Shown in pieces: positions 1 through 24,000 of a stretch of DNA of 24,000 nucleotides. The notes beneath the pieces are model-generated. The model had not been told where the DNA came from. It worked only from the letters and a program-made list of their open reading frames with translations, and ran no database searches. A program made the translations under genes and the position numbers. Positions within the stretch are counted from its first letter, which is position 1; the number at the start of each line of letters is the position of its first letter. Origin of the DNA: Alkalibacterium putridalgicola. Its GTDB lineage: Bacteria > Bacillota > Bacilli > Lactobacillales > Carnobacteriaceae_A. The DNA lies in assembly GCF_900109825.1 (NCBI RefSeq), contig NZ_FOBL01000009.1, positions 60,843-84,842 on the forward strand. The letters run 5' to 3'.

Positions 1-619
1 GACCGTATGAATCTCCTTCAACAAACACCTCGACCACAAACTCGCGCTGGTGATCAGGTCCGCGTTTATCAACGACCTTATACTGGATCGTCACGACGCC
101 GTTCTGCTGAAGCAGTTCCTGTAGAGCAGTTTTGTGATCCATCCCATGAGAGAAAGCACCGGAATCGATTTTCGGGAACAAGATCTGTTTCAACACCTCA
201 AGCACAACGTCCATTCCCTGGTCAACAAAGACCGACCCGATAAAGGCTTCGAACACATCACACAAAAGTGACGGACGGTTCCTCCCGTTCATCTGTTCTT
301 CCCCTTTGCCTAAGCGGACAAATTCATGCAGCTGATACTCTTTGGCCAATTTGGCTAAGCTTTCTGCACGGACGATCGACGCACGTTTGCGTGTCAGCTG
401 TCCTTCAGGCTGTGTCGGATATTTGTGGTAAAGGTAATCGGAGACGGTGAGTTCTAAAACGGCATCGCCGAGAAACTCCAGTCGTTCCAGATTCTTGATA
501 TTCTGTTCACGATGATCATTCGCATAGGATGAATGGGTAAACGCTTCGACTAAGACAGACTCGTCATCGAACGTCACACCAAACGTTTTTTCAACATGGT
601 TCACTAACTTTTTCGTCAT
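1..619 (-). CDS. rnc: Ribonuclease III, N-terminal ~206 codons (C-terminus runs off the left window edge)
   Basis: Absent from the ORF track because it is open at the edge. Reverse-complement translation from ATG (complement of 617-619) reads MTKKLVNHVEKTFGVTFDDESVLVEAFTHSSYANDH..NLERLEFLGDAVLELTVSDYLY..RLGKGEE..RPSLLCDVFEAFIGSVF..GAFSHGMDHKTALQELLQ..YKVVDKRGPDHQREFVVEV. It carries the RNase III signature ERLEFLGDAVL, catalytic-domain motifs and the start of the dsRNA-binding domain. A GGAGG-type RBS (gggagggaag) lies upstream. Confidence 0.92.
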   Translation of the reverse strand, partial: MTKKLVNHVEKTFGVTFDDESVLVEAFTHSSYANDHREQNIKNLERLEFLGDAVLELTVSDYLYHKYPTQPEGQLTRKRASIVRAESLAKLAKEYQLHEFVRLGKGEEQMNGRNRPSLLCDVFEAFIGSVFVDQGMDVVLEVLKQILFPKIDSGAFSHGMDHKTALQELLQQNGVVTIQYKVVDKRGPDHQREFVVEVFVEGDSYG

Positions 620-975
620 ATAACTTCCCTCCCTTACAAAAAAATTCTATACCCTGTTAATTATACTTGATTTCATGGGAAAAATAAACAAGGGACTGCA
701 AGGAAAGCCGGTTCTGTTCGGTTTTTTGCGATGTTTTCGGCTTTTTTCGGTCGCGTATCCTGAAATGAACGATCAGCTGGCTGTTTATGCGTCCGATTTC
801 GCTTTTATTATGCCTGCTGGCGCCCCTCTGTTCGCTTCGATAAGGACCAGACTGATCATTTCATAATGGTCATATGCGCTAGCCAGCGCGTATGGTCTTC
901 TATATAAAATCGAAATCACTAAAATTGTCTATTCAAAGACAAGCCGGGTGTCTGTTATCTCTTTTTTGGAAGCGT

Positions 976-981
976 TATAAT
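976..981 (+). promoter_or_regulatory. Candidate -10 box (TATAAT) for the beta-helix gene
   Basis: A perfect TATAAT lies ~30 nt upstream of the TTG start at 1010. The -35 (TGTTAT at 17 nt spacing) is poor. Confidence 0.35.
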
Positions 982-1009
982 AGGAGTTAAAGATAAGGAG
1001 GAATTTAAT

Positions 1010-2932
1010 TTGGTAACTGAATATCACGTAGCAAAAAATGGTTCAGATCAAGCTGAAGGCACGAAACAGGCGCCTTTCTTGACCATCAATAAAGCGGCAG
1101 CTGTCGCCATGGCCGGCGATACGGTCATCGTTCATGAAGGGGTCTATAGAGAACTCGTCGACCCACAGAATCCCGGCTTGAGCAACTGGAGACGCATCAC
1201 GTATAAAGCGGCTGACGGAGAAAAAGTTGTGATCAAAGGTTCTGAACAGATCGATTCCTGGGAAAAAGTAGAAGGATCCGTCTGGCAGGTCGTTATTCCA
1301 AACGCCTTCTTCGGCAACTACAACCCGTATAAAGAAGAAATCTACGGCGACTGGGTCGTTTATAACCCAAACCGTCACCTGGGTGAAGTCTACGTCAACG
1401 GCAAGTCCTTCTATGAAGCGGAATCCCTGGACGAAGTGAAAAAACCTGAAGTCAAAACAGAAGCCACAGAATTCTGGCAAGGCATAACGATCCCGGCTCA
1501 TGATCCGGAAGGACAGAAATACGTCTGGCACGCTGAAGTTGATGACATGAACACCACGATCTATACCAACTTCCAGGACTTTGATCCGAATGAAGAACTG
1601 ACAGAGATCAACGTACGTAAAGCCTGCTTCTTCCCTGAAAAAACCGGGATGGACTATATCACTGTTCAAGGGTTTGAGATGGCTCAAGCCGCAACACCTT
1701 GGACGCCCCCTACTGCTGACCAGCCCGGACTTATCGGACCGCACTGGAGTAAAGGCTGGATCATCGAGAACAACGATATCCACGATGCCAAGTGTTCCGG
1801 TATCAGTATGGGTAAAGAAGCATCGACCGGCGACAACTTCTCAAGCAAGCGCCGAGACAAGCCTGGCTATCACTATCAGATCGAATCGGTCTTTTCTGCC
1901 AAGAAAGTGGGCTGGAGCAAGGAAAAAATCGGTTCGCACATCATCCGTAACAATAAGATCCATGACTGTGGCCAGAACGGTGTGGTCGGCCACTTGGGCT
2001 GTATTTTCAGTGAAGTGTCGGGCAACCACATCTACAATATCGCCGTCAAGCGTCAGTTCTACGGACACGAGATCGCCGGGATCAAACTGCACGCGGCCAT
2101 CGATACACAGATAGAAGATAACCGTATCCACGACTGTACCTTGGGCATCTGGCTCGACTGGCAGCTGCAAGGGACTCGTGTGACACGTAACCTGTTCTAC
2201 CGCAACAGCCGTGACTTGTTCGTCGAAGTCAGCAGCGGGCCGTTCATCGTCGACCATAACATTTTGACAGCGGACTACGCGATCGACAACCATGCCCAGG
2301 GCGGTGCTTTCGTCAACAATATCGTCCGCGGCCATATGGAACACCGCAAGATGCTCGACCGGTCGACGCCTTACCACGTGGCGCACAGCACAGACATCAA
2401 AGGCTTCTCCCCTGTTTACGGCGGAGACGACCGCTGGTACAACAACATCTTCATCGGCGACGAAGGTATCGAAGGTGTCGGCACCGATCACTACAAGGGC
2501 TACACGACGTCGCTTGAAGAATACATCGGCAGCGTGCATAACGACAAAGGCAGTGACCACGGCGCCTACAACGTTGTCGAACAGCCTGTTTACATCAATC
2601 AGAATGCTTACCTGAACGGGGCAAATCCTTTTGACCGTGAAGAAGACAATCTGGTCACGGCTCACGATCCAGAGATCAAGATCGTTGAAGACGGCGACGA
2701 AGTATATCTCGAGCTGAACATGTCTGAAGATTTTGAAGACCTATTAGGCGACGTTCACTCCACACACACTTTGGAGCGCGTCAGACTCACCGACGTCGAT
2801 TTTGAAAACCCAGACGGCAGCGAAGTCGTTTTGAACGCCGATTTGCTCGGTAACATTAAAGAAGGTCGTTCTGTACTCGGCCCCTTAAAAGAACTGAAGA
2901 GCGGCAAGAACCGCATCAAAGTCTGGGACTGA
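1010..2932 (+). CDS. Right-handed parallel beta-helix (pectin-lyase fold, DUF1565-type N-terminus) protein with no signal peptide; putative cytoplasmic glycan-active enzyme
   Basis: 640-aa ORF with a TTG start preceded by AAGGAGGA. The N-terminus (Y.V..NGSD...GT...PF.TI..A...A.AGDTV.V..GVY.E) is typical of DUF1565/beta-helix proteins. PbH1-like turns recur (NNDIHDAKCSGI, NNKIHDCGQNGV, GNHIYNI, DNRIHDCTLGIW, RNLFYRNS, HNIL). Substrate is unknown. Confidence 0.8.
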   Translation: MVTEYHVAKNGSDQAEGTKQAPFLTINKAAAVAMAGDTVIVHEGVYRELVDPQNPGLSNWRRITYKAADGEKVVIKGSEQIDSWEKVEGSVWQVVIPNAFFGNYNPYKEEIYGDWVVYNPNRHLGEVYVNGKSFYEAESLDEVKKPEVKTEATEFWQGITIPAHDPEGQKYVWHAEVDDMNTTIYTNFQDFDPNEELTEINVRKACFFPEKTGMDYITVQGFEMAQAATPWTPPTADQPGLIGPHWSKGWIIENNDIHDAKCSGISMGKEASTGDNFSSKRRDKPGYHYQIESVFSAKKVGWSKEKIGSHIIRNNKIHDCGQNGVVGHLGCIFSEVSGNHIYNIAVKRQFYGHEIAGIKLHAAIDTQIEDNRIHDCTLGIWLDWQLQGTRVTRNLFYRNSRDLFVEVSSGPFIVDHNILTADYAIDNHAQGGAFVNNIVRGHMEHRKMLDRSTPYHVAHSTDIKGFSPVYGGDDRWYNNIFIGDEGIEGVGTDHYKGYTTSLEEYIGSVHNDKGSDHGAYNVVEQPVYINQNAYLNGANPFDREEDNLVTAHDPEIKIVEDGDEVYLELNMSEDFEDLLGDVHSTHTLERVRLTDVDFENPDGSEVVLNADLLGNIKEGRSVLGPLKELKSGKNRIKVWD

Positions 2933-2946
2933 CCCTAGTGATGAAT

Positions 2947-2996
2947 AAAAAAAGTGTAAGGCGACTGTATAAATCAGTTGCCTTACACTTTTTTCT
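2947..2996. terminator. Rho-independent terminator between convergent genes
   Basis: Stem 2953-2967 (agtgtaaggcgactg) pairs with 2975-2989 (cagttgccttacact): 15 bp with one position that is G-U on the + strand, and a 7-nt loop. An A-run precedes it and T-run 2990-2994 follows. The fold is better on the + strand but usable on both. Confidence 0.8.
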
Positions 2997-3415
2997 CATT
3001 CTTTTGCCTCTTCGATCGCTTTCTCTAAGTCACTTTGATAACCGTGAACCGTTTCAGGCAGATCACTGCGCCGTTTGGAAATGGAATACGACTCATCCTT
3101 ATTGACATAAAAGATGACTGTTCCTTCGTTTCCCCGTATATCCGACCATTCCAGTGTTCCCCTCGTACCTATAACAGCAACCTCCTCGATGACAAGTTCG
3201 TTGTCATTAATCTCTTCTAGCGGATCATTGGGTTTCCTTTTGTGGGATGCGATCCAACGGTCTTCTACAGCAGACCGTTCTTCTTCGCGTGCATCGAGCC
3301 GGTCATTTGAAATGTCCAAACGCGCTGACATGAATGAGACGACCGCAAAGCCGATCAGGACCAGTGCCGAAAGAGACACCGCACCGACTCCGATATACAT
3401 ATAGAACTTCTTCAT
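2996..3415 (-). CDS. Hypothetical membrane-anchored protein (N-terminal TM helix plus ~100-aa soluble domain), paralog of the upstream gene
   Basis: 139-aa ORF starting MKKFYMYIGVGAVSLSALVLIGFAVVSF (signal-anchor). Its start overlaps the upstream stop (ATGA). The C-terminal block GTVIFYVNKDESYS resembles GKVLYIRNGTSFQF of the neighbour. Confidence 0.6.
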   Translation of the reverse strand: MKKFYMYIGVGAVSLSALVLIGFAVVSFMSARLDISNDRLDAREEERSAVEDRWIASHKRKPNDPLEEINDNELVIEEVAVIGTRGTLEWSDIRGNEGTVIFYVNKDESYSISKRRSDLPETVHGYQSDLEKAIEEAKE

Positions 3416-3786
3416 TCCTTCACTACCTCTTTACTCATTGTTTCTGAAATTTCATTCATCACATGATGATACTCATGGATATCATCGCCTGAACGGCCGA
3501 AAAACTGAAAGGATGTCCCGTTTCTGATGTAGAGAACTTTCCCCTTTTCGCCGCTTTCAGTATCTGGCCATACAACGACACCGCGTTCATTGTCCAGAAC
3601 ATTATAGGCATCGATATACTCTGACTGCTCTTCTACCGGCTCAACTGACGCTTCTTCTTCCGCCTGTTTCGGCTCATTCATCAGCAAACTGATCACTACG
3701 CCAAGCATGAATAAGGCGATCGCCGCTAAAATGAATGAAAAGAGGAGCGCTGCCGACTTGCCTGCATAAGTAAAAAACTTCTTCAT
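3412..3786 (-). CDS. Hypothetical membrane-anchored protein, paralog of 2996..3415
   Basis: 124-aa ORF starting MKKFFTYAGKSAALLFSFILAAIALFMLGVVISLL. A GGGGAGG RBS lies 4 nt upstream of the ATG. Its architecture matches the downstream gene. Confidence 0.6.
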   Translation of the reverse strand: MKKFFTYAGKSAALLFSFILAAIALFMLGVVISLLMNEPKQAEEEASVEPVEEQSEYIDAYNVLDNERGVVVWPDTESGEKGKVLYIRNGTSFQFFGRSGDDIHEYHHVMNEISETMSKEVVKE

Positions 3787-3852
3787 ACGTCCTCCCCTTC
3801 CCGACCGCTCACAGTCGCCAGACTTCCAACTGCTTTTTATGTATATACATAG

Positions 3853-3881
3853 ATGATAAGAGACCTATGAATAAAAGTCAA
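3853..3881 (-). promoter_or_regulatory. Sigma-A type promoter for the tandem membrane-protein pair
   Basis: On the minus strand: TTGACT (complement of 3876-3881), 17 nt spacer, TATCAT (complement of 3853-3858). It lies ~70 nt upstream of the ATG at 3786. The 14-bp palindrome AAAACACGTGTTTT (3883-3896) abuts the -35. Confidence 0.6.
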
Positions 3882-4016
3882 GAAAACACGTGTTTTTATA
3901 TAGTGGGTTGGTCCTGCAGGTGTTCTTTGTTAACATGAAAATGAATCTGCAACACGGAAGGTGATTCGTATCATTGAACAGATTGTTGGTGTAATATTGA
4001 TTCTACCCATTTTTTT

Positions 4017-4226
4017 TTGCTGCTCGGGATGTTGATACAAACAATATATACTCTTATAGTCATTCTAGTATATGCACTGAGATTTGCAGTTGAGACACTT
4101 TACTATCTCTTCATTTGGTTCATCTATCTTATCCATTTCATCTTAGACATTATCGGAGTCGCACTAGATATTATTCATGATCAATTACAAAAACTTCTCA
4201 GCAAATTGAATGATGAGGAAACATAA
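4017..4226 (+). CDS. Possible small hydrophobic protein (65-69 aa); start uncertain (TTG 4017 or ATG 4029)
   Basis: The ORF encodes a very hydrophobic peptide (IQTIYTLIVILVYALRF..LFIWFIYLIHFILDIIGVAL) with an acidic tail. No convincing RBS was found. A + strand-biased terminator follows at 4249-4297, which argues the region is transcribed. Confidence 0.35.
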   Translation: MLLGMLIQTIYTLIVILVYALRFAVETLYYLFIWFIYLIHFILDIIGVALDIIHDQLQKLLSKLNDEET

Positions 4227-4248
4227 AATCGGGCAGAAGAAACTTATA

Positions 4249-4297
4249 GAACAGGGTTGCGTCACTGTGATAAGTAACGCAGCCCTGTTCTTATTTT
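4249..4297 (+). terminator. Rho-independent terminator
   Basis: Stem 4249-4262 (gaacagggttgcgt) pairs with 4277-4290 (acgcagccctgttc). It is 14 bp, with one pair that is G-U only in the + strand RNA. It is followed by ttatttt. Confidence 0.65.
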
Positions 4298-4610
4298 AAG
4301 ATCGCTTTTGTCTTCTTTTTTCAGCAGTGAAAAAAACTTTCTCGTCTTCCCTTTTTCCGATCGACACGAGTTCAATGATTTCTACTTTACCGTCTTTAGT
4401 CGGTTTAAAGATAAGCCGAATACCCAGTTTATTGTTTTTGAGTTCCTTAAATCCTGCTAATTTGGCATAATATGTGTTACCCAGGTCTTTACCGATTTCT
4501 GAGCCTCTAAGACTAAGACGATCTACAGCTATATCTACCCATTGTTTTAAAGAACCGTCCAACTTTTTGTATTCTTTTTTCGCTTCTCTCCAAAAATAGA
4601 CGTCCGCCAT
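4296..4610 (-). CDS. Type II toxin, RelE/ParE superfamily
   Basis: 104 aa. The pattern ..A.KEYKKLD......V..A...L......G..L......L.G..ELK....GIRLIF.......VEIIELVSIGKRED..VF is typical of RelE/ParE-fold toxins. The ATGA start/stop overlap with the upstream antitoxin gene is the classic TA arrangement. Confidence 0.8.
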   Translation of the reverse strand: MADVYFWREAKKEYKKLDGSLKQWVDIAVDRLSLRGSEIGKDLGNTYYAKLAGFKELKNNKLGIRLIFKPTKDGKVEIIELVSIGKREDEKVFFTAEKRRQKRS

Positions 4611-4930
4611 CAGTCGAAGAGAACCTCATCTGTCATAGCACCAAAAGGATTTCTGTCTTTTTTCGATTCCAGGACTTCCCTAGCAGGAATCAGTTTCCCG
4701 GGCCCCTCATTGACACGGGCGTTCAACTGAGCATAGAAAAGACGATTTTCTAACTCTTCATTTTTTTTAACTAGATCTTCATAGACATTTACACTGATGA
4801 TGACTGCCTCGGGTTTGTTATGATTGAATACAAAAGTAGGCTCTCCTGTTTCATTTGCTTCACTGACGATTTTTGAGAATTCTCTTTTCACTTCTGTTAC
4901 TGATCTTGTCTTCACATCAAGTGTTTTCAT
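4610..4930 (-). CDS. Type II antitoxin, Phd/YefM family
   Basis: Start moved from the track's 4978 to ATG at complement 4928-4930, which is preceded by AAAGAGGTG. The N-terminus MKTLDVKTRSVTEVKREFSKIVSEANETGEPTFVFNHNKPEAVIISVNVYEDL matches the Phd/YefM fold pattern. It is translationally coupled to the toxin. Confidence 0.8.
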   Translation of the reverse strand: MKTLDVKTRSVTEVKREFSKIVSEANETGEPTFVFNHNKPEAVIISVNVYEDLVKKNEELENRLFYAQLNARVNEGPGKLIPAREVLESKKDRNPFGAMTDEVLFD

Positions 4931-4966
4931 TTTCTGCACCTCTTTCTCGTATATCTTCTTGCAACT

Positions 4967-4995
4967 ATTATACTTCATTAAAACACTTAATTCAA
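4967..4995 (-). promoter_or_regulatory. Sigma-A promoter of the TA operon
   Basis: On the minus strand: TTGAAT (complement of 4990-4995), 17 nt spacer, TATAAT (complement of 4967-4972). It lies ~37 nt upstream of the antitoxin ATG. Confidence 0.7.
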
Positions 4996-5066
4996 ATCAT
5001 AAAAAAGAACTTATTTAAGTGCCTTTTTAAAAGCTCAGTCAAATATCTCATTTCTTGTTTTTAAAT

Positions 5067-5095
5067 AAAAAAAGACCAGGCTGCTGCACCTGGTC
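5067..5095 (-). terminator. Rho-independent terminator of the licR-type regulator gene
   Basis: On the minus strand, gaccagg-tgcagcag-cctggtc (5074-5095) is followed by a 7-T run (A-run 5067-5073 on the + strand). It lies 14 nt after the stop at 5109. Confidence 0.8.
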
Positions 5096-5108
5096 TCGAT
5101 CAGTTCTA

Positions 5109-7055
5109 TTACTGTTCCATACGCAAAATGGTCTGTATAAACGCATGATACGTCTTGCTTTTGATCAGTTTCTGGATCAGCTGTTCATCATTGACGATGC
5201 GGCTCAAAATCCTGTACATCTCCTGCAGGTCTTCCTGACTGTTCTTCTCTACATTTAAGAGGCAGACGAACTGCACTTTTCGGTCGGCCCACTCGATGGG
5301 TTTTTCTAAAGTACAGACGGTCAAAAACGTCTTGGAGGTCTGCGGTGAGATCGGATGAGGAACCGCGATCATGTTGCCGTAAGCGGTCGGCGCAATTTTT
5401 TCCCGTTCATAGATCAGCTGGGTGTAATCTTCCGCAAGATCGTCGACTGATTTGGCGTAGTCGGCCAGGAATTCAATAACGTCTTTTTTTGAAGTGAGTT
5501 TCTGATTCAAGAAGACATTGGCTTCCGGGAAATAGTCGGTGATGCTCTTTTCTTCAAAGGACACATACTGCTCGATCCGCGCTAAATCTTTCTGACCCAG
5601 TATCGCGTTCACTTCGATCACCGGGATCGGCAGGTCTTCTTTGACCGGGACCGAACTGATGATGAAGTCCGTTTCTTCAAAAGGGATATCTTTGATCTTG
5701 TAATACTCTGTCGTGCCCAGAACGTGGATCTGCGAACGGAAAGCGGCTTCGATGCGGTACTTGATCAGCTGGGCACTGCCGACGCCTGACGCACAGACGA
5801 TATAGCACTGCTTCGGCCGGTTCGCTGCTTTCTTGCGTTCGATCGCGGCCCCGATGTGTAAAGCCAGATAGGCCACCTCGTTCTCGTCGATCGATACGTT
5901 AAGCTGCTCGTTTAGGGCCATGGCGGCAATGATCCCTGCTTCAAAGGCCAGCGGATAATTATTCTTGATATCCTCCAGCATCGGATTCCGGATCGTCATG
6001 CCGAATGTGTAGCGATTGATGGCCGGCTTGAGATGCAGCCCCAGTCCGATGATCAGTTCCCTGTCATTCTGGATACCTAAAGAGAAGCGCTCTTCGACGG
6101 CATTCAGCATTTTTAAAGTGAGTGCATGAATGCCTTCGTCCATCACGGTTTCGATCTCCTGATTGATCGACCGGTCTTCACTGACCAGCTTGGTTCCTAA
6201 GAGATGAATGGCAATGTAAATTACTTCGATCTTCGGAAACGACACATCCAGTGCTTTCTCCACTTGTTTCACGATATTGTGAGCCACGGTATACTCTTTC
6301 TTCGTCTTGATGCTCTCGATATCCTGGTCGATCAAGGCGATATGATGCCCTTCTGTGATCCGTTTGTAAGCGATGATAATATGAACGAACAGATTATTAA
6401 TGGCAATGTCTGATAAGGTCACTTGATTGATGCGGAGCTGTTCCAGAAGGAGTTCCCAGACATTGTCCAATTCTTCCTGACTAAGGTCGGCGACTGTCGT
6501 CAGCTGATCCAGCCACATGAGATCTGGGGTAAGTCGTTCGCGGTCAAAGAGATATTCCGACATGGCGAAGCGGCGGTTCAGTTCGCTCCCTGAAAGCTTA
6601 AGTCCATAACCGGGCCGGCTGACTAAGGCCAGTGAGTACGTGTTCAGACGCTGTTTCACTTCTTTCAGATCGACTTGAAGTGTGGATTTGCTGACATGGA
6701 TCTCGTCGGCCAGATCATCGAGCTTGATAGAATCTTCAGAAAGCAGAAAACGCCGGATGACATAAGCCAGACGGTTGTCTGGTGTCGTCGGGACCGTCGC
6801 CTGCTGCTCTGCGTCCTGAGTCAGGTTATTGAGATAAGCGCGAAACAGTTTCGGTTCATCGATGCTCAGTTCATACCCGACGCCTCTTTTAGAAATGATC
6901 GCGGCACCATAGTCATTCAGCTCGTCATTGATCACTTTGATATCGTCTCTGATCGTCCGGGAACTGACATCCAGCCGGTTCGCCAGCTGTTTTCCAGTCA
7001 ACGGGTGGTTGGATCCCATCAGTTCTCTCAATATGGCTTCTATTCGATCGTCCAT
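5109..7055 (-). CDS. licR: PRD-domain transcriptional activator of the LicR/CelR (BglG-family, PTS-regulated) type
   Basis: 648 aa. It has N-terminal HTH regions (GKQLANRLDVSSRTIRDDIKVIN and a second Mga-like HTH), two PRD-like blocks with conserved His (FVHIIIAYKRI, LALHIGAAIER), an EIIB-like Cys block (CYIVCASGVGSAQL) and a C-terminal EIIA(Mtl/Fru)-like block (GNMIAVPHP). It sits at the end of the cellobiose-type PTS operon. The symbol is by analogy to B. subtilis licR. Confidence 0.88.
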   Translation of the reverse strand: MDDRIEAILRELMGSNHPLTGKQLANRLDVSSRTIRDDIKVINDELNDYGAAIISKRGVGYELSIDEPKLFRAYLNNLTQDAEQQATVPTTPDNRLAYVIRRFLLSEDSIKLDDLADEIHVSKSTLQVDLKEVKQRLNTYSLALVSRPGYGLKLSGSELNRRFAMSEYLFDRERLTPDLMWLDQLTTVADLSQEELDNVWELLLEQLRINQVTLSDIAINNLFVHIIIAYKRITEGHHIALIDQDIESIKTKKEYTVAHNIVKQVEKALDVSFPKIEVIYIAIHLLGTKLVSEDRSINQEIETVMDEGIHALTLKMLNAVEERFSLGIQNDRELIIGLGLHLKPAINRYTFGMTIRNPMLEDIKNNYPLAFEAGIIAAMALNEQLNVSIDENEVAYLALHIGAAIERKKAANRPKQCYIVCASGVGSAQLIKYRIEAAFRSQIHVLGTTEYYKIKDIPFEETDFIISSVPVKEDLPIPVIEVNAILGQKDLARIEQYVSFEEKSITDYFPEANVFLNQKLTSKKDVIEFLADYAKSVDDLAEDYTQLIYEREKIAPTAYGNMIAVPHPISPQTSKTFLTVCTLEKPIEWADRKVQFVCLLNVEKNSQEDLQEMYRILSRIVNDEQLIQKLIKSKTYHAFIQTILRMEQ

Positions 7056-7095
7056 CGTATCCTCCTTCCTCTAAAACCTAGCTGTTTTTCATGCA

Positions 7096-7125
7096 CAAAA
7101 GCGCAGCAATCGTTATCGCTACGCT
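7096..7125 (-). terminator. Weak or partial terminator between the GH1 gene and the regulator gene
   Basis: On the minus strand, agcguagc-gauaacgauu-gcugcgcu forms an 8-bp stem with one G-U, followed by UUUUG. Confidence 0.4.
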
Positions 7126-7155
7126 AAAGCACTTTTCTCTCATCTATCTTAAACG

Positions 7156-8541
7156 TTAATCGTTGAATCCGTTCTGTTTTGAAACTTCAGCGATCCACTC
7201 GGCACTTTTCTTGGCCGTCCGTTCGCCGGTCTCCAGGTCCACGGAGAAGAAACCGTATCGGTTCTTATAGGCATTCATCCATGACCAGTTATCCATAAAG
7301 GTCCATAAGTGGTAGCCTTTCACGTTACAGCCTTCTTCCGCTGCTTTATGGAGCCATTTCAGATGCTCTTTGATAAAGTCGATGCGGTAATCATCTTCGA
7401 TACGTCCATCTTTAATAAAGCGTTCTTCGTTCTGCACGCCCATGCCGTTCTCGGAGATAAAGGAGTCGATGTTGCCGTAATTTTCTTTCAAGTTGATCAT
7501 GATATCGTAGATGCCTTTTTCATAGATCTCCCAGCCGCGGTACACATTCATCTTGCGGCCCGGCATCTCATAGTTGTCGAAGAACCAGTCCGGCATGAAG
7601 GGTGCATACGGATTCGGCAGATGCTCTTTCGCTTTCACACGTCTCGGCTGATAATAGTTTACCCCTAGTATATCAATGATATTGTTTTTAAGTAAATCCT
7701 TATCGTCAACTTTTGTTTCAGGCAGCTGTCCATGCTCTTCTAAAAGCTCGATCAGATCGTCCGGATACTCGCCTAAAACTGCCGGGTCCAGGAAACTGCG
7801 GTTGAAGAACAGATCACAGATATGTGCGGCCTTGAGATCGGCCGGGTTCTGACTGCGCGGATAAGACGGGGTCAGGTTCAATACGATACCGATCTTGCCG
7901 TCCTGTGCCTCATGATAGAGTTTCACTGCACGGGCATGAGCGATCATCGTATTATAAGCGACTTGAATGGCGCGTCTGGCGTCCACCACATTAGGATAAT
8001 GGAAGTCGTACAGATAACCCCCTTCTACAGGCACGATCGGTTCATTGAAGGTGAACCAGGTCTTGACCCGGTCGCCGAACAGATCAAACGCTATTTTTGC
8101 ATAATCAGCATACGCCTCGATGACCTCTCTGTTTTCCCAGCCGCCGATGTCCTGAAGTTCGATCGGCATGTCAAAGTGGTACAAGTTGACGAAGGGTTCG
8201 ATGCCCTGATTCAACAGCTCGTCGATCACCTCGTTATAGAAACGGACGGCGTCATCGTTCACGTCACCTTTGCCTCCGGGGATCAGCCGTGCCCAGGAGA
8301 TCGACAGGCGGAAACTGTTATGGCCGATCGCTTTCATGTTTGTGATGTCTTCTTTATAGCGGTGATAAAAGTCAGACGTCTGGTCTGGACCGACACCTTC
8401 AAAGAAACGGTTCGGTGCTTCCTTGTACCATCGATCCCAGATCGTTGCGCCGGAGATACCGTTCGTGCTGCCTTCTGTCTGTGTGGCGGAAGCGGCACTG
8501 CCCCACCAGAAGTCTTTCGGGAATTGGTAATCTAAAGTCAT
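7156..8541 (-). CDS. 6-phospho-beta-glucosidase, glycoside hydrolase family 1
   Basis: 461 aa. GH1 hallmarks are present: FPKDFWWGSAASATQTEG, acid/base TFNEP (WFTFNEPIV) and nucleophile ISENG (FISENGMG). The gene is embedded in the PTS operon. A GGAGG RBS is present. Confidence 0.93.
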   Translation of the reverse strand: MTLDYQFPKDFWWGSAASATQTEGSTNGISGATIWDRWYKEAPNRFFEGVGPDQTSDFYHRYKEDITNMKAIGHNSFRLSISWARLIPGGKGDVNDDAVRFYNEVIDELLNQGIEPFVNLYHFDMPIELQDIGGWENREVIEAYADYAKIAFDLFGDRVKTWFTFNEPIVPVEGGYLYDFHYPNVVDARRAIQVAYNTMIAHARAVKLYHEAQDGKIGIVLNLTPSYPRSQNPADLKAAHICDLFFNRSFLDPAVLGEYPDDLIELLEEHGQLPETKVDDKDLLKNNIIDILGVNYYQPRRVKAKEHLPNPYAPFMPDWFFDNYEMPGRKMNVYRGWEIYEKGIYDIMINLKENYGNIDSFISENGMGVQNEERFIKDGRIEDDYRIDFIKEHLKWLHKAAEEGCNVKGYHLWTFMDNWSWMNAYKNRYGFFSVDLETGERTAKKSAEWIAEVSKQNGFND

Positions 8542-8861
8542 TAACGGACCTCCTGTCTCAGTCTGTGCAGTTCGATGATTTCAACGGCCATGTCTCTTAA
8601 CGTCATCGCCGTCATCAGGTGGTCCTGTGAGTGGACTAAAATAACATTCACGCCTGCACCGTTTCCTTTAGCTTCTTCCTGCAGAAGTTCGGTCTGGACG
8701 CCGTGAGCCTTGCTTAACTCTTCACCGGCTTCTTTGATTTTCTGATCCGCTTCTTCAAAATTACCATCTTTCGCTTCCTGGATGGCTTCCATCGCACTGG
8801 ACTTGCCGTTTCCTGCGTATAATATAATCTCAAAAGCGATCTCGTTCATTCTATCGTTCAT
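8541..8861 (-). CDS. PTS lactose/cellobiose-family EIIA component
   Basis: 106 aa. It has the helical-bundle EIIA(Lac) pattern, with the phospho-His context VHSQDHLMTA. Confidence 0.9.
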   Translation of the reverse strand: MNDRMNEIAFEIILYAGNGKSSAMEAIQEAKDGNFEEADQKIKEAGEELSKAHGVQTELLQEEAKGNGAGVNVILVHSQDHLMTAMTLRDMAVEIIELHRLRQEVR

Positions 8862-8883
8862 AAATATCCCCCTTTGATGTTTT

Positions 8884-8917
8884 AAAAGAAAGGCGAATCC
8901 CCTATGCCGGGATTCGT
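8884..8917 (-). terminator. Intra-operon hairpin/attenuator between the EIIC and EIIA genes
   Basis: On the minus strand, cgaauccc (complement of 8909-8916) pairs with gggauucg (complement of 8894-8901). The stem is 8 bp and is followed by cuuucuuuu. Confidence 0.4.
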
Positions 8918-8932
8918 CTTCTTAAATGTTTA

Positions 8933-10222
8933 TTAGTTTGTTGCTTGAGCACTCAGTTCTTCACCATAGTATTGCTTATCCAGCAGTTTGACGAATGGCA
9001 GCCAGATGACAAAGACGATACTCATACTGATCAGCTGCATGACAGATCCCATGATGTTGTTCCCGGTCGCCAGATACCCGCTGAGTAGTGGTGGCGTGGT
9101 CCATGGTACGATGACCCCGGCCGGTTTTGGAGCAAAGCCAGTTGACATCAGGAAGTAAGTCACAGCCGCAACCACAACTGGGGCTAACAGCCAAGGAATA
9201 AGAACTAGTGGATTCATGATGATCGGTAATCCGAAGATGACAGGTTCATTAACGTTGAATAGTCCCGGAGGTCCACCCAATTTACCCAATTCACGCATCT
9301 GTCTGCTTTTCGCTGCGACAAAGATAGCGATGATAACAGCTAAGGTCATCCCAGATCCGCCGATACCTACGATAAAGGTGTCGATAAACTGTTTTGTGAC
9401 GATGTGCGGCAGTTCTTCACCGGCTTGGAATGCAGCCAGGTTTTCATCGTTCAGTGAATACCAGATCGGGTCAAACACAGAGTTGATGATGATTTGACCG
9501 TGCAGGCCGAAGAACCAGAAGACTTGGATCAGCAAGACGGCTACTAGAGTTGCAGGAAGTCCGCTGCCTAAAGCTGTTAATGGCTGCTGGATGATTGTAT
9601 AGATAAAGTTCTGTACGGTTTCAAACGGTGTGAAAGTGAAGACCAGACGAATGACTAAGAAAATCGTCAAAGTCAGCGTGATCGGGATCAAAGCGCTGAA
9701 TGAACGCGATACCGCACTTGGGACCCCTTCAGGCATTTTGATCGTCAGATTTTTTCTCACAAAGAAGTGATACAGTTCAGCCGAAATAAAAGCAGTAAAG
9801 ATTCCTAAGAACATCCCTTGTGCACCAAGCGAGGCAGTCGGGATAACACCGCCGACGCCTTCAACGACTTGGGGTGTCAGGATCAGGAAAGAAGCCAAGG
9901 CTACGACACCACCGTAAATGGCTTCGCCTCCGCGGCCTTCGACCATTTTGTAGCCGATACCGATCATGACGAACAAGCCCATGATACTCAATGTCGCTGC
10001 GGAAGCAGGACCTAAGGCATTCTGATACGCCGCATACCCTTCTTCGCTGAGCACTCGATCTAAAAATGGCAGGTTCGCAATAACGACGAAGATGGATCCG
10101 AAGATAATGAGCGGCAAGGCTACCATGAAACCATTACGCAAAGCCGTTAAGTATCTGTTGTTGTTCAGTTTGTCAGCAACGGGCATCAGTACATTTTCAA
10201 GCACTTCCATAAATTTATCCAT
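8933..10222 (-). CDS. PTS lactose/cellobiose-family EIIC permease
   Basis: 429 aa polytopic membrane protein. The N-terminus (MPVADKLNNNRYLTALRNGF) and the NVNEPVIFGLPIIMNP block are characteristic of EIIC(Cel/Lac). Confidence 0.93.
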   Translation of the reverse strand: MDKFMEVLENVLMPVADKLNNNRYLTALRNGFMVALPLIIFGSIFVVIANLPFLDRVLSEEGYAAYQNALGPASAATLSIMGLFVMIGIGYKMVEGRGGEAIYGGVVALASFLILTPQVVEGVGGVIPTASLGAQGMFLGIFTAFISAELYHFFVRKNLTIKMPEGVPSAVSRSFSALIPITLTLTIFLVIRLVFTFTPFETVQNFIYTIIQQPLTALGSGLPATLVAVLLIQVFWFFGLHGQIIINSVFDPIWYSLNDENLAAFQAGEELPHIVTKQFIDTFIVGIGGSGMTLAVIIAIFVAAKSRQMRELGKLGGPPGLFNVNEPVIFGLPIIMNPLVLIPWLLAPVVVAAVTYFLMSTGFAPKPAGVIVPWTTPPLLSGYLATGNNIMGSVMQLISMSIVFVIWLPFVKLLDKQYYGEELSAQATN

Positions 10223-10233
10223 GTGATACCCTC

Positions 10234-10548
10234 CTATTTATTGTTTTCGATCAGTTCTAATGCAGTGTCCAGGACAGCTTTGCCGTTCACACGACCATAG
10301 TCGACCGGATTGATGACATCCAGTGGAATACCGGCTTCTTCTGCATTGACAGACAGTTTTTTCTTCATGAAGCGCATTTGCGGTCCGATCAGCAGGACAT
10401 CTGCTTTCTTCATATCTTCAGCAGCTTTGTCTTGAGCCACTGCCCAGATCTCTGCATCCAATCCGCGTTCGTTTGCTTCCGCTTCCATTTTCTGGACCAG
10501 TAAGCTTGTTGACATACCTGATGAACAGGCCAATAAAATTTTAACCAT
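10234..10548 (-). CDS. PTS lactose/cellobiose-family EIIB component
   Basis: Start moved to ATG at complement 10546-10548, preceded by AAAGGAGAA. MVKILLACSSGMSTSLLVQKM contains the phospho-Cys motif of EIIB(Cel). Confidence 0.9.
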   Translation of the reverse strand: MVKILLACSSGMSTSLLVQKMEAEANERGLDAEIWAVAQDKAAEDMKKADVLLIGPQMRFMKKKLSVNAEEAGIPLDVINPVDYGRVNGKAVLDTALELIENNK

Positions 10549-10593
10549 GATATTCTCCTTTTCTTGTTCGTTTTTTGACTCTATAAACATCTT

Positions 10594-10611
10594 AGTATAA
10601 CAACGCTTACA
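10594..10611 (-). promoter_or_regulatory. Candidate extended -10 promoter overlapping a cre (CcpA) site for the PTS operon
   Basis: The minus strand reads aTGTAAGCGTTGTTATACT. TGTAAGCGTTGTTA (complement of 10598-10611) matches the cre consensus WTGNAANCGNWNNCW with 1 mismatch. TGtTATACT is an extended -10 (complement of 10594-10599). Confidence 0.5.
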
Positions 10612-10626
10612 TCACCACACGTAGAA

Positions 10627-10646
10627 TTTCCGTTGACTAACGGAAA
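10627..10646. promoter_or_regulatory. Perfect palindrome TTTCCGTT-GACT-AACGGAAA, a candidate activator (LicR-type) operator
   Basis: The arms are 8 bp with a 4-bp spacer. The centre is ~50 bp upstream of the inferred operon transcription start. Confidence 0.4.
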
Positions 10647-10780
10647 AAGAATAGAGGCAGTTAAAGCAGCTGCAAACTTTTTTTACATTTTAGAACGACA
10701 GAACACCCTGTTTGCTCCACCAGAGGCATTCATCGACAAATGAACACCACCGCATTATGTAGGGTTACATTTTAACGTAT

Positions 10781-10820
10781 AAAAAGCATCAGAGATTGTG
10801 CCGATCACAGCCTCTGATGC
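10781..10820 (-). terminator. Rho-independent terminator of the phosphatase-CHAD gene
   Basis: gcatcagag (10786-10794) pairs with ctctgatgc (10812-10820), followed by a T-run on the minus strand (A5 at 10781-10785). Confidence 0.7.
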
Positions 10821-10869
10821 TTTCTGCTTCATTTTCATTTATTTAAATAGATGTCTTCCGCTTCTCCTA

Positions 10870-12183
10870 TCATGACTCATTCAAATCGGGTTCGTCATCT
10901 ATCACGTTTTCGCGCTGACTCAGCTGCCGGTCTGCGAGCGTAGTGAACGCCTCTTCAAGCTTAGGATCATCCACTTTCTCGGCATAATCTTTGAGCCATT
11001 CGCTGTTGACATACAGATCACCGATCTCGCCCAGCTCGTCTTTGATGGTCTTCAGCTTTTTCTTCGCCTTTTTCGCTTTCTTTTTGGGCAGGAGATCTTT
11101 GTAGCCTTTCACAGCATATCGCAGTTTTTTCGCTTTCTTCCTGACATCATGAGCGGCTTCATGGTCCGAGTGGTCGGCTTTCTCAAAAGCTTTGTACACC
11201 TTTTTCTTTCTGGATTTGAAGCGGTCTTTCAAATAAGCCTCAATATCGCCGTCGTCTGTTTTGTCCAGATCGAAAGAGAGCTGCCTGATCCCCTCTTTTG
11301 TATCGGCAAGCATGTCTTCGAACGCGGCCGTCATGCCCTTGGTCAGACGCGAACGCATCCACTTGCGCCGTTCGTTATGCAAGTAACGGAACACTTCAAA
11401 ATAATCGTCGACCAGCTCCGGTTCCTTTAGGGCCCGCTCGCCGCAGGAGTCGATCAGGACATCCCCTTCGCGCAGCGGCTCCAACCGGTGATACGAATCT
11501 TTGATCTGGTCATTCATTTCCTTGTACGTCTCTTTACCGATCAGCGGTTTCACGAAATGCAGCAGGGAGCGCAGTTTTCGCATGTCTACCCGGAAGCGAT
11601 GGGTCCGCTCCGGTGAATAAGGGTTATTCTGGAAATGATGGTAGGACTCTTCCATCGCTTCTGCCCGCTCTAAAAGGATCTTTCTGATCGGTGCGACTGT
11701 TTCATCAAGTTTTTTTTTACTCTTCGGGTCACTTTCCCAAAGGAGTTTACCTTGAGTCCGGTCATCGTTCAAACGGATCAGAGCTGCTCCGCCTTTTTTG
11801 AATGAATACGGTCTGCTGGTCAAGAGGCCGACCCAGTCGCCCTGGATAGGCTTATGCCCGACACACACGACCCGGGTATCCTCATCCAGCGCCTTGACTT
11901 CATTTCTGAAAGCAGTGTAGTCACCGCTTTCTAAAAACTCTTTCTCATCCGCAGCTGGCCATCCCATCTGTTCTATCAAGATTGAGGCCGTCTGTTTGGC
12001 CCGTGTTAAGGGACTTGTCCATACTAAAACGTTCCGTTCGGTCTCTATATTTTTCTTGACGGACGAGATGAAAGCGTCAAACGCCTCCTTGCCTTCTTCA
12101 GTCAGCTGACGCTTGCTGTCGTCTACATCCGCTGAGCGGTCTTCGGCTATTCCATGACGGATCATAAGTAGCTCTATTGACAT
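10870..12183 (-). CDS. Histidine phosphatase (SixA/PGAM-like) fused to a CHAD domain
   Basis: 437 aa. The N-terminus LLMIRHGIAED...TSPLTRAKQTA...VGHKP carries the RHG/H motifs of the histidine phosphatase superfamily. The C-terminal half is helical and Lys/His-rich, with CHAD-type motifs HRFRVDMRKLRSLL and HDVRKKAKKLRYAVK. Confidence 0.8.
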   Translation of the reverse strand: MSIELLMIRHGIAEDRSADVDDSKRQLTEEGKEAFDAFISSVKKNIETERNVLVWTSPLTRAKQTASILIEQMGWPAADEKEFLESGDYTAFRNEVKALDEDTRVVCVGHKPIQGDWVGLLTSRPYSFKKGGAALIRLNDDRTQGKLLWESDPKSKKKLDETVAPIRKILLERAEAMEESYHHFQNNPYSPERTHRFRVDMRKLRSLLHFVKPLIGKETYKEMNDQIKDSYHRLEPLREGDVLIDSCGERALKEPELVDDYFEVFRYLHNERRKWMRSRLTKGMTAAFEDMLADTKEGIRQLSFDLDKTDDGDIEAYLKDRFKSRKKKVYKAFEKADHSDHEAAHDVRKKAKKLRYAVKGYKDLLPKKKAKKAKKKLKTIKDELGEIGDLYVNSEWLKDYAEKVDDPKLEEAFTTLADRQLSQRENVIDDEPDLNES

Positions 12184-12280
12184 ATCGATCTCTCCTTTAG
12201 TCGATGCCTGTTCAAGTTGATACTTCTCCCTTTAGTATACCAAAAGTGGCCAAAGAGTTGAGTAATAAGCATTTTCTATC

Positions 12281-12328
12281 AAAAAAGCGGCTCCGCCCAT
12301 CGATCAGAAGACCACATGAGCAGAGCCG
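12281..12328 (-). terminator. Rho-independent terminator of the DUF427 gene
   Basis: On the minus strand a 13-bp stem forms between cggcucugcucau and augggcggagccg (two G-U pairs, which exist only on the minus strand). The loop is 15 nt and U6 follows. Confidence 0.75.
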
Positions 12329-12342
12329 TTTCATTTATGCAT

Positions 12343-12621
12343 TTATTCTTTAACGAATTTCTTGTCGAAACAGATATGTCCCGTGATGTGTCTGGCCTTT
12401 TCTTTGGGATCTTCATACGACCAGGCGCCGTTATCTATCTGTTCATCATCCACGATAATATGGTAATACGTCGCTTCGCCCTTCCATGGACACGTGTACT
12501 CTTTGTCGCTTTCTGTGAGACATTCCATTTTCACATCTTCTCTTGGGAAGTAATGATTGTTCTCTACCACTTCTGTGTTGTCACTTTCTGCAAGGACGGT
12601 ATTTTTATAGACAGCTTTCAT
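12343..12621 (-). CDS. DUF427 domain protein
   Basis: Start moved to ATG at complement 12619-12621, preceded by AGGAGGAG. The sequence MKAVYKNTVLAESDNTEVVENNHYFPREDV...CPWKGEATYY...AWSYEDP follows the DUF427 pattern. Confidence 0.8.
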   Translation of the reverse strand: MKAVYKNTVLAESDNTEVVENNHYFPREDVKMECLTESDKEYTCPWKGEATYYHIIVDDEQIDNGAWSYEDPKEKARHITGHICFDKKFVKE

Positions 12622-12730
12622 CTTGACTCCTCCTCTTTTCATTTCTCCTACTCTAGTATACGCCAAGAGGCCGCTTCATGAAAAGTATGAGCGCTTGACG
12701 AAGGCCCACTGAACGTTGAGGTCCGAATGA

Positions 12731-12759
12731 TTGCAACTGGCGCTGTGACCAACTACAAT
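12731..12759 (+). promoter_or_regulatory. Sigma-A promoter of the hydrolase gene
   Basis: TTGCAA (12731-12736), 17 nt spacer, TACAAT (12754-12759). The predicted start of transcription near 12766 argues against the track's GTG start at 12764. Confidence 0.6.
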
Positions 12760-12799
12760 TAAAGTGACAGTAAAAATCCGCAAACGATGGAGGAAGCTC

Positions 12800-14434
12800 A
12801 TGAACCGTTTTTTAAAGTCATTAGTCGTAATGAACAGTGTATCCCTTGTTTTAAGTCTCTTTTATGTCTTATTCCCCGGAGAAAGTGCCTTCTGGAACGC
12901 CTATGGGCTACTGGTGATCCTGACCCTGACCGGGAATATAGCCGCCAGTATAATCAAGCCCGATCAGAAGAAATGGTCTGCCTTGTACCTGGTCTTGTCT
13001 AGTGCCGGCATGATCGGCATCATGGTTTTAACGACGCTTGCCTCTCTGGACCCCGCCGACACAGCATCCAGAAGTCTGGTGGCGATCGTCCTCTTCTTAT
13101 CGCTCTTTGTAGTCGGCACCCTGCTGGCCGGGATCTCGTTCCTACATACAAAGCGGCGAGAACACACACGCCGCACACTTTCACGACAGACAGAAATAAC
13201 ACCAATTAAAGTCGTGCGCATCACGCTGCGTGTTCTGTTGGGGTTCGTCTTACTGGTCGGCGTCTTTCTGGCCGTTACGATGGTCACGAGCGTCAGTGTC
13301 GGTGTGATCGAAGCCGCCGTCTCCCCGTACAGTCTGTTTTTCAGTTTAATCTTTTTAAGTACGGCCGGGCTTTTTCTCAAGGTCTCGCCTTTTGACTGGC
13401 GGTCGTTAAAAGGGATGAGCGTGTTGCTTATCGGTACCACCCTGTACGTGGTCTTTGCCCTCCCCTTCTTCTCTATCCCTGCCATGCTGGAGGAAGCGGA
13501 AGAAAATTATACAGCGGCGTTTGGAGACGACTGGCAGGACGATGACGAAACGGTCCCCGCCTTCAAAGAACTGCCTGTGTCGCTGCCCGCCTTCTTCTTC
13601 GGCACTCCTTCAGGCAACTATGAGCTGGAAGAAGATGTGCAGTATTATCAAGGTGACAGCGGCGTGGATGAAGGCCTAGACCTGTGCTTTGATGTCTACA
13701 CACCCACAGAAAACGCAGCCGATCTGCCGGGACAAGGCTCGGTGCTGATCCGGATCCATGGCGGCGGCTGGAACTCTGGCGATAAGGGACCTGAGAACTT
13801 TTCCCAGGTCAACAAATACTTTGCCGAACAAGGCTATGTGGTGTTCGACGTCCAGTATGGCTTGAATGCGGCGAGACAGTTCTCTGGCCTGCTGTCTGCT
13901 CCCGATGATGTCACCGGGGACTTTTCCGTCAAAGACATGGTACGCCATCTGGGTCTGTTCACGACGTATCTGGCCGATCATCATGAACGGTATGACGCAG
14001 ACATCGATTCTGTCTTCGTTTCAGGCGGATCGGCCGGCGGACACCTGGCGAACGCGCTGGCACTGGGAGCCTCCAGCGGCCAGTACACCGAACTAATCGA
14101 CACACGGATCACGGTAAAAGGCATCATTCCCTTCTACCCGGCCAACGATCTGGCAAGCTTCCCAGGTGTGGGTGATGCAGAGGAACTGATCGACCCGGCT
14201 CTCTTGGTTGAGGAAGACAGTCCACCGGCCTTGGTCTATCAGGGAGACCTTGATACCCTCGTTGAGCCACAGGTGACACGTGATTTCAAAGAGGCGTATG
14301 TAGAAGCGAATAACAGTGACATCGCGATCATCTGGCTGCCGTATGGGTCGCATGCCAGTGACCTCTATTTCACCGGCGTCTACAACCAGACCTTCCTGTA
14401 TTACATGGAACGGTTTATGTATCAACACCGATGA
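12800..14434 (+). CDS. Membrane-anchored alpha/beta hydrolase (esterase/lipase-like) with a multi-TM N-terminal domain
   Basis: ATG at 12800 is preceded by GGAGGAAG. The first ~240 aa form several hydrophobic helices. The C-terminal domain has the oxyanion motif HGGGW (IRIHGGGWNSGD), the nucleophile elbow GGSAGG, and candidate Asp (GDLDTLV) and His (YGSHAS). Confidence 0.85.
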   Translation: MNRFLKSLVVMNSVSLVLSLFYVLFPGESAFWNAYGLLVILTLTGNIAASIIKPDQKKWSALYLVLSSAGMIGIMVLTTLASLDPADTASRSLVAIVLFLSLFVVGTLLAGISFLHTKRREHTRRTLSRQTEITPIKVVRITLRVLLGFVLLVGVFLAVTMVTSVSVGVIEAAVSPYSLFFSLIFLSTAGLFLKVSPFDWRSLKGMSVLLIGTTLYVVFALPFFSIPAMLEEAEENYTAAFGDDWQDDDETVPAFKELPVSLPAFFFGTPSGNYELEEDVQYYQGDSGVDEGLDLCFDVYTPTENAADLPGQGSVLIRIHGGGWNSGDKGPENFSQVNKYFAEQGYVVFDVQYGLNAARQFSGLLSAPDDVTGDFSVKDMVRHLGLFTTYLADHHERYDADIDSVFVSGGSAGGHLANALALGASSGQYTELIDTRITVKGIIPFYPANDLASFPGVGDAEELIDPALLVEEDSPPALVYQGDLDTLVEPQVTRDFKEAYVEANNSDIAIIWLPYGSHASDLYFTGVYNQTFLYYMERFMYQHR

Positions 14435-14471
14435 GCTGGTCCCAAAAACTGACACGCTGGATCTTTTTAAA

Positions 14472-14524
14472 TAAAAAAGGCATGCCACACGAGACTTACT
14501 GCTCGTTTGTGGCATGCCTTTTCA
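14472..14524. terminator. Bidirectional rho-independent terminator between convergent genes
   Basis: aaggcatgccaca (14477-14489) pairs perfectly with tgtggcatgcctt (14508-14520). An A-run lies upstream and a T-run downstream. Confidence 0.85.
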
Positions 14525-14551
14525 TTCTTTAAAATCTCTAATGCACATTGT

Positions 14552-14980
14552 TCAATTAAATAACAGCAGAACGAACCCGGCCGCGAAAACGATCAACAGA
14601 ACGACCGAGATGATCGTGACCGTCGTCAGATTCAAGGTCGACGGGTAATTTCTTTCTGTCGTATCAGAGAAGTAACCTTTCAGATAATCATAAACGGCTT
14701 TATAGCCGATCCAGGCATAGATGAAAGAAAACATCCCTAGAAATATCAGGCACCCGCCTAGGATCAGTCCCACTGTGGCATTCTCGGTGTCCCGCAAAGC
14801 CGTGCCCAGCGTCCAGCCTGCCCCGGCGAGTGTAAAACCTATACGGATCCAGGCCGCATAGGTCCGTTCGGCGGCTAAAAGGGTGCGGCTCTCGGCCATC
14901 GCATTCCTCATTTCAGCCAGATCGGTACGAAGTTCAGCCAGTTCATTTTTGGATTGCTTTTTGTTTGCCGGTTCACTCAT
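14552..14980 (-). CDS. DUF202 (YidH-like) membrane protein
   Basis: 142 aa. The block RTLLAAERTYAAWIRIGFTLAGAG is the DUF202 signature, followed by three predicted TM helices. An AAGGAAGG RBS is present. Confidence 0.75.
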   Translation of the reverse strand: MSEPANKKQSKNELAELRTDLAEMRNAMAESRTLLAAERTYAAWIRIGFTLAGAGWTLGTALRDTENATVGLILGGCLIFLGMFSFIYAWIGYKAVYDYLKGYFSDTTERNYPSTLNLTTVTIISVVLLIVFAAGFVLLLFN

Positions 14981-14995
14981 AACGGTCCTTCCTTT

Positions 14996-15295
14996 CTAGG
15001 TATCTTTTACACAGCGGAAGCCCAGGTTGCTTGTTGACAGATTGGATTCCGAATCGCCCGTCACCACATAACTTTTCAGCCGCGACCGGCAGTTGTACCG
15101 GCCCGTCAGCAGGCCATACCGCGACGGCGTGCATAAAGACGACGTGGCATGCGAATCTCTGAACTGCATTCCCGCCTCTGCCAGACGGTCGATATTTTTG
15201 GTGTGTATTTTTGAACTCGGATTGAAACTGGATACGTCACCGTACCCCAGATCATCTGCGAAAATCAGTACGATATTTGGTTTCCTGCTGCTCAT
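14996..15295 (-). pseudogene. Sulfatase (arylsulfatase family) N-terminal remnant: 99 codons of an expected ~450-500
   Basis: MSSRKPNIVLIFADDLGYGDV...SLCTPSRYGLLTGRY carries the metal-binding DD and the formylglycine C-x-P-x-R motif. The ORF ends after ~99 aa, directly abutting the next gene. Confidence 0.8.
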
Positions 15296-15415
15296 AAACG
15301 TATTCCGTTAGTCACACTACTATGGTAGCAGATTAAAATATTTCTAGCATACTAAACGCACGGGATTACTTAGGGTCATCTTTCTCAGATAGATCAACAG
15401 CATCTTTTTTGATTA

Positions 15416-15474
15416 AGGACAAAGAAAACACGTGTACCAAGAGAGGATATGTCCGCTCTTTGATACACGTGTTT
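15416..15474 (-). terminator. Long hairpin / probable terminator downstream of the SOUL-family gene
   Basis: aaacacgtgta (15426-15436) pairs with tacacgtgttt (15464-15474), with additional inner pairs. The minus strand continues uucuuugu. Each arm contains the palindromic octamer ACACGTGT. Confidence 0.6.
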
Positions 15475-15513
15475 AGTAAAAGCTAGGATGTTGTATTTTC
15501 TTAGCGACTATGC

Positions 15514-16023
15514 TCACTTGTACTGGACCCGGACCCAAACCTCATTTCGTCTAAATGGCGGGAGCGTGAACGGACCACTGTAAGAGGCCACCATAAAGGC
15601 CGACTGCTTTTCGAGTCCTTTGTCGGTGATCCATTTGTCCAGCTTTTCTTTCATGCTGATTTCTTTGGTGCGGCTTCTTTTGCCTGAAAATTGGATGACC
15701 GCAAACACGCCTTCATCGAATTGCTCTACTTTTAGATTCGAATCAGTCGGCTCGGGCACCTGTCCCCAGTACTTCTCCGGTACAACGAACGCCATTTTCC
15801 TGTTCTCGTCGGTCTCTTCCTGAATCACCGGTACGGTCATTGAAATCTTTTCATTGTCCTTGTTTTCACTGGAGATGTACTTGAACAAGGTCCGAAAGCC
15901 TCGGTCGACATCGGGGTCTGCTCGGTTATCGTATTCCACAATATAGAATTGGCCATACTTTCGCAGTTCAAAGCTGTCCTCTTTCTCCAGTACCTCATAA
16001 TCAGGCGTCTCATACTTTCCCAT
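15514..16023 (-). CDS. SOUL heme-binding-protein family protein
   Basis: 169 aa. The sequence YETPDYEVLEK...FELRKY...GFRTLFKYISSENKDNEKISMTVPV follows the SOUL/HBP domain pattern. Confidence 0.8.
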   Translation of the reverse strand: MGKYETPDYEVLEKEDSFELRKYGQFYIVEYDNRADPDVDRGFRTLFKYISSENKDNEKISMTVPVIQEETDENRKMAFVVPEKYWGQVPEPTDSNLKVEQFDEGVFAVIQFSGKRSRTKEISMKEKLDKWITDKGLEKQSAFMVASYSGPFTLPPFRRNEVWVRVQYK

Positions 16024-16520
16024 CGTCTCACTCCGTTCCCTAAACGTTGATAATCTTACTGACAGTATATCACTTTAGACACAAAACCCCTTCATGATCG
16101 ATTTAGGACTGAAGGATTTATGATTTGGACTCAGTCTTTGTTTACAAAAGGACGGAACAGACTTGAGTAGCGTGAATATGCCTACTCAAAGGGAGAAGTA
16201 TTTTTTAAAATGCACTTATTTTATATCGGTCGAAGAGGAAAATATATAATCACTTGTAAATATATTTCTGAACAATGCTTTAAAATATTTTTATTTTTTC
16301 AAACGCATCAAGGTATTTATGTAAATAGAAAGGCGGATCATACTTCATAAAAATGAAGTAAATCTACATCGTATAATATTTACTTACAAAAGGATTGACT
16401 AATCAAGCAGCAATTCATTTTCAAAGTAGAACTCTTTTTTTGGTGAAGTACTTAATATCTATTGATTAATTCATTCGAGAAAATTAATACGCTGGATAAT
16501 CAACATTTATTTTAAGTTAA

Positions 16521-16638
16521 TTAACCAAAAAAGTTTAGAGTACTCAATATAAGATAAGTTAAAACTAGCAATCCAACTATCCCAAGAAAAATACCAAAAG
16601 CAATCCAAAATTGTTTTTTAACTTTTTTTCTTCATCAT
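16521..16638 (-). other. Possible frameshifted small membrane-peptide ORF (38 aa if one A is removed from an A7 run)
   Basis: The minus strand reads ATGATGAAGAAAAAAAGTTAA, which stops after 6 codons. Removing one A from the A7 tract gives MMKKKVKKQFWIAFGIFLGIVGLLVLTYLILSTLNFFG followed by a stop at complement 16521-16523. The RBS is weak. Confidence 0.25.
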
Positions 16639-16726
16639 TTTTTACCATTCAATCACTCTTTCATTATTTATTGTAATTTTATTGAAAAATGTAACATTGT
16701 TTAATATATATATTACATATACTCAC

Positions 16727-16972
16727 TTAATTCAATAACGTATAAACCGTAAACAAAAGCAGGGATAAAGCAGTAATTAAAGTTATACTTCCTTTAGCTT
16801 TTCGTCCTTCTTTGAAGTCCTGTGGCGTTATTGCTAAAAGTGACAAGATTAGAAATAAAGTTATGAGCGGGAACAAGGTATAATTTCCGGAAATTAATAT
16901 GTATACAGAAACGAGTATACTGATAATAAGTGATATTCTTTGCAGTATTCTATACACTATAAACACATCCAT
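16727..16972 (-). CDS. Possible small 3-TM membrane protein
   Basis: 81-aa ORF, strongly hydrophobic, in an AT-rich region. No clear RBS was found and no family was recognised. Confidence 0.35.
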   Translation of the reverse strand: MDVFIVYRILQRISLIISILVSVYILISGNYTLFPLITLFLILSLLAITPQDFKEGRKAKGSITLITALSLLLFTVYTLLN

Positions 16973-17198
16973 TCATTTTAACTTAGTATACCATAATCTG
17001 TATATATCTTTCTGTTTAATTTATAAGTGTAAAGAAGATCATTATTGAGTTTTGAGTAAACACATTATTAGAAAATTTCTCCATGTGCCACAACTATCCT
17101 CTTATTGTGTCTTTAACTCTTTGCGCTTTAAGTCGGTGAGGATCATATTCAAATAATGGAAGGATTTCCCGTTCTGCGAGGTTTTAATTTTTGAAAGC

Positions 17199-17231
17199 AA
17201 AAAACCTCGACTGCATATTTGTCAGTCGAGG
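17199..17231 (-). terminator. Rho-independent terminator of the SEC-C motif gene
   Basis: cctcgactg (17205-17213) pairs with cagtcgagg (17223-17231): 9 bp and perfect. U6 follows on the minus strand (A-run 17199-17204). Confidence 0.8.
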
Positions 17232-17254
17232 CATTACTATTTGTTTAGCTACTA

Positions 17255-17986
17255 TTATCGGGCTTTCTTTTGCTGGTCTTTATTTATACAGCATTTTTTA
17301 TATTTTTTGCCGCTGCCGCAATGACAAGGATCGTTGCGTCCGAGTTTCTTCGTTTGAGACGTTCCGCTAACTTTGGATGAGTGTGACGAAAGATTATACC
17401 CTTGTTCTTTCAGCTCTTTATTCGTGTGGCCATTGTTGTCCCAAAGTCTCACGTTATTTTGAAGCGCCTTGATCATACGACTGACTGTTTCCTTTTGTTT
17501 TCTACCTTTAAACGTGACACCCCTATCAGTGAACACGTTCATCAGTGCTTTGAAACGAGTATTCACTTCGATCATTCCTTGGACATCTTCACAGACAGCT
17601 GTTGCGCGGAAGCTATCGCCGTCTACTAGATTTTCTAAGACATAATCATATAAAGTGGTATACGCCGCGTTCTGTTCAAAATAAAAATCATCGACATACT
17701 TGAGCAGCTCGTTTTTCTCTGGGATATATCTTGGCTTCCCTGCCTGCTTCTCCAGCATCGCAGCCAACCCATCAAACGTGAGAATAGTATCGTGGGCAAA
17801 ATGCTCATCCTCTAAATAAACAAAAGCCTTTTCGATTGCTTGTCTGTTTTCCAGAAAGTTCGTTTCCACATCTTCCAGTGTCACCTGTTCTTCATTCTGA
17901 TCATTATAAATATCAGCAACGACCTCTTTAGGTACCACGCCGTAAAGGTGAGCTGATGCGACTATATATTGAGATAGCAGATTCAT
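17255..17986 (-). CDS. SEC-C metal-binding motif protein of unknown function
   Basis: Start moved to ATG at complement 17984-17986, preceded by GGAGGA. The C-terminus RNDPCHCGSGKKYKKCC is the SecA-C-terminal-type zinc motif. The N-terminal ~200 aa were not recognised. Confidence 0.8.
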   Translation of the reverse strand: MNLLSQYIVASAHLYGVVPKEVVADIYNDQNEEQVTLEDVETNFLENRQAIEKAFVYLEDEHFAHDTILTFDGLAAMLEKQAGKPRYIPEKNELLKYVDDFYFEQNAAYTTLYDYVLENLVDGDSFRATAVCEDVQGMIEVNTRFKALMNVFTDRGVTFKGRKQKETVSRMIKALQNNVRLWDNNGHTNKELKEQGYNLSSHSSKVSGTSQTKKLGRNDPCHCGSGKKYKKCCINKDQQKKAR

Positions 17987-18115
17987 CTTTAGTCCTCCAT
18001 AAAACATTTAACACCATTGTATCATGATTCAAATTGGATGAGTAATATACTTAGTATGAAAGCAGAGCAAAATATATTTGTTACCATAATTCTTGAAGTA
18101 ACATCCACCTAGTTC

Positions 18116-18167
18116 TTTTTTACATTCTTGCTATGATTGAAAATGATATAAGCGAGAATGTAAAAAA
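18116..18167. repeat. 17-bp inverted repeat with an 18-nt loop in the SEC-C/cas9 divergent intergenic region
   Basis: ttttttacattcttgct (18116-18132) pairs with agcgagaatgtaaaaaa (18151-18167), with one G-U position. The T-run is 5' and the A-run 3' on both strands, so it is not a canonical terminator. Confidence 0.6.
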
Positions 18168-18303
18168 ACTCATTTATTGTTACAGATTCTATATTTTTGT
18201 ACGTTCTTCACCTGGTTAATTATTCTTTATAAATCAATAGGATATTCACTTAGTGCAAAAATGAGTAGAATTTAAAAATCCAGAGAAATTGAATCCCTTT
18301 TCA

Positions 18304-18312
18304 TGTTACAAT
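18304..18312 (+). promoter_or_regulatory. Candidate extended -10 promoter for cas9
   Basis: TGtTACAAT lies at 18304-18312, ~38 nt upstream of the cas9 ATG. Several other AT-rich -10-like hexamers are nearby, so the assignment is tentative. Confidence 0.3.
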
Positions 18313-18349
18313 GGTATAAATATATACAATGAGATTGGGAGGAAATATA

Positions 18350-21300
18350 ATGGCAAATAGAGTTTTAGGATTGGATATTGGTGTGTCGAGCGTCGGCTGG
18401 GGAATTATCGATAAAGATACGAATGAGGTTATCGATGCAGGCGTTCGGTTGTTCGAAGAAGCGACACGCAATGCGAATGAAGAAAGACGTAGTTTTAGAG
18501 GAGCTCGTCGCTTAAAAAGACGTCGTAAACATCGCCTTGAACGTGCAGAAGACTTTTTGCAATCAAACGGTTTTCCTGTAGACAGTATCGGTTCTATTGA
18601 CCCCTATCGTGCTCGCTATGTTGGTTTAAAAGAGGAACTGTCAAAAAAAGAGCTGGCTGCTGCTCTTTATCATTTGATCAAACGACGTGGGACAACCATT
18701 GATACACCCGCAGAAGATGATAAAACTTCCGGCAATGAATTATCTACTAAAGAACAACTGAAACGTAATGCGAAAAAGTTGGAAGATAAACATGTCGTAG
18801 AAATTCAGTATGAAAAATTGGTGAACAATGAGGTCGTTCGTGACCATACGAATCGTTTCAAGACAAGTGACTATATCAATGAAGCAAAAGCCTTGCTTGA
18901 AACTCAAAGTAAATACCATGCTGAAATTGATGCATCTTTTATCGAAGGGATTATCGAACTCATTAACAACCGCAGACAATATTATGATGGTCCAGGATCT
19001 GAAAAATCTCCTACCCCTTATGGTCAGTGGTACTATGATGAAGAAGGCATCTTACAGTATGAAACGATGATCAATAAAATGCGCGGAAAAGGTACTTATT
19101 TTACAGATGAATTGCGGATACCTAAAAAAGCCTATACGGCAGAACTCTTTAATGTCTTAAACGACTTAAATAACCTCCACTTTCCTCGGGATGAGACCCT
19201 AGATAGTTTAACCACTGAAGAAAAAGAAACGCTTATAAAAACCCATATAGATAAAGGAAGTAAAATAACACTGAAAAAAATCGCTAAACTTGTGGGTATC
19301 TCTGATGAACTGGATATCAAAGGCGCCCGATTGAACTTAAAGACAAATAAACCGATATTTTCAGAGTTTACTGGCCTGAAAAAACTAAAAAAAGATTTGG
19401 AAGGTATCGATGTTCCAGAGGGATTCTTTGAAAATAGAGAAGTTTTGGATAAAATCGCTGAAATACTGACGGCTGAAAAAAGCATCGCTCGCCGTGAAGA
19501 ACAGCTGGGTCAGTTATTCGAACAAGCATATAGTAGTCCCTTGAGCGATGTAGTTGCAGGCCTAGTCAATGACACATCGTTCAAGGAATACCACGCACTG
19601 TCTAAAAAAGCTATGGATCTTATCTTGCCTGAACTGTGGGAGACCAATAAAAATCAGATGCAGCTCTTTACAGAACATGGACTTGGGAAAAGTCGACTGG
19701 AACAGCTACAGAAAGAATCAAAAATCCAGTTTGATGATGAAGCTATCTTAAGTACAGTCGCTCGTCGCGCCCACCGGGAAGCCATCAAAGTAACAAACGC
19801 AGTCAGAGAAAAACATGGGGAACTTTCTCATGTCGTTGTCGAAATGGCACGCGAAAAGAACAGTGACGAAGCAAAGAAATCCTATAACGATTATCAGAAA
19901 AAAATTGGTGCGTTTGAAAAGAAAATGGCCAAACTGCTTGACGTCAAAGAATTAAAAGACTTGAAACTGAACGGAAAACAGATGCTGGCTTTGAAACTGA
20001 TGGATAGCCAGGATTATAAATGTATCTATACAGGTAAGCAAATTTTACCTCATGATATTGTAAACCAAGAGTATCAGTTTGAAATCGATCACATCATCCC
20101 TCTTTCCTACTCTTTTGATGACAGCCAGCAAAATAAAGTCTTATGCTATCGTCAAGAGAACCAGGATAAAGGTCAACTGACCCCTTTCCAGTATTTTCAA
20201 AGCGGCAAGGCGAAGCGGACATTTAATGAGTTTAAAGCCGAATGTACCAATTTGTTCAACTCTAAAAAGATATCAAAACGCAAGTTAAATTATCTGCTCG
20301 AACAGCGTGACGTGCAGCACGATCCAGAAATCCAAAAGAACTTCATCAACCGCAACCTTGTTGATACGCGTTATGCCATGCGTAGTTTGTCATCAAACTT
20401 AAGAACATTCTACATGAATAACGACATTGACACGAAAGTCTTATCTATCAGAGGAAGTTTTACCTCTGCACTCAGACGTCGTGCTCGCCTCCATAAAGAT
20501 AGAGATGAAAGCCATGCCCATCATGCTATCGATGCACTGATCGTATCAGCTATCGGTACTACACCGATACTGAAACAGTTTAAAGCAGTCGACTTTAACC
20601 GTGAAGGTATTGCGGTCAATACAGAAACAGGTGAGATCATCAGTGAAGAAGAAATCTTTGCCTCCCCTACCTTGAAGTTCATTCATTGGTTGAGGAATAT
20701 GGAAAGCGAGATCAAGTATTCTCATAAAGTCGACCGAAAACCCAACCGAACCATGACAAACCAAACTCTCTATTCTACTCGAGAAAAAGATGGTGACAAG
20801 TATGTTGTTGGAAAAGTAAAAAATATCTATGAACTGGATAAAAAAGGATTCGACTCACTTAAGAAAAAAATTGACAAAGATCCAGATAGTTTCCTGATGG
20901 CCCAGCATGATCCCAAGACATGGGAACTCGTTTTAAAAGTCATGGATGAACATAGTCACGCGGACAATCCTTTCCAAGATTTTAAAAAGCAGCATGGTCA
21001 TATAAAAAAAGACGGAAAGGTTCCAGTTAAAGGACTAAAATATCTCGATAATAAAATAGGCATCCATGTCGATATCTCTCATAAATTTCCAGAATCCAAA
21101 CGTGATGTTGTTCTCCTTAGTCGTAAAAGCATCCGTATCGATGTGTATCAGAACGATGAAGGGAAATATAAGTATTTGGGCGTCCCTTATAACTGGTTTA
21201 CAAAAGAAGGCGATCATTACGTTCTAGATAAAGAAAAATATTATGGTAAAGAAGGATTGGCAGCCCCTTACAAACAAATAGATGATTCCTATACATTCCA

Positions 21301-21592
21301 GTATAGTTTTTATAAAAATGATCGGATTTCGTATGACAAGTATGAGAAAATGGAAAATCCAGAAACCGGAGAAAAAGAAAAAGTAATGGTACATCATGAT
21401 AAGATCTTTAGAGGAGACACAAATCCAAGACAAAACCAAATTGAGATTGATGACATAGCCTTCAAGTTTAATGGAAGACAATTCATCACCCTTGGTAAAC
21501 TAATAAATTTAGAAAAGTATAACATCGATATACTAGGAAATGAATATCTTATTGAAAAAGAAGAACTTCAGGATAAAATTCCGGCAATTTAA
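18350..21592 (+). CDS. cas9: Cas9 endonuclease, compact type II-A (SaCas9/St1Cas9-like), 1080 aa
   Basis: ATG at 18350 is preceded by GGGAGGAAATATA; the track's 18329 start lacks an RBS.
- RuvC-I: MANRVLGLDIGVSSVGWGII, with the Asp codon at 18374-18376.
- Arg-rich bridge helix: RRSFRGARRLKRRRKHRLER.
- RuvC-II: VVVEMAREKN.
- HNH: YQFEIDHIIPLSYSFDDSQQNKVLCYRQENQDKGQLTPFQY, with the His codon at 20090-20092.
- RuvC-III: HHAIDALIV.
Long stretches are colinear with SaCas9 as I recall it (GNELSTKEQ, NRFKTSDY, FINRNLVDTRYA, YSHKVDRKPNR, DILGN). Confidence 0.97.
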   Translation: MANRVLGLDIGVSSVGWGIIDKDTNEVIDAGVRLFEEATRNANEERRSFRGARRLKRRRKHRLERAEDFLQSNGFPVDSIGSIDPYRARYVGLKEELSKKELAAALYHLIKRRGTTIDTPAEDDKTSGNELSTKEQLKRNAKKLEDKHVVEIQYEKLVNNEVVRDHTNRFKTSDYINEAKALLETQSKYHAEIDASFIEGIIELINNRRQYYDGPGSEKSPTPYGQWYYDEEGILQYETMINKMRGKGTYFTDELRIPKKAYTAELFNVLNDLNNLHFPRDETLDSLTTEEKETLIKTHIDKGSKITLKKIAKLVGISDELDIKGARLNLKTNKPIFSEFTGLKKLKKDLEGIDVPEGFFENREVLDKIAEILTAEKSIARREEQLGQLFEQAYSSPLSDVVAGLVNDTSFKEYHALSKKAMDLILPELWETNKNQMQLFTEHGLGKSRLEQLQKESKIQFDDEAILSTVARRAHREAIKVTNAVREKHGELSHVVVEMAREKNSDEAKKSYNDYQKKIGAFEKKMAKLLDVKELKDLKLNGKQMLALKLMDSQDYKCIYTGKQILPHDIVNQEYQFEIDHIIPLSYSFDDSQQNKVLCYRQENQDKGQLTPFQYFQSGKAKRTFNEFKAECTNLFNSKKISKRKLNYLLEQRDVQHDPEIQKNFINRNLVDTRYAMRSLSSNLRTFYMNNDIDTKVLSIRGSFTSALRRRARLHKDRDESHAHHAIDALIVSAIGTTPILKQFKAVDFNREGIAVNTETGEIISEEEIFASPTLKFIHWLRNMESEIKYSHKVDRKPNRTMTNQTLYSTREKDGDKYVVGKVKNIYELDKKGFDSLKKKIDKDPDSFLMAQHDPKTWELVLKVMDEHSHADNPFQDFKKQHGHIKKDGKVPVKGLKYLDNKIGIHVDISHKFPESKRDVVLLSRKSIRIDVYQNDEGKYKYLGVPYNWFTKEGDHYVLDKEKYYGKEGLAAPYKQIDDSYTFQYSFYKNDRISYDKYEKMENPETGEKEKVMVHHDKIFRGDTNPRQNQIEIDDIAFKFNGRQFITLGKLINLEKYNIDILGNEYLIEKEELQDKIPAI

Positions 21593-21601
21593 AATAAAGG
21601 G

Positions 21602-21630
21602 TTTACATGTATATCTTGGCTTGGTATAAT
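21602..21630 (+). promoter_or_regulatory. Sigma-A promoter of the tracrRNA
   Basis: TTTACA (21602-21607), 17 nt spacer, TATAAT (21625-21630), with a TGg extended -10 (21622-21624). It begins 10 nt after the cas9 stop. Confidence 0.8.
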
Positions 21631-21636
21631 ATAGTT

Positions 21637-21738
21637 GTCCTCGACGGAGGACTCCGTTATACCAAAGGTTGAGAGAACCTACCAAAAAAAGGCTTTATGC
21701 CGAGATCACAGATCAGCCCCTTCATTGGGGCTTTTTTG
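21637..21738 (+). ncRNA. tracrRNA: tracrRNA (~100 nt primary transcript)
   Basis: Anti-repeat 21653-21687 pairs with the CRISPR repeat at 23928-23963 as 16 bp, a U-U mismatch, 7 bp, a 3-nt/1-nt bulge, then 8 bp. This gives 31 bp in total. A nexus-like hairpin GGC-UUUAU-GCC follows (21691-21701), then GAUC-ACA-GAUC. The terminator is AGCCCC-UUCAUU-GGGGCU plus U6 (21715-21737). The 5' end is predicted from the promoter only. Confidence 0.88.
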
Positions 21739-21769
21739 GTATCCAAATCCATGAAATGAGGTGTTCCAA

Positions 21770-22672
21770 ATGAGCTGGCGCGTCGTGTATATCGAAAAGT
21801 CTGATCGGCTGAAATTGTATCTGGATAATTTAAAAGTTGTCAGAGAAGAATCCGAAGTCCTCATCCCCTTATCCGATATACATACCATCATCGTTGATAA
21901 TCAGCAAACCGTTGTCACTGCAAGACTTATTAATAAACTTTCCAAATATCATATCCTGCTCGTTTTTTGTGATGAAAAACATCTTCCAAACACCTACGTC
22001 TTGTCTCCCCACAGCCATCATCAGTCATCCAAGATGCTGAAAAAGCAAATAGGTTGGTCCCCTGCTGTCAAAGAAATCATGTGGAAACAAATCATACAAA
22101 TAAAGATTTATAATCAGGCCTCCGTACTTCACCATTTAAAGCGGAGTGAACCTGTGATTCATCAGCTGTATGATCTTGCGGAAACGGTTCAGCAAGCTGA
22201 CCAGTCTAACCGTGAAGGTCATGCGGCTAAACTGTACTTTAAGGAACTCTTTGGTTCCTCCTTCATACGTGAACGCAGCAGTCTAGACGGCATCAACTCG
22301 GGACTGAATTACGGCTATATCGTCATGCGCTCAACTGTTGCGCGTAGTTTGATAGCTTCAGGGCTTCATCCTGGCCTTGGCATCGGTCACGACAATCAGT
22401 ATAATGCCTTTAATTTAGCTGATGATTTGATCGAACCGTTCAGACCAATTGTTGACCTATGGGTAGCTGTTTTGATGAGTGAAAAGGATTATCTTGACAT
22501 AAAAACCAAACAAAAACTCGTGTATTTGATCAGCAACAATAAAATTATGATTGGCAATCAGAAGCAAACGATTTTAAACGCAATATCTCTTCTCATTCAA
22601 AGCTTTATAAAAAGCATGGATGAAGAAAATCCCGATTTACTGGTGTATCCAGCTAATGGGATCGCCATATAG
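21770..22672 (+). CDS. cas1: Cas1 integrase (type II)
   Basis: ATG at 21770 is preceded by GAGGTG. The sequence MSWRVVYIEKSDRLKLYLDNL..., SNREGHAAKLYF, LNYGYIVMRS, FNLADDLIEPFRP follows the type II-A Cas1 pattern. Length is 300 aa. Confidence 0.95.
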   Translation: MSWRVVYIEKSDRLKLYLDNLKVVREESEVLIPLSDIHTIIVDNQQTVVTARLINKLSKYHILLVFCDEKHLPNTYVLSPHSHHQSSKMLKKQIGWSPAVKEIMWKQIIQIKIYNQASVLHHLKRSEPVIHQLYDLAETVQQADQSNREGHAAKLYFKELFGSSFIRERSSLDGINSGLNYGYIVMRSTVARSLIASGLHPGLGIGHDNQYNAFNLADDLIEPFRPIVDLWVAVLMSEKDYLDIKTKQKLVYLISNNKIMIGNQKQTILNAISLLIQSFIKSMDEENPDLLVYPANGIAI

Positions 22673-22985
22673 ATTTATGCGTCTCATGCTATTTTTTGAT
22701 TTGCCAATGAATACACGAAGCGAAAGACGAACGTATGCGAGATTTAGAAAGTATTTGATAAAAAATGGCTTTACCATGGTTCAATTTTCAGTTTATTCAA
22801 AGATCTTTCCTAACCGCAGTTCTTTAGATACGTATATGATGACATTAAGACAGAATCTGCCAAAACATGGTTCGATACGGGCAATGGCTGTTACTGAGAA
22901 GCAGTATAATAAAATGTACCTACTCGTAGGCGACCAGACATTGACTGAACAGACGCTGACAGATAATACGATGGTGATCTTATGA
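22656..22985 (+). CDS. cas2: Cas2
   Basis: MGSPYRFMRLMLFFDLPMNTRSERRTYARFRKYLIKNGFTMVQFSVYSK aligns with type II-A Cas2 N-termini (SpCas2 begins MSYRYMRMILMFDMP, as I recall). The start is uncertain: 22656 (overlaps cas1 by 17 nt) or ATG 22677. The track's 22620 is unlikely. Confidence 0.9.
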   Translation: MGSPYRFMRLMLFFDLPMNTRSERRTYARFRKYLIKNGFTMVQFSVYSKIFPNRSSLDTYMMTLRQNLPKHGSIRAMAVTEKQYNKMYLLVGDQTLTEQTLTDNTMVIL

Positions 22986-23917
22986 AAGAGTGGCGAATTA
23001 ACGATCCAAAAGGTACCACATTATTAATGAGTCAGATAACTCTTCTAAAAGGTGCTATTTTTGAATGGCAGGAAGTTATAGAACGGATTAGACTAACGTT
23101 TGAATTAAAAAAATATGATCTTTTTGAAAGTGAAGAAAAAATATATGTCGATGATTATTATTTAAGTATCTTGTCAAATTCTGATGACTATTATTCTTCA
23201 AATTTAAAGGACTCTAAAGACTCCTTAATGGCCTTGTTTATAGCTTACTTAGAACTGTCCCCTTTCTACAAAAATCTTGTTGAAAGCTGGGAAGAATTAC
23301 AGGAAGAAGTCGAACTTTTGAGCCAAGAACTCGGTTATTCTGCCGAAGTTCGATTAGATGATTATAAAAAGAATATTATCGAGGATCATTTAAAATGGAA
23401 AAGTAGCAAGGGAAATGCTTTGGAGGAAATGCTGCAGCAGATTAAGTTGACGAAAAAGTCTAAACCGGATAAAAGACATATTTTTATCCTAATATCTCCT
23501 GAAAAAATCTTAAACGATAAAGAGTTGGTAAAACTGAATGATCAACTACAGCAATCACCAGGTTATTTTATTGTTGTAAGTGGTTTTTCGTTTTCAGGCT
23601 CTCAGAATATTTTATACAATGATCAGATAATTAATCAGGAATCTGTAACAAGCTATAAAGACACAATAAGCACCCTATTACCTTTTGTATTCAGTGAAAA
23701 CAAATTTGAGAACTCTCTAAAGTGGTATATTAACTCTGTGGATAAAAGTAATGGAAACATCATAAAATTATCTCTATCGTCTGTGGATAACTTGGAAGAG
23801 TTAATTTATGTTTTTATAATGATATACGTAACTCAACTCCCGTTTACTGTTGACTACACGGGCATTCCTGAAGGTTACAAAAAGTACATTGAATCAGTAA
23901 TTGAATCTGAGGTATAA
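22982..23917 (+). CDS. csn2: Csn2-like protein, long form (311 aa), assigned mainly by position
   Basis: It is the fourth gene of a cas9-cas1-cas2 operon and is directly followed by the array. Its start overlaps the cas2 stop (ATGA). The central block KRHIFILISPEKILNDKELVKLNDQLQQSPGYFIVVS resembles the Csn2 core (SpCsn2 [37 protein letters not shown], from memory). Overall similarity is weak. Confidence 0.7.
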   Translation: MKEWRINDPKGTTLLMSQITLLKGAIFEWQEVIERIRLTFELKKYDLFESEEKIYVDDYYLSILSNSDDYYSSNLKDSKDSLMALFIAYLELSPFYKNLVESWEELQEEVELLSQELGYSAEVRLDDYKKNIIEDHLKWKSSKGNALEEMLQQIKLTKKSKPDKRHIFILISPEKILNDKELVKLNDQLQQSPGYFIVVSGFSFSGSQNILYNDQIINQESVTSYKDTISTLLPFVFSENKFENSLKWYINSVDKSNGNIIKLSLSSVDNLEELIYVFIMIYVTQLPFTVDYTGIPEGYKKYIESVIESEV

Positions 23918-23918
23918 T
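23889..23918 (+). promoter_or_regulatory. Candidate pre-crRNA promoter embedded in the 3' end of csn2
   Basis: TTGAAT (23889-23894), 18 nt spacer, TATAAT (23913-23918). The -10 overlaps the csn2 TAA stop (23915-23917). The predicted start of transcription is ~3 nt before the first repeat. Confidence 0.5.
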
Positions 23919-23927
23919 GAAATTGGC

Positions 23928-24000
23928 ATTTTGGTACTCTCTCATCCTTTGGTATAACGGAACTGTATCCGATAATGGTAGTACGCTTAATTATTTTGGT
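23928..24000 (+). CRISPR. Start of a type II-A CRISPR array (repeat 1, spacer 1, first 8 nt of repeat 2), truncated by the window end
   Basis: Repeat 1 is ATTTTGGTACTCTCTCATCCTTTGGTATAACGGAAC (23928-23963, 36 nt). The spacer is tgtatccgataatggtagtacgcttaatt (23964-23992, 29 nt). ATTTTGGT recurs at 23993-24000, giving a period of 65. The repeat is complementary to the tracrRNA anti-repeat and shares the GTACTCT core with Sa/St1-type repeats. The repeat/spacer boundary is uncertain by 1 nt. Confidence 0.85.

What the first reader, a model, noticed from the sequence alone, without database searches (positions are those of the whole stretch)
18350..24000. Complete compact type II-A CRISPR-Cas9 system (1080-aa Cas9, tracrRNA, cas1, cas2, long csn2, array), a candidate uncharacterised small Cas9 ortholog
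All parts needed for a working system can be read directly.
- Nuclease motifs: cas9 is intact, with RuvC-I Asp (D9, 18374-18376), HNH His (H581, 20090-20092), HNH Asn (N604, which aligns to SaCas9 N580) and RuvC-III HHAID.
- Guide RNAs: a promoter-driven tracrRNA is present, together with a repeat that pairs with it.
- Adaptation genes: cas1, cas2 and a csn2-like gene follow.

At 1080 aa the protein is in the SaCas9 (1053 aa) and St1Cas9 (1121 aa) size class, which is prized for AAV delivery. The protein is clearly divergent from SaCas9, with many substitutions and indels in the REC and PI regions when aligned from memory.
Basis: partly seen in the sequence, partly recalled or inferred. Interest (0 to 1): 0.85.

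Follow-up and report, generated by a model that had tools for sequence, protein, structure and literature searches.

The report
Ordinary compact type II-A CRISPR-Cas9 locus
This is an intact but conventional CRISPR-Cas9 immune locus of the marine lactic acid bacterium Alkalibacterium putridalgicola; its small Cas9 is already annotated in public databases but has not been tested biochemically, so it is one more candidate genome-editing enzyme and not a new kind of system.

Summary
Window 18350-24000 carries cas9 (1080 aa, all catalytic residues intact), a promoter-driven tracrRNA, cas1, cas2, a 311-aa csn2 and the first CRISPR repeat.

- **Source:** the window is 100% identical to A. putridalgicola contig BJUX01000011.1. 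There the array continues for at least 36 identical repeats with 35 unique spacers, up to the contig end.
- **Cas9 status:** the protein is already in RefSeq as Cas9 (WP_177165463.1). I found no paper that characterises it.
- **Closest tested relatives:** these are not SaCas9 (40% identity). They are Listeria ivanovii LivCas9 (58%, PAM NNACAC) and Bacillus niameyensis BniCas9 (57%, PAM NNGTAMY).
- **PAM:** unknown. No spacer matched any phage, plasmid or metagenome sequence searched. The C-terminal PAM-reading patch is the most divergent part of a mosaic gene, so the PAM cannot be transferred from relatives.
- **csn2:** standard annotation misses it (no Pfam or NCBIfam hit), but PADLOC profiles and a predicted fold confirm it.

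Verdict: a correct reading of an ordinary system, a new member of a known kind, of modest interest.

Side observations: a hairpin with an invariant GACG loop sits at the tracrRNA 5' end across this Cas9 clade, and the array promoter lies inside the csn2 3' end.

The parts
18304..18312 (+). Probable cas9 promoter, an extended -10 element (TGtTACAAT). No good -35 element.
   Evidence: Read from the sequence. The motif caTGnTA(C/T)AAT is conserved upstream of cas9 in four related loci (L002-L005), although the DNA further upstream differs. Inferred, not tested.
18350..21592 (+). cas9, 1080 aa. Catalytic residues: RuvC-I D9, RuvC-II E498, HNH H581/N604, RuvC-III H725/D728. WED and PI domains at the C-terminus.
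   Evidence: TIGR01865 629 bits against a cut-off of 100. Pfam HNH_4, RuvC_III, Cas9_RuvC and WED. Full-length match to SaCas9 structures, E 1e-196. Residues checked. 100% identical to WP_177165463.1.
21602..21630 (+). tracrRNA promoter: TTTACA, 17-nt spacer, TGgTATAAT.
   Evidence: Best promoter-like site of the region, 11/12 with TG. Conserved in position in 20 related loci.
21637..21738 (+). tracrRNA primary transcript (predicted). Parts: 5' hairpin 21637-21652 (GTCCTC-GACG-GAGGAC), anti-repeat 21653-21687, nexus stem-loop GGCUUUAUGCC 21691-21701, terminator hairpin 21715-21732 plus T run to 21737.
   Evidence: Duplex with the repeat at -47 kcal/mol, with the same one-sided bulge as in SaCas9 guides. 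Fold z-score -3.8. The nexus pair GGC/GCC changes to GGG/CCC in 7 of 20 relatives. Terminator. No Rfam hit. RNA ends are inferred.
21770..22672 (+). cas1, 300 aa. The ORF tool starts it at GTG 21761. ATG 21770 has a GAGGTG ribosome-binding site and is the public start.
   Evidence: TIGR03639 type II Cas1, 303 bits. PADLOC Cas1_II 4e-102. Gene call.
22620..22985 (+). cas2, 121 aa. It overlaps the cas1 3' end, and the true start may be an internal Met.
   Evidence: TIGR01573 72.8 bits. PADLOC Cas2_II 4e-42.
22982..23917 (+). csn2, 311 aa, of a divergent family. This is the signature gene of subtype II-A.
   Evidence: No Pfam, NCBIfam or PDB sequence hit. PADLOC Csn2 PDLC02128 1e-119 over the full length. 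AlphaFold model pLDDT 83.8, and the top 19 Foldseek PDB hits are all Csn2.
23889..23918 (+). Probable pre-crRNA promoter, TTGAAT-18 nt-TATAAT, lying inside the csn2 3' end. The csn2 stop codon TAA (23915-23917) sits within the -10 box.
   Evidence: 10/12 matches. A -10 box about 10 nt before repeat 1 is present in 18 of 20 related loci, including every Carnobacteriaceae locus with a readable array. Inferred.
23928..24000 (+). Start of the CRISPR array: repeat 1 at 23928-23963 (ATTTTGGTACTCTCTCATCCTTTGGTATAACGGAAC), spacer 1 at 23964-23992, first 8 nt of repeat 2.
   Evidence: The same contig continues with 36 identical repeats and 35 unique spacers of 29-32 nt, up to the contig end.

Best explanation
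This is a complete, probably active type II-A CRISPR-Cas adaptive immune locus of Alkalibacterium putridalgicola (Carnobacteriaceae).

**Proposed mechanism (inferred from the established S. pyogenes, S. thermophilus and S. aureus type II-A pathway):**
1. The array is transcribed from a promoter embedded in the last codons of csn2.
2. The tracrRNA is transcribed from its own strong promoter between cas9 and cas1.
3. Its anti-repeat pairs with each repeat, and host RNase III with Cas9 processes the duplex.
4. Cas9 loaded with crRNA:tracrRNA finds protospacers that carry a 3' PAM.
5. The HNH domain (H581/N604) cuts the target strand and RuvC (D9/E498/H725/D728) cuts the other strand.
6. Cas1-Cas2-Csn2, with Cas9 selecting the PAM, insert new spacers at the csn2-proximal repeat.

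**Shown here:** the identity and intactness of every component, the RNA complementarity, and conservation of the whole layout across relatives.

**Inferred:** expression, processing, cleavage and the PAM, which is unknown.
For: - **Cas9:** TIGR01865 629 bits. Full-length similarity to SaCas9 and St1Cas9 structures. All catalytic residues present and no stop codons.
- **Adaptation genes:** Cas1 and Cas2 match type II-specific models. Csn2 is supported by PADLOC profiles and by fold.
- **tracrRNA:** near-consensus promoter and terminator. Duplex with the repeat at -47 kcal/mol. Same position and architecture in 20 related loci, with a compensatory change in the nexus.
- **Array:** 36 identical repeats and 35 unique spacers.
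- **Tested relatives:** two clade members at 57-58% identity work experimentally with the same guide design.
- **Recent exchange:** the tracrRNA and adaptation module is 91-100% identical at the DNA level to A. gilvum. This suggests it was exchanged recently and is under selection.
Against: - There are no expression or cleavage data.
- No protospacer was found for any of the 35 spacers in the phage and plasmid BLAST collections. Exact-match scans with five of the 35 spacers in IMG/VR, and with one of them in JGI metagenomes, also found nothing. Neither targets nor PAM are therefore known.
- The array end and its terminal repeat are not assembled, because the contig stops inside the array.
- The Pfam PI-domain match is just below its cut-off (26.9 against 27 bits).
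- RNase III is not in the window.
Confidence: 0.9

Rival explanations
1. The locus is a decaying or silenced remnant: the genes look intact, but the system no longer interferes or adapts.
For: No spacer matches any known phage or plasmid. Nothing here measures expression.
Against: All four genes are intact and the catalytic residues are present. All 36 repeats are identical and all 35 spacers are unique. The tracrRNA and array promoters are near consensus and conserved. The lack of spacer matches is expected for a host whose phages have hardly been sampled.
Confidence: 0.07
2. The Cas9 has already been characterised, being near-identical to a published enzyme, so it is not a new ortholog.
For: It is an exact RefSeq entry annotated as Cas9. 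Patents and subscription journals could not be searched.
Against: No paper links Alkalibacterium with Cas9 work. It is absent from the supplements of the 79-ortholog catalogue and of a 2025 ortholog screen. The closest tested enzymes are 57-58% identical and SaCas9 is 40%.
Confidence: 0.03
3. The 311-aa gene is not csn2 but an unrelated hitch-hiker, which would make the locus II-C-like with an extra gene.
For: No Pfam or NCBIfam hit, no PDB sequence hit, and NCBI names its four annotated relatives 'hypothetical protein'.
Against: Four PADLOC Csn2 profiles match over the full length, the best at 1e-119. The predicted fold returns only Csn2 structures as its top 19 hits. A homolog sits directly downstream of cas2 in 9 related loci (L002-L009 and L014); in the six of these with a readable array start it ends 10-31 nt before repeat 1.
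Confidence: 0.02

Closest known systems
LivCRISPR-1 of Listeria ivanovii WSLC 30167 (LivCas9, 1078 aa; Hupfeld et al. 2018, PMC6061871)
   Same: Same Cas9 clade: 58% identity over the full length to a 1078-aa L. ivanovii Cas9. Its gene set (cas9, tracrRNA, cas1, cas2, csn2, array) is as reported in the paper; the cas9-tracrRNA-cas1-cas2-csn2 layout itself was verified here only on L. costaricensis locus L009, whose array was not found. That locus has the same tracrRNA layout, including a 5' GACG-loop hairpin. Its csn2 likewise needed HHpred to be recognised. It is functional in phage defence and in phage genome editing.
   Different: 42% of residues differ, and the PAM-reading C-terminal segment differs (TN..QNQ..FKFNGRQFITLGKL here, against SS..GNQ..MRTSSQQMPTINPL in the L. 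seeligeri protein P0034, which shares a 90%-identity cluster with the L. ivanovii protein). The NNACAC PAM therefore cannot be assumed. I compared a database L. ivanovii protein of the stated length, not the strain's own deposited sequence.
BniCas9 of Bacillus niameyensis (Gasiunas et al. 2020, PMC7606464, clade V; PAM NNGTAM(A>C)Y)
   Same: 57% identity.
   Different: The PI region is only 46% identical. This protein carries a 14-residue insertion there. The nexus is GGC/GCC here instead of GGG/CCC.
SaCas9 of Staphylococcus aureus (PDB 5AXW, 5CZZ)
   Same: Same size class and domain order. It gives the best match among solved structures (E 1e-196). The catalytic residues align. The repeat (GTTTTAGTACTCTG...) and the tracrRNA bulge are similar (SaCas9 guide recalled from memory).
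   Different: The SaCas9 PAM contacts N985, R991 and R1015 align with T, Q and T here. An NNGRRT PAM is therefore not expected (an inference from an uncertain alignment).
Streptococcus thermophilus CRISPR1 system (St1Cas9)
   Same: The next-best match among solved structures from a different organism (E 5e-158). St1-type Streptococcus loci have the same cas9-(about 200 nt)-cas1 layout and the same GACG-loop hairpin before the anti-repeat.
   Different: About 36% identity. Their csn2 is not detectably similar at the sequence level.

Membership tests
Type II-A CRISPR-Cas system | cas9 effector gene present and intact | tested here: met
   TIGR01865 629 bits against a cut-off of 100. Single ORF with no stops.
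Type II-A CRISPR-Cas system | cas1 and cas2 adaptation genes of the type II kind | tested here: met
   TIGR03639 303 bits and TIGR01573 72.8 bits. PADLOC Cas1_II and Cas2_II.
Type II-A CRISPR-Cas system | csn2, the gene that separates II-A from II-B and II-C | tested here: met
   PADLOC Csn2 1e-119 over the full length. The AF2 model gives only Csn2 structures as its top 19 PDB hits. The Pfam and NCBIfam Csn2 models do not match.
Type II-A CRISPR-Cas system | tracrRNA with an anti-repeat complementary to the CRISPR repeat | tested here: met
   Duplex at -47 kcal/mol. Own promoter and terminator. Conserved in 20 loci. Expression not tested.
Type II-A CRISPR-Cas system | adjacent CRISPR array of 36-nt repeats and about 30-nt spacers, downstream of csn2 | tested here: met
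   One repeat is in the window. The identical source contig has 36 repeats and 35 spacers.
Cas9 nuclease | RuvC-I/II/III acidic residues and the HNH His/Asn | tested here: met
   D9, E498, H581, N604, H725 and D728. They align with SaCas9 D10, E477, H557, N580, H701 and D704.
Cas9 nuclease | RNA-guided, PAM-dependent double-strand DNA cleavage | not testable with these tools
   Needs a biochemical or in vivo assay. No protospacers were found from which to infer a PAM.
Compact SaCas9/St1Cas9-class Cas9 (Gasiunas clade V) | about 1050-1120 aa with a WED domain and a SaCas9-type PI domain | tested here: met
   1080 aa. Pfam WED 126 bits. PI2 26.9 bits, just under the 27-bit cut-off. Aligns end to end with SaCas9. 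The clade member Bni is listed as clade V.
Csn2 protein family | Tetrameric ring that binds DNA ends and joins Cas1-Cas2 | not testable with these tools
   Only a monomer was predicted. Oligomeric state and DNA binding were not examined.

The most novel reading that the evidence does not exclude
The most novel reading has two parts.

1. The Cas9 reads a PAM not yet seen in the compact class, because its PAM-contact patch (about residues 1001-1050) is a divergent cassette inside DNA that is otherwise 91-100% identical to A. gilvum.
2. The 5'-terminal hairpin with an invariant GACG loop is an undescribed functional module of tracrRNA biogenesis. I found it on the tracrRNA genes of this locus, of Listeria and Bacillaceae relatives and of St1-type streptococci. 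It could act in stability, annealing or RNase III positioning.
Probability: 0.3. Interest if true: 0.5.

Novelty: new member of a known kind. Interest (0 to 1): 0.25.

Why it matters
Compact Cas9 enzymes with new PAMs widen the set of sites that AAV-sized editors can target. This one has everything needed for a direct test: protein, repeat, tracrRNA and a plausible sgRNA. The same is true of hundreds of database relatives, and two members of the same clade have already been tested, so the gain is incremental.

The side observations may have more general value:
- a conserved GACG-loop hairpin at the 5' end of tracrRNA genes;
- an array promoter inside csn2;
- natural swapping of the PAM-reading patch between species.

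Tried and rejected
- **PAM inference failed.**
  - All 35 spacers were BLASTed (word size 11) against 50,697 phage and 72,556 plasmid records: no match.
  - Five spacers were scanned exactly in IMG/VR and one in JGI metagenomes: no match.
  - No spacer matches the window or any fetched locus.
  - The 104 spacers of Alkalibacterium sp. 20 and A. iburiense gave a single weak hit, 27 of 29 bases at E 0.3. It was an A. iburiense spacer in the terminase genes of three Streptococcus prophages, with the 3' flank GAAGCG or GAAGCT. That is too weak, and it concerns a different ortholog.
- **Rfam** has no model that detects this tracrRNA.
- **A palindrome at 18116-18167** gave only spurious miRNA-family matches and is not conserved in relatives.
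- **Repeat-borne promoters.** I considered whether each repeat carries its own promoter, as in type II-C systems, because the repeat contains TTTGGTATAAC. I rejected this as unsupported: the last -10 base is C, and relatives have TATAGG or TATAGA at that place.
- **A long-form tracrRNA acting as a natural single guide.** I considered this and rejected it, because the 5' hairpin is self-contained and does not fold onto the anti-repeat.
- **Literature not reachable.** The Chylinski 2014 paper on Csn2 families could not be retrieved. No supplements are held for the CRISPR-PAMdb paper.
Full report
**What is in the sequence**

The region 18350-24000 contains four co-directional genes and two RNA elements. 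The cas9 frame runs 18350-21592 (1080 aa, no internal stop). The mechanical ORF list extends it to an ATG at 18329, but the GGGAGG ribosome-binding site at 18337-18342 fits ATG 18350, and the public protein also starts there.

- D9, GAT 18374-18376
- H581, CAC 20090-20092
- N604, AAC 20159-20161
- HHAID motif, H724/H725/D728
- E498, the RuvC-II glutamate

In a BLASTP alignment with SaCas9, these align with D10, E477, H557, N580, H701 and D704. It agrees with the PDB alignment printed.

**Protein identities**

- **Cas9:** scores 629 bits on TIGR01865 against a cut-off of 100. It has Pfam HNH_4, RuvC_III, Cas9_RuvC and WED domains, and a PI-domain match just under threshold. It aligns end to end with SaCas9 structures (E 1e-196) and then with St1Cas9.
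- **Cas1 and Cas2:** Cas1 (21770-22672) and Cas2 (22620-22985) match type II models.
- **Csn2:** the 311-aa product of 22982-23917 has no Pfam, NCBIfam or PDB sequence match. Of its 14 database relatives, the four that carry an NCBI name are all called 'hypothetical protein'. Even so, four PADLOC Csn2 profiles match it over its full length, the best at 1e-119. An AlphaFold model built on 13 sequences (pLDDT 83.8, pTM 0.75) returns only Csn2 structures as its top 19 Foldseek hits (E 3e-7 to 5e-5), followed by ABC-type ATPases. The subtype II-A signature gene is therefore present.

**Guide RNAs**

Between cas9 and cas1 lies the best promoter-like site of the region: TTTACA 21602-21607, a 17-nt spacer, then TGgTATAAT ending at 21630. 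The only convincing terminator-like site is 21715-21732 plus a T run.

The transcript predicted between them (about 21637-21738) contains these parts:
- a 5' hairpin;
- an anti-repeat that pairs with repeat positions 2-34 at -47 kcal/mol, with a C against ACC internal loop like that of SaCas9 guides;
- the nexus GGCUUUAUGCC;
- the terminator hairpin.

In 20 related loci the same element sits in the same place. The middle nexus pair switches from C-G here to G-C in 13 of 20, which is a compensatory change. Rfam has no model that detects it.

**The array**

The window holds only repeat 1 (23928-23963), a 29-nt spacer and 8 nt of repeat 2. Window 8350-24000 is identical, with 0 mismatches, to the first 15.65 kb of locus L001. 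That locus is A. putridalgicola contig BJUX01000011.1 (GCA_007988845.1). There the array continues to 36 identical repeats and 35 unique spacers of 29-32 nt, up to the contig end.

**Whose gene it is, and whether it is characterised**

The Cas9 is an exact match to GEK89135.1, SEL75833.1 and WP_177165463.1. These entries are annotated as Cas9 or Csn1 of Alkalibacterium putridalgicola, family Carnobacteriaceae.

| Relative | Identity to this Cas9 |
|---|---|
| A. subtropicum | 87% |
| Other Alkalibacterium | 81-82% |
| Lacticigenium | 78% |
| Listeria | 57-58% |
| Many Bacillaceae | 51-57% |

I found no paper that combines Alkalibacterium with Cas9 work. There was also no entry in the supplements of the Gasiunas catalogue or of a 2025 ortholog screen.

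The nearest tested enzymes are these:
- **LivCas9** of Listeria ivanovii: functional in phage defence and editing, PAM NNACAC. A 1078-aa L. ivanovii protein is 58% identical to this Cas9.
- **BniCas9:** PAM NNGTAM(A>C)Y, 57% identical.
- **SaCas9:** 40% identical.

**PAM**

I could not infer the PAM.
- None of the 35 spacers matched phage or plasmid records.
- Five of them scanned exactly in IMG/VR, and one in JGI metagenomes, found nothing.
- None matched the window itself.

The protein is also a mosaic:
- Residues 1-870 resemble A. subtropicum (mostly 87-100%; two windows near residues 181-240 and 721-780 are 80%).
- Residues 780-1020 resemble A. gilvum (93-98%).
- The last 80 or so residues are 38-72% identical to the seven closest relatives compared.

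At the DNA level against A. gilvum:

| Window coordinates | DNA identity to A. gilvum |
|---|---|
| 18350-20750 | 62-81% |
| 20750-21350 | 91-97% |
| 21350-21500 | 71% |
| 21500-23900 (tracrRNA, cas1, cas2, csn2) | 91-100% |

The divergent island corresponds to the PI segment that aligns with the SaCas9 PAM contacts. Here N985, R991 and R1015 align with T, Q and T. That alignment is uncertain. A PAM different from NNGRRT, NNACAC and NNGTAMY is plausible but unproven.

**Mechanism**

The best explanation is the standard type II-A pathway, set out in the Best explanation section. The components and their complementarity are shown here. Transcription, RNase III processing, cleavage and adaptation are inferred from the S. 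pyogenes, S. thermophilus and S. aureus systems (established knowledge) and from the tested clade members.

The evidence for current or recent activity is indirect:
- the genes are intact;
- the repeats are identical and the spacers unique;
- the promoters are strong and conserved;
- the adaptation and tracrRNA module is almost identical to that of another species. Flanking proteins are much more diverged (SOUL 73%, SEC-C 57%), which points to recent horizontal exchange.

The locus is also lower in G+C (0.32-0.40) than the genes upstream (0.43-0.54).

**Side observations**

1. **tracrRNA 5' hairpin.** The tracrRNA gene begins, 6 nt after the -10 box, with the hairpin GTCCTC-GACG-GAGGAC.
   - All 17 distinct relatives tested fold a hairpin at this place, with z-scores of -2.1 to -6.9.
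   - Of 73 distinct cas9-cas1 spacers among the fetched loci, 33 have a stem of at least 5 bp closed on GACG. They include St1-type Streptococcus, Listeria and Bacillaceae. The background rate is 36 of 3000 random windows.
   - Across nine different stems the loop is invariant and all six pairs show double compensatory changes. These sequences were selected for having the hairpin, so the percentage paired is biased.
   - Two targeted full-text searches of the held library, which lacks most subscription journals, found no description of it.
   - An RNase III cut inside the repeat:anti-repeat duplex would remove the hairpin. Any role should therefore come before or during processing.
2. **Array promoter inside csn2.** Only 10 nt separate the csn2 stop codon from repeat 1. 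The probable array promoter lies inside csn2, with the stop codon inside the -10 box. The arrangement is found in all six Alkalibacterium and Carnobacterium loci with a readable array start.

**Verdict**

The finding is a correct reading of an ordinary system that is already annotated in public databases. The Cas9 is an untested member of a clade in which two enzymes have been tested. I rate it a new member of a known kind, with interest of about 0.25.

Noticed in passing
window 21637-21652; also L002-L030 and L057-L081 cas9-cas1 spacers: A hairpin with an invariant GACG loop and freely covarying stem sits at the predicted 5' end of the tracrRNA, directly before the anti-repeat. It occurs in 33 of 73 distinct related loci, including St1-type Streptococcus, Listeria and Bacillaceae. 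The background rate is 1.2% of random windows. Its function is unknown and I found no description of it in the papers searched.
   Followed up: partly
window 23889-23927: The array has almost no free-standing leader, with only 10 nt between the csn2 stop codon and repeat 1. The probable pre-crRNA promoter (TTGAAT-18 nt-TATAAT) lies inside csn2, and the stop codon falls within the -10 box. This is found in all six Alkalibacterium and Carnobacterium loci with a readable array start. Bacillaceae relatives have 16-36 nt there. The leader ends ...TTGGC|A here, against ...TTGAG|G in Bacillaceae.
   Followed up: partly
window 20750-23900, especially 21350-21500: The locus is a mosaic. The cas9 3' part, tracrRNA, cas1, cas2 and csn2 are 91-100% identical in DNA to A. 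gilvum, while the first 2.4 kb of cas9 is 62-81% identical. A 150-nt island coding for the PAM-reading part of the PI domain drops to 71%. This suggests recombination that swaps PAM specificity.
   Followed up: partly
window 22982-23917: This csn2 family is invisible to Pfam and NCBIfam. Of its 14 database relatives, the four with an NCBI name are all called 'hypothetical protein'. Only PADLOC profiles and the predicted fold identify it. It also evolves much faster than cas1: 39% against 79% identity to A. iburiense.
   Followed up: yes
window 18116-18167: A near-perfect inverted repeat with 17-nt arms and an 18-nt loop (TTTTTTACATTCTTGCT / AGCGAGAATGTAAAAAA) lies in the divergent intergenic region between the SEC-C gene and cas9. 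It is absent upstream of cas9 in relatives. It could be a bidirectional terminator or an operator.
   Followed up: partly
window 21621-21665 and 23948-23958: The tracrRNA -10 region TTGGTATAA is the reverse complement of the anti-repeat TTATACCAA 25-30 nt downstream. The CRISPR repeat itself contains TTTGGTATAAC, which resembles an extended -10 element. This may be a trace of how the tracrRNA gene arose from a repeat. It is probably not a repeat-borne promoter, because relatives have TATAGG or TATAGA there.
   Followed up: no
window 17255-18007 (minus strand); L002 14992-15705; L003 16302-17021: A 250-aa protein with a C-terminal SEC-C zinc motif flanks the CRISPR locus in three Alkalibacterium genomes. 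Here it is upstream of cas9. In the other two it is just downstream of the array, at 57% identity. It is unclear whether this is linkage or coincidence.
   Followed up: no
window 16000-17250: A very AT-rich stretch (G+C 0.29) with only small membrane-like ORFs lies between the housekeeping genes (G+C 0.43-0.54) and the CRISPR locus (0.32-0.40). This fits the locus being a horizontally acquired island.
   Followed up: no
window 4296-4978 (minus strand): A Phd/YefM-type antitoxin gene (4610-4978) abuts a 104-aa ORF with no family match (4296-4610). This is probably a type II toxin-antitoxin pair, sitting among sugar-utilisation genes.
   Followed up: no
L004 spacer 22; L082-L084: One A. iburiense spacer (ATCAAAGGAATTTCAGATGTGGTTATGGAG) matches the terminase large-subunit genes of three Streptococcus prophages at 27 of 29 bases. 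The 3' flank is GAAGCG or GAAGCT. This is a weak lead to the PAM of that ortholog only.
   Followed up: partly

Follow-up and report, generated by a model that had tools for sequence, protein, structure and literature searches.

A probable type II-A tracrRNA gene of Alkalibacterium putridalgicola and the covarying hairpin 5' of its anti-repeat

Positions 21602–21737 of the window analysed here, a 24-kb stretch of DNA from Alkalibacterium putridalgicola, most plausibly encode the tracrRNA for a type II-A CRISPR-Cas locus, a reading to which we assign a probability of roughly 0.75. The tracrRNA itself is ordinary, and the more useful result is the conservation of the short hairpin that precedes its anti-repeat, which comparison of related loci shows to be a module of the whole family, kept with the anti-repeat at every position that the tracrRNA gene takes up.

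Results

The locus combines Cas9 with the adaptation proteins Cas1, Cas2 and Csn2 and an array of at least 36 repeats, in the order cas9-tracrRNA-cas1-cas2-csn2-array, with all features on the forward (+) strand. The cas9 gene (18351..21592) encodes 1080 aa from an ATG at 18351 with the ribosome-binding site GGGAGG (the ORF lister had placed the start at 18329), and its product matches A. putridalgicola Cas9 at 100% and TIGR01865 at 629 bits. Downstream lie a type II cas1 (21770..22672; TIGR03639, 313 bits), cas2 (22677..22985; TIGR01573) and csn2 (22982..23917), the gene that defines subtype II-A, which PADLOC recognizes as Csn2 at E = 1e-119 and for whose product searches of Pfam and NCBIfam returned no match. 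A promoter-like site for the array, TTGAAT-18-TATAAT (23889..23918), is a consensus match only and overlaps the csn2 stop, and the first repeat, ATTTTGGTACTCTCTCATCCTTTGGTATAACGGAAC, follows at 23928..23963. On the host contig (L081) this 36-nt repeat occurs in at least 36 identical copies separated by 30-nt spacers, which confirms it as the array unit, as the first-pass annotation of the window had taken it to be, and because of these identical copies the concern that further repeats might be unlike it falls away.

The 177 bases between cas9 and cas1 hold the predicted tracrRNA gene, which has a near-consensus promoter of its own, as had been proposed: a −35 box TTTACA (21602..21607), a 17-nt spacer and an extended −10 box TGgTATAAT (21622..21630), together matching the consensus at 11 of 12 positions plus the TG and making up the top promoter-like site in 18000–24000. 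The −35 GGTTTACA and the −10 are kept in sister genera while the spacer between them varies, and GGTTTACA is common to the Alkalibacterium, Lacticigenium, Carnobacterium and Pisciglobus loci. The −10 box is held within a 9-nt segment, TTGGTATAA (21621–21629), that is exactly nucleotides 22–30 of the repeat. This sigma-A-type promoter is predicted to set the +1 at about G21637, the first base of the hairpin, which is separated from the −10 box by 6 nt, and from there we infer a primary transcript of ~100 nt made up of the 5' hairpin, a 35-nt anti-repeat, a nexus, a linker and an intrinsic terminator.

The anti-repeat (21653..21687, with A21688 facing repeat A1) pairs with repeat nucleotides 2–34. 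Aligned locally with the reverse-complemented repeat it scores 52, against 25.8 ± 2.4 and a maximum of 38 in 200 shuffles, and together with the repeat it forms the longest inverted repeat of the 6-kb region (24 nt, 96%). That the anti-repeat covers almost the whole repeat had been claimed on first reading, and RNAcofold of repeat plus tracrRNA gave exactly the claimed pattern of 8 bp, an ACC bulge, 7 bp, a U-U mismatch and 16 bp, with the tracrRNA ACC (21677–21679) opposite repeat C10 and the mismatch between T21669 and T18. Of the 36 repeat nucleotides, 31 are able to pair with the anti-repeat, and the 5' hairpin remains folded beside the resulting duplex. Repeat and anti-repeat also change together among relatives: GGTATAACGG/CCGTTATACC in this locus corresponds to GGTATAAAGG/CCTTTATACC in L001 and to GGTATTACGG/CCGTAATACC in L006, and matched substitutions are seen in L001, L006, L009, a Bacillus clade and a halophile clade.

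The nexus, AAGGC-UUUAU-GCCG (AAGGCTTTATGCCG; 21689..21702), forms a GGC/GCC stem (21691–21701) that pairs in 30 of 30 aligned homologues, its third pair being C:G in 13 and G:C in 17, a compensatory change. The gene ends in a predicted intrinsic terminator, AGCCCC-UUCAUU-GGGGCU followed by U6 (21715..21737), which has a 6-bp GC-rich stem; relatives carry other terminator stems, then a T-run, at the matching place. Nexus and terminator had both been named in the first reading of the 3' elements and stand as described. The remaining element of that reading, a GAUC-ACA-GAUC mini-hairpin (21704–21714) in the linker (21703..21714), is present in the predicted fold, but in sister Alkalibacterium species it is either disrupted or deleted, and for this lack of conservation we reject it as a functional element and regard it as probably incidental. 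Compared with shuffles, the whole-RNA fold has z = −3.8.

The segment thus brings together what is looked for in a type II tracrRNA, namely an anti-repeat, a setting in a cas locus, a nexus, a Rho-independent terminator and co-evolution of repeat and anti-repeat, and the proposal of a tracrRNA gene between cas9 and cas1 is borne out by its promoter, anti-repeat, nexus and terminator and by the covariation in relatives. Rfam covariance models, the curated tracrRNA model included, gave no match at gathering score over the 24-kb window, and at E ≤ 10 the region 21550–21800 gave only chance-level matches (E ≥ 3.5) to unrelated sRNAs. The missing Rfam match and the lack of transcript evidence are what can be said for the segment being a degenerate, non-expressed repeat remnant with the true tracrRNA elsewhere. 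To this we give almost no weight, given that a second anti-repeat besides that at 21653–21687 was not found in the 24-kb window, that promoter, nexus and terminator are all conserved across genera, with covariation, and that the ~110-nt tracrRNA predicted by Chylinski et al. (PMC3737331) for Streptococcus thermophilus CRISPR1 (St1) is placed in the homologous gap.

The 5' hairpin, GUCCUC-GACG-GAGGAC (16 nt; 21637..21652), folds alone as well as beside the duplex and directly adjoins the anti-repeat, in agreement with the first-pass annotation, which however held it not to be a standard feature. That last judgement has to be reversed, as in the St1Cas9/SaCas9-type family the hairpin is the norm: in a uniform automatic test, a hairpin adjoined the anti-repeat in 55 of 68 related loci. 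It is found in the S. thermophilus CRISPR1 (St1Cas9) locus, where it reads GTAAGG-GACG-CCTTAC, and also in SaCas9-like Staphylococcus, in Listeria, Bacillus and Carnobacteriaceae, and in halophilic Bacillaceae and Acholeplasmataceae MAGs; it is absent from Erysipelotrichaceae-type and Acidaminococcaceae-type relatives.

MAFFT alignment of the full 5' regions put hairpins of unequal stem length out of register, and covariation was therefore scored on loop-anchored 16-nt cores. Across 19 distinct cores 100% of cells are paired, with double changes at 6/6 stem pairs, and the covariation score is 1.33, compared with 0.26 in shuffles (0/500 reach 1.33) and at most 0.55 in slid registers. Because the selection of loop-anchored cores is fitted to the structure, we added an alignment-free fold control, in which the 33 nt ending at the anti-repeat folded better than 95% of windows drawn at random within the locus in 38 of the 47 array-bearing loci. 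Of 43 distinct hairpins, 18 have the loop GACG, and they range from Streptococcus through Alkalibacterium to halophilic Bacillaceae; among these GACG hairpins all stem positions vary, and the closing pair may be C-G, A-U or G-C. The other loops are TGATGT or TAGCT in Staphylococcus, palindromic and AT-rich in Sporosarcina and Ureibacillus, and GAAA or GATAA elsewhere.

The hairpin is kept at each of the positions that the tracrRNA gene occupies, in the cas9-cas1 gap, ahead of cas9 and past the array. Its distance from the cas9 stop varies widely, whereas its distances to the −10 box and to the anti-repeat are fixed. In about 20 inspected loci with the gene in the cas9-cas1 gap, the −10 hexamer is followed after exactly 6 nt by the first paired base, usually G or A, and this 6-nt distance is identical in St1 and in Staphylococcus L064; between hairpin and anti-repeat there are 0–3 nt, even where the hairpin is internal. 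The internal arrangement is that of a clade of halophilic Bacillaceae, in which the predicted start lies 6–7 nt upstream of the hairpin. Because the pre-hairpin nucleotides (G/A)TCTCA co-vary there with the repeat end GAGAC/GAGAT, the hairpin would form part of a three-way junction and would not be 5'-terminal. The comparison supports this junction of pre-hairpin sequence and repeat end in the halophile clade only. For the window's own clade a three-way junction is unsupported, since transcription is predicted to start on the hairpin's first base, and an ungapped comparison yielded 62/161 matches overall.

The gene organisation is that of the St1 type (L083). There, too, the tracrRNA lies in the cas9-cas1 gap on the strand of the cas genes, the locus is likewise type II-A with a long Csn2, and the layout is shared from end to end: −35 box, 17 nt, TATAAT, 6 nt, a 6-bp GACG hairpin, anti-repeat, 3-nt bulge, nexus and terminator. 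The nexus is AAGGCTTCATGCCGAAATCA in St1 and AAGGCTTTATGCCGAGATCA here, and in the shared organisation the anti-repeat is followed by AAGGCTTnATGCCGArATCA. In contrast, the hairpin stems (GTAAGG/CCTTAC in St1 and GTCCTC/GAGGAC here) and the sequences of the anti-repeat, the repeat and the terminator hairpin differ, and the repeat here begins with A, so that the terminal G-U pair is missing.

While the organisation follows St1, the Cas9 protein, as far as sequence search can tell, is closer to SaCas9 than to St1Cas9. In a PDB search the closest solved structures are those of SaCas9 (5AXW/5CZZ, E = 3e-196), with St1Cas9 (6RJ9) at E = 5e-158, which places the cognate Cas9 in the compact II-A clade of the two proteins. 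The guide architecture, compared with that of L050 (Staphylococcus) and L083, is of the St1Cas9/SaCas9 type in having a lower stem of 8–9 bp, a 3-nt bulge opposite a repeat C and an AAGGC-N5-GCCG nexus. With the SaCas9-type Staphylococcus loci (L046, L049–L051, L060, L064, L069, L074) the locus has in common the repeat core GUACUCU, a 3-nt tracrRNA bulge opposite C10 (AUC there, ACC here) and the nexus form AAGRC-N5-GYCG, with the nexus loop AAAAU in Staphylococcus; the 3' hairpins differ and the Cas9 identity is only ~40%. The initial view that bulge position and nexus are shared with SaCas9 while the 3' hairpins are not was thus correct. Guide orthogonality cannot be inferred from the likeness of lower stem, bulge and nexus to Sa and St1, which speaks neither for nor against it.

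The SaCas9-type Staphylococcus loci also have a covarying hairpin directly 5' of the anti-repeat, with loops other than GACG. Of the tracrRNAs located in Staphylococcus none is in the cas9-cas1 gap and most are upstream of cas9, and the gap itself is mostly 0–15 nt long (87 nt in L051; 866–906 nt in L069 and L074). The S. pyogenes tracrRNA is reportedly encoded upstream of cas9 on the opposite strand, and is said to have an anti-repeat of only ~25 nt and no hairpin 5' of it. From anti-repeat to terminator it has the same functional parts as the RNA described here (PMC3737331), and the logic of maturation by RNase III and Cas9 is presumably as in S. pyogenes.

Discussion

Expression of the tracrRNA and its co-processing by RNase III are predicted only from the promoter and the terminator. 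By analogy with established type II biology (Deltcheva 2011; Chylinski 2013), the tracrRNA would anneal to each repeat of the pre-crRNA and Cas9 would bind the lower stem, the bulge and the nexus. RNase III would cut the upper stem, freeing the 5' hairpin with ~10–12 nt of anti-repeat and giving a mature tracrRNA of ~75 nt.

For the hairpin we tentatively favour, at a little under even odds, a role as a 5'-terminal stabiliser and helix cap that is removed in RNase III processing. Because it leaves no single-stranded 5' end, it may, while the primary transcript is free, protect the 5' anti-repeat, which is critical for function, from the 5'-end-dependent decay of Bacillota (RppH, RNase J1). In the duplex of repeat and anti-repeat it would lie stacked on the distal end, capping and extending the helix where the crRNA strand enters the variable spacer, and the mature Cas9 ribonucleoprotein would be without it. 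Well-working engineered St1 and Sa single-guide RNAs are made without a 5' hairpin, which implies that the hairpin is dispensable for Cas9 cleavage itself. A protective role does not explain, as far as the compared hairpins go, why GACG is retained (18/43) despite the changing closing pair. Also against it are the internal hairpin of the halophile clade and the Erysipelotrichaceae-type and Acidaminococcaceae-type relatives that manage without one, as S. pyogenes reportedly does.

The retained loop would be accounted for if the hairpin were a specific recognition element, its GACG tetraloop, at a fixed place on the distal helix end, being recognised by a partner, protein or RNA, with a possible part in setting the register of RNase III cleavage or in loading or assembling Cas9 on pre-crRNA. 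In yeast, AGNN loops set the register of RNase III cleavage by Rnt1p. Consistent with recognition, GACG persists in those 18 of 43 distinct hairpins while stem positions and closing pair change, and the relation of hairpin to anti-repeat stays fixed (0–3 nt) even when the hairpin is internal to the halophile three-way junction. We nevertheless consider this unlikely: the loop is replaced in many lineages (TGATGT, TAGCT, AT-rich palindromes, GAAA, GATAA), the hairpin is wholly absent from some clades, no partner sequence or protein was found, and RNase III orthologues can reportedly replace one another in dual-RNA processing (PMC3936727). With similar doubt we regard the wider proposition that the GACG hairpin may be a previously undescribed functional module with a specific partner or structural job in dual-RNA maturation, beyond that of a generic stabiliser; it might fix the distal helix end or the three-way junction that sets the RNase III cut, or be the binding site of a host or Cas factor.

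Far less probable is that the palindrome acts as DNA, as an operator or cruciform at the +1 that regulates transcription of the tracrRNA and, by read-through, of cas1-cas2-csn2. Its position exactly at the predicted +1, and at the centre of a longer imperfect inverted repeat that spans the −10 box to the start of the anti-repeat, would suit such a role. However, the stems are wholly different between genera while complementarity is kept, G-U pairs included, which is the signature of an RNA helix and not of DNA to which a protein binds; the conserved loop, CGACGG, is no palindrome, and the locus is without an accompanying regulator gene. Least credible, and rejected here, is that the hairpin, lying 45 nt past the cas9 stop codon in the window, is a 3' stabiliser or processing stop of the cas9 mRNA and no part of the tracrRNA, since it follows the anti-repeat to other positions, before cas9 or after the array, where no cas gene precedes it, and since it is the cas9-stop distance that varies and those to the −10 box and anti-repeat that are fixed.

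The tracrRNA completes the annotation of the A. putridalgicola type II-A system and supplies the guide-RNA parts should the 1080-aa Cas9 become a tool. More generally, a covarying 5' hairpin, in many cases with the loop GACG, is part of the native tracrRNAs of two widely used compact Cas9 families (St1, Sa) and of their many relatives, and the published three-part anatomy of hybrid, nexus and terminator omits it. The comparative tracrRNA papers of Faure 2018, Mitrofanov 2022, Chylinski 2013 and Fonfara 2014 leave a 5' hairpin unmentioned, and a literature search for a described 5' hairpin in type II tracrRNAs found none, although an earlier description may exist elsewhere. If the hairpin controls tracrRNA stability or RNase III geometry, native crRNA biogenesis would have a further, new determinant, and the hairpin would also be a signature in sequence and structure with which to sharpen tracrRNA prediction tools and a possible design element for dual-RNA or reprogrammed-tracrRNA uses in Gram-positive hosts.

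Extra sequence 5' of the anti-repeat is also a feature of tracr-L/natural sgRNAs and scaRNAs (Workman 2021; bioRxiv 10.64898/2026.06.01.729453), tracr-L having a repeat-like segment that folds onto the lower stem and a short guide against the cas9 promoter. Here, in contrast, there is a self-contained 16-nt hairpin at the +1 and no guide. We reject a tracr-L-like sgRNA or an autoregulatory scaRNA for this locus, as nothing upstream resembles a lower stem, and sister species do not conserve the TGGTATAA that lies upstream of cas9. The only upstream complementarity is that of the 9-nt TTGGTATAA, in the promoter, to the upper-stem part.

A complete type II-A locus with a predicted tracrRNA gene

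The cas9 open reading frame (18329–21592, + strand, 1087 aa) matches the Cas9 equivalog TIGR01865 and is 100% identical to A. putridalgicola Cas9, although its probable start is not 18329 but the ATG at 18351, with the ribosome-binding site GGGAGG, giving 1080 aa as in the database protein. On the same strand follow a type II cas1 (21770–22672), cas2 (22677–22985) and csn2 (22982–23917), the 311-aa product of which has no match in Pfam or NCBIfam and is recognized by the PADLOC Csn2 models (E = 1e-119). The first 36-nt CRISPR repeat, starting at 23928, is the sole copy before the window ends. The first-pass annotation had held that divergent repeats further along would count against its tracrRNA; the host's own contig carries at least 36 identical repeats with 30-nt spacers, running to the contig end. 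With cas9, cas1, cas2, csn2 and the array on one contig, the locus is thus a complete type II-A locus.

By every criterion that can be tested on sequence, the RNA predicted from the cas9–cas1 gap is a tracrRNA, and each element that the first-pass annotation had listed for it is present in the window. The promoter, TTTACA-17-TGgTATAAT (21602–21630; 11/12, with TG), is the top-scoring sigma-70-like site across 18000–24000. The 5′ hairpin, GTCCTC-GACG-GAGGAC (21637–21652), is followed by the anti-repeat (21653–21687), the highest-ranked inverted repeat in the region; its alignment to the reverse complement of the repeat scores 52, compared with 25.8 ± 2.4 (maximum 38; 200 trials) in shuffled windows. 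Co-folding the predicted RNA with the first repeat (RNAcofold) gave 8 bp, an ACC bulge (tracr 21677–21679, opposite repeat C10), 7 bp, a U-U mismatch and 16 bp, exactly the pairing scheme proposed earlier, with the 5′ hairpin remaining folded and directly adjoining the repeat:anti-repeat duplex. The nexus (AAGGCUUUAUGCCG, 21689–21702) comes directly after the anti-repeat, and an intrinsic terminator with a T6 run occupies 21715–21737. Relative to shuffles, the z-score of the free RNA's fold is −3.8. No Rfam family matches it at the gathering score over the window, and a search at E ≤ 10 in 21550–21800 gave only unrelated sRNAs at chance level (E of 3.5 or more). The gene is organized like that of the St1Cas9 (S. 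thermophilus CRISPR1) tracrRNA, and the Cas9 is nearer to SaCas9 than to St1Cas9; guide orthogonality to either system cannot be inferred from sequence.

A profile built from 28 Cas9 relatives yielded 80 loci in species-representative genomes. Most relatives at or above ~47% Cas9 identity (Alkalibacterium, Lacticigenium, Atopococcus, Carnobacterium, Pisciglobus, Listeria, many Bacillaceae and Clostridia MAGs) have a homologous element in a cas9–cas1 gap of ~110–240 nt. The Carnobacteriaceae keep the −35 and −10 boxes around a variable spacer, and the anti-repeat co-varies with the repeat among relatives (window: repeat ...TATAACGG, tracr CCGTTATA; locus L001: ...TATAAAGG, CCTTTATA; locus L006: ...TATTACGG, CCGTAATA). 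At the third nexus pair, 13/30 aligned sequences have C:G and 17/30 have G:C, with 100% pairing, and terminator stems vary, always followed by a T-run. The GAUC-ACA-GAUC mini-hairpin, which had been read as an element of the transcript, is either disrupted or missing in the sister species of Alkalibacterium, and the segment is probably a mere linker. In most SaCas9-like Staphylococcus and in halophilic Bacillaceae loci the gap is only 0–22 nt, and the anti-repeats of these clades are located outside it, mostly upstream of cas9.

Conservation of the 5′ hairpin

Described initially as a non-standard feature, the hairpin is instead the rule across the St1Cas9/SaCas9-type family. For 47 loci the anti-repeat was placed by repeat consensus, independently of folding; in 38 of them the 33-nt segment that runs up to it out-folds 95% of random windows (300, same locus), and the stem ends 0–3 nt from the anti-repeat. 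A uniform, nexus-anchored automatic test for a hairpin of 5 bp or more was passed by 55/68 loci, a count in which several misses are parsing failures and a few Erysipelotrichaceae-type passes look spurious (−10 box paired with the anti-repeat start); true absences are concentrated in Erysipelotrichaceae-type and Acidaminococcaceae-type loci.

The stem sequences are unrelated across lineages: GTCCTC/GAGGAC in Alkalibacterium, GTCTTC/GAAGAC in Carnobacterium, GGAGAAGTAAG/CTTACTTCTCC (11 bp) in Listeria, GCGATAGA/TCTATCGC in Bacillus, ACAACC/GGTTGT in Paraliobacillus and TACAATAC/GTATTGTA in Staphylococcus. In 19 distinct loop-anchored cores all cells are paired, with double substitutions at 6/6 pairs, and the covariation score is 1.33 versus 0.26 in shuffles (0/500 reach 1.33) and at most 0.55 in slid registers; as this alignment was chosen by folding and is biased to structure, the random-window fold test serves as a control independent of it. 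Scanning metagenomes with the nexus sequence of St1Cas9 returned 117 S. thermophilus-type loci in the order TATAAT, 6 nt, GTAAGG-GACG-CCTTAC, then ACAGTTACTTAAATC..., and the best-studied relative therefore has the hairpin with an identical loop. GACG forms the loop of 18/43 distinct hairpins, and since it is retained while the closing pair changes (C-G, A-U or G-C), the loop sequence itself seems to be constrained.

From the −10 hexamer to the first paired base, usually G or A, the distance is exactly 6 nt (~20 gap loci inspected, St1, and the Staphylococcus locus L064), so that the hairpin would begin at the predicted +1, without a single-stranded leader. In halophilic Bacillaceae (8–9 loci: L040, L044, L045, L052, L059, L061, L063, L067, L080), where the tracr element lies ~150–260 nt upstream of cas9, a hairpin with the GACG loop interrupts the anti-repeat, giving 5′-(G/A)TCTCA-hairpin-TTAATACC.... 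Joined together, its flanks equal the repeat end in reverse complement, the opening base of the 5′ flank changes in concert with the final base of the repeat (GAGAC/GTCTC; GAGAT/ATCTC), and good −10 boxes set +1 at the first base of the (G/A)TCTCA flank. The crRNA:tracrRNA duplex of these loci would form a three-way junction.

Four comparative or methodological accounts (Chylinski 2013, PMC3737331; Fonfara 2014, PMC3936727; Faure 2018, PMC6546382; Mitrofanov 2022, PMC9486595) present tracrRNAs as hybrid, nexus and terminator only, and none of them mentions a hairpin 5′ of the anti-repeat; full-text searches, with incomplete coverage of the literature, also found no description of a type II tracrRNA 5′ hairpin. 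Besides one co-variation and the terminator, no conserved structure was found by Chylinski 2013 (PMC3737331), where the primary St1 tracrRNA was predicted at ~110 nt, a length that would take in the hairpin. The tracrRNA of the window is a fresh instance of an established RNA class, and its hairpin is a family-wide feature, not a local oddity.

Possible role of the hairpin

The mechanism that we propose draws on characterized type II systems, among them that reported by Deltcheva in 2011. In S. pyogenes, the cut falls ~22 nt into the repeat. By homology with the characterized systems (PMC3737331; PMC3936727), the tracrRNA would anneal to every pre-crRNA repeat, Cas9 would bind the lower stem, bulge and nexus, and RNase III would cleave the upper stem. 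If the cut falls here as it does in S. pyogenes, the hairpin and ~10–12 nt of the anti-repeat would then be discarded. To our knowledge, the engineered Sa and St1 single guides are without the 5′ hairpin, which fits such a loss. If the hairpin is removed by processing, its function would lie before or during that step.

We tentatively suggest, at a probability of roughly 40–50%, that the hairpin combines 5′-terminal protection from decay with a coaxially stacking helix cap. In Bacillota, a 5′-terminal stem-loop is a classic means of protecting an RNA from decay that depends on RppH and RNase J1, and the hosts of the compared loci are all Bacillota or Mycoplasmatota; a stem-loop without unpaired 5′ nucleotides would shield the RNA in this way, a role supported by the constant distance of 6 nt from the −10 box. 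The cap would lengthen the helix where the crRNA strand enters the variable spacer, as supported by the halophile three-way junction and by the strict abutment to the anti-repeat. Neither protection nor cap accounts for the conserved GACG loop, and it is this conservation that keeps alive a specific recognition of the loop, which we consider unlikely. We disfavor the hairpin as a DNA-level operator, against which the covariation of the stem speaks, and as a stabilizer of the cas9 mRNA, against which its portability between locus positions speaks.

Other features of the locus

If transcription reads through from cas9, pairing of the −10 region (UUGGUAUAA) with the anti-repeat start (UUAUACCAA; 21620–21666) could lengthen the hairpin to a long stem sequestering the anti-repeat. 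The −10 region (21618–21636) is also a partial sense copy of the 3′ half of the repeat (23946–23963), TTGGTATAA being identical in both, so that the gene looks like inverted repeat halves around the hairpin (I11, the longer imperfect inverted repeat centered on it). Locus L001 shares an 11-nt TTTTGGTATAA with its own repeat, and the likeness also concerns loci L008, L033 and L059; a permutation of own versus other repeats gave p ~0.001, uncorrected for phylogeny. Within the 24 kb, TGGTATAA occurs four times where 0.38 occurrences are expected, and all four lie in the CRISPR locus. The likeness is compatible with a tracrRNA born of array rearrangement or with a repeat that simply holds a −10-like motif.

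Repeats of the Carnobacteriaceae clade (window 23928; L001–L011, L032) start with A (ATTTTGG), where G is usual. In place of the terminal G-U pair that has been reported as conserved (PMC6546382), Alkalibacterium has an A-A mismatch (23928/21688) and Carnobacterium an A-U pair.

The stretch between the tracrRNA terminator and the start codon of cas1 is only 32 nt long (21738–21769), too short for a promoter, and cas1-cas2-csn2 must therefore, from this layout, be transcribed by read-through of that terminator, from the cas9 or the tracrRNA promoter. A promoter-like TTGAAT-18-TATAAT (23889–23918) overlaps the csn2 stop and would start the pre-crRNA ~3 nt before repeat 1; the leader from csn2 to repeat 1 is only 10 nt. 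Upstream of cas9 (18290–18351), the motif CCCTTTTCATG(T/A)TACAAT is kept in the sister species and is likely the cas9 promoter; conservation does not extend to the TGGTATAA directly behind it. A 17-nt inverted repeat (18116–18167), 94% complementary, lies between the SEC-C-domain gene and cas9; bordered by T- and A-runs, it resembles a bidirectional terminator.

Follow-up and report, generated by a model that had tools for sequence, protein, structure and literature searches.

The window that we analysed, a 24,000-nt stretch of an Alkalibacterium putridalgicola contig, has its end occupied by a compact type II-A CRISPR-Cas locus, in which cas9, a tracrRNA gene, cas1, cas2, csn2 and the array follow each other in this order (Table 1). 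The assignment to type II-A is based on a Cas9 with HNH and RuvC domains, the cas1, cas2 and csn2 genes downstream of it, a tracrRNA anti-repeat, and an array that follows csn2 on the same strand. The cas9 ORF matched the profiles HNH_4 (E 3e-21), RuvC_III and Cas9_RuvC as well as those of the Cas9 WED and PI domains. Searches of the ORF after cas2 against Pfam and NCBIfam gave no match, and its identity as Csn2 therefore rests on PADLOC profiles and gene context. Two PADLOC models covered this ORF over its full length, namely the Csn2 profile PDLC02128 (E 1e-119) and the CAS-II-A profile PDLC01600 (E 9e-81). Proteins of this Csn2 subfamily carry the label 'hypothetical protein' at NCBI. An Rfam scan of positions 21400-24000 returned nothing at E 0.1 or better.

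Table 1 Features of the type II-A locus at the end of the window (positions counted from the first base of the window)
Feature	Position	Strand	Remarks
cas9	18329-21592		1087 aa; domains HNH, RuvC, WED, PI
tracrRNA gene	21602-21740	+	in the gap between cas9 and cas1
tracrRNA promoter	21602-21630	+	TTTACA-17-TGGTATAAT
tracrRNA anti-repeat	21653-21676	+	24 nt, 96% complementary to repeat positions 11-34
tracrRNA terminator	21715-21740	+	
cas1	21761-22672		profile match E 6e-30
cas2	22620-22985		profile match E 6e-17
csn2	22982-23917	+	311 aa; last ~10 codons hold the predicted array promoter
DnaA-box 9-mer, box 1	23737-23745	+	TGTGGATAA, reverse complement of TTATCCACA; 191 nt upstream of repeat 1
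DnaA-box 9-mer, box 2	23782-23790	+	TGTGGATAA; 146 nt upstream of repeat 1
Predicted -35	23889-23894	+	TTGAAT; Ile-Glu-Ser codons; TTG invariant in relatives
G at -14	23911	+	partial extended -10; third base of the penultimate codon
Predicted -10	23913-23918	+	TATAAT; last two bases of the final Val codon, TAA stop and first intergenic base
csn2-repeat gap	23918-23927	+	10 nt, TGAAATTGGC; family consensus TGAAAATGGC
CRISPR repeat 1	23928-23963	+	36 nt, ATTTTGGTACTCTCTCATCCTTTGGTATAACGGAAC; same as array consensus
Spacer 1	23964-23992	+	29 nt
Repeat 2 (start)	23993-24000	+	runs past the window end

The csn2 ORF ends in GAG GTA TAA, with the stop codon at 23915-23917. The claim of the first-pass annotation that the array begins only 10 nt past this stop was thus confirmed at the level of single bases. 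The array consists of seven identical 36-nt repeats with spacers of 29-30 nt; four repeats lie on the csn2 contig and three at the end of contig C54. An IS element interrupts the array in this Alkalibacterium genome. Several relatives also have arrays that are broken or reduced to a single repeat, and the junction with csn2 is nonetheless kept in them. The stretch from csn2 to repeat 1 was free of terminators and stable hairpins in a terminator scan and in RNA folding, and the fold of positions 23880-24000 (z +2.1) contained no structure that could act as terminator or attenuator.

Since the tracrRNA has its own promoter and terminator on the plus strand, it pairs with plus-strand transcripts of the array. 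The complementarity to the repeat that had been cited in the first-pass annotation was recovered, with 96% over 24 nt at repeat positions 11-34. The promoter element TGGTATAAT of the tracrRNA looks like the 3' half of the repeat. At the other end of the array, the last, csn2-distal repeat has a degenerate 3' end in two relatives with contiguous arrays (G009 and G004), and the flank beyond it passes directly into unrelated sequence. Repeat 1 matches the consensus perfectly here and in nearly all loci. The trailer flank of one of the two degenerate-end relatives matches the C54 block, so that this block can be assigned to the same array, as its trailer end. Compared with its closest relatives, the genome studied here (G000) has matching repeats and a matching trailer flank and zero spacers in common.

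These observations bear on the opposite reading of the array, in which the repeat next to csn2 marks the trailer and the actual leader, with the promoter, sits at the opposite end. The first-pass annotation had itself named such a situation, a degenerate repeat 1 with transcription from the far end, as the one that would overturn its interpretation. The plus-strand location of the tracrRNA promoter, anti-repeat and terminator, the intact first repeat and the decayed distal one, and the unrelated sequence immediately beyond it all speak against this orientation, and no support for it was found in the locus and its relatives. We regard it as barely conceivable; as far as sequence goes, the strand of the tracrRNA together with the degenerate distal repeats fixes the polarity of the array, with the csn2-proximal end as the leader end, and the perfect repeat 1 excludes the scenario along with them.

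A leader at the csn2-proximal end would have to share its sequence with csn2. A consensus promoter scan found the element that had been proposed there in the first-pass annotation, starting at 23889: TTGAAT and TATAAT, separated by an 18-nt spacer, with 10 of 12 consensus matches. The hexamers are near consensus and their spacing is in the 16-18 nt range of sigma-70-type promoters, but the -35 element agrees with TTGACA at only four of six positions and the spacer is one nucleotide longer than the optimum. Within 2.5 kb, 15 promoter-like sites were observed, compared to 9.0 +/- 2.6 in shuffled sequence. Taken alone, TTGAAT-18-TATAAT is weak evidence in this AT-rich DNA. A second promoter-like site at 23792-23820 (TTGGAA-17-TATAAT) was rejected, as its TATAAT was confined to the window and to 95%-identical relatives.

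Comparison with relatives, a check that the first-pass annotation had suggested for the csn2 3' end and the first repeat, was carried out on 19 non-redundant orthologous loci from Alkalibacterium, Carnobacterium, Lacticigenium-like genomes and metagenomes. The loci were taken from related genomes, from named contigs (six Alkalibacterium species and two Carnobacterium) and from metagenome and SRA assemblies. A word-indexed protein search for Csn2 relatives yielded eight clusters, four of which were converted to loci, and a scan of metagenome contigs with the Csn2 alignment confirmed no relative. Pairwise Csn2 identity among the 19 loci ranged from 25 to 96% with a median of 33%; the relatives are non-independent samples, and synonymous sites should be saturated at 25-40% protein identity.

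In all 19 loci, TATAAT spans the stop codon, with the gene ending in (G/T)TA TAA followed by T, and a TTG precedes it by exactly 18 nt (19/19). The Ile or Phe codon that forms this TTG has T as its third base throughout, with ATT making up a fraction of 0.54 of the Ile codons. The G at -14 is equally invariant (19/19), in a codon that may encode E, G, K, R or T, and G accounts for just 15% of third bases in these csn2 genes. Repeat 1 begins about 9 nt past TATAAT; the gap between stop and repeat is 10 nt, but 9 nt in one locus, and its 3' end reads TG(G/A)(C/T) in every orthologous locus examined.

The third base is invariant in 13 of the 298 ungapped codon columns, four of which are Met or Trp. 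The other nine include three promoter positions (the third-base T of the Ile/Phe codon, the -14 G and the A of the final Val/Leu codon) and five positions inside two DnaA boxes further upstream in csn2. Strictly invariant runs of at least 5 nt number only four in the 982-column alignment, and TATAAT is one of them. Conservation of the hexamers hence exceeds what coding would impose, both at wobble positions and across amino-acid changes. Judged by this pattern, the constraint at the csn2 end is on nucleotides rather than on the protein, and the persistence of TTGAAT-18-TATAAT in relatives raises it above a chance match. This supports the earlier suggestion that promoter and leader functions are shared with the C-terminal codons of csn2. 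We consider it highly probable that a sigma-70-type pre-crRNA promoter of this type II-A array is embedded in the csn2 3' end.

A leader promoter would be unnecessary if every repeat had a promoter of its own, as in the type II-C arrays of Neisseria and Campylobacter, where each repeat carries one. The 3' part of the repeat, TTTGGTATAAC, approximates an extended -10 element, and the repeat's TGGTATAAC resembles both TGnTATAAT and the tracrRNA promoter element TGGTATAAT. The final T of a -10 hexamer is absent from the repeat, however, and the corresponding bases vary among the family repeats seen (TATAAC, TATAAA, TATTAC, TAAGAA, TATAAG and TATTAA), whereas the leader TATAAT is perfect in 19 of 19 loci. 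The conservation of the -10-like repeat bases can be attributed to their pairing with the tracrRNA anti-repeat. Repeat-internal promoters thus appear very unlikely, and we rejected them because the -10-like bases are variable and lack the final T.

Further evidence on the embedded promoter comes from a sister Csn2 family in another order of Bacilli, represented by four loci (L046, L047, L048 and L108) with PDLC01600 as the best PADLOC model. These loci share the repeat type, GTTT(C/T)GGTACTCTC..., and have TATAAT 9-11 nt before repeat 1. They differ in that the csn2 stop lies 36 nt before repeat 1, the -10 is non-coding and of the extended form TGnTATAAT, and the leader ends in GAG. In this comparison the conserved feature is the geometry between promoter and repeat, into which csn2 of the Alkalibacterium/Carnobacterium family appears to run.

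The sister family also bears on the question of whether the array has a dedicated promoter at all. Transcription might proceed only by read-through from cas1-cas2-csn2, with GTATAAT-N9 kept as a leader of about 15-16 bp for the integrase. Such a situation would fit the interval between csn2 and repeat 1, which holds neither terminator nor stable hairpin, and conserved leader ends beside repeat 1 are known integrase determinants (PMC4330368; PMC5382924). It would not explain why the conserved bases form the exact -10 consensus and occur together with an invariant TTG 18 nt before them and with the G at -14, both of which are out of reach of the 10-bp adaptation determinant of S. thermophilus. 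Moreover, the sister family retains an extended -10 at equal distance although its leader end is different (GAG vs GGC). We therefore consider exclusive read-through unlikely. Alongside the embedded promoter, read-through from the csn2 or cas mRNA may add to transcription, and such a contribution is probable given the lack of any terminator or stable structure between csn2 and the array. Likewise, some of the conserved bases beside the repeat may be kept for recognition by the integrase instead of RNA polymerase.

With the promoter embedded in csn2, RNA polymerase would use -35 and -10 elements encoded in csn2 codons. Transcription usually starts 6-8 nt downstream of the -10, and this spacing points to G 23925 or 23926, conserved purines 7-8 nt past the -10, as the predicted start. 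Promoter activity and start site are both predictions from the sequence. The primary pre-crRNA would then have merely 2-3 nt ahead of repeat 1. In type II systems, a spacer is cut out together with its downstream repeat, through pairing with the tracrRNA and cleavage by RNase III. As the crRNA is matured with the downstream repeat, the near-absence of a transcribed leader would cost nothing.

The 10-nt gap (consensus TGAAAATGGC) probably doubles as the leader-anchoring sequence at which Cas1-Cas2, possibly with Csn2, would insert new spacers at repeat 1. No other sequence remains for this role. A short conserved motif abuts repeat 1 in the orthologous loci examined, as expected for a leader anchor. 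The anchoring function is suggested by analogy: S. thermophilus needs 10 bp next to the repeat (PMC4330368), so that the ten bp present here are plausibly enough. The leader as a whole would then span about 40 bp, of which three quarters are coding.

An overlap between csn2 and an array promoter is already known. For CRISPR1 of S. thermophilus, the start site has been mapped and the leader promoter is stated to overlap with the stop codon of csn2 (Wei et al. 2015, PMC4330368). The same work established that the repeat-adjacent 10 bp are essential for adaptation and that a leader with just those 10 bp of the transcribed region still adapts (PMC4330368). The CRISPR1 locus of S. thermophilus DGCC7710 (St1Cas9) shares with the Alkalibacterium locus the layout of cas9, tracrRNA, cas1, cas2, a long csn2 and the array, related repeats (GTTTTTGTACTCTC... 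in one and ATTTTGGTACTCTC... in the other), and a csn2 stop that overlaps the array promoter, predicted in the case of Alkalibacterium. The extent of the overlap is different. In S. thermophilus the stop reaches no further than the promoter's upstream edge, with a 32-bp transcribed leader after it (PMC4330368), whereas in Alkalibacterium both hexamers lie in codons, the stop falls inside the -10, the gap is 10 nt and the predicted transcribed leader is 2-3 nt. The leader ends in (A/T)TG(G/A)(C/T) in the Alkalibacterium family and in ATTTGAG in S. thermophilus, and the first base of the repeat is A in the former and G in the latter. Alkalibacterium Csn2 also belongs to a subfamily other than the S. 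thermophilus CRISPR1 type, as it has no match to PF16813.

The distance between csn2 and repeat 1 varies widely among type II-A loci. Loci of the S. thermophilus CRISPR1 type (PF16813) have gaps of 14-70 nt, which are 30 nt or shorter in 7 of 17 loci and about 60-70 nt in Streptococcus-like loci. Loci of the S. pyogenes type with a short Csn2 (PF09711) have gaps of 63-152 nt that end in CTACGAG (27 Lactobacillales loci sampled), and two further PF09711 loci have gaps of about 805 nt. The S. pyogenes type belongs to the same subtype and likewise has its leader between csn2 and repeat 1 with an anchor beside the repeat, but the leader is non-coding. The premise of the first-pass annotation that type II-A loci have a sizeable non-coding leader thus applies to S. 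pyogenes-like loci (63-152 nt) and fails for those resembling S. thermophilus CRISPR1 (14-70 nt).

Leader ends of type II-A loci have been sorted into the groups ATTTGAG, CTRCGAG and CG, each followed by GTTT, with which the repeat started in all 167 loci surveyed (Van Orden et al. 2017, PMC5382924). The terms 'overlap' and 'stop codon' are absent from that paper, and an overlap with csn2 is not mentioned (PMC5382924). As in these groups, a short and strictly conserved motif abuts repeat 1 in the Alkalibacterium family and co-varies with the Cas1/Csn2 lineage. The family junction, in which a leader ending in ...AATGGC is followed by ATTTTGG, nevertheless falls outside all three groups, and the repeat start is not GTTT (PMC5382924).

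Taken together, the arrangement is a more extreme, family-wide version of the overlap in S. thermophilus. What appears to be new is its degree, with both predicted hexamers coding, the stop within the -10 and a transcribed leader of about 3 nt, as well as its strict invariance across the entire Csn2 subfamily as aligned here. The junction of ..ATGGC with ATTTTGG, outside the published groups and with a repeat start other than GTTT, is new as well.

Upstream of the predicted promoter, csn2 contains two DnaA-box 9-mers (Table 1), both perfect matches to TTATCCACA, in the same orientation and 45 nt apart. All 19 orthologues have a perfect box 2, which is the longest strictly invariant nucleotide run in the csn2 alignment, and 17 of the 19 have a perfect box 1. 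Together, the two boxes hold the most strongly conserved nucleotides of the gene. The Val within the boxes is always encoded by GTG, which makes up 23% of Val codons in these genes, box codons included. The codon before this Val always ends in T and encodes a variable residue, and the codon after it is AAx (K or N). The 2.6-Mb genome holds just 41 perfect boxes, four of them at dnaA/oriC and two in csn2.

The sister family has one perfect TGTGGATAA inside csn2 and, further downstream, an inverted box with one mismatch, in different reading frames; the distance between the two is about 37-47 nt, with 47 nt in three loci out of four. As this second box is inverted and lies in other frames, it argues for a site in double-stranded DNA and not for a peptide motif. 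Among 46 sampled PF09711 and PF16813 loci whose sequence could be inspected, none had a perfect box at 400 nt or less from the csn2 stop, and a literature search returned no report linking DnaA boxes to CRISPR leaders. The boxes were also considered as diverged repeat fragments, given that TGG-ATAAC resembles the repeat's TGGTATAAC; this was rejected, as they do not covary with the repeat variants of relatives.

We tentatively suggest, while leaning towards the contrary, that the leader reaches about 190 bp into csn2 and that DnaA binds both candidate boxes as a host factor. If it did, DnaA could tune pre-crRNA transcription from the promoter about 100 bp downstream according to replication status. 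Alternatively, DnaA may bend the DNA and thereby mark the leader end for the integrase, similar to IHF, which bends and marks leader DNA in types I-E and I-F.

CRISPR leaders are usually described as non-coding, AT-rich sequences of 100-500 bp. If the promoter prediction is correct, the leader of a type II-A array can shrink to about 40 bp with merely 10 non-coding bases, and the promoter hexamers would dictate the last residues of Csn2. At loci of this kind, predictors of leaders or array orientation will fail if they rely on an AT-rich intergenic leader. When this small Cas9 system is engineered, deletion of csn2 or a C-terminal tag on it would take away the array promoter. For work on leader recognition by Cas1, the family adds a fourth leader-end motif, ..ATGGC followed by ATTTTGG. 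Finally, should the embedded DnaA boxes prove functional, a type II leader would for the first time be linked to sites for a host factor.

The Csn2 subfamily encoded in the window is annotated as 'hypothetical protein' in both NCBI and UniRef, and no Pfam or NCBIfam model exists for it; it is named by PADLOC profiles only. When csn2 was compared across 19 non-redundant orthologues, its most conserved nucleotides, synonymous sites included, were two DnaA-box 9-mers. Both are perfect boxes, lie 45 nt apart inside the gene and belong to a genome-wide set of only 41. The sister family, from another order of Bacilli, carries one perfect DnaA box and one inverted box with one mismatch.

Coordinates of features at the csn2-CRISPR locus and its array fragments
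Feature	Position	Sequence
tracrRNA promoter	window 21621-21630 (segment compared)	CTTGGTATAAT
csn2	window 22982-23917	
DnaA box 1	window 23737-23745	TGTGGATAA
DnaA box 2	window 23782-23790	TGTGGATAA
csn2-tail -10		GGTATAAT
CRISPR repeat, 3' half	repeat positions 22-31 (segment compared)	TTTGGTATAAC
Array end on contig C68	L004:1735-1750	
Final three repeats and trailer	C54:88007-88151 (L001:1668-1812)	
Decayed variant in a relative	L019:2464-2510	

The tracrRNA promoter closely resembles both the CRISPR repeat's 3' half and the -10 element in the csn2 tail, and the word GGTATAA is common to all three of these RNA-related elements.

In the assembly, the array of this genome is divided between two contigs. 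One (C68) ends within spacer 4. The final three repeats and the trailer are found on another (C54), where the end of a multi-copy element lies in front of them; at least eight near-identical copies of this element sit at contig ends. This element is probably an insertion sequence that entered a spacer.

Among orthologous loci, three metagenome and SRA contigs (L098, L099 and L100) have a single repeat 3' of csn2 and no spacers, and these empty arrays retain the GTATAA-T-N9-repeat junction. Decayed variants were also observed in relatives (L019, L037 and L021/L042), comprising a repeat 1 lacking its first 6 nt, an aberrant first repeat in a genome with a second, broken csn2 copy, and, in genome G011, a csn2 split into fragments together with an array of two repeats. 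The junction was retained in all of them.

Finally, in 7 of the 17 sampled loci of the PF16813 Csn2 family (S. thermophilus CRISPR1-type), only 14-27 nt separate the csn2 stop from repeat 1. No obvious conserved -10 was found in these seven loci (L087-L090, L093, L094 and L096). The array promoters of these loci, if any, must lie inside csn2 as well.
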